Source: Nemertoderma westbladi
Taxonomy: Eukaryota; Animalia; Xenacoelomorpha
Assembly: GCA_032718475.1 (NCBI GenBank)
Contig: JAUCBJ010005698.1
Span: 2,952-66,951 of the forward strand
Direction of reading: 5' to 3'
Length of the DNA: 64,000 nt
The translations under genes and the position numbers were made by a program. Under the pieces are notes generated by a model that saw only the letters and a list, made by a program, of their open reading frames with translations, searched no databases and was not told the DNA's origin. The first letter of the stretch is position 1, and the number at the start of each line of letters is the position of its first letter. Shown here piece after piece: positions 1-64,000 of this stretch.

Positions 1-2
1 TT

Positions 3-845
3 CGATCGAAATTGTGGACGGATATTTGCGAGTGACCAATAAAATAAACCGAGTTTATGCTTTTTTACATAAGACCCTAATGGATTACAAAATTCAACAT
101 CGTCATAATAGAGAATGAACTGTAACAATGTTGCTAGGTTATTTGAGTTTTTAGCCAATGGATGGTTCTTAAAAAAATCCCCATCTGATATATCGCAAAA
201 ATAATTTTCCAAATCAGGTTCCAAGTTACGTTTTTGTTCTATTTCATTCAATATTTCTGGGTTTGTTAACAATTGAGCAAGTTGTTCAAGTACGGGGACA
301 AAACAAAACGAGGAACTATTGGGAAGTTGTACTGACCTGGGGTCAATTAACCCACATTCGGAAACATAAAAACTATGTCTAAGAAATGGCGTAGAAAGTT
401 TTTGAAATGCTGACTCCTGATTTTGAGGGATAGGATTATGGATGAGGTCTGGAATAGTTTTCACTACAATATTTACAGCATTTTCCGTCATATTTCCATT
501 ATGCTTGCAGTTTAAAATAAATTTTGCCGTTTCCATGCACTCTGAATCCATTTTATTGCAAAATATCGGCAAAGGTAAATATTTCTTAGAGTACTCAGCT
601 TCTGAGGTAAAATCCGGGGGAAGGGTTAGGGTACTAGTACCAGGTTCTTCCACTCTAAGTCTAGCAGGTGCAAAGCAGTTTTTTGGAATATCGTTTGCTA
701 AAATGCTGTGTTTTCGAAACATATGTGATCTTAAACCAGAGTATGTACGAAACTTACTTCCACATACTGAATCTACTCTATCAGTTACGTTGCACACAAC
801 ATTGAATGTATGTGAATATTTGTAGGCCCGTAGGTAATTTTCCAT
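3..845 (-). CDS. EnSpm/CACTA (CMC)-type transposase, N-terminal 281 aa; ORF runs off the window start
   Basis: Manual translation from ATG 845 is open to the window edge. It has a C2H2-like finger (C..CGSKFRTYSGLRSHMFRKH) and the animal EnSpm core DISDGDFFKNHPL...LQFILYYDDVEFCNPLGSYVKKHKLGLFYWSLANIRPQFRS. Not in the ORF track, presumably because there is no stop in the window. Confidence 0.85.
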   Translation of the reverse strand, partial: MENYLRAYKYSHTFNVVCNVTDRVDSVCGSKFRTYSGLRSHMFRKHSILANDIPKNCFAPARLRVEEPGTSTLTLPPDFTSEAEYSKKYLPLPIFCNKMDSECMETAKFILNCKHNGNMTENAVNIVVKTIPDLIHNPIPQNQESAFQKLSTPFLRHSFYVSECGLIDPRSVQLPNSSSFCFVPVLEQLAQLLTNPEILNEIEQKRNLEPDLENYFCDISDGDFFKNHPLAKNSNNLATLLQFILYYDDVEFCNPLGSYVKKHKLGLFYWSLANIRPQFRS

Positions 846-950
846 TCTCTGATTTATAAAATGTGCAATCTATCCAGATAATTTATGCCTTCCAGGAACT
901 GATCGGAGAGGAACGGAACGGAGATTCTGTTAGGATAAAATAATAAGAAA

Positions 951-1980
951 ATACCATCATATATATAACTAAAATATAAGATAGAAGTCCCATAGCATAA
1001 TTTGGTTTGCGAGAAACAACATCCACATCATGTAAGTATCACTCACTTGTAATGCTAAAGTTTATGATTGATATTGATCAGTATCTATTGGTTTAAAACT
1101 ATATATATATATGAAAAAGACGAGTTTCTGAAGTCAGCGATACCATCATTTCATATAAGCATAAAATATAAGATAGAAGTCCCATAGCATAATTTGGTTT
1201 GCGAGAAACAACATCCACATCATGTAAGTATCACTCACTTGTAATGATTGATATTGATCAGTATCTATTGGTTTAAAACTATATATATATGAAAAAGACG
1301 AGATTCTGAAGTCAGCGATACCATCATATAGAAGTCCCATAGCATAATTTGGTTTGCGAGAAACAACATCCACATCATGTAAGTATCACTCACTTGTAAT
1401 GATTGATATTGATCAGTATCTATTGGTTTAAAACTATATATATATGAAAAAGACGAGATTCTGAAGTCAGCGATACCATCATATAGAAGTCCCATAGCAT
1501 AATTTGGTTTGCGAGAAACAACATCCACATCATGTAAGTATCACTCACTTGTAATGATTGATATTGATCAGTATCTATTGGTTTAAAACTATATATATAT
1601 GAAAAAGACGAGATTCTGAAGTCAGCGATACCATCATATAGAAGTCCCATAGCATAATTTGGTTTGCGAGAAACAACATCCACATCATGTAAGTATCACT
1701 CACTTGTAATGCTAAAGTTTATGATTGATATTGATCAGTATCTATTGGTTTAAAACTATATATATATGAAAAAGACGAGATTCTGAAGTCAGCGATACCA
1801 TCATTTCATATAAGCATAAAATATAAGATAGAAGTCCCATAGCATAATTTGGTTTGCGAGAAACAACATCCACATCATATGTAAGTATCACTCACTTGTA
1901 CGTATATAATGCTAAAGTTTATGATTGATATTGATCATTTTCTATTGATTTAAAACTATATGAATATGCCGAATTTCTGA
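951..1980. repeat. Tandem repeat, ~155-bp unit (variants ~190 bp), ~6 copies
   Basis: ATAGAAGTCCCATAGCATAATTTGG recurs near 981, 1174, 1329, 1484, 1639 and 1828; lies between the PWWP ORF stop and the transposase start. Confidence 0.95.
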
Positions 1981-1982
1981 AT

Positions 1983-3191
1983 TTATTTTTCGATGGCCTC
2001 AGCTAGTGCTCGGGCAAAACATTTGCCAGATTTCTTGGCCGCATACAAATCGAAATTATCGCCAGAATACGGTTCTATATATATATCTCTGACCCATGAA
2101 AAGTTATGGGTTCCATAAAAGTATACCCAGTAGTAAGACCCCTCCTTTTGAGGAGCGTAATTGCTTAGCATTGGTTTAGCAATTAGGCCTGGCCACATAG
2201 TATCCTTTACCCGTAGACGGGCCCACACCTGATCGTGGAATGTGAATCGATTCCCTGATGGAAACTGCCACACCTTATCATACTCGATGTCTGAGGATGA
2301 CTGCGGATCCTTGTCGACAGCAGCATTAGTCTCATTAACATGGTCGTTATCTGACTCTGGCTCGGGAGTGGAATCATTGGACTCATCAGACAATGAAACC
2401 GTATCGTCAGTTTCGCCTTGTTCAGAAGGAGGCCCATGAAAACCACTGTCATCCTTACGGGGGTTATCTTTACCACTCTCGGAGGCCTTGGCAAGACATT
2501 CAGAACTATTACTATTTTTAGTGGAGTTATATCTTTTTTTGTTGTGGCGCCTCTCTGCAAATCTGCCCCGAAATACGACTTTACGGTCTCTCAGCCTCTT
2601 ATGTTTAATTAGGAATTCCGGATACACATTACAAACAGAATCTGCAATGGACTCTAAATCAAAAATCTGCCGTTTCTCATAATCATCAACAAGGAGACGT
2701 ACAGCACTCCTAAATTTCGGGGACAGTGCAGACAATGGGCCAGACACTTCAAACTTTAACACTGGGACGAGTTTTACATTTCTATCTGTGGGAGAAGGCT
2801 GGGGTAGGTAGTAATCACAACCGTCTATGGTTGTCTTAGCTAAATTTTGACGTCGAAGATCAGCCTCCTCTCGATTAAATGATTGACTATTTGGGGTCGA
2901 ACCCAGATCACAACTGGATGTTGAAGAGGCAGAATTGGGTACATTCAAATCTGATTCGTGTGATACCTTCTGCCTTTTACTTGTCGGAGTAACTACATTG
3001 CCAGTGTATATTTCATTTTCTTTGAAGCAACCTGGGCATATACGCCAGTGTGGCTTCATAATGAAAGAGCAACATTTTATTTCTTTCTTGGCATATAATG
3101 GTATGCTACATGACGGACATATTTTCATGCGCAAATCAAGTTCTTCCCCACAGTCACAAATTGGTTCATGTAAAGATTGTAAACTTGACAT
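1983..3191 (-). CDS. 402-aa protein: double zinc ribbon, transposon accessory-like middle domain, acidic linker, C-terminal PWWP domain
   Basis: N-terminal Cys clusters (CDC, CPSC, CC, CPGC). C-terminus DQVWARLRVKDTMWPGLI...YWVYFYGTHNFSWV...FARALAEAIE matches the PWWP pattern. Intronless. Confidence 0.85.
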   Translation of the reverse strand: MSSLQSLHEPICDCGEELDLRMKICPSCSIPLYAKKEIKCCSFIMKPHWRICPGCFKENEIYTGNVVTPTSKRQKVSHESDLNVPNSASSTSSCDLGSTPNSQSFNREEADLRRQNLAKTTIDGCDYYLPQPSPTDRNVKLVPVLKFEVSGPLSALSPKFRSAVRLLVDDYEKRQIFDLESIADSVCNVYPEFLIKHKRLRDRKVVFRGRFAERRHNKKRYNSTKNSNSSECLAKASESGKDNPRKDDSGFHGPPSEQGETDDTVSLSDESNDSTPEPESDNDHVNETNAAVDKDPQSSSDIEYDKVWQFPSGNRFTFHDQVWARLRVKDTMWPGLIAKPMLSNYAPQKEGSYYWVYFYGTHNFSWVRDIYIEPYSGDNFDLYAAKKSGKCFARALAEAIEK

Positions 3192-3462
3192 TGCTATACT
3201 AAGTAATGGTATGAAAATAAATTCCGCAATAACACTAGAGATAAATACACTTAATATGAGATGGTCCTGATTATAGTATTATGCAACATTAGATACCGAT
3301 AAGTCAGTGTCAGTCAGTCAGTGAGTACTGAGTATAGGTATGTGAAACGATGGGTTCTGCGTCTTTACTGCATTATGCTTTTATGTTCTTTGGTCCTGCG
3401 AGTTAGGTCGTGGCGTGCGAAGGACAAACGACCTAATGAGAATGACCTAGGACTTAACACAA

Positions 3463-4337
3463 CAGGGAGTTAGTAGGAATGGAAATAGGGGTTGTTATTC
3501 CCTGCAACAGGAGGTTAATAGGCATGCAACCTGGGGTTGTGCATACCAAAGGAAGGTTAGTAGACATGCAACTGGGGGTTGTGAATACCACTGCAGCACT
3601 GTACCAACTTAAGGTCCGGTTATTTAGAGCAGCAGTAGTTCCAGTACCGGTACTCCTCTATGGGAGTCCATGCTGGGCTCTAACTGCTGAGGACACCAAA
3701 TCTCTGGACGGCACATTCACAAGAATGCTACGCCTGGTTCATTGTGTCAAGTTCAATGCACACATCTCCAACCAGACACTATATAACATTGGAGGTGTCT
3801 CATTGGTTCCCCCAAGCTTGACACTAGAACAAAATCGCCTCCGCTTTGCAGGACATTGCTTTCGCTGTGAGGACCAGCCAGTGCATAATCTTGTACTTTG
3901 GCAGCTTGTACAGGGTGCCTTTGGGACAGTTGGTTGTAGTAATACTGTCATAATAAGACATGTGTGCGGCTTTAGGTTGACAACTTCAACTTATGCAACT
4001 GGGGGTTGTGCATACGAACGGGAGGTTAGTCTGTTAGTAGGCATGCAACTGCAACTGGGGGTTGTGCCATGCAACAGGAGGTTAATAGGCATGCAACTGG
4101 GGGTTGTGTCATGCAACAGTAGGTTAATAGGCCTGCAACTGGGGGTTAATAGAGTAATACAGTAATAAGGCCTGCAAGTGGCTGAATGGGGGTTGTGCAT
4201 ACCAACTGCAGGTTAATAGGCATGCAACTGGGGGTTGTGTTGTGCATACCAGCATACCAACGGGAGGTTAGTAGGCATGCAACTAGGGGTTGTAGGCCTA
4301 CCATACCATGCAACAGGAGGTTAATAGGCATGCAAAG
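3463..4337. repeat. Degenerate ~42-bp minisatellite (GGGGGTTGTGCATACCAAC..GGAGGTTAATAGGCATGCAACT), interrupted by a LINE fragment
   Basis: Recurrent GGCATGCAACTGGGGGTTGTG units. Confidence 0.8.
3606..3904 (+). mobile_element. RTE-clade LINE 3' fragment
   Basis: LKVRLFRAAVVPV..LLYGSPCWALT...RLRFAGHCFR; nearly identical to copies at ~19080, ~31640 and ~63400-63680. Confidence 0.85.
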
Positions 4338-5157
4338 GCAAAGGGCTGACGGGGGTTTTGCAATGTAACAGGATAATATAGTTAGGCTTGGGTGCCTTTG
4401 GGACAGTTGGTTGTAGTAATCCTGTTATAATAAGACACGATGTGTGCGGCTTTACGTTGATGACCGCTGCACACTGCAGGCGATGGACAGGTGGACCAAA
4501 AATGAGCACATTATTAGCCATAGAAGAGAACACGCATTGCGTGCGTCAGTGCGTGCCGGCAGGCAGGCATCTGGCGAGTATAGTTATATAGTAGGTCTAC
4601 CATCTACCGCTACCGGTCAGCCTCAGCCGGTAGCGGTCTGGCGGTAGGCCGTACTGTACTGTAGTACCGGTAAGTAGGCTAGCTTTATTGCAGGAAGCAC
4701 ATAAGTGTTCCATAAGTATTCCGGCACTGTGCGCGCAGTGCAGTCTTGAATGCCGTAGCCGTACGCAGAGATGGAGCTAAACAGATGAGAGCAAAAGCTT
4801 ATCTCATTATCTGCCTAGGTGCTGTGCTAGGTCTATGAAACCAGTATCAAACCAACCCAGCAACCTGTCAATTACTGGTAGGATTATACAGTCTGGGCAG
4901 TATACTGGCAGACTGGTATGTCAGTGTCAGTATGTACAGATGTAGGCTACTGACAGACTGACGTTTTATGAATGAATACACTAATTCAGCAATCAAATGA
5001 GCAAGAATACTGGACCTACATTTTTATTGAACAGTGGTGCTTGGGCATGTAGTTGTATCTTTATCATGAATCATGCCAGCTGTAATAAGAGTATTACGGG
5101 TTTTATTATACAACTCAGGGTTAGTGAGGTTACTGGCAGCAATTAAGAACGTGAGAC

Positions 5158-5687
5158 TGTGGGGCGAGCCACGAAGTGAGCGAAGCCTTAGCATATGGGT
5201 ACCATTAACGAGTTGTCTGTCGTCGTCGTCGTAAATTTTTGATCGCTAATAACTCGGTTATTCCTTGATGAAATTTGGACGAACGAACGCAACGAGTTTA
5301 CAGTGGATACGAGTATCCATCTGCCATAAATCAGCAGTTACTCTCACAGTTTCGAGACTTTGCGCAGTTATAAAGGTCGTTAGTCTCCCTTTAGGGAAAT
5401 TATTTTAAAACAAAACAGGACGAGCGCAACGAGGCCAATGAAGGATAAGGGTACTGTAATACTAAAAATGTCATACTTAACTTAAATAGCCCTAGTTAGA
5501 AGGTTTACAAATGACAGTTAAAGTGTGTAAGGAAATGGATCTCTATTTTTACAACTAGTTTATCACAAACCATCAAAGCATCGCCTTCTTCTTAGGAAAG
5601 AGGGTATTCGTATATCTAATAGAGATTAGTATAATGTACTTTCTAATTTAGGCTCTCGTGCCGCGCGAAGGCCCCACGAACGTGTGT
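5158..5687 (+). mobile_element. ~530-bp non-autonomous interspersed repeat, Helitron/HINE-like (copy 1)
   Basis: Homologous end to end with 17941-18541; GTGGGG...CCCCAC subterminal inverted motifs, (GTC)n tract, short GC-rich hairpins. Superfamily is inferred. Confidence 0.6.
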
Positions 5688-5744
5688 TTGTATGTATAGT
5701 AATAACCTGCAGTTGTGAAAATACAACCATTTTACATTTCTTAG

Positions 5745-6345
5745 AAACCGCCGGTTTGCAAACTATATGTGTTTATTAACAAGAACCAACAGTTTAAAAA
5801 TAAAACCGACATTTTTACTTTTCATAGAAACCGCCGGTTTGCAAACCATATGTGTTTATTAACAAGAACCAACAGTTTGAAAATAAAACCGCCATTTTTG
5901 TATTTCATAAAAACCGCCGGTTTGCAAACTATATGTGTTTATTAACAAGAACCAACAGTTTGAAAAAAAAACCGCCATTTTTATATTTCATAAAAACCGC
6001 CGGTTTGCAAACTATGTGTTTATTAACAAGAACCAACAGTTTGAAAATAAAACCGACATTTTTACTTTTCATAGAAACCGCCGGTTTGCAAACCATATGT
6101 GTTTATTAACAAGAACCAACAGTTTGAAAATAAAACCGCCATTTTTATATTTCATAAAAACCGCCGGTTTGCGAACTATATGTGTTTATTAACAAGAACC
6201 AACAGTTTGAAAATAAAACCGACATTTTTACTTTTCATAGAAACCGCCGGTTTGCAAACCATATGTGTTTATTAACAAGAACCAACAGTTTGAAAATAAA
6301 ACCGCCATTTTTATATTTCATAAAACCGCCGGTTTGCAAACTATA
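5745..6345. repeat. Tandem repeat, ~83-bp unit with alternating variants, ~7 copies; probable EnSpm subterminal array
   Basis: AAACCGCCGGTTTGCAAAC(T/C)ATATGTGTTTATTAACAAGAACCAACAG repeated. Confidence 0.9.
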
Positions 6346-7542
6346 TATGTATTTCTTAATAACAACCGCTGGTTTGAAATAAGAATAACCACTTTTTTAA
6401 TACAACCAGCACATTCTTTGCAGAATTCCCAAATGACCACCGGTTTCAAATCAGGTAATATAACAAATATTTCTTGAACCAGCGGTTTCAAATCGTAACC
6501 GGTGGTTCCTACCAGCCATGTTTTTATCATCCATACTAACCCCCGGTTTAACAATCACTACCACCAGTTCCTAACCATAACCAATGGTTAAAAAATCGAC
6601 CGGCACTTACTTTTTTCAGTGTAGAAATATTAAAGCTATTCCCTTATTCTTATTTTTGGAGGAAGAGGTTAAAACGTTACACGTTTGTATTTCACCAATA
6701 GCCAAGACATACTTATGTCGATAGATATATATTATAATGTCGCTTGTAAGTTTCTTGTCTGTATGTATATTTATTTAGTGTGAGTGGATTATGATCGGTG
6801 ACTGACTATGCATGTACCATAGCTACAAGAATATCGTCACCAGTTACTAAAACCTAGTCAGTAGGTTAGGATATCTTTATTATTTCTCATAGTTTCGCCG
6901 CTGGTTTTGGTTTACAATGAGTTTCCGATATATACTTTTATTTCATTGAACTTCCAAAGTGTTTTGTGTATCACGTTATAGTTGCGCAGCTTTAGCAGCA
7001 AAGTTAAAAAAAAACAGATAAATTTCCAAGAATTTAACATAAACAATTTCATGACAATGCATTTGAAACACTGTAAACAACACAATTTAAACCAGAAATA
7101 ATTTCATATAAACGTGGCCTAAATAATACTAGGGAGTTTGTTAAAAAAGTTCGAGAGCACATTTAAAGTAAACATGAAACACCGTATTAAATTTACACAG
7201 ATATTATGAATATAAGGTTAAGATATATAAACAAACAAACAATATTTTCTATTACAACCGGCGAATACTGAAAGTTAGTTCAATTGTTTTTCCATAAAAG
7301 CCAATTTGAATTTCTGATAAAGGAGTCAGCATCTAGTAAACTAAGATATTCGTAAACAAACATAGGCCTGTGTTCTTGTCACCATTTTGTATTTATAGTA
7401 AATATGTATTAGCGTTAAATGTGTAAAGTTGTCTTCTAGCATGTGCCATGTATGTATATGTTTATTATAGTCTAATGCGGGGCTAACAATACTAAATGAA
7501 GTATATATGTTGTGTTGGAAACACAAATTATATAAAAGCCGC

Positions 7543-9699
7543 TTACCATCCCTCGTACGAATCTTGATAGAAAGCCGCGTCATCTCCGAACTTCTTCTTA
7601 GCCGGAGCCGGAGCTTGGGCCGAAGGAGCAGCGGGTTGGGCCTGCGGGGCCTTCCTCTTGATCCCGGCCCTGGCGCCTCGCATCTCCAACGCGTTCATGG
7701 CCCCCCCGCGCGGCACCATACCTCCACGCATGGCCCCACGTTGCGGGTAGCCCCCATAGCCCCCGTAACCCCCACCACCGCCCCCTCCTCCGTACCCCAT
7801 TGCACTCTGCCCCCCCATCATGCCCCCTCCGTACATGGCCCCCCTGGCTACCGCGCCGCCGCCGCCCCGGGCTGGACCCCCCCTGGGTAGACCCCCCCGA
7901 CCCGAGGGGGCCATCCCCCTGCTGCCCCCCATCGGACCCCCGCGCCCAGGGTACGCCCCCCGCCCACGCATGGTCGCGCTCGGCCGTTGCTGCTGGTAAT
8001 AATCTCCGCCACCGTAACCGCCACTGTAATAATAATTGTACCCATAGCCACCGTCGCCATAACCACCAGCATACGGATCTTGGTAACCCCCGTAACCGCC
8101 ATATCCTTCATTACCATAATAGTAATCGTCATAGTAACCAGGCGCTGGACCTTGACGCCCTCTACCGGGACCTTGTCCGTAGACCAGATCCGCCATCATC
8201 TTCCGCTCAGCTTCGGCTCGCTTCCTCGCATCCATGCGAGCGTTCTTCCGTTTCTTCAACTCATCGCTGGAGGGTTTGGCGAGGTAACACGAGATCTCAT
8301 GATCATCTATGTTCAGACCATTCATAGCTTCGATAGCCTTCTCCGCGCTATCTCTCTCATTGAAATGGACGAAGGCGTAATCCTTGATTTTCCTAACTTT
8401 CTCCATTTCCCCGAACTCTTTAAACTTTTCTTTCACTGTTTCCTCTGAGGTTGTAGAACTCAACCCCTTCACGTAGACAACCTTCACCTTAGACATGACC
8501 TCGGCGTCGGGTTCGTCCTCCGCGTCGGCCCAGTCTACCGCTACCGTGTGGCCCTGGAAGGGCACCACCTTGCCATTGGAGATTTTCTTGACCGCGATGG
8601 ATGCAGTTCTATGACAATCAAAATCGACGAAACAGAATCCGCGGTTCTTCTTTTTGTCGTCAATCTGGGGGTAGACTATGACATCTTTAACTCCCTCTAG
8701 GATGTCGGTGAGGGCAGCAAGGATCTGCTCGCGGGTCTTGTGTTTCGGAATCGAAGCTATGAATATACGCGTATTAGGTCGGGAGACATTGACGGTAATC
8801 TTTCTATCTCTGATGGTGTAATTGTTAAACTTCTTGCAGGCTGCATCAGCCGCTTCCTGCTCACAGAAGGTGACAAAACAGAATCCCCTATTCAATGAAG
8901 TCATTGGATCGAGCATCAATCTCAGATCATATATCTTACCAGCTTCTTCAAATATTGGTACCAACTCGTCCTCAAACACATCCCTCGGGAGTCTGCCCAC
9001 AAACACATTGCACTGGCCTGTAGGTTCGCTTTCCACCCCAGGAGCAGGGCCATACTTACGCTGGCCTGTTGTAACCTCAATTGGATAATTAGTACGATCG
9101 CATAATTCCTTTAATTTATCGGGATCGGGGCCGGGTTTCTTCACTTCTTCAGCAGGTCCGGGGGCAGCTGATAAACCCCCCCTTTGACGGAATGACTTTA
9201 TCATGCCACACAAGAACGCACTTTTGTTCTTGATGCGGGTTACATCAGATCCTTTGTACTGCTGTAAAACAGAAACAGCTGATTCGGGGTCCATATCATT
9301 CAAAGCATCAGTAGCCCTAATATCTAACTCCTCAGACGTAAGGGCCCCGATCTTGGAGCATGAATCTAATACATCAGCTACTGAAGCGTGAAACCCAATG
9401 CCAAGAAACACATCATAAGCATCACTGTGTGTTTCGCTTTCAGCACCATTTTCTGTGGGAGGGTTATCAGTATCAGTGGTTTCCATTTTCACGATGTCTG
9501 ATGGTTCTACTTTGATGCTGTCTGCTTCATCGACACCAGGTTTAACCAAACCATTCTCCACATAGTGATTATAGAGCCGTTGGCAGAGTTCAGCCTTTAA
9601 CCCTTCAGTTGGTAGTCCAGCATCAGTCAGGCTTTGCTTGATTTCAGGTACAGTTAACCTCTTGATTGATGCCAATGAGTAATCTAATTCTGCTGCCAT
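7543..9699 (-). CDS. SYNCRIP: hnRNP Q/R (SYNCRIP/Syp-like) RNA-binding protein: SAP domain, N-terminal acidic/NURR region, 3 RRMs, Y/G- and RGG-rich tail; single coding exon
   Basis: LTVPEIKQSL...GLPTEGLKAELCQRL (SAP); IKNKSAFLCGMIK; VTTGQRKYG; VFVGRLPRDVFEDELVP; RLMLDPMTSLNRGFCFV; KKKNRGFCFV; VDWAD..DEPDAEVMSKVKV; KIKDYAFVHF; ends FYQDSYEGW. Q versus R orthology is not resolvable. Confidence 0.95.
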   Translation of the reverse strand: MAAELDYSLASIKRLTVPEIKQSLTDAGLPTEGLKAELCQRLYNHYVENGLVKPGVDEADSIKVEPSDIVKMETTDTDNPPTENGAESETHSDAYDVFLGIGFHASVADVLDSCSKIGALTSEELDIRATDALNDMDPESAVSVLQQYKGSDVTRIKNKSAFLCGMIKSFRQRGGLSAAPGPAEEVKKPGPDPDKLKELCDRTNYPIEVTTGQRKYGPAPGVESEPTGQCNVFVGRLPRDVFEDELVPIFEEAGKIYDLRLMLDPMTSLNRGFCFVTFCEQEAADAACKKFNNYTIRDRKITVNVSRPNTRIFIASIPKHKTREQILAALTDILEGVKDVIVYPQIDDKKKNRGFCFVDFDCHRTASIAVKKISNGKVVPFQGHTVAVDWADAEDEPDAEVMSKVKVVYVKGLSSTTSEETVKEKFKEFGEMEKVRKIKDYAFVHFNERDSAEKAIEAMNGLNIDDHEISCYLAKPSSDELKKRKNARMDARKRAEAERKMMADLVYGQGPGRGRQGPAPGYYDDYYYGNEGYGGYGGYQDPYAGGYGDGGYGYNYYYSGGYGGGDYYQQQRPSATMRGRGAYPGRGGPMGGSRGMAPSGRGGLPRGGPARGGGGAVARGAMYGGGMMGGQSAMGYGGGGGGGGYGGYGGYPQRGAMRGGMVPRGGAMNALEMRGARAGIKRKAPQAQPAAPSAQAPAPAKKKFGDDAAFYQDSYEGW

Positions 9700-10107
9700 G
9701 ATTAAAACTCAAAAGCAGGTATTCCAAATATAAATAGCCGAATTTTTAGATTGCACACTGTATTTAGGCCTCCTAGAGATAAATAAACAGTAAACTGGTA
9801 AACACAATTATATCTATTGGTTGCCAATCTGACAGTACAGCAGTATGAGTAGAGTGTAGTGATTTAAGTCCGAAAATATTTGGTTTCAGGCCTACTCAGG
9901 TTCTACAAAGTACCGGTAAGAAGACTAGAGGCAAGTGGACAGTTACAGATGCAATTCTAATGTTTTGAAATTCAAATTGAGCAGCAAATTTCAACAGTAT
10001 GATCAGGAAGAAACAAAAAGGAAAGAAATCAAAACAATAAACGAGAGTTAGGAATATTGTAGCTGTAAGAAACGAAATGGGGTTAGCGACTCGAAATTTG
10101 TTTAAAG

Positions 10108-11064
10108 TAGGGATGTGCCGGATTGACCTTTTTCAAACCGGCCAGACCGGAACCGGATTTGTAAAAAAAATCCGGCCGGAATTCCGGCCAAAGCCGAATT
10201 TTTGTATATACAACCAAAACCATTTGCACCATAACCTACGCCGATTGGATATTTGCTAATTTGATATAATGGGTTGATTTGATGTTGTTAAAATGTAAAA
10301 TATGAAAATGAAATGAAATAAAGTGCAAATTGAAAAATTGAAAAGAACGAAGTAATAATAGAATAATAGCTGTACCGGTCTGCCGGTAGTGTTTTTATAC
10401 TCTCTGAGTTAAATGGGATTTACTAGAGTTTCTAAATTACCTGTCGAATAATATATAAACTGGTCATTCACGGCGGTAAGCTTAATCTCAATTTATAACA
10501 ATACCTAGACCTAACACCAACGCTTGCGTGCTTGGACAATATACAGATATAATATTTATTGACTAGTTAATAATTAGGCCTAGTACAGTATATGGGCTGG
10601 GCATAAGTGTACTAATTAATTAAATGTTAGTGAGGCTGAAGCCAACCAAATACAAAGATTCTTGGCAAAAAAGTAGTCAGTAAGCTCAGCATATCGATTG
10701 TCATAGATAGTCATCATAGTACTGTAGTAGAGATAGTCATAAAATTATAGCTCTGCTTTAGACTTTATCATAATTCATTACATGAATAATTAAGATGATA
10801 CAAACTATCTAAAAAAATGGTATTGTAGTCCATTGTAGAGTTGTAGGCCTATTTGCTTACCGGTATGTTTAAATTTGTGTGAATTTGAAAGAAAATTTAT
10901 TTTGATGTTTTTTTTGAAAATTTATATTAATTGTAAATTGTGTTAACAATTAGTTGAAATGGAAATCCGGCCAAAAAATTGAAATCCGGCCGGAGCCGGA
11001 ACCGGATTTTTTTCTCTAAATCCGGCCGGAATTCCGGCCCGGCCGGATATCCGGCACACCCCTA
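10108..11064. mobile_element. Non-autonomous hAT-type element (MITE), 957 bp
   Basis: Ends TAGGGATGTGCCGGAT...ATCCGGCACACCCCTA; perfect 8-bp TSD GTTTAAAG at 10100-10107 and 11065-11072; CCGG-rich subterminal repeats. Confidence 0.9.
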
Positions 11065-12239
11065 GTTTAAAGTGACGTCACTTTCACTAAATCAGGTTTC
11101 CGAAACGAAAATTTCTGAAACTAGTATTACATTTTAAAGGGAAAATGGTAGGCCTATATGGAGAAGACATTATACAGTTAGGCTATACAGTCTGACAGTC
11201 ATAAACACGTAACCGAAACCCAACCCCAACACCTGTGCATCTCAGATATGCAAATTCGGAGGACAGATTGAAACCGACACAAACTACTGGTTGACTGGAT
11301 TCAAATCACATGGAATCCACCACGTTTTATGTAAAAAACGAAAATCATCCCACCTAATTAGCTCTGATTATAATTAGACTTTCGGTAGAAGTTGGAAGCC
11401 TCTGTGATTGTGTGTGCCTGTGAAACCTGCATGCGATACCACGCACATATTTCCTCTTTTGTCCTACTGTCCTACTCCTACCATACTACAGTACTACCAG
11501 ACTACCGGTACCATATATCCTAGATTGTCCTAGGCTGACAGGCTGACAGGGGGAGATTGAATGACAACGGGGTGGGATTGAATTTCTTTGTGTATTTTCA
11601 TCCAGTCAGCCAGTCTCCATCCATCCTATTTTCATACGTCATACAGCTGTACAGTCATACCAGCACCAGGCAGGCCTCAATATATATTTTTTCATTTTAG
11701 TTACCCGGTCCGGCTCCGGCTCCGGTACTTTTTTAATTTACCCGGTCCGGTTCCGGCTCCGGCAAAAATCTGCCTCCGGTCTAACGATAGTAGTACCATG
11801 TGCCATGATCTGATGATAAAACCTTATCAGTTGTACGATAAACACAAATTAAACGTGAGGGTGTTTTACCAATAACTGAATAAGGTCGATGGCAATTAGG
11901 CCTAATTCACAATCCGAATAAGATTGCACTATACTGCTATAGCCTGACAGCCTGATAGCAGGTACCGGTAGGTACCTTAAAACATTTAATTCTATCATCT
12001 ATATCTCAGTAGGCCTACTGCAGTTGGCAGTACGGTATCTAGTCAGATAGCCTACTCAGCTACTGCAGTACCAGAGTACTGCAGTACTGCTATCAGGCCT
12101 GCAGGCTGCAGGGCTGTCAGGCAGGCTATACAGCTATACTGCTATACTATAAGACTGATCAGCTGATAGGCAGATGCAAGGCATACCATACTGCATACTG
12201 CCATACACCCATACCGGTCTCGGTCTACCGGTACTGGTA

Positions 12240-13371
12240 CCGTAATACGGGGTGACTTGATACAGTTTTTGCCTTTAACTGTGAATATCTTCTGAAGTTT
12301 TTATCCTACACAGATGGAATAAAAATAAAATTTTATAGTCGGGATGAGTACTACACCACTAGACTAAAGCACTATTTCAGGTGCTTAGTCTAGTGGTGTT
12401 TTTTTCTTAAAAACCAGCTGTATCAAGTCACCCCACATAATGGGGTGACTTGATACACAAGCAAATTTTCCGCAATAATACCACTCTGTGAATGAGTTTG
12501 GATCATGTTGTAGGCTGTGGGGGTGACTTGATACTCCAAATAACTCCATTTTTTATGGCAAAATATTTCATATTTAACAAGTTAAATTGCACTTTAAAAA
12601 CGAAAAAGACCTTCATTGCATAGTGACATCCTGACACCAGTAAGTAAGACAATACATTATAGAAAAAACTGGAAACTAAAACAATGAATTTAAGCACAAA
12701 TTTTGCAAATTTAAGGTTTAAGTAAAGATAAAATATTTTAGAAAATTTAACATATAACAATATTTAACAAGTTAAATTGAAGTTTAAAAACGAAAAAGAC
12801 TTTCATTGCATTGTGACATCCTGACACCAGTAAATAAGACAAAACATTTTAGAAAAAACTGCAAACTAAATCAATGAATTTAAGCACAAATTTTGCCAAA
12901 TCAACGTTTATGTCACAGGTATCAGAACATTTTCGCCTACAATATACCGTATATATGTATTAAGTCACCCCATTTTAAGATACACTTTAAAAACATGGGC
13001 ACTCCACGTTCCACCCCCAATTCATATGAAAATTTGTAAATTTTTTTTAGGATCATAATATTCAAACTCATCTATTAGCATCTGTAAAAATAATTTTTGA
13101 ACAACATTAACCCAAAGTGTCAAAAATTCAACCTATATTTTGACATTAAAAAAAAGTGAATTTTTGAAAAATTCATTTTTGGCTCTAGTTATCACAAATG
13201 CGAAGCAATGACAAAATTTATATTACTATTTGATAGACAATTTATTCAGACATCTTCTAATATTTCAATTTTTATCATAACATCACGCAATCACCCACAA
13301 TCCGTTAAAGAAAAAAAGTATAACTTGCTGTATCAAGTCACCTCAATGTATCAAGTCACCCCGAATTACGG
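12240..13371. mobile_element. Non-autonomous Tc1/mariner/pogo-type element
   Basis: 25-bp TIRs CCGTAAT(A/T)CGGGGTGACTTGATACA with one mismatch; TA on both flanks; internal copies of GGGGTGACTTGATAC; internal duplication (~12570-12720 vs ~12760-12900). Confidence 0.9.
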
Positions 13372-13679
13372 TACTGCGGAACCTTGCTGACTTCTGCCTG
13401 TGTGGCCTTGGCGCTTGACGGTTTCCTTACCAGTCAGCCGGTAAGCGGTAACGGTACCGGTACCTACTGTACAGCTGTAGGCTGGTCATGGCACCTGGCT
13501 GCCTGGTACTGTGGTAGGCTCAGGCTGTAGGCATAGGCTGATAGGGGATGATAGGCCTACCGCTTACACCGTACTGCCGTACGGCACCCTGCTGCCCTGT
13601 TCTGCCTGTTGCTATAGGCCTACGGTACGATACTGCGATAGGTGGTAGGCCTCTTCCAGACTTCTACACAAGCTGACAA

Positions 13680-14005
13680 GAAGATCGCGAGATTGGTACC
13701 GGTACTTGAAGTGTAGATGTAGAATTGAAATTACTAAACAGCTAAATGCTGAAATGTACAAGCATTGTTAAGGGAAGCAGCATGGGGTGTGCCAGTTGCC
13801 AGTACAGCAGTAACCAGTAACAAACATTGACATTGAAACATTAACCAATCATTAACAAGGTGGGTTGTTAGTTGCCTTTATTTCTCTAGCATTCACCTCA
13901 CAACCACTGACCGACCAATCACGTGTTAATTGGGATTGCCAGTTACTGTAGTAGTTAGTAGCATTTAGTAGCATCCCATGCAAGGATGGTATATCACCAA
14001 TAGTT
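13680..14005. promoter_or_regulatory. Candidate promoter region, possibly for the hnRNP Q/R gene
   Basis: Three CCAAT boxes (~13845, ~13915, ~13997) and an ATCGCGAGA motif; lies upstream of the minus-strand CDS. No transcript evidence. Confidence 0.3.
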
Positions 14006-14937
14006 TGTTCCAGGTCAAGCAAGGACATCTCCCTCTGAGAGTTGTCCTTTTGTTAGGAAGAAAAAAAGGGGGGGGGGGGGGGTGTGGGGGTGTGCCGCCT
14101 GGCTGCAAGTAAAACATTGGCGAATCTATCTATTCTTCTTTCCTTTGAATGACTTGAATAAGTAATAATTTGACTTTCTTCACCTTGTTTCTTTTTTAAA
14201 GAAGAAATATTTTTTATTCTAGAAAATGTTTTATACAAAGGCCTTGTTAGTATTTGAAAAGCATGGAATGGATATAATACGTGTATAAAATGAATAAAAT
14301 AACATTTTAAAAATTTTGAAATTTTTCAATTAAATTATCATGAAAGCTAGTAAAATTTATGGTAGTTTATAAAAAATAAAAGCAGTGATAAAAGTAATTT
14401 TCACAATAAATTTTTTTTCCAATTTTCAATCTTTATTGTTTCACTAGCTAATAAAAAGTACTAGCTAACACAAAATCAAAATTTCTAGCTACAATAGCTC
14501 TCTTACAGTTTGCCGTGCCACCTATTGCTATAATGGCACGGTCAAGTGTAATAGGTCTGAGGAGCTCTCTTACAGTTTGCCGAGCCACCTATATATTCAA
14601 TATAATTCAAAAAAATATAATTGTTATAATTATATAATATATATTTACGCAAGTGATACCGTAATTTACTATTCGTACAATTACATTTTGTTACGTCTTG
14701 TGTACCTAATGTTTTTATTGTTTGTTACTAAACCGGGTACACTTCCTTCACTTCCTTCTAGTTTCCCTAATTATGATGTGATAGATTAAAAACTATCATT
14801 TTATTATATCGAAAAATTGCTAAAATGACAAGCTAGCTAGTTTTTGTTTCTTGTTTTTTAAATGTTCTAGAACATTGTCAATCCAATTCATATAAAAATG
14901 TTGTTCTAGAACAAATATTTTTTGTTCTAGAACAAAC

Positions 14938-16498
14938 CCTTATCTGCTCCCCGAAGGTAGGGGTGGGTGCTAGTCCTATCTGCTACCCGAAGGTAGAGGT
15001 GGGCGCTACTCCTATCTGGTACCCGAAGGTAGGGTTGGGCGCTGCTACTCCTATCTGCTACCCGAAGGTAGGGTTGGGCGCTACTCCTATCTGCTACCCG
15101 AAGGTATGGTTGGGCGCTACTCCTATCTGCTACCCGAAGGTAGGAGTGGACGCTACTCCTATCTGCTACCCGAAGGTAGGGGTGGACGCTACTCTTATCT
15201 GCTATCCGAAGGTAGGGGTGGGCGCTACTCCAATCTGCTACCCCAAGGTAGGGTTGGGCGCTACTCCTATCTGCTACCCGAAGGTAGGAGTGGGCGCTAC
15301 TCCTATCTGCTATCCGAAGGTAGGGGTGGACGTTACTCCTATCTGCTATCCGAAGGTAGGGGTGGACGTTACTCCTATCTGCTACCCGAAGGTAGGGTAG
15401 GCGCTACACTCCTATCTGCTACCCGAAGGTAGGGTTGGGCGCTACTCCTATCTGCTATCCGAAGGTAGGGGTGGACGCTACTCTTATCTGCTATCCGAAG
15501 GTAGGGGTGGGCGCTACTCCAATCTGCTACCCCAAGGTAGGGTTGGGCGCTACTCCTATCTGCTACCCGAAGGTAGGAGTGGGCGCTACTCCTATCTGCT
15601 ATCCGAAGGTAGGGGTGGACGTTACTCCTATCTGCTATCCGAAGGTAGGGGTGGACGTTACTCCTATCTGCTACCCGAAGGTAGGGGTGGGCGCTACACT
15701 CCTATCTGCTACCCGAAGGTAGAGGTGGGCGCTACTCCTATCTGCTACCCGAAGGTAGGGGTGGGCTCTATTCCTATCTGCTACCCGAAGGTAGGGGTGG
15801 GCGCTACTCCTATCTGCTACCCGAAGGTAGGGGTGGGCGCTACTCCTATCTGCTACCCGAAGGTAGGGGTGGGCGCTACTCCTATCTGCTACCCGAAGGT
15901 AGGGGTGGGCGCTACTCCTATTTGCTACCCGAGGGTAGAGGTGGGCGCTACTCCTATCTGTTACCCGAAGGTAGGGGTGGGCGCTACTCCTAAATGCTAC
16001 CCGAAGGTAGGGTTGGGCGCTACTCCTATCTGCTATCCGAAGGTAGGGGTGGACTTACTCCTATCTGCTACCCGAAGGTAGGGGTGGCCGCAACTCCTAT
16101 CTGCTACCCGAAGGTAGGGGTGGCCGCAACTCCTATCTGCTACCCGAAGGTAGGGGTGGGCGCTACTCCTATCTGATACCCGAAGTTAGTAGTGGGCGCT
16201 ACCCCTATCTGCTACCCGAAGGTAGGGGTGGGTGCTACTCCTATCTGCTACCCGAAGGTAGGGGTGGGTGCTACTCCTATCTGCTACCCGAAGGTAGGGG
16301 TGGGCGCTACTCCTATCTGCTACCCGAAGGTAGGGGTGGGCGCTACTCCTATCTGCTACCCGAAGGTAGGGGTGGGCGCTACTCCTATCTGCTACCCGAA
16401 GTTAGAGATGGGCGCTACTCCTATCTGCTACCCGAAGGTAGGGGTGGGCGCTACTCCTATGTGCTACCCGAAGGTAGGGGTGGGCGCTACTCCTACCC
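14938..16498. repeat. 36-bp minisatellite (CTACTCCTATCTGCTACCCGAAGGTAGGGGTGGGCG), ~43 copies
   Basis: Direct tandem units; each contains the hairpin CTACC-CGAA-GGTAG. Confidence 0.97.
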
Positions 16499-16635
16499 CA
16501 AGAGTTTAGCTCCCACTAATTCAACCGGTCAACCGGTTTAATGGTTTAACCATAAAATAAGACAGTAATCCGGGTTGTGATTAAAGCTAGAAATATTTTT
16601 ATTTTCGCAATAAGGAAGGCAGTTGGATAGGTCAA

Positions 16636-16963
16636 TTAATTAAAAGTGGATTTGACTGCACATGATATAGGATTCAATGTCTTGTCCAAGTTATTAAAGA
16701 CAATCCAGTTGTTAACACCAGTTTCTATTGCTTCCTCTAGAATCGTGGGGAAATAACTCTTTAAGGCATCAACAAGCTCTTCTTTGGATGTTAATATAGT
16801 TTTATTTATGACACCGGACTGGTCTTCAATTGCCAGTAGATTGTCTTTAATATACAAAGCTCTTCCATTAGGGAACATTATTGCCCTGATGGTCTTCCCC
16901 ATCCAGGGATTGGTTGGTAGTAGCATTGATCTACACACGTTCGTAATTATATAGTCAAGCGAT
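16636..16963 (-). CDS. Arylamine N-acetyltransferase-like, exon 4 (last)
   Basis: Acceptor TTTTAG|A at 16963, phase 2 matching exon 3; R-SLDYIITNV...EELVDALKSYFP...stop at 16636. Confidence 0.75.
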
Positions 16964-17041
16964 CTAAAATAAATAAATTTAATAATTAATAACTTAATTG
17001 CATTCAAAACTTGAAACAATACTTTATTTACTCAACTAATT

Positions 17042-19218
17042 CTAGATGACATATAGAATAATGGGAAACACTGACCGCGACGAAAATGGTCGAGTGGACG
17101 AAAAGGTGAAAAATTTCTACCACAATCTACAAGCAGCTACTGATGGAGTGGATCAGCATACATTCTTAACTTTCCTGTGAGACTTTAATGCAAGTCTGTA
17201 ACACTCATCCACATCGCCCTCGGTCTATAGCGATAGTGTTAAACGAAATTCCGTCCATCTTCAGGATTTCATCTCTGGAAACAGATTTTTTTCGGCTGTA
17301 ACCCAGTTCAAGAAGAAACTGGAAAGCTGTAGACTCATAGTGGACCCAGTGGTCACTACTACTACTAGGATCGGCATGTTGCATTGCAGCTGCATTCTCA
17401 AGAATGCTGTGCCGGCCTGTCGACAAAATAGCCGCCAATGGAGTAGATGGTGTCCCCCTGAGGTCTTTAAAATACCTGAGTGTTTAGAGCTCATCTATCC
17501 CATCATAGTAGACATATACAGAACAACAAGAGTCCCACAAGACATGAAAACAAATAAGTTGATGCCAGTTCCCAAGAAGGGCAACCTAACACTCTATGGT
17601 TCTTTTCGGGGAATCTCATTGATCTCGATTGCTGCAAAGCTATACAATAGAATTCTATTAAATCGCATCAGGGATCCCATTGAGAGACTGCTGCGTGGAA
17701 ATCAGAATGGGTTCCGTAAAGGTAAATGTCGTGGGACCATGGAGCCCATTTTGGCACTTAGAAGAATAATTGAAGAGTTATCAAATAAGAAAGACAGGCA
17801 TCTGGCTGTTATCTTTGTTGACTTCTTCAAGGCCTTTGATTCAGTCTCTCGATCACGTATGTTCAGCATCTTTCATTATATGGGATTCCTGATGAAATTA
17901 TTGCAGCAATCAGAACAGTATACGTTGGTTTGACGACGTTTGTGGGGCGAGCCACGAAGTGAGCGAAGCCTTAGGGTGCCATTAACGAGTTGTCTGTCGT
18001 CGTCGTCGTAAATTTTTGATCGCTAATAACTCGGTTATACCTTGATGAAATTAAATGAAACTTGGTACGTATGTAGTCCGGAAAAAGTTTAGAAAGAATC
18101 GGAAGTTTGGTAAAAAACGAACGAACGCAACAAGTTTACAGTGGATACGAGTATCCACCTGCCATAAATCTGCAGTTGCTCTGACATTTTCGAGACTTTG
18201 CATAGTTATAAAGGTCGTTAGTCTCCGTTTAGGAAAATTATTTTAAGACAAAACAGGACGAGCGCAACGAGGCTAATCAAGGAGAAGAGTATTGTAAAAC
18301 TTAAAATGTCGTACTTAACTTTAATAGCCCTAGTTAGAAGGTTTACAAATGACAGTTAAAGTGTGTAAGGGCAAACTGAAATGGATCTTTGTTTTTACAA
18401 ATAGTTTATCACAAACTGATAGCATCGCCTTCACTCATATATATTTTGGGAAAGACGGTTTTCGTATATCTAATAGATATTAGTATAATGTACTTTCTAA
18501 TATAGGCTCTCGTGCTGCGCGAAGGCCCCACGAACGTGTGTCTACTGTTGACGATGACACATATCCATTCGCAGTGTTATGGGGAGTCCGCCAAGGAGAC
18601 ACACTTGCGCCATTCTTATTCATAATTGTGGTTGTCTATGTTCTACGCATGTCCTTAGATCATCATAATGAAGATGGGGTGATGATAACTCCACCTACTG
18701 GCTCCAGAAGTCGAGGAAATCCTGCCAAGTACCTAACTGATCTAGACTTTGCTGATGACTTAGGAGTACTCTCAGAATCACTAAAGGGAGCCCAACGGCT
18801 CCTCAGCTCATTAGAACATGCTGTTTCTAGTGTTGGTCTTTTTGTTAACTTGTGGAAGACCAAAATTTTGACAGTTAACTTTGAAAGTCCACAGTAAATC
18901 TCTGATTGGATGAACATAAGCTCAAAGGACAGTATGCTTGGGCATGTGGAAGACTTCTGTTACCTGGGATCATGGAGCTGGAAGTCAGGTGAGGACCTTC
19001 GAATACGTAAGAGAAAAGCATAGGCAGCCTTGAATAGGCTTTCCAGGATTTGGAAGTCACAGATAATTAATCGGAAACTTAAGATCCGATTATTTAGAGC
19101 AGCAGTAGTTCCAGTACTCCTCTATGGGAGTCCATGCTGGGCTCTAACTGCTGAGGACACAAAATTTCTGGATGGCACATTCACAAGAATGATACGTCGA
19201 GTTCACTGTGTCGAGTAA
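17042..19218 (+). mobile_element. Degenerate RTE-clade LINE in NAT intron 3 (endonuclease remnant + RT), interrupted by the Helitron-like repeat
   Basis: FY..LQ...DFNA; PVPKKGNL...RGISLISIAAKLYNRILLNRI; QNGFR; FVDFFKAFDSV; GVRQGDTLAPFLF; DLDFADDL. Frameshifts and stops; inverted 3'-end fragment near 17350-17440. Confidence 0.9.
17941..18541 (+). mobile_element. Helitron/HINE-like non-autonomous repeat (copy 2), inserted in the LINE RT
   Basis: Homologous to 5158-5687; the LINE reading ...IRTVYVGLTT resumes as VSTVDDDT after the insert; contains ATGAAACTTGGTACG. Confidence 0.7.
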
Positions 19219-19367
19219 AAGGTATCTTTGAAGGGACTTTACCTTTTCCGTACAGCAGTAGAACCCGTAGTGCCATCATACCTAGCATTAGACGTATCCA
19301 CAACACCTAACCTTGGAGTCATATTGAACTCGAATCGCCGTTTCCCCCAGTGTCAACAATATCTTAC

Positions 19368-19775
19368 CTTGGAGTTATACTGAAATCGTATTGTCTTGTC
19401 CAGGTCTCAACGCCATCATTATCGACATGTTTGGCTTCTCTGTAAATTCGACCATTGGCTCGTCTCAGACGATAACTCAGAAACGAATGGTGAAACGTTT
19501 CTGTGACGCTGTCCTCCGGAAAACCTAAAGAGAAGGCGGTGAAAGTCGGGGACCCGGCACCGCAGTCTACTAAGATCCGGTCTCCGTTGGCCGCCGTTGC
19601 TATGGGAATTACGTGAGCGTCAACCTCTTTATCCCATATCCCGTGAGCCATAGTGAGGTCGTTATTAATGCCCAGGGCTTGTAGAACGTGAGACAACGAT
19701 GAGTTGAGCAGATAGCACCCACTGCCACGCTTACCTAACAGAACGGACGGCGCCAATTCTTTTATTCCAAGTAGT
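19368..19775 (-). CDS. Arylamine N-acetyltransferase-like, exon 3 (catalytic core)
   Basis: RGSGCYLLN (catalytic Cys), DAHV (His), LVDCGAG (Asp); acceptor TTTAG|A at 19775, donor AG|GTAAG at 19368. Confidence 0.88.
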
Positions 19776-20230
19776 CTAAATATAATAAACAATAGATAAA
19801 TACACAACTAATACTGTAGTTTTCCAATTTGAGTGTCGGGTGATATTAAGATATATATATTTTATTCAAAAATGTAAATATTTTTCAGCCGGGGAGTTTT
19901 ATTGTATGAAACAATATTGCTTTACTTTATGTTATGGATAACATAAAGGACATAACTTTACAATTTATATTACACTTGTAAACAATTAACATTTCAACGA
20001 GTTGTTTCACATTTTAAACAATTCAGAATACTATGATCATAGTTTGTTAGTAGACATGTTGGCGATGGGTTTTAAATTGTTTATGAATGCATTCAAACTT
20101 TATTGAAAGTGATTGACAGCGGATATAAAACAGAAATCAAACTCATCAAAATTTATAATCGTAATATATTATATTTTATAAATATAATTAAAATTCAGTA
20201 GATATCGGAATATATTATTAATAAACTAAC

Positions 20231-20503
20231 TTTTCAGGTTGTCTGTCAAACACCCCTGGGTTCGCCAAACAGTCCACATTATGCCAGGGAATCTTCATAT
20301 GAACGTTGTAGACAATATCGTCCAAAAGGCCTTTTAAGTCATTTGTAACACGACCGCTACTGAACTCGATTCCGAGTGTTTCCTGCACGAATCTCTCCGC
20401 TTGTTGACGCGTTACAGCAAAATCTTGTAGGTGGTCAGAGTTTCTACGTAGTTGATTGGTAACCAAACCGCTACTACGGACACCAACTGGTTGGTAGGAG
20501 TTT
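20231..20503 (-). CDS. Arylamine N-acetyltransferase-like, exon 2
   Basis: LLDDIV...HMKIPWHNVD resembles the NAT 'H..VPFENL' motif; AG/GT sites are in phase with the neighbouring exons. Confidence 0.8.
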
Positions 20504-20714
20504 CTAAAAATTATAAGAAAATATTGAAATTTTCTGATTTCAGCTCCACCTCGGCCGTGCTGCACCATCAGAACTAATTTTATATACTTAAACGTAAACC
20601 AAGAACATACAATAAGCCGACTGGAGAAGGAAGCTTCATTCTAAGATGATATTAATTACCAGTGAACTTCAGGAATAAGTTATGTTATACCCAGCCAGAG
20701 TTGTTTCTTCGATG

Positions 20715-20848
20715 AACATTGAAGGACCAGCCAGTGCATAATCTTGTGCTTTGGTAGCCTCATGGCTGCATGGAGTGAATAAGCATGGTGGACAGCCCAT
20801 GACTTTCTTGAGACGCATCTTAAAGGACACTGGCCTTGAAGATGCGAC
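20715..20848 (+). mobile_element. Short RTE LINE 3' fragment in NAT intron 1
   Basis: Matches 31890-32005. Confidence 0.75.
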
Positions 20849-21167
20849 ATTTCTGCGCCCACAGTTGTAGTAAATATGCACGCGGGGTAATAATTAATTA
20901 CTCTTGGGTTAAAAAGAATATGTCCGGTGTTACGTGGTCGCAAATATTATTGAGTTCTTGTTATTATTTTACATAAAAGCGAATCTACCTTACTTTACTG
21001 TTTGTTTGTTTGTTGCCCCGGCAATGTGTAAACAAAAAGCGAGAATTAATGATAAACCCCTTTATAGACTCCACTATCATTTATTGTCAACTATGGAACC
21101 ATTACCCCTACACTGAATATTACAGGTAGTAGTTTAGACAGTAATTGGAGGATAAAAAGAGACTAAC

Positions 21168-21190
21168 CTGGGAGACTTTCTCAAATACAT
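21168..21190 (-). CDS. Arylamine N-acetyltransferase-like, probable exon 1 (MYLRKSP-R)
   Basis: ATG at 21190, donor CAG|GTTAG at 21168, phase 2 compatible with exon 2. Confidence 0.55.
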
Positions 21191-21296
21191 AACGGAGGAC
21201 GGCGGACTGAAACCACAATATCTTCACATTATATTCTTAATTAATCATTATTCAATTTCAGTGCCAGTTTCATTAAATTACAATTTATTTCAAATT

Positions 21297-21462
21297 AGTA
21301 TCAATAGTACTGTATCAATAGTACTGTATCAATAGTACTGTATTAAAGTACTGTATCAATAATACTGTATTAAAGTACTGTATCAATAATACTGTATTAA
21401 AGTACTGTATCAATAGTACTGTATTAAAGTACTGTATCAATAGTACTGTATTAAAGTACTGT
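21297..21462. repeat. 27-bp tandem repeat (GTACTGTATCAATAGTACTGTATTAAA)
   Basis: About 6 direct copies. Confidence 0.9.
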
Positions 21463-21604
21463 ACAATCAGAATTGGATGATATTGGTCTAATAAATTCGA
21501 TTGCACTGTGCGTGTATGGTTACAGTAGGAGTGATCAATGAATGATTATTATTATATTACATCTCAGCTGGCGCGCATTGTCATTGAACCTTGAGCCTGC
21601 TATG

Positions 21605-21720
21605 GAACTGACCAATAAATGGGCTGGCTTTTGTATCGGGATCTCAGTTAGCTCTCTGGGCTGACAATAATTGCACCAATGGGTTGCGATCCCGTTACGT
21701 GACGTCAGTTGTATTGGGTC
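21605..21720. promoter_or_regulatory. Candidate NAT promoter: CCAAT/ATTGG boxes and CRE palindrome TGACGTCA (21700-21707)
   Basis: Motif cluster 400-500 bp upstream of the predicted ATG. Confidence 0.35.
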
Positions 21721-22892
21721 ACAATGTTACTTTTACATTTCCACTGGAATACAGTTTACTATTGTAGTAGCCTAGTGCAATTTAGCTGGTTATCAACTTA
21801 CCGTTGCTACTGTATTGTCCGTGGCCGTGGCGGGGGTTTCCAGGCAACAAATGTATCTTCCGCTTTGCTATTTGTCGTTGACTTCCAGGGCAAATGGACT
21901 TGTCGTGACTGGTTGTCGCGGGTTTCACGGTATAATTTGCGGCGGTTCCACGGAAAAACCACGCCATTTGGATTTGCCGTCGAAAGTCACCTTATTTAAT
22001 TCAGGTTGATGGTCACAACTACAAGTAGGTGTAGGTGTGTGTGTGTAGGTGTAAGTGTAGGCACAGCGTTTATCCCCCAATATATTAAGTAATTATTATT
22101 CCCATACTTAAAACTATCATGTCATCTTACTTGCTAGTGTTACGGGGTCTGATGCCGCTGCGTAGATATTGGGTGACAGCAGATAATAGAATATTATCTG
22201 ACTATATTTAAGAATACAATTCAGAATAAAACACACATCATCGCATCCTGCTAAAGCCCAGTAACGTAGAATAACAGCTCTTCCTCGGTTCCACCACTGC
22301 CTTAACCTCTAACAACAAGAGGCGTGTCGACGATATCTTATCGCATACAACCAGAACCGAGACGCGGCGCGTGTTGTACCTCAAGCGATGTCCGGTAAAG
22401 GATCTTCGATGAGTTACTATCACGCGAAGTCGGCGGCACCCAGATCAGTGGGAACGTCGATACAACCGATCGTTGGCGAGACAATGCTATACTAAAGAAG
22501 GACCGCGTACTGCGGTAGACGTAGAACTTAGTGAAAAAGAGTCGGATGACATAGACCTTATTTTAGCACATATTGTTTATATATGAATACCCACGTAGAT
22601 GTATTATATACGCATACATTTTTGCCGAGTTACTTTATCAGGTAAACAAAATGTTGCAGAATAATATAGTGGATTTCTTAAATAATAAATGGCCTGGAGC
22701 AGCGGAAGCAAATACACGCAGCATTCGAATGACCATAACTCAGCTATTTCCCAACAAAATTCAAATATTTTTACATATTTGGAATCCTTGCACGGTCAGC
22801 TTTCCACTAATACCAACCAACAAATCACTAAATGTTTGAAGAATAACTGCTGTGTAAATTTATTTATTATTTAACTCATAATATATTACAAT

Positions 22893-25800
22893 AACTGCAG
22901 TTTAACTTGTGCAATATCGACAGAGACTCTTTTTTCAAACGCTTGTAGCTAAAGAATGAAAGCGAAAATAAAAATTCTGGCTCACCCAGCGAGGAGGAGG
23001 GAGGTGAAATTATCTGATTCAATTTCATGCATCTCCTTTTCTCTTATATTGTACATGTCTGCAATGTGGCTGAAAAAGCATAGAAAACGATATACCATCG
23101 GAAAGAGGATCATCAAAAGTACATAACAATTTGAAACAAAAGATAATTTTTTGACGCCCCCTAGCGGCCTGCGTGAGATTTAAAAAATTTCACTAAAAAG
23201 ACTACTCATCCGTTATTTTCCATTTTTATTTTTCGATACCACATTTTTTGGAACGAGCGTGTTCATTTTCATCATATTTTCACGCACTTTTTTTTTATTT
23301 TCGTTTTCTATTTCTGATAATTAGAAATTTTGTAAAAAAAAATTCAAAATTTTTTAAACAATGAAAAAACCCATGTTTTTTGTAATTGTTAATTAAAAAA
23401 ACGGGGAAATATTATTAAATTAAGAAAAGTGCGTGAAATTTATTGAATGTCTATTGTGTATTGGTGTCACTGAATTAACACACTATACACCATGTCCTGG
23501 TTCATTATTCAGGCACCTCCACCCCCCTCCCCTCCCATATACACCATGTCCTGGTTCATTATTCAGGCACCTCCACCCCCCTCCCCTCCCATATACACCA
23601 TGTCCTGGTTCATTATTCAGGCACCTCCACCCCCCTCCCCTCCCATATACACCTGTCCTGGTTCATTATTCAGGCACCTCCACCCCCCTCCCCTCCCATA
23701 TACACCATGTCCTGGTTCATTATTCAGGCACCTCCACCCCCCTCCCCTCCCATATACACCATGTCCTGGTTTAATATTCAGGCACCTCCACCCCCTCCCC
23801 TCCCATATACACCATGTCCTGGTTCATTATTCAGGCACCTCCACCCCCCTCCCCTCCCATATACACCATGTCCTGGTTCATTATTCAGGCACCTCCACCC
23901 CCCTCCCCTCCCATATACACCATGTCCTGGTTTAATATTCAGGCACCTCCAACCCCTCCCCTCCCATATACACCATGTCCTGGTTCATTATTCTGGCCCC
24001 TCCACCCCCTCCCCTCCCATATACATCATGTCCTGGTTCATTATTCTGGCCCCTCCACCCCCCTCCCCTCCCATATACACCATGTCCTGGTTCATTATTA
24101 AGGCACCTCCACCCCCCTCCCCTCCCATATACACCATGTCCTGGTTCATTATTAAGGCACCTCCACCCCCCTCCCCTCCCATATACACCATGTCCTGGTT
24201 CATTATTAAGGCACCTCCACCCCCCTCCCCTCCCATATACACCATGTCCTGGTTCATTATTCAGGCACCTCCAACCCCTCCCCTCCCATATACACCATGT
24301 CCTGGTTCATTATTAAGGCACCTCCACCCCCCTCCCCTCCCATATACACCATGTCCTGGTTCATTATTCAGGCACCTCCACCCCCCTCCCCTCCCATATA
24401 CACCATGTCCTGGTTCATTATTCAGGCACCTCCAACCCCTCCCCTCCCATATACACCATGTCCTGGTTCATTATTCTGGCCCCTCCACCCCCCTCCCCTC
24501 CCATATACACCATGTCCTGGTTCATTATTAAGGCACCTCCACCCCCCTCCCCTCCCATATACACCATGTCCTGGTTCATTATTAAGGCACCTCCACCCCC
24601 CTCCCCTCCCATATACACCTGTCCTGGTTCATTATTCAGGCACCTCCAACCCCTCCCCTCCCATATACACCATGTCCTGGTTCATTATTCTGGCCCCTCC
24701 ACCCCCCTCCCCTCCCATATACACCATGTCCTGGTTCATTATTAAGGCACCTCCACCCCCCTCCCCTCCCATATACACCATGTCCTGGTTCATTATTAAG
24801 GCACCTCCACCCCCCTCCCCTCCCATATACACCTGTCCTGGTTCATTATTCAGGCACCTCCACCCCCCTCCCCTCCCATATACACCATGTCCTGGTTCAT
24901 TATTCAGGCACCTCCACCCCCCTCCCCTCCCATATACACCATGTCCTGGTTCATTATTCAGGCACCTCCAACCCCCTCCCCTCCCATATACACCATGTCC
25001 TGGTTCATTATTCTGGCCCCTCCACCCCCCTCCCCTCCCATATACACCATGTCCTGGTTCATTATTAAGGCACCTCCACCCCCCTCCCCTCCCATATACA
25101 CCATGTCCTGGTTCATTATTCAGGCACCTCCAACCCCTCCCCTCCCATATACACCATGTCCTGGTTCATTATTAAGGCACCTCCACCCCCCTCCCCTCCC
25201 ATATACACCATGTCCTGGTTCATTATTCAGGCACCTCCACCCCCCTCCCCTCCCATATACACCATGTCCTGGTTCATTATTCAGGCACCTCCAACCCCTC
25301 CCCTCCCATATACACCATGTCCTGGTTCATTATTCTGGCCCCTCCACCCCCCTCCCCTCCCATATACACCATGTCCTGGTTCATTATTAAGGCACCTCCA
25401 CCCCCCTCCCCTCCCATATACACCATGTCCTGGTTCATTATTAAGGCACCTCCACCCCCCTCCCCTCCCATATACACCATGTCCTGGTTTAATATTCAGG
25501 CACCTCCACCCCCCTCCCCTCCCATATACACCATGTCCTGGTTCATTATTCAGGCACCTCCACCCCCCTCCCCTCCCATATACACCATGTCCTGGTTCAT
25601 TATTCAGGCACCTCCACCCCCCTCCCCTCCCATATACACCTGTCCTGGTTCATTATTCAGGCACCTCCACCCCCCTCCCCTCCCATATACACCTGTCCTG
25701 GTTCATTATTCAGGCACCTCCACCCCCCTCCCCTCCCATATACACCATGTCCTGGTTCATTATTCTGGCCCCTCCACCCCCCTCCCCTCCCATATACACC

Positions 25801-28702
25801 ATGTCCTGGTTCATCATTAAGGCACCTCCACCCCCCTCCCCTCCCATATACACCATGTCCTGGTTCATTATTAAGGCACCTCCACCCCCCTCCCCTCCCA
25901 TATACACCATGTCCTGGTTCATTATTCAGGCACCTCCACCCCCCTCCCCTCCCATATACACCATGTCCTGGTTCATTATTCAGGCACCTCCACCCCCCTC
26001 CCCTCCCATATACACCATGTCCTGGTTTAATATTCAGGCACCTCCACCCCCCTCCCCTCCCATATACACCATGTCCTGGTTCATTATTCTGGCCCCTCCA
26101 CCCCCTCCCCTCCCATATACACCATGTCCTGGTTCATTATTAAGGCACCTCCACCCCCCTCCCCTCCCATATACACCATGTCCTGGTTCATTATTCAGGC
26201 ACCTCCACCCCCCTCCCCTCCCATATACACCATGTCCTGGTTCATTATTCTGGCCCCTCCACCCCCCTCCCCTCCCATATACACCATGTCCTGGTTCATT
26301 ATTCAGGCACCTCCACCCCCCTCCCCTCCCATATACACCATGTCCTGGTTCATTATTCAGGCACCTCCACCCCCCTCCCCTCCCATATACACCATGTCCT
26401 GGTTCATTATTCAGGCACCTCCACCCCCCTCCCCTCCCATATACACCTGTCCTGGTTCATTATTCAGGCACCTCCACCCCCCTCCCCTCCCATATACACC
26501 ATGTCCTGGTTCATTATTCAGGCACCTCCACCCCCCTCCCCTCCCATATACACCATGTCCTGGTTCATTATTCAGGCACCTCCACCCCCCTCCCCTCCCA
26601 TATACACCTGTCCTGGTTCATTATTCAGGCACCTCCACCCCCCTCCCCTCCCATATACACCATGTCCTGGTTTAATATTCAGGCACCTCCACCCCCCTCC
26701 CCTCCCATATACACCATGTCCTGGTTTAATATTCAGGCACCTCCACCCCCCTTCCCTCCCATATACACCATGTCCTGGTTCATTATTCAGGCACCTCCAC
26801 CCCCCTCCCCTCCCATATACACCTGTCCTGGTTCATTATTCAGGCACCTCCACCCCCCTCCCCTCCCATATACACCATGTCCTGGTTCATTATTCAGGCA
26901 CCTCCACCCCCCTCCCCTCCCATATACACCATGTCCTGGTTCATTATTCTGGCCCCTCCACCCCCCTCCCCTCCCATATACACCATGTCCTGGTTCATTA
27001 TTCAGGCACCTCCACCCCCTCCCCTCCCATATACACCATGTCCTGGTTCATTATTCAGGCACCTCCACCCCCCTCCCCTCCCATATACACCTGTCCTGGT
27101 TCATTATTCAGGCACCTCCACCCCCCTCCCCTCCCATATACACCATGTCCTGGTTTAATATTCAGGCACCTCCACCCCCCTCCCCTCCCATATACACCAT
27201 GTCCTGGTTTAATATTCAGGCACCTCCACCCCCCTTCCCTCCCATATACACCATGTCCTGGTTCATTATTCAGGCACCTCCACCCCCCTCCCCTCCCATA
27301 TACACCTGTCCTGGTTCATTATTCAGGCACCTCCACCCCCCTCCCCTCCCATATACACCATGTCCTGGTTTAATATTCAGGCACCTCCACCCCCCTTCCC
27401 TCCCATATACACCATGTCCTGGTTCATTATTCAGGCACCTCCACCCCCCTCCCCTCCCATATACACCTGTCCTGGTTCATTATTCAGGCACCTCCACCCC
27501 CCTCCCCTCCCATATACACCTGTCCTGGTTCATTATTCAGGCACCTCCACCCCCCTCCCCTCCCATATACACCATGTCCTGGTTTAATATTCAGGCACCT
27601 CCACCCCCCTTCCCTCCCATATACACCATGTCCTGGTTCATTATTCAGGCACCTCCACCCCCCTCCCCTCCCATATACACCTGTCCTGGTTCATTATTCA
27701 GGCACCTCCACCCCCCTCCCCTCCCATATACACCATGTCCTGGTTTAATATTCAGGCACCTCCACCCCCCTTCCCTCCCATATACACCATGTCCTGGTTC
27801 ATTATTCAGGCACCTCCACCCCCCTCCCCTCCCATATACACCTGTCCTGGTTCATTATTCAGGCACCTCCACCCCCCTCCCCTCCCATATACACCATGTC
27901 CTGGTTTAATATTCAGGCACCTCCACCCCCCTTCCCTCCCATATACACCATGTCCTGGTTCATTATTCAGGCACATCCACCCCCCTCCCCTCCCATATAC
28001 ACCATGTCCTGGTTCATTATTCAGGCACCTCCACCCCCCTCCCCTCCCATATACACCATGTCCTGGTTTAATATTCAGGCACCTCCACCCCCCTTCCCTC
28101 CCATATACACCATGTCCTGGTTCATTATTCAGGCACCTCCACCCCCCTCCCCTCCCATATACACCTGTCCTGGTTCATTATTCAGGCACCTCCACCCCCC
28201 TCCCCTCCCATATACACCATGTCCTGGTTTAATATTCAGGCACCTCCACCCCCCTTCCCTCCCATATACACCATGTCCTGGTTCATTATTCAGGCACCTC
28301 CACCCCCCTCCCCTCCCATATACACCTGTCCTGGTTCATTATTCAGGCACCTCCACCCCCCTCCCCTCCCATATACACCTGTCCTGGTTTAATATTCAGG
28401 CACATCCACCCCCCTCCCCTCCCATATACACCATGTCCTGGTTCATTATTCAGGCACCTCCACCCCCCTCCCCTCCCATATACACCATGTCCTGGTTTAA
28501 TATTCAGGCACCTCCACCCCCATCCCCCAATTTATCTTCAAATCTTAATGAGATTGCATGAAATTAGAAACATAGATAGTTTCACCTCCCTCCTCCTACG
28601 TGGGTGAGACATAATTTTTATTTTCGCTTTCAATCACCATGCGCCAAGCGTTTGAAGAAGTGTCTCTGACGATATTGCCCCAGTTACTCCCATCGCAGTT
28701 AA
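22893..28702. mobile_element. Putative DNA-transposon-like element bounded by diverged ~130-bp inverted repeats, containing a 5-kb satellite
   Basis: 22911-23035 is the approximate reverse complement of 28550-28678 (GCAATATCG.CAGAGAC...GAAAGCGAAAATAAAAATT...GGAGGAGGGAGGTGAAA...AATTTCATGCA). True ends and TSD not found. Confidence 0.5.
23484..28528. repeat. 54-bp C-rich satellite (CATATACACCATGTCCTGGTTCATTATTCAGGCACCTCCACCCCCCTCCCCTCC), ~94 copies
   Basis: Highly homogeneous 53/54-bp tandem array. Confidence 0.98.
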
Positions 28703-28822
28703 TCTTCATCCTGAGATATGGGCTTTCGAAAGTTTATTGGTTCAGCATCACTGCGCGAGGCGTGTGTCTGCTGATAATGTAGACACCGACACCAGGACTA
28801 TTCTACAACAAAGCTTGTTGGG

Positions 28823-29052
28823 GAGACAGGGGGGGGGGGGGGGGGACTTGACGCAACTCCCAAATCTATGAAATAATATTTCGTCTCAATGTTAAATTAA
28901 CAAATTAGGGAAAGGAGCAGGTTACAGTGGTACGTTATTCTAACTAATACAATCAACTAAAGTCAATAGAACAGGTTACAGTTTTATTTTGGAAGCAGCT
29001 GTTATTTGCATCAATTTTCTCCTGGGGAGGGATGAATACTGAATGCGTCGTC
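28823..29052. mobile_element. Degenerate copy of a ~240-bp poly-G-ended MITE
   Basis: Homologous to 52133-52370. Confidence 0.65.
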
Positions 29053-29471
29053 AAAATAACCCTACTTAGCCTTGTAAGATTACCTGCTACTTTAATATTA
29101 TCTGGCGAGGGTTTTTGGGATTAGATATTCGGTCGGGTAGGGAGGGAGGTGCTCGCCGCATTAAATATGATATGGCGAATTGTTAACAATTTATTTTATT
29201 ACCATTTATTCGCACTTCTCAGAAAAGAGTGGGGTTTTTCACATATCAGCAACTATTAGGCCCACGTGGGGATTCGATTGTTTAGTCGATGTTTAGGCCA
29301 CATTTCTGGAGCGAAAAGGAAGAGATTGTCGAAATATGAATAGCAAATTCTGAATTTTCTATTGATATTTTGGTCAACAAAGTTTAGGGAACTTTATCTG
29401 TCTATCACATACATTTATTAATTGCTTAATTAATTGCATCGATTAAAACAGCTCTAGGTACTCAATCTAAA

Positions 29472-31105
29472 CTACCTAAACCTCCCCTGACCCCTAAGAT
29501 CCTTCAGTATCGGCCCTGCCCTCCTCCCCAACACCTTTCTCTCCTTCCTATGTTTGACCTCGTCATCTTTCAGTCTACGCTGCTTGGGTGACGGCTCAAC
29601 CGCCACAGTAAACTCACAGTCCCCCATCTGTTTACGCATTCTTGGCAACCGCTTCCCAGCAACCCTGTCGCCTAGAGCAACGCCAACCTCCTCCTTAGAA
29701 CTCCCACCAACGAACGAACTGAAATCTTCCCCGGGTTTCAACTCGTAAAATTTCGTTGTATTCTGACGTGACTCCGTAACAGTTTTCGTGTCGACAGATT
29801 TCCCGCGAGTTCTATTAGTTGCTTTAGAAACTCGATTTAAATTCTCGGTTAATTTACTGACATTCTCCCGCGGTTTCTTAGATTCCTCGGAACCATCATC
29901 GGACACCTCATAGAACTCGCTTTGTTTATCGGCCTCGGTGAATTTGAATTTCCCGCGGTCGCCCCGGGGATTGGCTCGCTTGTAATCCTCGCTGTCTGGG
30001 TCCACCTCAAGGTCCGGGTTGCTAAACAACGCCGCGAACCTGGCATCCGTAACCGGCGTCAACGACTCAACATCCTCCTTCACTCCCCCCATTTCTTCAT
30101 CTTTCTTCCCTTTCTTTTCCCTGACTAACTTCCGCTCCCGTAAATACCTCAACGCCATCAACTTGTTGACTCGCGGCAATTTCTTTAATTTAACTCGATT
30201 TTCTCTCACCTCCTCGATCTTCGCCTGTATTTTCTCCCGACGGTACCGCTGGTACGCGAATGGGTCGGCCAGCTGACTAGCCCGTTTGTACAGCCGAATA
30301 TCGATAAAGTAGCCGTGCATGTAGGGGTAGACGAGGTTGGTGCCAACGACGTGAGAGAGCCCGAGGGAGTTGAGTTCGCGAGGAGTTGTAAAGCGGTAGT
30401 CGTCGTACACGGAAACCTCGTCGGTCTCCTCTAATTCCTCGGTGAGGCTGTCCAGGAAGGAGCACCAAGAGGGAGCCGCTCCCAACTCGGGGAGGTAGTA
30501 GACCCCGGTCTCGGGGGCCTCGAGAGCGAGGAGGATCAGTCCGGATTCCGGGAACCGAGCGGCGGCGCGGACCTCGGCCGGAGGCTCGATCGCGGTGAAC
30601 GGCGCGCCAGAATCCGCGCGCCACAACTTTAGGACTTTTGCGTCGGCGGAGTAGACGAGTCCGGCCGCCGCCTCGTCGACGAACCCCAGCGAGTGGATCG
30701 GGAGGTCGTACTGGTGTTCCTTCCGGAGGAACGGCTTGTCGGAACGCAGATCGTAGAGGAGGACCGCCCCGGAACGCGTTCCCACCCCGAGTTCCACGGA
30801 GTTGCGGAACGCGAGGGCCGTGGTTCCGGATTCGGAAGGGAGACTTCCGACTCGACGCGGCGTCCGGCGCGGGTCCCACAGCTCGACAGTACCGGCACCC
30901 GCCGCCAGGAGGCCGTGGCGTGGGTTCAGGGCCAGACAATCGAACCCCCCCGCGGTCTCGCTGAGTAGCGAACGGAGGAATCGGCCCTGCTCCAGGTTAA
31001 TCCGGAATATTTCCGGCCCGTCGCCGGCCACGTAAAGGTCGCAGTTGCCATGGTGATACAACAGATCACGACCGAAACGCGGAACTCGTAGTTTATAGTA
31101 TTTAC
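29472..31105 (-). CDS. NOL10: Nucleolar protein 10 (NOL10/Enp2), exon 3 (last)
   Basis: GKYYKLRVPRFGRDL, NLEQGRFL, LGAAPSWCSFLDSLTEELEE, VYDDYRF, YMHGYFID, DARFAALFSNPD (NUC153). Acceptor TTCAG|GT at 31105, phase 1. Confidence 0.95.
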
Positions 31106-31319
31106 CTGAAGTAAAAAAAACAGTAAATTTATTTGCCATAAAAATATTTCATTATCGTGACAAACTTCGAAAACTACAAAATAAATTAATTAAAATTAAA
31201 AATATTTATATTTTCCCTTATAGCTGATGACAATTAATTAATTAATTAACAAACAATACAACAATAATGAAGAACAAAAACAAATGATAGTTAACAGTTT
31301 ATGTTACAGATGTTACAAG

Positions 31320-32145
31320 AGTACTCTCAGAATCACTAGAGGGAGCCCAACGGCTCCTCAGCTCATTAGAACATGCTGCTTCTAGTGTTGGTCTATTCGT
31401 TAACTTCTGGAAGACCAACATTCTGACAGTTAACTTTGAAAGTCCTCAGCAAGTCTCTGATCGGATGAGCATAAGCTCAAAAGATGGTATGCTTGAGCAT
31501 GTGGATGACTTCTGTTACCTGGGATCATGGATCCGGAAGTCAGGTGAGGACCTTCGAATACGTAAGGGAAAGGCATGGGCAGCCTTGAATAGGCTTTCCA
31601 GGATTTGGAAGTCACCGAGAATTAATCGGAAACCCCCTAAGGTCCGATTATTTAGAGCAGCAGTAGTTCCAGTACTCATCTATGGGAGTCCATGCTGGGC
31701 TCTAACTGCTGAGGACACCAAATCTCTGGATGGCACATTCACAAGAATGCTACGCCGGGTACATTGTGTCAAGTACAATGCACACATCTCCAACCAGACA
31801 CTATATAACATTGGAGGTGTCTCATTGGTTCCCCCAAGCTTGACACTAGAACAAAGTCGCCTCTGCTTTGCAGGACATTGCTTTCGCCGTGAGGACCAGC
31901 CAGTGCATAATGTTGTACTTTGGCAGTCTCATGGAGTGAATAAGCATGGTGGACAGCCCATGACTTCCTTGAGACGCATCTTAAAGGACACTGGCCTTAA
32001 AGATGCGGATGATCTAGCAAATGTCATGGGTGATAGGGAGTTGTGGCGGCGAAATTTTGTCGACAAGCCGACACAGCATTCTTAATATATATGTAATATA
32101 TATATATATAATGCAGCTGCAATGTAGTATGCCGATCGTAGTAGT
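31320..32145 (+). mobile_element. 5'-truncated RTE LINE with 3' end, in NOL10 intron 2
   Basis: LEHVDDFCYLGSWI...DRELWR; 3' end GCCGATC(GTA)n. Confidence 0.9.
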
Positions 32146-32157
32146 ATGTTAAGACAA

Positions 32158-32422
32158 CCAGTTTATTTTATAGTAACCAGTTTATGTTACAGTAACAAGT
32201 TTGTTTATGTTACAGTAACAAGTTTGTTTATGTTACAGTAACCAGTTTATGTTACAGTAACAAGTTTGTTTATGTTACAGTAACCAGTTTATGTTACAGT
32301 ATCCAGTTTATGTTACAGTAACCAGTTTATGTTACTGTAACCAGTTTATGATACAGTAACCAGTTCATGTTACAGTAACCAGTTTATGTTACAGTAACCA
32401 GTTTATGTTACAGTAACAAGTT
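32158..32422. repeat. 19-bp tandem repeat (CAGTAACCAGTTTATGTTA)
   Basis: Direct copies. Confidence 0.9.
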
Positions 32423-32591
32423 ACCATGTTTATTTAATTGTTTAATGTAATATATTATAATTAAATTGAAATATAAATTATACTGAATTACGAGGTTTAC
32501 ATAAACTGATAAGCCTACCCTATATGAGATAGTTGTTATTTTAGTTTTTATATCATCATAAAAAACATAAAAATATGAATGATAAAATAAA

Positions 32592-33346
32592 CGGCCCATG
32601 TGAAGAATACCAGACTTTCTGCCGTTATATTTCACTTTGCAGTTACCCCCATGTGAAGAATACCAGACTTTCTGCCGTTATATTTCACTTTTCAGTTACC
32701 CCCATGTGAAGAATACCAGACTTTCTACCGTTATATTTCACTTTGCAGTTACCCCCATGTGAAGAATACCAGACTTTCTGCCGTTATATTTCACTTTGCA
32801 GTTACCCCCATGTGAAGAATACCAGACTTTCTGCCGTTATATTTCACTTTGCAGTTACCCCCCATGTGAAGAATAACAGACTTTCTACCGTTATATTTCA
32901 CTTTGCAGTTACCCCCATGTGAAGAATACCAGACTTTCTGCCGTTATATTTCACTTTGCAGTTACCCCCATGTGAAGAATACCAGACTTTCTACCGTTAT
33001 ATTTCACTTTGCAGTTACCCCCATGTGAAGAATACCAGACTTTCTACTGTTATATTTCACTTTGCAGTTAACCCCATGTGAAGAATACCAGACTTTCTAC
33101 AGTTATATTTCACTTTGCAGTTACCCCCATATGAAGAATATCAGGTTTTCACCAAAAACGCAGGTTACAGAAGGGCTGAATCTAACCAAAACAATAAATG
33201 AATTGGTATATGTACAGATTTTATACGACATAAATAAGCACTAAAAAACAGTTAATAAAGATAAATTAAAAAAAAATAATAATCATATATAAAATTTCAA
33301 TAAAAAGTCGACCGAAAAGTGAAATCCTAGTATTCTTCACATGGGC
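32592..33346. mobile_element. MITE with TIR GCCCATGTGAAGAATAC whose left end is amplified as ~10 x 53-bp tandem units
   Basis: Starts CGGCCCATGTGAAGAATACC, ends GTATTCTTCACATGGGC; related copy at ~36230-36570. Confidence 0.75.
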
Positions 33347-33490
33347 GAAAAAACATTTTATTAGTACCGGTACCGGTACGGTACACGGGTACAGGTTACT
33401 AACCTTTCACTCACTAAGATACTCATTAGAATAACTAACCCTTCGCCTCATTAGATTGAATACCAACTAAGTTACTAACCGTTCACTCAC

Positions 33491-33655
33491 CATGCTGTAC
33501 ATGGAATTCAAGGTTCCTATCCGATTGTAGGAAAACCAGTTTGGAGTAATCGTCGGAAAGGAAACGGAACTTAACAGCCTCCGAGTCGAAACAACGTTCG
33601 AACTTCATCGATAATTCGTTTACGTCGTAACATCGCATACGCGGTTTGTACGTTC
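33491..33655 (-). CDS. NOL10: NOL10 exon 2
   Basis: G-TYKPRMRCYDVNELSMKFERCFDSEAVKFRFLSDDYSKLVFLQSDR; acceptor CACAG|GA, donor G|GTGAG; phase 1/1. Confidence 0.93.
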
Positions 33656-35119
33656 CTGTGAATAATACTTCGGTATTAGTTATCAACAATAATCGCGGAA
33701 ATGTTTCTTACAAGATTTATTTACATACCACCCCGTGTGATACTGTCACATCTACGATGTTAGCCAGATATTTTACAGATATTTTACATATAACCCCTTT
33801 TATAATAAATAAAAATAAGGTAGAATAAAACGTCTGTCCTTATCTGATCTGATCTGATCTGACGGCATCTGATCATATAACCAATCAGGAGAAAGAGATA
33901 TAGGTAAATAGCCAATAGGGGATCAGGTTGCCATGTTACGTATCAGTATCATCATATGAAATAGCAGTACAGCAGTAGGCCTTCAGGCATACCGGTATGC
34001 AGCCAATGCAGCAAAGGCATGTTAAAAATGCGATATACAGTAGGATGAAGGATGGCGGGTATGAAAGTTGTGTGATTGTCCCAGCAAAGATGGATAGTTT
34101 CAGATGTAAACTACTTTCGCAGATGTAGTTGGTGTTGAAACATTAAACATTTATTAAAAACAATACAGCCTTTCTGCCTTTGCTGCAATATTTTAGTAAT
34201 CTTTCTTGTTAAGTTTATTAATAGTTAAAGTTATTTATATTAAATATAATTAATATTATTAAATAATGATACTGTGCTTATTAGTATATTACATTTAAAA
34301 TATTTATTGTTTGTTTGTTACGCTAAAGGGAAGGCAGGAATAGGTACAGTACCTCTGTACAGTACTGTTACTGCCGAATATGGCGAAACACTTTAAAAAC
34401 ATTCCCCATATTACCCTGATTGCCACTGATACAGTGGAGTTTATTATACCCAGACAATGAAGGAAGATGGGAAGGTGAGTGGAAGGTGGGAATCAAACGA
34501 TGTTTTTACCTTCCAATTGAAGGAAAAGAGTAGGTTACAGCGGCGGCAATTTCTAACCAAAACAATAAACGATGTTGTTGAAAATTTTCACCCACCGCCG
34601 AAAAATACAAGTTTCAGAATTCTTATGGAATTTTTACACATTCCATTGAATTCCGAACCCTCACAAATCCGTATAACGCAAGAAACCCCATACTTCCGAA
34701 AAATACAAGTTTGAGATGTATAGTTGTTAGGACAATAACAATAAAACAATAGATAGGACTATGAGTTGTCACAATCAATTGAACTATTGAATGAATTTTC
34801 AAAATTTCTTGCCGGCACCAAATTTTGCACACGGCACCGAAAAATACAACGTTGATGATATGCCTGGCTGCCTGGTGCAATTCATAAAAATTCCAACGAG
34901 ACTAGAACGCCTAAAACACCTATTGCGGAAAAAACATCTTCAAATAATCAATTTACAAAATTGAAATATTTCAAAATTTGGGGCTGGCACCAAAATTTGG
35001 CACCCGTCGCTAAAAACAAGATTAAAATTTCTAGCTTATTTTATATGAATTCCTTTTAGTTAGTTTCAGTTAGTCTTTTAGTTAGTAGCATTAGTTTCAG
35101 AGAGGGGGGGGGGGGGGGG

Positions 35120-35306
35120 TGTTATATTGACTGACATGGGCAGAAACTTCAGTACTCATTTAGCTACCATTTAAGGATGCAATGCAGAGATGCCTCGCTA
35201 AACCCTTCAAAGCATTCGTGACGAAACGAAAACTACCTTGGCCCCCATGTCGGGGTTGAACCCACAACCTCCGTGAGATGTGAATTCAATATAACCACTA
35301 CACCAA
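35120..35306 (-). mobile_element. tRNA-derived SINE-like element (copy 1)
   Basis: Minus strand: A box TGGTGTAGTGG, B box GGTTCAACCCC, then a body containing TAAATGAGTACTG; cloverleaf is degenerate. Confidence 0.6.
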
Positions 35307-36744
35307 GAGGTAGAATAAAACGTCTGTCCTTATCTGATCTGATCTGATCTGATCTGACAGCATCTGATTCTATAACCAATCAGGAGAAAGAGATATAATA
35401 TTTACCTAACTGTCTGTCTGTCTGTTAGGTAAATAGCCAATAGCTGAATAAGGGATCACGTTTCAGGTTGCCTGTTACGTATCAGTATCAGCATATGAAG
35501 TAGCAGTACAGGCATATCGGTATGCATCTAAATGCACAAAGGCATGTTATTGTATATTAATAATGCGATATAGGATGAAGGATGGCGGGTATGAAAGTTG
35601 TGTGATTGTCCCAGCAAAGATGGATAGTTTCAGATGTAAACAACTTTTGTAGATTTAGTCTGTTAGTTGGTGTTGAAACATTAAACTTTTATTAAAAACA
35701 ATACAGCATTTGCTGCAATATTTTTTTCGTAAATCTTTCTTGTTAATAGTTATCATTATTAATAGTTAAAGTTAATTATATTAATTATAATTAATATTAT
35801 TAATTAAGTACGGTAATGATTCTTATTAATAAATTACATTTAAAATATGTATGAAATTTAAGAATTTTATTAATTTTACTATTTATTAAAGAATATGGGA
35901 AGGTGGATGGGAATGTGGGAATTTATAAACACTTAATACCTTCCAATTGAAGGAAAAGAGCAGGTTACAGCGGCTGTAATTTCTAACCAAAACAATAAAC
36001 GACGTTGTTGCCTACAAATTGAGGGAAAGGAGCAGGTTACCGAGACAGGGTTTTCTAACCAAAACAATAAACGATTTTGTTACCTACCAATTGAGGGAAA
36101 GGAGAATATGTTACCGCGGCGGCTTGTTTACACAGTTACACCCGTCACCTTCTTACTAACCGTCCTACTGACTGATCAATAGATCATCCCCCTCAAAAAT
36201 AAAGGACATCGCGCACGCGCATAAAAAACTTAATAAAGATAAATTTAATAAAAAATATCGACCAATAAAAAATCGACCGAAAAATGAAATCCTGGTATTC
36301 TTCACATGGGCGAAGAATACCAGACTTTCTGCCGTTTTATTTCACTTTGCAGTTACCCCTATGTGAAGAATACTAGGTTTTCACCAAAAACACAGGTTAC
36401 AGAAGGGCTGAATATAACAGGTTATAAGACATAAATAAGCTCTATAATACACTCAATAAAGATAAATTAAAAAAGAATTAAAATCTTCAAATATAAAATT
36501 CCAATAAAAGTCAACCGAAAAGTGAAATCCTGGTATTCTTCACACGGGCGGTATTCTTCACATGGACCGACACCAAAATTAGGCACCAGCCGCTAAAAAC
36601 AAATTTAAAATTTCTAGCTTATTTTATTTGAATTCCTTTTAGTTCGTTTCAGTTAGTCTTTTAGTTAGTATCGTTAGTTTCAGAGCGGGAGGTGTTATAT
36701 AGACACCCCCCCCCCCCCCGGGTTTAAGGGGAATACCGGGGAAA

Positions 36745-36900
36745 CTTCACATGCTGACATAGGCAGAAAGTCCAGTACTCATTTAGCTACCATTTAAGGT
36801 AGCTAAACATTCGTGCCGAAACGAAAACTACCTTGGCCCCATGCCGGGGTTGAACCCACAACCTCCGAGAGATGTGAATTCAATATAACCACTACACCAA
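36745..36900 (-). mobile_element. tRNA-derived SINE-like element (copy 2)
   Basis: Homologous to 35120-35306. Confidence 0.6.
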
Positions 36901-37647
36901 AGTGCGCTCTGAACCAAGGTGGAACAAGTGTCAGATACCGTCAGATCAGATCAGATCAGATCAGATAAGGACAGACGTTTTAGCCATCCTACTACACCAA
37001 GGTGGGCTCTGAACCAAGGTGGAACAAGTGTCAGATACCGTCAGATCAGATCAGATCAGATAAGGACAGACGTTTTAGCCATCCTACTTTTATAATATAT
37101 AATATAGATATAATTTGAACAGAATATATTATATTGTATTAAAAAGGTCGTCTTTCAATTACGTAATCCAACTGGTTATTATTTTAAACTCATAGTAATT
37201 TAGGGTATAGATAAACACGTCAATAAACAAATTAATCACTTAATATTATAATAATAACTATTTAATTTACAAAAATAAAGTAAATTTTTTTGTCTGAATT
37301 TTTAATCTGCATTTTCGAGGAATAGTAAATTCCATATTGTTTTCGAATTCGAATGTCGAGGAAAAAATGCTTTTATTTTATCTTAATAAAACATTTTAAT
37401 CCTAAATTTTTAATAATTACCAAAGTAATTTCTGGTATTGAATAAATACTGCGAAATCAATAGGATAACATTATAGATCGTTGATTGGATAATTACATTT
37501 TAATCAGCATTTTTGGAAGTAATACCGTATAATCTACATTATTGTACGCAGAAATGACTTCATTTTAAGAAGTTTTGCGGACAATAAATAAGTAATAATG
37601 TGTGAAAATAGGTACTGAGATGCTCTCGCGTGAAGTGGCGCAGTGGG

Positions 37648-37899
37648 TGGGGGCTCGGGGATGGGGCTGGTCTCCCGTACGCCAATGGCTAGGGGATGGG
37701 GCTGGTCTCCCGTACGCCAACGGCTAGGGGCTCGGGGATGGGGCTGGTCTCCCGTACGCCAACGGCTAGGGGCTCGGGGATGGGGCTGGTCTCCCGTATG
37801 CCAACGGCTGGCTAGGGGCTCAAGGATGGGGCTGGTCTCCCATACGCCAACGGCTAGGGGCTTGGGGATGGGGTTGGTCTCCCGTATGCCAACGGCTAG
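37648..37899. repeat. 42-bp G-rich minisatellite (GGGGCTCGGGGATGGGGCTGGTCTCCCGTACGCCAACGGCTA), ~6 copies
   Basis: Direct copies. Confidence 0.9.
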
Positions 37900-38251
37900 A
37901 CTAAGCAAAGTGTATTATTATTTGCTTTTGGTGTTATCAATTATTGACTATGGTTATTATATACTATGGTGGGGGTGTTGTGGCTGAATTAATTAATAAT
38001 TTTGCATTGTTATTATTAATCCGTTAAATACTGTATATTGTGGTAATTATTTAGTAGTAATTACACTGTGTTCTATCTCGTGAAAATAGGTACAATGGTC
38101 CTACAGTAAGTTATTAGTTTATTAATTATTTTCTCTCGTTAAAGTTGTACTAGTGTAATTACGTTTTATATTGGTTTTAGAGTAGCGTTATGTATTTAAT
38201 AAATTATACTCTCGAGTTAAATTGGGGTTAAATAAAAAGTGTTAGTGAGGC

Positions 38252-39490
38252 TGTTCGCGCTTTCAGACCTTTGGCAGTTTAACCCACCAAATTAAGATGT
38301 CTTCTAGATATTAAATCAGTTTTTAGTCTATGACACGTATTTGATTCACTACACTAGTCGAAACCAATCCGTGCGCGACCATTCACCCGCTGGATATTCC
38401 CGGGAGATTGGGTTCGACGGTTTAATTTTGTTGCTATGTAAGCCTAATGTATTATTCGACTGACAGTATTATATAATCTCTGACAATATTATTTACCTTC
38501 GGGAATATTAACAGTTCCTTTAGGACGTGGCACTTTATCTACATAAACAGAGTTATGACTTAAACTACTCACAACGATATGGCTTAATTATAATTCACAT
38601 ATATGGCGCATTCTTTAGGAATTGCTTCTTTAACAGACTCACTCATACACAATGCTGCACAATACTGCACACTAATCTGCCAATCTTCACTGATTTTAGT
38701 CACATATAAAAGGAACACAGACTGACTCATGTAGGGTCTATCAAATAACATTAGATTCACTTCAAACCACTTTAACATAAGTCACAATCGTTTATCTGTA
38801 ACCCTTCTCTCTTACCTTCGGTATATCAAGAATATTGGGTTTCGGGGTGATTTATCGTTATTCCAATATAATAATTCATCAACCATATTATGAAGAACTG
38901 ACAGTAAATAGCAGTATAAAACAACAACTGAACACTGATTGTTATGAGTTTGCAATGTTTCAGCAGTCAGGATGTATGATCAGTCAGCAGTTGATTCCAT
39001 GAGTCAGGTAGGTTAAAGGATATATGCCCTTTATAATTAAACCTACTAGTGTAAGACTAAAAACAGTAAAGCACAAAATACTTCCAAGCCGTTCTTTCTT
39101 TGGCTCAGGACTGAATGTAAACAATGCACATAGGCATTGCGTCATTTCTCGGAAATTTTCTGTACAAGGAGCCACAAAAACGCTCCAATTGGCTGACTGA
39201 ACTGAGAGACGCCGTAGAACAAAGGAAATCAACACGTATGAATGTCAGCTGTTAACCGTAGTCATAGTAACTACTGTTCAAGAGTAGCTATCACCCCTTT
39301 GCGTCACGAATTGCCATAGAATCATAAAATATGCCTTTCACAGTACACATACGGAGGAAATAGGTCTTAGATCCTCTAAAAACACCGATACAGCAATAAT
39401 ACGGTCTCTTACACTTATTAAATCAACTACAGAGTATTTTAATGTAAAAGATAATAAAAATAACGGGGCAATTCAGCAAAGGCTTTTACA
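38252..39490 (-). repeat. 3' LTR
   Basis: Same length as 49074-50312 and no differences seen by eye. Confidence 0.97.
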
Positions 39491-40129
39491 CCGCTCCCAG
39501 AAAATGGGATTTTCAGTCTATAAAATATAAAAATCACAGTTTCTAAAACATAAAGATACTCTAAACAGTTAGTCTTTCTTACGCAGACGGCGTTTACGCA
39601 GTTTTTTGAGGCTAGCAAGAGTCTTTTTCTCTTTGGGGGGAGCCACTTTACTAGGAGGGCCATAACTCCTGGGTGAAGGGTGCAATATGATTGCATCAGA
39701 AGGTGTAGGATTGTGGTCGAGGTATCTGCCGTTTCGATATGCTTCTCCTCGAGCTTATTTTCCTCCGCTCGTAGCTGGATACGTTCATCCAAAAACTCTC
39801 GCAGAGAATAGGATCGTCCAAGTTCGATAACTTCTCAGAGATTCTGGATTTCCCAATCGAATTGAGATAAGGCCAATTCGTGTATCGATTGGACTCACTG
39901 TTATAACTTACGTTTATCTGAACAAACGCAGGTTTCCTTTTTGATCTTTATAAAATAGCGTTTAACTCGTTTCGTACAACGCTCTCCTTCACCTTGATGA
40001 GGGGTTGTATCGCGTTAAACGTGGACGACCATACGGTTGGATAGTGATATTAGGTGTCCGCGTCACAATCCGGCTAGGTAAGATGGGCGGCTAGCTAGAA
40101 ATCACTGTCGGAGTGTTACCGATTAATTG

Positions 40130-41116
40130 TTAGGGTAGCACTAGATCTTTGAACAGTGAATACAGTCCGCGAGGATCCGCGACACCACCAAGATCGCAGG
40201 TCTGAGGTCCAACTAAGGAATGAGGAGGTTTGACCGAGCATTCCGAAACTCTGATCATTGGTTTATTTAAGGATCGTCTGAATCGAACGAGCGTAGGTGA
40301 TACATTGAACAAGTTTCGCTCGAAACTCCTGTAAGTATAGCGAATAAAACCGTGTTTAAAGCAACGTCTCCGTGGATGCTTATGTCTTTCCGTTTGTTGG
40401 TTGGGTCTTGGGCATTCATCGCAATAATACCCAAAAACGTACGTCTTGTAGGGGGAACGCGTGTGATCTTTCTCCAGCTTACAATATTCCTCCATCCGTT
40501 CGAAGCTATTCGGTACAACAGGTAGCGGTCGATCGGCGGTAAGATACATCATAGGGGAATCGGGCCGTTTGAGTTCTACCATGCAGTCATGATGTATACC
40601 TTGAGGATATCGAGTTTCTAGATTTTGTTGACTGGCAATATTGCGATATGTTTCTATCAGGAATTCCAGATAATCGTTGAAGTCGCTGCGTTTATCCGGC
40701 TCCTCAACGTCTTCTCTTTCGATTCGGTTTCGCATAGAATTCTCATGTTCGATTCTCGGTTTATTGTTCCGCCTCCGCTGGGTATGATATTTAAATAGAA
40801 CCATTTCCCCTTTGGTGTCTATATCGTCTATATCGTGTAAATCGATAGGATGACCAGTAGTTAAGAAGGCCATATACGTACCATTACGCTGCGTATATCG
40901 AGCAGCGAATTTTCTATAGTCCAACTCACGCGCGAGCTGCTCTTGGGACATTGGCGGTTCGATATAACGACCATCGTCCTCCGCAGCAGTTGGACTAACG
41001 TCGCCGCGTATTAAGCTATCAACAAACGCTTGCAAAAGTAGAGTATATCGCTCCCCGATACCAAGAACATCTTCTATCAACTCCGTCATGTCTGCTATAT
41101 ATGAGTTTATCCACAT
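40130..41116 (-). CDS. 328-aa orphan ORF in the env position of the BEL element; Cys/His cluster; function unknown
   Basis: Long open frame in the element's sense orientation; YYCDEC...HKH...CFKH; no evident signal peptide or TM segment. Confidence 0.65.
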   Translation of the reverse strand: MWINSYIADMTELIEDVLGIGERYTLLLQAFVDSLIRGDVSPTAAEDDGRYIEPPMSQEQLARELDYRKFAARYTQRNGTYMAFLTTGHPIDLHDIDDIDTKGEMVLFKYHTQRRRNNKPRIEHENSMRNRIEREDVEEPDKRSDFNDYLEFLIETYRNIASQQNLETRYPQGIHHDCMVELKRPDSPMMYLTADRPLPVVPNSFERMEEYCKLEKDHTRSPYKTYVFGYYCDECPRPNQQTERHKHPRRRCFKHGFIRYTYRSFERNLFNVSPTLVRFRRSLNKPMIRVSECSVKPPHSLVGPQTCDLGGVADPRGLYSLFKDLVLP

Positions 41117-42745
41117 TATAAGGAGTTTATATTCAGGCTAGCGAGCGTCGCTGCCTACTCCAATTAACCCCCGGACAGTACGAGATCCTCAGCGCCGATG
41201 TGTCGTCGCCGCTGTACTTTCGCCAACGACGTAGCCGCACAACGACAACGACAACCGACACAAGTCACTCGACTGTCCGTCCCAAAGACTTAGATGTACT
41301 TCAGGTTTTCCTTGGAGAGTTAGGTTACTTTTACGATTGCGACTAGCTACTGTAAACACACCTTAGCAGTAACATTCACCTATAAACTCACAAATACCAC
41401 ACACACAACTTGTCACAAATTACACACATTCGGGCCATTTGTCCGTTAGTCAATGCCTTCCAGAATGTCACTGTATTATTATGTATCCTTGGATACTAGT
41501 AGTGCGCTATTTATTCTCTATGCTATTCAATGGGACAGGCTTTCTATTGTTCTTTTAACTCAATTCTAATTCTAGCGTGGTTGTTGCTATGGTGACATTA
41601 TGCAAAGCTAGCGGTAGAATTAGGGTAGTTCCAATGCATACAGATCTGGGATGTTATTTAATAGTATTCTTTAATAGTCAATGTTCTGTTTTATACATGA
41701 CTTTATGAATTTTATCGGCTATTGACTATGTTTGGGAGACTTTCACACACTCGTACGCATGATAAGATAAATCTCCGCTCCCTTGATTTATTAATTAATG
41801 GAATTTTGGGAACTTTATAAATTGCGTAAAATGGCAATTTATTAAATTCATTAAAAGGCATGAATTTAACTTGATTCCCTGAAATTTTATTATTTGATAA
41901 TTAAATGGACATATTTGGATTCCAGAACATGTCTGGGGACACAAGATCCTTAATTCTATGACAATTGTCTTTTTAAGAATATCGGTAAATGCTACGATAT
42001 CTTAATTGACTAGAATTGTTGAAGGATCTGAATTTTACAGATTTTGACTTATTTGATTTGTAAATATTAACTAATTAATATTTGAGATGGGCACCGATTT
42101 ATTCCAGAACTTGTCTGGGGACGTTAACCACTGATTCTATAATTTGTCTTTCAAGTATATCGGTGGGTGCCACGATATCTTAATCGACTAGAATTACAGA
42201 TGGTCAAAGGGTTTAACAGATTTATTTTGCGTTATACGCTACTGTTAAAGGGACATCACGCTACTATATGTATTATTTAATATACGGTATGAGAGCAATA
42301 TCGCACGAAGCAATGTCAGTGTGAAGAGGCAAGTCGTTTCCAAGGTCTACCCAGAGCTTGGTTTAGCCGAGACACGAGGATCTGAACTTTGCATTCCTAA
42401 TACTCTGCCTACCAATAATACTTAAATATAGTAGTGGCTTTATTGTACTTTAATAAGTACGGACATTTCATCTTACTGTAGTTACGTATTTGTAATGTAA
42501 TACGGACAGTAAGGAAGAAGGAAAAGAATTATTTCTTGCCGTCGCATTAAATATAATATATACGTAATTAAGTAATAAACGCGAATATATATTGCACTAA
42601 TCTACTAAATAATCGCTAAAATAACATTCTACTGAATAAAATTAAAGAAAACGATTATAATAGAATTACATAGTAATACATACATAAATATAAAAATAAT
42701 AAAATAATATAAAATAATAGAGTCACACACCCACTCCATATGTTG

Positions 42746-45700
42746 TTACGTTATGGAGTCCCTAGATGTTTGAAGGATTAGGGAGGTGGTCGTGGGAAGA
42801 GAATCTTGCCTTCCACAGTTTCCGGAGAGTCCTCCATTCCCTTCCGATAAACACAAACGACCGACTGGGTGATTGAGTCGCTGCATCCTGAATACAATTC
42901 CAGGTTTCCTCTTCGTCCTGGAATAGTGACGATAGAAACATCGCTCAAAGTATATGACGGCGTCACAAAGCCGATTCCAGGAGCTATAGTGGTCCGTCGC
43001 TCTCTGCAGGAGAGGTGAGAGTCTCTGCGAGACGTCTGATGTTCCAGAGCTCCAATCGCTCTCTCTGATCTTCATGAAGGATCCACTCGCGGAAGGGAGG
43101 CCCAGATCCACGGCGTCGTCCCTGGCAACATGTAATACCGACAGATCTATCCCGGGTTCAAATAACTCCGATCCACCCGTCCGGGTTTCAGGTTCGACTT
43201 TCTCCGCTCCCTTGGCTGGTCTAATCTCAGTCGGAGTAAGATGGGGAGGCCATTCATTCTCCTTACTCAGGAAGTCGGGTTCACCTAACCGATCTATAGT
43301 ATCTGTTAGTTCTTGAGGAGTTGCTCCTCTGGAAGCGATGTCCGTTGGATTAAACTTCTTGGGGCAATATCTCCATTGATCTACATTGGAGCTAAGATTG
43401 TCATTATCTGAGGAGTGTGGTGTTCCCTCAGTTGGGTCGTCTCCCTCACTAGTATCGTCTTCCCATTCACTCACCTGGCAGACACGATCTTGAAGCAGTC
43501 TTTCCCTGAGCGTTCTACGGGAAGGTCCAGTAAGGTACCAACATACTCTAGTTCTTACCGCATAGGTCTGTAGGGGCTGCGGTTGAGCAGGCCGTTTCTC
43601 TAATGTCTCCAGCGCCTCATGCGCGTTTTGGCCGATGAGTATTTGCACTCCAGGGTAATCAGTCTGGAATCGAGGTATGTTAAGATGTTGGATGCTCTCA
43701 TCCTCGTCCCAATTATAAAGGTCTGCTTGAGTAGTAGCGAAGTTCTTTATAGCCACCATTTTCACTGACCTTATGCTATGTTCTCCTAGTTCGTCTTGTG
43801 GGGTGGACAACGCGCCTACATAATAATCAGCTGTTATTGTAGATTTCCAAACTTGCATAATGCCTGACATGTTGAGCTTAGTTTGGAACTTGGGTTGTCC
43901 AGCAAATATATCTTCGGCTAGCTCTTTATCGATGAATGTTCCTGTGCTGCCGGAGTCCAGGAGGGCGTTCACTACATAACTCCGTTTAGGTCCGTGCACC
44001 CTTACCTGCACCACAGGAAACTCTCGGATTCCTATATTGGAAGTTGGCGCTTTCCAAGATGGTTGTTGATCGGAAGTAGTTAAGGTAAGGTCGCTGTCTG
44101 TGTCTTTCTCATGTACGAGTGCTCGATACACTGCGGTGGTGTTTATTAGGTAACAGGATTCGTTTTGGTCGGAGAACTCGTCCGTATAGAATCCTTCCAT
44201 CTCAGATTGATCAGTGTCGTTCACATCACTGAATTGGACATGTAGTTCGGACTCACTTACCTGACTCGGGCTGTTTCGTTCGAATTCCGTGTGCAACAAG
44301 ATATGATGTTTTGCGCCGCACTTTGCACACCTTGCGTCGGAGTTACAGGTTCGCCGTTGGTGTCCTCGTCTGAGGCAATTATAACACAACCGCTTATCCC
44401 ACATGACTTCACGTCTATCCTCGAGTGATTTCCTCAGGAATTTATCACACGCATTTAAACGGTGGGGCCCGTCGCACAGCACACATTTCGGCTTGATGTT
44501 ACTTACTTTAACCTGTGCTATGTGGTGCACACTTGTTCTTTCCTCGGGCTTTCTCACCTGAATTCCTTTAGGAGACGTAGGAGGGGTTTTTTGTATCGGT
44601 TCCCTTCTGTCATTGGGTCGAGACTTGGATTTACTTACCTGTTCTTTAGGCATTTTATTGACATAATAAGGTCTGTCAGTGTCTTTCCCGCTGTCCTCTC
44701 CTTGAGAGGTTTGGCTTTCACCGTCGTCGGTATAACATACTGGTGTTACCCTTCTCCTAGAAACGGGTTTCTCACTTACCTTGTTTTCCAATGTCTTCTC
44801 TCTGGACTGCCTTAGGAGCTGTAATTTCACTTCTCTATCTAAGAATGACATGAGATCAGTCATGGTAGGGTCTCGTCGTTGTTGTTCCATCATATATAAC
44901 ACTTTCTTATCCCAGTGTGTACCTACTCCACCCTTCGGTAAAGCAGAAGCCACTGCTCTAATAACCATAGCACTCTGATACTCATGAGACTTACCTAGCC
45001 AATCTAATTGTCTGCAGATCTCCTGAATTTCATCGGAAAACTCTATAATCCCGCTGCTAATAAACTTTCGGGGCGCTACCAACTTTGCATACAAATACCC
45101 AGCTATGTTATTCCTATTACCATACCTGATGTTTAGTGTATCCCAAACTTGTCTTAATCCGTCTGGATGTCCAATAAACCTTAACGCCATTAACTTGGGA
45201 GATCCTTCCAAGCACTCGATGAGGTATCTAAGTTTTTCTCCATTAGATAGTACAGAGTTCTGTATGTTATCTTTGTAATATTCATTAAAAGGTAACCATT
45301 TCATCTCATCTCCATTGAACTTGACGATCTCTCCAACCTTTACCGCTTGCCGGGCTTCGGTTCTAGCCATTTGACGCGTAAAACTTTCTTGGGCCATCGT
45401 GCTATTTAATATCGAGTTATCGGTATATAAATTTCTAGGATTATGGTCAGTTCTATATGGAATATCATTATCAACAGGTCTATAATTACCCTTAATAGGG
45501 TTCACTATAGGAGTTTCTACTTCGCTAGTAGTATAAATGCGTGTAGGCTCCACACCTTGCGCATGAGATACTTCAGACCTAACGGGTTGACACATTGTTA
45601 CAGAGGGTGGTGGTATACCCTTTTGGGTGTTTACTAATTTATCGCGTTCAAGCGCGATACTTTGCTGCACTTCTTGCAACTCTAGCCTACTTTCCCTTAC

Positions 45701-46888
45701 TGTGCCCTTGAACTGCTGGACAGTCTCCTGCATCTGTCCGAGCAGGATATCCATCCCCCGCCGTCTCTCGTCCACCCATTCGACCGCCGAAGCGGGAGTC
45801 GCCAACGTTGTAGCGGGCGGACGAGGGACAACGGGAGACAAATCTGGAATATTTCGCTCGGGGTCCAGGACCTGAACTGTCTCTTGGGCAGTTCCACGGG
45901 GCACAGGTAGCTTAGTGCTATGCAGAGGGAATTTAGAAGTAGTTTCAGGGAGCACAGGTGTATCTATCACCGAAGGGGTGATTTCAAGAACAGGCCTAAT
46001 TATTTCAGGCTCATCTACTATAGTAGGGAGTCTTTCTATTTTAATTATTTGGTCTGTGGGCTCTGTACTACCTAAGTTGGTGTTATTTAGTTGCCTTCTA
46101 ACAGCTGGAGGCAAATCAGGCAATTTCTGACGGTGGAATGTTCTTTTACGTCTACTTAGACGAGATCTATTTCCTTTGCCTTCAGTATCGGTGGTATCGC
46201 CTTCCTCCGATGATGTATATCCCTGTCTTTTGGGAGTAGATCGATCCATCATCCGCATATTGCTAGCCGTTAACTGTTTATTTATGCAGTCTTGATTCTC
46301 CTGAATGTTTTCCAATTCTAACTGGGTGGTTTCTTCAGTCGCTCTCCGTTCTGCTTCTGCCACTGCCTCTGCCGCCTTTCTTTCAGCTGCTGCTTCTGCC
46401 AAGGTCGCCTTTGCTTCTGCCGCTGCCTCTGCCGCCCTTGCCTCTGCCGCTGCCTCTGCCGCCCTTGCCTCTGCCGCTGCCTCTGCCGCCTTTGCCTCTG
46501 CCGCTGCCGCTTTTGCCCCTGCTGCTGCCTCTGCCGCTGCCACTTTTCTTTCTGCTTCTGCAGCTACCACTGCTGCTTTCTTTCTGTCTTCTATGCGTTT
46601 TTTCTTTACTTGTTCTTCCCTTTCTCTAGCGATGCGGAGTTGTTCATCGAATTTAGCTTGGTTCGCCGCTAACCTATCCACATCAATCGCATCTAACACA
46701 AGTTTGGCTCCTTCACTATTAGGGCTAAGCCCATCTAGTCTTCTCCGCAACTCTTCATCACCTACGAAACGCTGATAGTCTGACAGATAGATGTCAATGG
46801 CATCCCTCTTATGCGGTTTCTCTGCTGTCACTTCGCTCTCGGTTGTATCTAGTAGACTGTCTGACAGATTCTGCTTTGCGTCAGACAT
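42746..46888 (-). CDS. BEL/Pao Gag-protease polyprotein with in-frame deletions of RT, most of RNase H and the integrase core
   Basis: FNGDEMKWLPF...KLRYL...LEG (BEL Gag); CVLCDGPHRLNAC / CYNCLRRGHQRRTC / CAKCGAKHHILLH; ALLDSGS protease; then directly QWRYCPKKFNPTDIASRG and YSSWNRL; ends near HPVGRLCL. Confidence 0.92.
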   Translation of the reverse strand: MSDAKQNLSDSLLDTTESEVTAEKPHKRDAIDIYLSDYQRFVGDEELRRRLDGLSPNSEGAKLVLDAIDVDRLAANQAKFDEQLRIAREREEQVKKKRIEDRKKAAVVAAEAERKVAAAEAAAGAKAAAAEAKAAEAAAEARAAEAAAEARAAEAAAEAKATLAEAAAERKAAEAVAEAERRATEETTQLELENIQENQDCINKQLTASNMRMMDRSTPKRQGYTSSEEGDTTDTEGKGNRSRLSRRKRTFHRQKLPDLPPAVRRQLNNTNLGSTEPTDQIIKIERLPTIVDEPEIIRPVLEITPSVIDTPVLPETTSKFPLHSTKLPVPRGTAQETVQVLDPERNIPDLSPVVPRPPATTLATPASAVEWVDERRRGMDILLGQMQETVQQFKGTVRESRLELQEVQQSIALERDKLVNTQKGIPPPSVTMCQPVRSEVSHAQGVEPTRIYTTSEVETPIVNPIKGNYRPVDNDIPYRTDHNPRNLYTDNSILNSTMAQESFTRQMARTEARQAVKVGEIVKFNGDEMKWLPFNEYYKDNIQNSVLSNGEKLRYLIECLEGSPKLMALRFIGHPDGLRQVWDTLNIRYGNRNNIAGYLYAKLVAPRKFISSGIIEFSDEIQEICRQLDWLGKSHEYQSAMVIRAVASALPKGGVGTHWDKKVLYMMEQQRRDPTMTDLMSFLDREVKLQLLRQSREKTLENKVSEKPVSRRRVTPVCYTDDGESQTSQGEDSGKDTDRPYYVNKMPKEQVSKSKSRPNDRREPIQKTPPTSPKGIQVRKPEERTSVHHIAQVKVSNIKPKCVLCDGPHRLNACDKFLRKSLEDRREVMWDKRLCYNCLRRGHQRRTCNSDARCAKCGAKHHILLHTEFERNSPSQVSESELHVQFSDVNDTDQSEMEGFYTDEFSDQNESCYLINTTAVYRALVHEKDTDSDLTLTTSDQQPSWKAPTSNIGIREFPVVQVRVHGPKRSYVVNALLDSGSTGTFIDKELAEDIFAGQPKFQTKLNMSGIMQVWKSTITADYYVGALSTPQDELGEHSIRSVKMVAIKNFATTQADLYNWDEDESIQHLNIPRFQTDYPGVQILIGQNAHEALETLEKRPAQPQPLQTYAVRTRVCWYLTGPSRRTLRERLLQDRVCQVSEWEDDTSEGDDPTEGTPHSSDNDNLSSNVDQWRYCPKKFNPTDIASRGATPQELTDTIDRLGEPDFLSKENEWPPHLTPTEIRPAKGAEKVEPETRTGGSELFEPGIDLSVLHVARDDAVDLGLPSASGSFMKIRESDWSSGTSDVSQRLSPLLQRATDHYSSWNRLCDAVIYFERCFYRHYSRTKRKPGIVFRMQRLNHPVGRLCLSEGNGGLSGNCGRQDSLPTTTSLILQTSRDSIT

Positions 46889-49061
46889 GCTTATGTATAC
46901 CGTTGAATGTCTACTGCTGTATTACAGTCTGAGTAAGTCTAGTAACTCAGTATTAACTGCTAGCCTAGTAATTAATTACCGGTACTGCTACTCAGTGTAG
47001 TAGGATATATATATAATATATTAGAATACCGGTATACTTATAGTATATATAACTATATAAGTATTATTACAGACTAGGTTTATCACAGAATACCGGTATA
47101 ATTTTAGCACAAATATATATAAATATATAATAGGCCTATCGGAATACCGGTATACAGCTTACAGTTTGTAGGATATATAATTCTGAAATAGAATTAATTA
47201 CAAGTACCGGTATAATTTCAGCCTAGATTTATAGAAATAAAGATAATAGGCCTATCGTAAATACCGGTATATCAATTATTTCAAATAATTGAATTTCTGT
47301 TACTTTAGGGTTACTTGGTTACTTTACTTACTTTATTACCGTTATTTGAGCAGTAATCCAACTTATATTGAGACCTAATGGTTGTATGGTAGGCCTACGA
47401 TTTATAAATCGTTAGATTTGATTTATAATATATATATACCCGTTTTAATGGGTTTTGTCAATGTTTGAAATAAATGTTATTATTTCTGGGGAGTAATCAC
47501 TACACAAAGCGGTGCGCTTTCAGTGAAGTGTTACGTACAGGACACTAAAACAAATAATACTAATTTACCTAAGTTACTTAATACTACAAATTACGTACAA
47601 TTCGGCTGAGATTACAATCTCTAAATAAATGCAAAAATTTACAAAAAACACAAAATACGAATTTTTAGGGTAATTTTACAAGAAGTCTACAAACCAGCCT
47701 AACAAAGGGTTAGAATACCGGTCATTACAACGGACAGGGTACTACGGTATTTGAAATAATAAGTAGTAGTAAATACACTGCGTTGTCTAGATAGGAAAAT
47801 ACCACCGCCTGACGACCTATAGCCGTATCGCTATAGGTTCTACGTTATGTATCACGGAGTGTTCCTACCTAGAAGTTAATAGAGCTAATCGAATGTGCCT
47901 ATCAACCACTTTACAACACAAATATAATGTCTACAATAATTACTTCGGAAAGTACTGTACACTAAACCCTAAATTAGGTACGAGTACTTATATAACAGAT
48001 AATCAGTAGTTAAATATACTTGAACAGCTAAAAGAACCACGGCATCTGCTGGAGTGACCGATGCACAAAATCACCAGTCTTTACCTACGCCGAGCAGCCC
48101 GTGTAGTACCGGGGTTAATTTAACTATAACGGTATGTATAACAAACACAATTACTGTAGGAACAAACTTGGGGAATGAATGTTGCGGATAATCGCATAAA
48201 CTCCGAATAATAAATATTACGCTACGCGTACAAACTACTCAAACAAAATACAGACCGAACACTGACAGACTACTATCAAGCCTAAACAAACTACGGTATA
48301 TGCAGACTCCGAAATGATTAGGGAGTATGCGCTCTAACCCAGTAGTGCGACTTATTCTTTAGTTGGGGGATTACCTTACAGCGTTCGCTGCCCCTACTGC
48401 CTAATCATACTTAATCGGACAGATGATCTACACACGTGGCAATCCGTTCAGACCTAATAACAGCCAGACAACTATCCAGCCTACAAATTATCTAAATAAA
48501 ATTATACGCTACCCGTACAGACTTACACAAACAAAGTACAGACTAAACGATGGCAGACCACTCTCAAGCCTAAATAAACCACAGGACATGCAGACTCCGA
48601 AATGATTAGGGAGTATGCGCTCTAACCCAGTAGTGCGACTTATTCTTTAGTTGGGGGATTACCTTACAGCGTTCGCTGCCCCTACTGCCTAATCGTACTT
48701 AATCGGACAAGTGCTCTACACACACTGTAATCCGTTCAGACTTAACAGCAATCAGACAACAGCTCAGCCTACAAATTGTCTGTACAATCTGATCAGGCTT
48801 ACACGCCTTCTGTTCAATACTGGCCTACAAATAAATAAAACTTGACAGAAATAAGTAAACCATATAAAGGTATAAGGGGTGATCAATCCCTAATCCCCTA
48901 AACAGCCTACCGGTATACAACAATCAAATCGAATAATACTAGTGTACTTATACGGAAGTACCGGTTAGAACAGTTAGGCCTACTGACCTACAGAATGTAC
49001 CGGTTCAGGTTTACCGGTTGACCGGTACTTTCAACTTTATTGCTTACTGCAACAAAGAAGC

Positions 49062-49073
49062 TATATCCTTTAA
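49062..49073 (-). promoter_or_regulatory. Primer-binding-site position, non-tRNA type (sense TTAAAGGATATA), complementary to LTR site 49835-49846
   Basis: Abuts the 5' LTR; no TGG; 12/12 reverse-complement match inside the LTR. Confidence 0.65.
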
Positions 49074-50312
49074 TGTTCGCGCTTTCAGACCTTTGGCAGT
49101 TTAACCCACCAAATTAAGATGTCTTCTAGATATTAAATCAGTTTTTAGTCTATGACACGTATTTGATTCACTACACTAGTCGAAACCAATCCGTGCGCGA
49201 CCATTCACCCGCTGGATATTCCCGGGAGATTGGGTTCGACGGTTTAATTTTGTTGCTATGTAAGCCTAATGTATTATTCGACTGACAGTATTATATAATC
49301 TCTGACAATATTATTTACCTTCGGGAATATTAACAGTTCCTTTAGGACGTGGCACTTTATCTACATAAACAGAGTTATGACTTAAACTACTCACAACGAT
49401 ATGGCTTAATTATAATTCACATATATGGCGCATTCTTTAGGAATTGCTTCTTTAACAGACTCACTCATACACAATGCTGCACAATACTGCACACTAATCT
49501 GCCAATCTTCACTGATTTTAGTCACATATAAAAGGAACACAGACTGACTCATGTAGGGTCTATCAAATAACATTAGATTCACTTCAAACCACTTTAACAT
49601 AAGTCACAATCGTTTATCTGTAACCCTTCTCTCTTACCTTCGGTATATCAAGAATATTGGGTTTCGGGGTGATTTATCGTTATTCCAATATAATAATTCA
49701 TCAACCATATTATGAAGAACTGACAGTAAATAGCAGTATAAAACAACAACTGAACACTGATTGTTATGAGTTTGCAATGTTTCAGCAGTCAGGATGTATG
49801 ATCAGTCAGCAGTTGATTCCATGAGTCAGGTAGGTTAAAGGATATATGCCCTTTATAATTAAACCTACTAGTGTAAGACTAAAAACAGTAAAGCACAAAA
49901 TACTTCCAAGCCGTTCTTTCTTTGGCTCAGGACTGAATGTAAACAATGCACATAGGCATTGCGTCATTTCTCGGAAATTTTCTGTACAAGGAGCCACAAA
50001 AACGCTCCAATTGGCTGACTGAACTGAGAGACGCCGTAGAACAAAGGAAATCAACACGTATGAATGTCAGCTGTTAACCGTAGTCATAGTAACTACTGTT
50101 CAAGAGTAGCTATCACCCCTTTGCGTCACGAATTGCCATAGAATCATAAAATATGCCTTTCACAGTACACATACGGAGGAAATAGGTCTTAGATCCTCTA
50201 AAAACACCGATACAGCAATAATACGGTCTCTTACACTTATTAAATCAACTACAGAGTATTTTAATGTAAAAGATAATAAAAATAACGGGGCAATTCAGCA
50301 AAGGCTTTTACA
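49074..50312 (-). repeat. 5' LTR
   Basis: Direct repeat of 38252-39490. Confidence 0.97.
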
Positions 50313-50716
50313 GAGGCTGTGCCCAACCAAATACAAATATTCTTGACAAACAGTAGTCAGTCAGCTCAGCAAGTAGATGTCACAAAATGATAGCTCTGCT
50401 TTAGACTTTATGTTATCATATTTATAATACCAGTAGGAATGAATATGATACACCTATGAAAAAAATTGTATTGTATTCCATTGTATTTGATTCTGTTTAA
50501 ATTTGTTTGAATTTATAAGAAAATTTATTTTGATGTTTTTTTTGGAAATTTACATTAATTATTGTACATTTTTGATGTAAAAATTGTACAATTCGTTGAA
50601 ATGAAAATCCGGTCAAAAATTGAAATCCGGCCAGAGCAGGAGTCGGAGCCGGAACCTGATTTTTTTCTCAAAATCCGACCTCAATTCGGCCTGGCCAGAT
50701 ATCCGACACACCCCTA
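50313..50716. mobile_element. Right half of a hAT MITE (family of 10108-11064), split by the BEL insertion
   Basis: GTTAGTGAGGC|TGTGCCCAACCAAATACAAA matches ~10626-10660; ends GATATCCGACACACCCCTA. Confidence 0.85.
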
Positions 50717-51219
50717 ATCCGCATGCTGCATTGCATTGTGTCATTAAGAATGCTATGTCGGCTTATCGACAAAATATTAATATATAAATATTAACTTAAA
50801 AACCCTTGAATTTAGTATAAATTGTGATTTTTAATTTGAATTAGGCCTAAGTAGAACTTAAGTAAAACATGAGTTGAATTACAGAATTAAGTTACATGCA
50901 ATTAGCTATCAGCTGACGGCAAACAGCTGGTCGGCAGGTTTTATTCGCATCGGGAGGCATTCGGAAGAGAACAGAGAACAAGCCTGAAAACGGGAGAAGG
51001 AAGGAAAGGGTGCAGTCTCGGTGGGAGGGACATTTGAAAATTATAAATAGAGTTTGGTGTCATCGGTGGGCCAATATTAACGTAAACGTGGAACAAGCTC
51101 GTTGATAAATAATTCAATCTGTCAATACTGCAATAGGGCCTAATTTACATCATAAATTATAAATGAGCTCTGAACAGAACATCAGAACCAGATAAATAGG
51201 ATAACTCCCGAAAACTTAC

Positions 51220-51430
51220 CTGTGGTAACAATATACTGTTTGTCAGGACTTACTCCCACTGTATCACAAACTATCGGCATACCGAAATCCTGGAGAAGTT
51301 GAATACTTCGTCGCATTTCTGGATGCTGTCGCTTGAGTTTTTGGGCTTTCTTTGAACCCAGCCATTCGGGTATGGATCGCCCCTTCGAGAGGTTGTAGAT
51401 CTTAACGTCATTTGGGGCAGAAACTTCCAT
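51220..51430 (-). CDS. NOL10: NOL10 exon 1
   Basis: MEVSAPNDVKIYNLSKGRSIPEWL...IQLLQDFGMP...SPDKQYIVTTG; donor G|GTAAG at 51220. Spliced CDS is 2010 nt, 669 aa. Confidence 0.93.
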
Positions 51431-52132
51431 TGCCAAGTTTCAAATTAATTAAACTAGTTAACTTTGCAATTCGAATCCAGCCATACCGGTACCGGTAACT
51501 ACTGTCTGACTGTAGCAGTGTGTAGGCCTACTTTAACCTTAACAAGTTAAGCACAATAAAAAAAATACCGGGCCGGTAATCAGAAAATGGAACAGTGCCA
51601 ACCAACCCTGCCTGACTGCCAGAATAGAGTCTCATTATCAGATTACTGGATATTTCTGGATTATTACTGGATATTTACTACCATGTTGCCATGTGATTCC
51701 CGTTCGTATATAATCTGATAACAGGGTCCAGCTGATTATTCTCATAAATAAAACTAACCTTTTCTATTGAGTGAGTGACTCTCAGTTATCGTTTTGGGTC
51801 TACAATGGCAGAATGGTGAATGGAGTCAATAATGCTGTCAAGGTTTCAGATAATTATTGATACCGTTTGCACCGAAACTTTAATCAAAACTTAAACATGA
51901 AATATTGTAATTGTATGTTCTGCAAAGTGAGTGATACCAGTACCTAATTTTTTTGGAATTGGGAGGGGAAATTGAACTTGTTTATTAGCGGATCCAAAGG
52001 TTGAATATTTAAATGTAAATAGTTAGGGCTTATGAGACAGTTACCTTATGTATATGGTACAATACCTCCTGTATCACCCACTCTCCGTGTGATAAGCAGA
52101 TTACAATTCAGTGGGCACTGCCGGAGAAAACG

Positions 52133-52370
52133 AGACAGGGGGGGGGGGGGGGACTGGACGCAAATCCCGCCATGGCGAATTAATATCCCGCCTCAATGTT
52201 AAATTCTCAATTTAGGGTAAGGAGTGGAACGATATTTTAAACAAAACAATAAACTAAACACAATAGAACAGGTTACAGTTTTATTTTTGCTCGTAAACAG
52301 CTGTTATTTGCGGCCAATTTCCCCTGGAGAGGGATGAATTTTTATTGCGTCCAGTCCCCCCCCCCCTTTC
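52133..52370. mobile_element. ~240-bp MITE with TIR (G)nACTGGACGCAA
   Basis: (G)nACTGGACGCAA...TTGCGTCCAGT(C)n. Confidence 0.75.
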
Positions 52371-52794
52371 TGGAGTAAACATAAGATATCAACTTTTCTG
52401 GCAGCCATCCCATCGCAAGGTTAGCGTTGCGTTAGCTGTGGACGACCGGGTATGACATATGTTTGATCGATCTAGTAGTAGTAATAGTTGTTGTAGTACA
52501 TAGTATTCCAGATATCTGAGAACTTGATGTTTTGCCAAAGAATCAACCTCGGTTTGGGCACTTTTAGTGAGATTAATCCAAATAAAGCTAATTGTAGGGT
52601 AATAATAATTTCATCAATGATTGTAGTCTATAGGGTGCTGGGTGGGTAGAATAAAGCAATAAAACAGGTGGTAGAATTATATATAAATTTAAATTTTAGA
52701 ATTGTGTATGTGTATACTGCCCTGTATATTGGCAGTAACTGCAAATTTGAGGAATTAATATATTATACTATATATATCTATATCTATACTATAT

Positions 52795-53192
52795 GTAAGG
52801 ACTCACTTAGAGTCAACCAATCACACGTAAGGGCGCGCTCACTTAGAGTCAACCAATCACACATATGGACGCGCTCACTTTGGGTCAAACAATCACACGT
52901 AAGCACTCACTTCGAGTCAACCAATCACACGTAAGGGCGCGCTCACTTTGGGTCAACCAATCACACGTAAGGATGCAGTCACTTAGAGTCAACCAATCAC
53001 ACGTAAGGGCGCGCTCACTTTGGGTCAAACAATCACACGTAAGGACTCACTTAGAGTCAACCAATCACACATAAGGACGCGCTCACTTTGGATCAAACAA
53101 TCACACGTAAGGACGCGCTCACTTAGAGTCAACCAATCACACGTAAGGATTCACTTAGAGTCAACCAATCACACGTAAGGGCACGCTCACTT
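52795..53192. repeat. 36/32-bp CCAAT-containing satellite, left block
   Basis: CACTTAGAGTCAACCAATCACACGTAAGGGCGCGCT units. Confidence 0.95.
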
Positions 53193-56100
53193 GTCATTCG
53201 ACATTCGACAACGACTTGGTAGAATGTCATGATGATAAAGTAAAACAAGACAACTCCTCCAGCAAAACCAGTTGTGAAATTAGAAACTCTGCGGTTCAGT
53301 ATTCAACACTAAGCCCAAACCGACATGAACACACACATATCAACAAACCAAAATCATCATCAAAAGGGGAATTTGAGAATGGTCTGTGGAATAATAAGGC
53401 GAAGTGCAAGAACAATGTCCCATCTATTCATAAGGTGAATCAGTATTGCAATCAAAATGATAACTGGAGAAACCATCCCAAAAGTCAAGCTGCTGCAGTT
53501 CGGCGTAATCAATAATCATAGCACACCGCACTATTACTCTAGCAGAGAAAATCTATCAGTTGGAACACACACAAAATCGTCTAATGGAACACAAAGCAGA
53601 CATAAATACTATACGGAAATGGGAAATATTGGAAGTGAAGTGGGTAACTCCATATTATATTTAACAGGCATGAACATCTCCTGCTCCAAGGAACAGATAG
53701 TCGACTACTGCTCATCAGTGGATATAAAGAGTAATCGAATCTCAACCAGGATTTATAATGGGCAAAAGAACATGAGATCAGAGACAGGAAGACTAAATGC
53801 AGCAAAGCTAACCTCTACTAATTTCTGGCCGTCTGGTTTTGTATGCATTGACTGGCAGTTTAGACACTATGCATATCAGAGCAGCAGAGGGAAGACCTAC
53901 AACGCACTGATCTACCACAACCCTTTCACAATCAGCAAGGACAGCATGCACCGGTATCCAGGCCAATGGAAAGAATGCAACGAGAGTTCAATAACTATAC
54001 AAGAAGAGATACAATTGGAGGAGGGCGAATTGAAACCCATAACTATCAATAACTCAAAATCATCACTAAATGGCAATGGACTGAAAACTGGAATGTCTGG
54101 ATCACTCTCCTGTGCAACACTGAACATAGGTGGTCTTGCATCTAACTGGAAGTATCTGGAAGAGTTCAGGATCATGCAGTAGTAGCTGTACAGGAACACT
54201 GGTGTGATCACTTCGAGATAGATAGATATAGATAGATAGATTTATTTATACATTATGTAAAAACAATAACAAATACACCAAACAATGTACCGGTATAAAG
54301 GTATTGTCCAACATAACATATAGGATTACCCCTAAAGCTTTGCAGCTTATTTCCAAGGGGGTCCTTTATGTTACTTGGTTACAAATACAATATTACACTA
54401 CGCTAACCTAAAACCAATATAAAACGTAATTACACTATGTACATGTACAACTTTACCGAGAGCGTGACAATGCCCGACTCAACGATAAAGATGTAATGTA
54501 CAGAACAATTTATTATAAAACGTAATTACAGTATAAATAGTAAATAATTAATAAACTAATAACTTACTGTAGGACTATTGTACCTATTTTTACATTGCAC
54601 ACGGAGATGAGATTTAACTGCAGATTTAAAAGAATGTTGATTATTTAGGTTTTTAATTTCATTAGGCAGAGCGTTCCAATTTTTTATGCCGTTAAAAAAG
54701 AAAGTATCAGATTCAAAGGATTTACAATTCGGGAGGTAGAAGTTTGAAGCACTAGCTCTGGTACTGTAAGAGTGTGTATCGCGTACTCTGTTGAATTTTT
54801 GTTTTAGGTAATTGGGACATTTACCATTATACACTTTATGCACATGGTTAAGGCGTAGCTGCTTAACTCTACTATCTAAGTTAAGTAGTCCAGATTCAGA
54901 AAAGTCATCTGGAGTTAGGTGGTGCCTAGGTTTGTAGTCTTTAATAAATCGTACTACTTTATTCTGAGCTACTTGTAATTTACATTTAAGCTGTTTGGTT
55001 AAGCCTTCATACCAAGAAGAGCACGCATAGTCCATGTGACACTGTATTAAAGAAGAGCAAAGTAACTTGCGGGAGTCGGTGTTTAAACTATTTTTATTTC
55101 TGTATAGAAACCTAAGCCTACTGTTAACTTTCGAGAAAATATTTTTCACTGTACTTTCTCCTGATAAGCAGTTATCCAATGTGGCGCCTAAATATTTAAC
55201 TTCCTTTTTATTTTCAATCTTATGTCCATTACTAGTGACTTCAAACTTAGTTACCTTCTTTAACTTTATTTTGGAACCAAACAAAATACTTTCAGTTTTA
55301 CCGTAGTGAATGGATAGCTTATTATCAACCAACCACTCATTACAGGATTCTAGAACTGCACTTAACTTTTGGGAAATAAATCAAGATAAATAAGATGACT
55401 GAAACATTTCAAAAATGGCTCCCAAACCACCATAGAGCGATCTATTCCATTTCAGATAGAATGCAGTCCTCAACATGCAAAAGAGGGATTGGGGGGACCG
55501 CCTTAATACTAGATACAAGTCAACTCACTGACATTTCTCCGGTTCGTTCTGGATGTGATATTGTGGGAGCCCTTGCTAGCTTCAAAAATAGAAGATTACT
55601 GATACTTAGTGTATATGCTCCAGACTCCAATAAGGCTAAGAGTGATTACTTAGACTTCATCGGTCGCTTAGAAGGAGTTATTGGACCTTATGGGACATAC
55701 GATAAACTGATTCTGGGAGATTATAACGCAGTGACGAAATTCCTACGCATCTTCAAGATGCACTACGTTCAAATTTTACGAAACAATTAAACAAGCTCCC
55801 GGAACAAGACTTTTCAGATATAATCTTAGAACTGGATGAGAAATGTGGAAATTCCGCTGCACCACACATCACAGCTAGCTGTATCCGATGTGCGATCCAT
55901 AACCTCAACTTGAATAAATCACCAGATCTGAACTCAATGGTTGCTGAGCATCTCTTAGCCCTAGATCCATGTTACATTGTTGCAATTCTGCAGACGATCT
56001 TCAATACAGCCTTGCGAATTGGTCATTGTCCCGAGTCCTTTGGTGAGACCGTTGTTTTCTGTATTTATAAAGGGAAAGGCAAAGACCGTTCATCTCCAAG

Positions 56101-56200
56101 TTCATATAGACCAATTTCCTCCGTGAATCTCCTATCTAAAATTTTCTAAGCAATATGTCTCAAGGATTTTATCTGCAATATTCTGCCACACGATTCATCA
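53193..56200 (+). mobile_element. Degenerate LINE (ORF1-like remnant, AP endonuclease, start of RT) lying within the satellite
   Basis: CATLNIGGL...QEHW, RGIGGTAL, LSVYAP, LGDYNA, NKSPD...AEHL, SYRPIS..LSKIF; stops and deletions. Confidence 0.8.
54225..55380 (-). mobile_element. 5'-truncated CR1/L2-group LINE nested antisense in the endonuclease of the outer LINE
   Basis: DNKLSIHYGKTESILFGS, VKYLGATLD, DYACSSW, WNALP...FKSAVK; 3' AATAAA followed by a (TATC)n tail. Confidence 0.88.
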
Positions 56201-56202
56201 AT

Positions 56203-59200
56203 GAGTCAACCAATCACACGTAAGGATGCAGTCACTAAGAGTCAACCAATCACACATAAGGACGCGCTCACTTTGGGTCAAACAATCACACGTAAGGATT
56301 CACTTAAGAGTCAACCAATCACACGTAAGGGCGTAAGGGCGCGCTCACTTAGAGTCAACCAATCACACGTAAGGATGCAGTCACTTAGAGTCAACCAATC
56401 ACACATTAGGACGCGCTCACTTAGAGTCAACCAATCACACGTAAGGGCGCGCTCACTTTGGGTCAAACAATCACACGTAAGGACTCACTTAGAGTCAACC
56501 AATCACACGTAAGGGCGCGCTCACTTAGAGTCAACCAATCACACGTAAGGGCGCGCTCACTTAGAGTCAACCAATCACACGTAAGGGCGTAAGGGCGCGC
56601 TCACTTAGAGTCAACCAATCACACGTAAGGATGCAGTCACTTAGAGTCAACCAATCACACATAAGAACGCGTTCACTTTGGGTCAAACAATCACACGTAA
56701 GGGCGCGCTCACTTAGAGTCAACCAATCACACGTAAGGGCGCGCTCACTTTGGGTCAAACAATCACACGTAAGGACTCACTTAGAGTCAACCAATCACAC
56801 GTAAGGGCGCGCTCACTTAGAGTCAACCAATCACACGTAAGGGCGCGCTCACTTTGGGTCAAACAATCACACGTAAGGACTCACTTAGAGTCAACCAATC
56901 ACACGTAAGGGCGCGCTCACTTAGAGTCAACCAATCACACGTAAGGGCACGCTCACTTAGAGTCAACCAATCACACGTAAGGACTCACTTAGAATCAACC
57001 AATCACACGTAAGGGCGCGCCCACTTAGAGTCAACCAATCACACGTAAGGGCACGCTCACTTAGAGTCAACCAATCACACGTAAGGGCGCGCTCACTTTG
57101 GGTCAAACAATCACACGTAAGGACTCACTTAGAGTCAACCAATCACACGTAAGGGCGCGCTCACTTAGAGTCAACCAATCACACGTAAGGGCGCGCTCAC
57201 TTTGGGTCAAACAATCACACGTAAGGACTCACTTAGAGTCAACCAATCACACGTAAGGGCGGGCTCACTTAGAGTCAACCAATCACACGTAAGGGCGCGC
57301 TCACTTAGAGTCAACCAATCACACATATGGACGCGCTCACTTTGGGTCAAACAATCACACGTAAGGACTCACTTAGAGTCAACCAATCACACGTAAGGGC
57401 GCGCTCACTTAGAGTCAACCAATCACACGTAAGGATGCAGTCACTTAGAGTCAACCAATCACACATAAGGACGCGCTCACTTTGGGTCAAACAATCACAC
57501 GTAAGGACTCACTTAGAGTCAACCAATCACACGTAAGGGCGCGCTCACTTAGAGTCAACCAATCACACGTAAGGGCGCGCTCACTTAGAGTCAACCAATC
57601 ACACGTTAGGATGCAGTCACTTAGAGTCAACCAATCACACATAAGGACGCGCTCACTTTGGGTCAAACAATCACACGTAAGGATTCACTTAGAGTCAACC
57701 AATCACACGTAAGGGCGCGCTCACTTTGGGTTAAACAATCACACGTAAGGACTCACTTAGAGTCAACCAATCACACGTAAGGGCGCGCTCACTTAGAGTC
57801 AACCAATCACACGTAAGGATGCAGTCACTTAGAGTCAACCAATCACACGTAAGGGCGCGCTCACTTTGGGTCAAACAATCACACGTAAGGACTCACTTAG
57901 AGTCAACCAATCACACGTAAGGGCGCGCTCACTTAGAGTCAACCAATCACACGTAAGGATGCAGTCACTTAGAGTCAACCAATCACACATAAGGACGCGC
58001 TCACTTTGGGTCAAACAATCACACGTAAGGGCGCGCTCACTTAGAGTCAACCAATCACACGTAAGGGCGCGCTCACTTAGAGTCAACCAATCACACGTAA
58101 GGGCGCGCTCACTTAGAGTCAACCAATCACACGCAAGGGCTCGCTCACTTAGAGTCAACCAATCACACGCAAGGGCTCGCTCACTTAGAGTCAACCAATC
58201 ACACGCAAGGGCTCGCTCACTTAGAGTCAACCAATCACACGCAAGGGCTCGCTCACTTAGAGTCAACCAATCACACGCAAGGGCTCGCTCACTTAGAGTC
58301 AACCAATCACCCGTAAGGATGCAGTCACTTAGAGTCAACCAACCACACATAAGGACGCGCTCACTTTGGGTCAAACAATCACACGTACGGACTCACTTAG
58401 AGTCAACCAATCACACGTAAGGGCGCGCTCACTTAGAGTCAACCAATCACACGTAAGGGCGCGCTCACTTAGAGTCAACCAATCACACGTAAGGACTCAC
58501 TTAGAGTCAACCAATCACACGTAAGGACTCACTTAGAGTCAACCAATCACACGTAAGGACTCACTTAGAGTCAACCAATCACACGTAAGGACTCACTTAG
58601 AGTCAACCAATCACACGTAAGGGCGCGCTCACTTTGGGTCAAACAATCACACGTAAGGACTCACTTAGAGTCAACCAATCACACGTAAGGGCGCGCTCAC
58701 TTAGAGTCAACCAATCACACGTAAGGATGCAGTCACTTAGAGTCAACCAATCACACATAAGGACGCGCTCACTTTGGGTCAAACAATCACACGTAAGGGC
58801 GCGCTCACTTAGAGTCAACCAATCACACGTAAGGGCGCGCTCACTTAGAGTCAACCAACCACACGTAAGGGCGTGCTCACTTAGAGTCAACCAATCACAC
58901 GCAAGGGCTCGCTCACTTAGAGTCAACCAATCACACGCAAGGGCTCGCTCACTTAGAGTCAACCAATCACACGCAAGGGCTCGCTCACTTAGAGTCAACC
59001 AATCACACGCAAGGGCTCGCTCACTTAGAGTCAACCAATCACACGCAAGGGCTCGCTCACTTAGAGTCAACCAATCACACGTAAGGACTCACTTAGAGTC
59101 AACCAATCACACGTAAGGACTCACTTAGAGTCAACCAATCACACGTAAGGGCGCGCTCACTTTGGGTCAAACAATCACACGTAAGGACTCACTTAGAGTC

Positions 59201-59250
59201 AACCAATCACACGTAAGGGCGCGCTCACTTAGAGTCAACCAATCACACAT
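56203..59250. repeat. 36/32-bp CCAAT-containing satellite, right block (~85 copies)
   Basis: Same units as 52795-53192, with higher-order variant blocks. Confidence 0.97.
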
Positions 59251-60083
59251 AAAGGACTCGGTCACTAAGTCTGTAGTGGTGGTCAAATTAAATATTCAAA
59301 TACATTTATGAAGTAAGTATCTTTTCAGATCAATTAATTTATTAATGGTTATTTTTTCCTTTCGATCTATTATTGAAACATGCAATTACAAGAAAGGTCA
59401 AAGGTCACCAAATGCGACTAAATGACACTTTGTAAAAACTCACCCATAATTACTGCAAGTAATAATGGCCACGAAACAAAAGGTAGAAAAACTAATAACG
59501 GGGAACATTTAATTAATTAATTAACACTTAGATTTAATTAAAGACGATTACTATGAAATTCCAATTAATGAAAAAGTTTAATAATTATTTGCTGTAACTT
59601 TATGACATAATCGTAACGAAGTTGGTTTACATCAGCCCTGACCCTGAAGGTGCAAAATTGTTTACGTTCTAAATTTTGAGAATTAAGTTAATCGGTAAAC
59701 AAGAATAAATAAATCAATTTAGTATATCAAATTCATATTTACGAGCAAAATCCAAAGAAAAATAAATATAATCGTCAAAATAACATCGGCCAATAAAAAC
59801 ATAAACATTGTAGCGAACTAAATCAATAAGCTAAGTTGTTAGTTAAAAGTGAAAGTAATTAAAGTAAATCCTTGATTATATTTAATTAATAAATAGCACC
59901 AATAAACAAAATATATTTTAATTTAAAGTAAACATGTAAAACAAGCAACTAATCACTATAAATATTATATTCGAACAACTAAATCAACAAAGTGAATTCA
60001 TTAACATAAGTATATTAAAGCACAGCTTTATTAGCGAAAATTAATTAACTTGATGGCGCCCGGTGGTTTCTAGAACGTTTTTA

Positions 60084-62315
60084 TCACCTTTTTTTGGATT
60101 TTATTCTTGAGTTTTTACCCTTAAATTCTTCTATAAGTTCCTGCTGTGCCGCCAGTTTTTCGTTCATCGCCACCAGATGCTCGCTCATCATACTGAGCTG
60201 CTGCTCGTAACTGCCGCGAGTCCCGTTGAGTTCGTCCCGAAGGGCGACGCACTCGGCGTTCAGCGAACCGCACTCGCGCTCGGCCTCGACGCGTTTCCGC
60301 TCGTCCAACGCCAGTCTGCGGTGCAGCGTGCGGCACTCGGTGTGCAGATGGACGCAACGCGACTCGGAGCTCTGAACGCGGACCGCCAACTCCTCGAGAC
60401 GCCGAGAGTGGTGGGCGACTAGCAGAGCTTCCCGCGGGGCGACGTCATCCTCGAGGAACACTTCGCCGGAGGGTCGGGAAGGAGTCATCGAACCCAAGGA
60501 AGAGTAGTCGGTGATTAGGTTGGAGTTCCTCCGGTGTTCCGGTCCGACTTCCGGGCCGTCGCGCCCCTTAGCGGTGAGTCTCTGCAGCAGTTGGGCCTCG
60601 ACCATCCAGTGTTGTTTCTGCTGCTCCAGCAGTCGTTGTCGTTCGTTTCCGCGCTCCGTCATGTCGGTTAGCTCCGCGCAACGGATACGGAGTTTCTCGA
60701 GACTCTCGCGGTTGGAGACGGCCTCGAGGTGGGGGATCGAATTGGAGTCGTTGGTGGTGGCGTGGAGGATAAACCGACGGGTCTGGGAGAGGAGTGAGGG
60801 GAGTAGGGAGGGGGGGAGGGAGGAGGAGGGGAGGGATGAGTTTCCAACGCAAGAATCTTCCAGGAACCCTCGAGTTCGAACCGGAAGCGACCCGGAACGG
60901 AGGAGCTCGGAGGAGTTCAGCTGTACCAACTCGGAGAGGCGGCTCAGCGACTCCGCGAGGGCCGACAGCGCGGAGAACAAACAACGGTTGGTGGAGGAGA
61001 GTTGGGAGGAGGTGGTCGGCAACTCCTCCTCCAACTCGAGTTTATTCCTGAAACTCCGAGACAATCCGGCGGATGATACGGACAAACTCCGCAGGAAGTC
61101 GGGGAATTCGTCGGAGATGCGGGACGAACGGAGAGAGGCAAGCGCGGCGGTGAGCAGATTTGCGATGTCGTGGAACAGTTGGTTTAGCGCCGATGAGTGG
61201 AGAGAGTTGGCGTCGACGACGGCCGAGGTGCAGACCGACTGGGAGGATTCCTCGAAGACGGCGCCGACTAGCAGCGGCTCGAGGCGGTCGAGGTAAGCGA
61301 GGAATTCCTCGAGAAGATGAGACAAACTGGAGAAATTACCCTCGGGCTGTAAGAGGTACTCGTTTATTAGCTGGTCTATCGGACGGATGTATGTGGCGTT
61401 GCTGAGGAGAGCGCTGCTGAGGGCGGTTACCCCGGGGGAGGGAGTGGGGAAGAGCAGAGGGATCCGTTGCTGTGTGTAAGTCAACCAGTTACTAACGGCG
61501 GAGAGAACCTCGATGGCTCGTGTCGCGGAGACCGAGAGAACCTCCTGGAACCTGTCGCGCCTTCCCACCGGGTTCGGGACGTTCAGCTGGTTGAACCCGA
61601 CGTGTCTCGTGTCGTCAAAGTAGATTTTACTCACGATTAACTTATTTGCGGCGTCGAGTTTCTCCTCCATCGAGTTGTTGGCGTTCTTCACTTGGTTCTC
61701 CCAGATATTGGCCCGCTTCTGGGCGTCTCCGAGCTCCCGTAACGCCCCCGTGTACCGCCCGCTGAGATGTGCAACTTCCGCTTCTAGTCGCGTCCGCCCC
61801 TCCTTATTACTCGCCTCCGCGCCTCGGGACTCCTCTTCTAACTCCTCCACTCGTCTCTGTAACACCTCGACTTGCGACCGTAACGCAACCACCTCGTGGT
61901 TGTGACTGATTCCGATTCCACTCAACTCTTTGTGAAGGTTTTCGTTCTCCTCGATTTTGTTCCTAAGTTCCTCATCGAACACCCGAGGATCCGGATTAGC
62001 ATTAACACTAACATTCTTCTGTTTCTTGGATTTATTAATTGCGACTATTTCTTGCTGTAGCAGTTCCACCCGTCGCGATACCTGCTGGTTCCGGAACTGA
62101 AGGGCCTCGATCTCCTGATCCTGTCGTCTCGATTGCAACTCCTTCTCCCGGTTTAGTGCGGTTAGTTCGGTCTCCTTCCGTTGTCCCTCCAAGACGGCGG
62201 ATTTCAGAACGTTTTGTTGGGCGCGAAGTTTCGCGTACTCCTGAGCCAACAGCTGGTACTTGGAGTGTTGGTCGAGTTTAGAGTCAGTACTTCCAGAGGA
62301 TGCGCTGTCAGCCAT
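60084..62315 (-). CDS. PPP1R21: Protein phosphatase 1 regulatory subunit 21 (KLRAQ1/CCDC128), intronless, 743 aa
   Basis: KYQLLAQEYAKLRAQQNVLKSAVLE; LQFRNQQ..RRVELLQ; C-terminal DEL..TRGSYEQQLSMMSEHLVAMNEKLAAQQE. First ATG at 62315. Confidence 0.93.
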   Translation of the reverse strand: MADSASSGSTDSKLDQHSKYQLLAQEYAKLRAQQNVLKSAVLEGQRKETELTALNREKELQSRRQDQEIEALQFRNQQVSRRVELLQQEIVAINKSKKQKNVSVNANPDPRVFDEELRNKIEENENLHKELSGIGISHNHEVVALRSQVEVLQRRVEELEEESRGAEASNKEGRTRLEAEVAHLSGRYTGALRELGDAQKRANIWENQVKNANNSMEEKLDAANKLIVSKIYFDDTRHVGFNQLNVPNPVGRRDRFQEVLSVSATRAIEVLSAVSNWLTYTQQRIPLLFPTPSPGVTALSSALLSNATYIRPIDQLINEYLLQPEGNFSSLSHLLEEFLAYLDRLEPLLVGAVFEESSQSVCTSAVVDANSLHSSALNQLFHDIANLLTAALASLRSSRISDEFPDFLRSLSVSSAGLSRSFRNKLELEEELPTTSSQLSSTNRCLFSALSALAESLSRLSELVQLNSSELLRSGSLPVRTRGFLEDSCVGNSSLPSSSLPPSLLPSLLSQTRRFILHATTNDSNSIPHLEAVSNRESLEKLRIRCAELTDMTERGNERQRLLEQQKQHWMVEAQLLQRLTAKGRDGPEVGPEHRRNSNLITDYSSLGSMTPSRPSGEVFLEDDVAPREALLVAHHSRRLEELAVRVQSSESRCVHLHTECRTLHRRLALDERKRVEAERECGSLNAECVALRDELNGTRGSYEQQLSMMSEHLVAMNEKLAAQQELIEEFKGKNSRIKSKKR

Positions 62316-63387
62316 GCCACATCCAAAAGCCAGAAAGCCCAGTTCTGTAGGTTCTGAGGTTATCACGTTATTTCATGTTCTGCAACTTTTCTTCTTTTAG
62401 AGTTTTAGTTTACTTTATTAACAAAATCTGATTGTTGACTGTAATCAGCTACGATAATACTCAAATACGGTACCGGCAATAATGATGTACCTGTAATACT
62501 TACTTGCTTGGTTGCAATGTGTAAAATGGTTATCTAAAATCGAGACAATATCAAGATCTCAGTTGCAGAGTCCTTTTTTGAAATATCTTTATGAGACGCA
62601 AACAATGGTGGTGGTAGGTACAAATGACCAAAATATTTCATACCATTTTAAGGTCGGTGTCCTTTAAGAGCCGTCTCAAGAAAGTCAAAATAATTCAGCA
62701 AGATGTTAAGAAAACGTATGATTGACAGAGTTGTCCTTCATGTAACTTCCCCCTGTACCTTCCCATGTACCTTCCCTTCCCCACCCCCCCCCCCATCCCC
62801 CCTCCACAACCCATTGTCTGAATGCTTATCAAGGAAGTACTGCAATGCATATGAAACCTTTAAAGTTATATTGAAGTTGGCTGGAATCTCTGTCTCAGCT
62901 GTTAGGCCTGCCCAAGTCCTGTGCCCTTGAACAGCCGGCGAAGGAGTGTTATTGGTTGACCACCATGTCGGCTAAACCAGAAGGTTATCATAGTGTAAGT
63001 CTGTGAACAAGCTCTTCCTCCTAACCACAGCAATCACCAACTAAGGGATATTTAAAGCGCTACAAATGTATATCCCGCTAAAAATAATCACTTGTCCACT
63101 AAATGTTTCCTCCACTATTTATAATTCCATCTATCTAAAATCGGCCTGCTGCCTTGCAGCTGCACATTGAGATGCTATGGTGGTTGAACAAAAGTATTTT
63201 TTCCACCACCATGCAATCCACAATTGGCATGCTCCAATGCAACATGTAGCTTATCCCCCACAACTGCCTATCTATCCCATGACTTTCACGAGAAGAGCGA
63301 AAATCCTTAAAGATGAGTCTCAAGAAAGTAATGGTGTCCCAATATGTCTACAATATACACGGTGGATAGAAAATAAGCTTATTTTCT

Positions 63388-64000
63388 GCATGAGGCTGCC
63401 AAAGTACAAGATTATGCACTGGCTGGTCCTCACGGCGAAAGCAATGTCCTGCAAATCGGAGGCAGCTTTGTTCTGGTGTCAAGCTTGGGGGAACCAATGA
63501 AACCATCCAATGTTATATACCGGTGGTGTCTGGTTGGAGCTGTGTACATTACTTGACACAGTGAAAGTTACGTAGCATTCTTGTGAATGTACAGTCCAGA
63601 GATTTGGTGTCCTCAGCAGTTAGAGTTCAGCATGGGCTCCCATAAAGGAGTACTGGAACTACTGCTGCTCTAAATAATCGGTCCTAACCATGATCCCACG
63701 TAACAGAAGTCGTCCATCCTTTGAGCTTATGCCCATCCGGTCAGAGACTTGCTGAGGACTTTCAAAGTTAACTGACAATATTTTGGTCTTTTTGAAGTTA
63801 ATAAAAAGACCAACACTAGAAGCAGCGTGTTCTAATGAGCTGAGGAGCCGTTGGGCTCCATCTAGTGATTCTGAGAGCATTTCTAAGTCATCAGCAAAGT
63901 CTAGATCAGTTAGGTACTTGGCAGGATTTCCTGGACTTCTGGAGCCAGACGAGCCAGTAGGTGGAGTTACCATCACCCCATCATCACTATGATGATCTAA
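63388..64000 (-). mobile_element. RTE LINE fragment, runs off the window end
   Basis: PAKYLTDLDFADDL...; homologous to 18660-19200 and 31320-31925. Confidence 0.88.

Follow-up and report, generated by a model that had tools for sequence, protein, structure and literature searches.

Self-primers have been reported in the Tf1/sushi group of LTR retrotransposons and predicted for Tcn1 and for the Copia lineage TAR, according to passages in PMC6317226 and PMC4600332. Portions of three papers describe Tf1 and Tf2 of Schizosaccharomyces pombe, Tj1, the Tf1/sushi group and Tcn1 as having a primer-binding site (PBS) right after the 5′ LTR that is complementary to the element's own LTR over about 11 nt, with no tRNA involved (PMC7175516, PMC4600332, PMC5341516). 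In Tf1, the PBS is paired with bases 1–11 of the transcript, and RNase H cleaves between bases 11 and 12 (sections of PMC7175516), and in Tf2 a downstream start makes an RNA that cannot be reverse-transcribed (sections of PMC5341516). For the plant Ty1/copia TAR lineage (Houba, Osr-1), self-priming was predicted from a complement of at least 10 bp starting 0–5 bp after the 5′ LTR, and the available portion of that paper describes no intron-split primer there (PMC6317226). According to the ICTV profile of the Belpaoviridae, the PBS is 18 nt long and complementary to tRNA-Arg or tRNA-Gly, and a host tRNA serves as primer (PMC8742986).

The sequence-only reading that preceded this analysis knew of no description of self-priming in BEL/Pao elements. 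Our literature search, which covered openly accessible papers, likewise found none, and a prior mention in print is possible. The BEL/Pao surveys PMC3118150, PMC554778 and PMC6238403 contain none of the searched words for primer or PBS, and portions of PMC6934838, PMC3601003, PMC5443660 and PMC3286476 hold nothing on BEL/Pao self-priming. The element described below probably primes its reverse transcription with a 12-base piece of its own RNA and not with a tRNA, and self-priming is likely in BEL/Pao, judging from the sequences of relatives.

The element and its primer-binding site

The window, that is, the whole 64,000-nucleotide stretch of DNA analysed, contains a minus-strand LTR retrotransposon spanning 38252-50312, with an identical pair of 1239-bp LTRs that have TG...CA ends. 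Its features are as follows.

49074-50312, minus strand: 5′ LTR, 1239 bp, TG...CA; the same as the 3′ LTR across all 1239 bp
38252-39490, minus strand: 3′ LTR, 1239 bp; second copy of the primer site at 39024-39013
50313-50317, plus strand: 5-bp target-site duplication GAGGC; other copy at 38247-38251
39491-39498, minus strand: polypurine-tract-like GGGAGCGG, abutting the 3′ LTR
48218-48781, unstranded: two tandem copies of 288 bp, within the 2.1-kb 5′ untranslated region
42746-46921, minus strand: ORF1, 1391 aa from stop to stop; BEL/Pao gag (DUF1759), zinc-knuckle region, DSGS protease and a short remnant of the RNase H end
40130-41137, minus strand: ORF2, 335 aa, between gag-protease and the 3′ LTR; without a recognisable relative
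49062-49073, minus strand: PBS, sense TTAAAGGATATA, starting right after the terminal CA of the 5′ LTR; no TGG
49835-49846, minus strand: candidate self-primer TATATCCTTTAA, 12 nt that exactly complement the PBS; distance to the LTR end, 761 nt
49848-49856, minus strand: upstream arm adding nine predicted pairs after a 1-nt bulge; overlaps TATAAA (49857-49852)
49829-49839, minus strand: R arm of a proposed, doubtful R-U5 duplex; shares 5 nt with the primer
49092-49113, minus strand: predicted U5 hairpin with eight pairs and a 6-nt loop (P 0.91-0.95; z = -1.8 alone), containing the U5 arm of the R-U5 duplex
49243-49248, minus strand: ATTAAA, putative poly(A) signal, the sole hexamer of that kind between the primer and the LTR end

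The gag domain of ORF1 is DUF1759 (E 2e-11), and the protease and zinc-knuckle matches are weak. All 12 homologues found for ORF1 are BEL/Pao-type polyproteins or fragments, with DUF1759, PF05380 or DUF5641 recorded in 11 of them. Compared with full-length relatives, the protease of ORF1 runs straight into the last RNase H residues, residues 812 to 1372 of P0006 being absent between 43520 and 43396. RT and most of RNase H are absent from the element, and no integrase match was found in it; ORF2 gave no Pfam match, no hit among 1.84 billion representatives, and atlas leads that were all under 0.8. With these parts missing, the element is an internally deleted, non-autonomous BEL/Pao derivative, and RT, RNase H and integrase would have to come in trans. 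The earlier assignment to BEL/Pao holds by the type of gag and protease; the non-autonomous state had been missed.

As to its classification, the element has TG...CA LTRs, a target-site duplication, a polypurine tract and gag and protease of BEL/Pao type; its pol is internally deleted, so that the order of RT, RNase H and integrase cannot be read from it and placement by RT phylogeny is impossible. Membership in the Tf1/sushi group (Ty3/gypsy chromoviruses) is ruled out by the BEL/Pao type of its proteins. With the Belpaoviridae it shares a DUF1759 gag, a protease, a 1.2 kb LTR, TG...CA ends and an animal host, and its best relatives carry the Pao RT-RNase H (PF05380) and DUF5641; it differs from the family description in lacking a tRNA-type PBS and in the deletion of RT and integrase (PMC8742986). 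In a gag-protease tree it forms a long branch, with identities no higher than 25%, and falls inside no well-supported group. The LTRs are identical and the GAGGC duplication is intact, and the insertion is therefore recent; the complementarity between PBS and LTR has been retained in it.

The TGG that would follow the LTR in an 18-nt PBS matching a tRNA 3′ end, as in the Belpaoviridae, is missing. Instead, TATATCCTTTAA is the sole exact complement of the PBS anywhere in the 1239-bp LTR, and dinucleotide-shuffled LTRs reached 12 nt from the first base in only 4 of 20,000 cases, or in 2 of 5,000 when the start was free to slide by 0–5 bases. A 12-nt match at offset 0 lies within the pattern of Tf1-type and TAR elements (at least 10 nt of own-LTR complement, 0–5 nt past the LTR), as given in part of PMC6317226. 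The GC extension beyond the 1-nt bulge continues through G-U pairs, so that the predicted duplex of primer and PBS has 21 pairs (-20.3 kcal/mol) and takes in most of the TATAAA, which offers a second reading of this word as part of a pairing arm. No tRNA gene was found within the window, where Rfam gave three matches, each far below threshold. All coordinates of the sequence-only reading for the PBS without TGG and its exact complement were confirmed, as were the GC extension and the TATAAA about 11 nt upstream of the site, which begins at 49857.

No GT-AG junction in the LTR of the window's element gives a match of at least 9 nt to the PBS, and its primer is therefore not splice-built but of an intron-less form. 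Donor-like words occur on the minus strand at 49637, 49464, 49394 and 49318, between the primer and the LTR end; splicing at them could shorten the 761-nt loop.

Self-matching primer sites and predicted LTR introns in BEL/Pao relatives

Relatives were collected with an alignment of nine BEL/Pao polyproteins, by scanning part of the metagenome contigs; of the 424 stretches confirmed there, the 80 best were taken. These correspond to 78 loci and 61 families, 29 of which were scored. Of the others, 24 lack the element's 5′ portion, and in eight a gag start is present but neither an LTR end nor a primer could be assigned (L006, L016/L043, L025, L035, L039, L047, L059 and L072); L016 has the acceptor half only, and L047 is possibly a genuine miss. 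The same kind of alignment gave 43 pattern matches in viral contigs, none of them confirmed, and exact LTR-end/PBS patterns had no match in viral and metagenome contigs. The gag repeat of L038 and other non-LTR repeats were set aside.

A PBS complementary to the element's own LTR was found in 28 of the 29 scored families, over 10–16 nt in 27 of them and over 9 nt in L038. The exception, L052, serves as a negative control: its PBS is of TGG type, presumably resembling tRNA-Tyr, and its self match is just 6 nt (L052:1-175 and 5830-6301). In the cleanest set, where the LTR end is fixed by divergence of the two copies, all eight families (L009, through L008, L012, L015, L017, L019, L021, L050 and L057) match their own LTR over 10–13 nt, and shuffled LTRs equalled these matches in 0–6 of 300 cases per family. 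L070, whose LTR end is based on where a contig stops, and the remaining 19 families, with LTR ends selected visually or as the best match, carry less weight. When strict splice donors are demanded, L057 drops to 7 nt and L070 to 8.

The matches are specific to each family. When the PBS of one family was compared with the LTR of another under strict donors, 5 of 792 pairs reached at least 10 nt, leaving out 20 pairs among five families with one common primer; under loose donors, it was 34 of 420, with 20 of these from the same five families. Among 26 rows there are 22 different 9-nt primer ends, in elements whose RTs are 40–81% identical. On this comparison, PBS and LTR site covary across families, which is the check that the sequence-only reading had proposed for its idea of tRNA-independent priming by LTR-derived RNA, and that idea is now well supported by comparison. 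The relatives support the window's element by analogy and not as close kin, because its gag-protease is a distant long branch.

In 20 of the 28 self-matching families, the match exists only after a predicted GT-AG intron inside the LTR is removed.

LTRs, predicted GT-AG introns, intron-split primer families (20 in all): L001, L002, L007, L009, L012, L015, L017, L018, L019, L026
LTRs, GT-AG introns, the rest of the 20: L029, L032, L042, L045, L050, L057, L058, L065, L070, L077

The predicted introns are 67–466 nt long (19 measured). Their donors begin GTAAG or GTGAG in 17 of the 20 families, in a junction scan that demanded merely GT and YAG and resolved ties toward the better donor. In 15 spliced families, the unspliced LTR yields 6–10 nt, compared with 10–15 nt after splicing. 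The earlier proposal was right about an LTR-derived primer but had missed that most relatives would need splicing to form it. In an RT tree of 28 rows, intron-less families are interspersed with intron-bearing ones, with at least four changes among 25 labelled rows: L021 groups with L002 (100/99), L024 with L026 (100/98), and a five-member group (99/94) and L013 are also intron-less. Repeated intron loss is the simpler reading of a tree whose root has no safe outgroup.

Pairing in the relatives begins 0–6 nt past the LTR, and the primer end lies 62–243 nt before the LTR end, which makes the window's primer, at 761 nt, an outlier. In 6 of 20 relatives, a TATA-like word precedes the primer by 31–167 nt, and thus the primer is probably often internal to the leader. 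Primers of relatives mostly end in AC, facing a PBS that starts with GT.

Leader folding, transcription start and the source of the primer

The sequence-only reading had also proposed a Tf1-like R-U5 duplex beside the primer. The 11-bp complement behind it (49839-49829 with 49110-49100, one G-U) exists beyond chance, as 10 of 3,000 shuffles equal it; however, its pairs overlap the primer and had probability 0.0 in all nine leader folds, in which the U5 hairpin wins. Such a duplex stands out in only 1 of 27 relatives, so that it was rejected as a general feature, and the relatives differ in this from the Tf1 group. The family variants bear on both structures. A common variant at 49108, which makes up 62–100% of depth in four runs, turns a U-G pair of the hairpin into C-G, and in the R-U5 duplex it breaks an A-U pair. 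A contig of X5 speaks for the duplex, having a matching change at 49831, along with further changes at 49830 and 49829, in contigs that are unphased. The loop of the U5 hairpin (49100-49105) is complementary to 49834-49839, that is, to the last five primer bases and the next base; a capture or staging contact is possible.

Variation in the family of the window's element was followed in contigs from four runs aligned to 48790-50400 (13,302 contigs in X1). Summed depth in X1 is about 567,000 over 49834-49869 and about 18,000 over 49816-49833, and in X3 about 240,000 and 13,000 over the same intervals; these are rough, interpolated values, contig depth being a poor measure and contigs being unable to show RNA ends. 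For a divergent 609-base contig of X5, 21 of the differences listed fall in 49757-49833 and none fall within 49834-49884, with 26 of its 27 differences listed; family differences here are those among the rows listed. The primer thus seems to close a conserved block, with divergence beginning directly after it.

Pairing of primer and PBS is predicted with a probability of 0.69–1.0 for RNAs that start between 49862 and 49846, a range that fits the start proposed earlier (49846-49849). In folds begun at 49870 or farther upstream, the helix is lost (P 0.0). TCAKTY, an Inr-like motif, occurs seven times in the LTR, three of them upstream of the primer, and is uninformative. Upstream of the primer there is a single TATA-like word, at a distance of 11 nt, and the usual distance from a TATA box to the start is 25–31 nt; if the TATAAA were a normal TATA box, the RNA would begin just past the primer, near 49832-49826. 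By analogy with the downstream start of Tf2, both starts could exist.

A different source of the primer would be the 3′ LTR copy of the packaged RNA or a separate short LTR transcript, with TATAAA at 49857 as a real TATA box and the RNA starting just past the primer site. The spacing of the TATAAA speaks for it, the family diverges directly past 49834, and the many variant copies (13,302 contigs in X1) could supply RNA in trans. On the other hand, the TATAAA is also accounted for by the pairing arm, the primer is predicted to be unpaired with the PBS when U3 lies upstream of it, and the intron, which 20 of 28 families retain, would tend to be lost if a spliced 3′ copy served as primer. We regard this source as unlikely, and that the primer derives from the LTR by either route, in cis or from such a copy, as highly probable. 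A local hairpin at 49830-49869 is predicted to hide the primer if U3 is upstream, as in the 3′ LTR copy, but it is not beyond chance, since 12–13 of 200 shuffles do as well, and across eight intron-less relatives such a hairpin is inconsistent; we treat it as a lead only.

The helix of LTR and PBS might instead be real and conserved for structural reasons (packaging, dimerisation, translation control or shielding of the PBS), with priming left to a host RNA, for instance a tRNA fragment. Half-tRNA primers are known in Copia lineages, according to part of PMC6317226, and the ICTV gives tRNA priming for the family (PMC8742986). This accords poorly with the 22 distinct primer ends, for each of which the LTR of the same element holds the match, with pairing that starts 0–6 nt past the LTR, where the 3′ end of a primer must lie, and with the lack of such a helix in the TGG-type family, and we consider it likewise unlikely. 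It is very improbable that the match in the window's element is a chance or relic feature, with mobilisation by other means: its non-autonomous state, its distance from the families surveyed and the AT-rich site speak for this, but just 4 of 20,000 shuffles equal the match, the identical LTRs and target duplication indicate recent integration, and the site lies inside the conserved block of the family.

Proposed priming and its implications

Priming from the element's own RNA in cis, the reading that we favour, would proceed as follows. Transcription would begin at or upstream of 49846, and the leader would fold so that 49846-49835 pairs with 49062-49073, beside the U5 hairpin. RT and RNase H supplied in trans by an autonomous partner would act on this leader, RNase H cutting where the paired stretch ends on its 3′ side to give a 3′-OH, as in Tf1; the window's element differs from the Tf1 group in having no RNase H of its own. 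Strong-stop DNA would stop at the cut; after strand transfer, the 3′ LTR of the RNA would serve as template for the primer region. In relatives with an intron, the primer would arise when the 5′ LTR copy is spliced, the 3′ copy retaining its intron. Since everything upstream of the cut would be copied from the 3′ LTR, both the persistence and the loss of introns can be explained, and copying of a spliced 3′ LTR would yield intron-less elements like that in the window.

A broader reading, to which we give somewhat better than even chances, is that self-priming is normal in a large branch of BEL/Pao and that its basic form is splice-built, with the halves of the primer joined by the host spliceosome in the 5′ LTR and the intron left in the 3′ LTR of that RNA, such that only spliced RNA is licensed for reverse transcription and the 3′ copy is kept from priming. 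Intron-less forms would then have arisen repeatedly, and non-autonomous elements would hijack the RNase H of a partner. If true, self-priming is used by all three LTR superfamilies: the Tf1/sushi and Tcn1 chromoviruses belong to Ty3/gypsy and TAR to the Copia elements of plants, and the window's element belongs to a different superfamily, BEL/Pao. The ICTV description would then cover just part of BEL/Pao, and annotation based on the PBS would overlook self-priming members. A splice-built primer would couple retrotransposition to host splicing, a link for which our literature search found no precedent, and predicts one LTR copy spliced and the other unspliced on the same RNA.

Around the element, the window contains host genes as long uninterrupted frames at 1983-3278, 7543-9708, 29472-31148 and 60084-62372; they include a PWWP protein, an hnRNP Q/R with an N-terminal SAP domain, part of NOL10, and PPP1R21. 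Exact look-up gave no match for any of five proteins from the window. The hnRNP Q is about 50% identical to the versions of many animals and close to none, and the frames suggest that the host is an intron-poor, fast-evolving animal. Large tandem arrays lie at 14941-16495, 23484-28527, 52802-53192 and 56203-59252, with units that include 36 bp repeated 43 times and 54 bp repeated 94 times; a 36-bp unit is common to 52802-53192 and 56203-59252.
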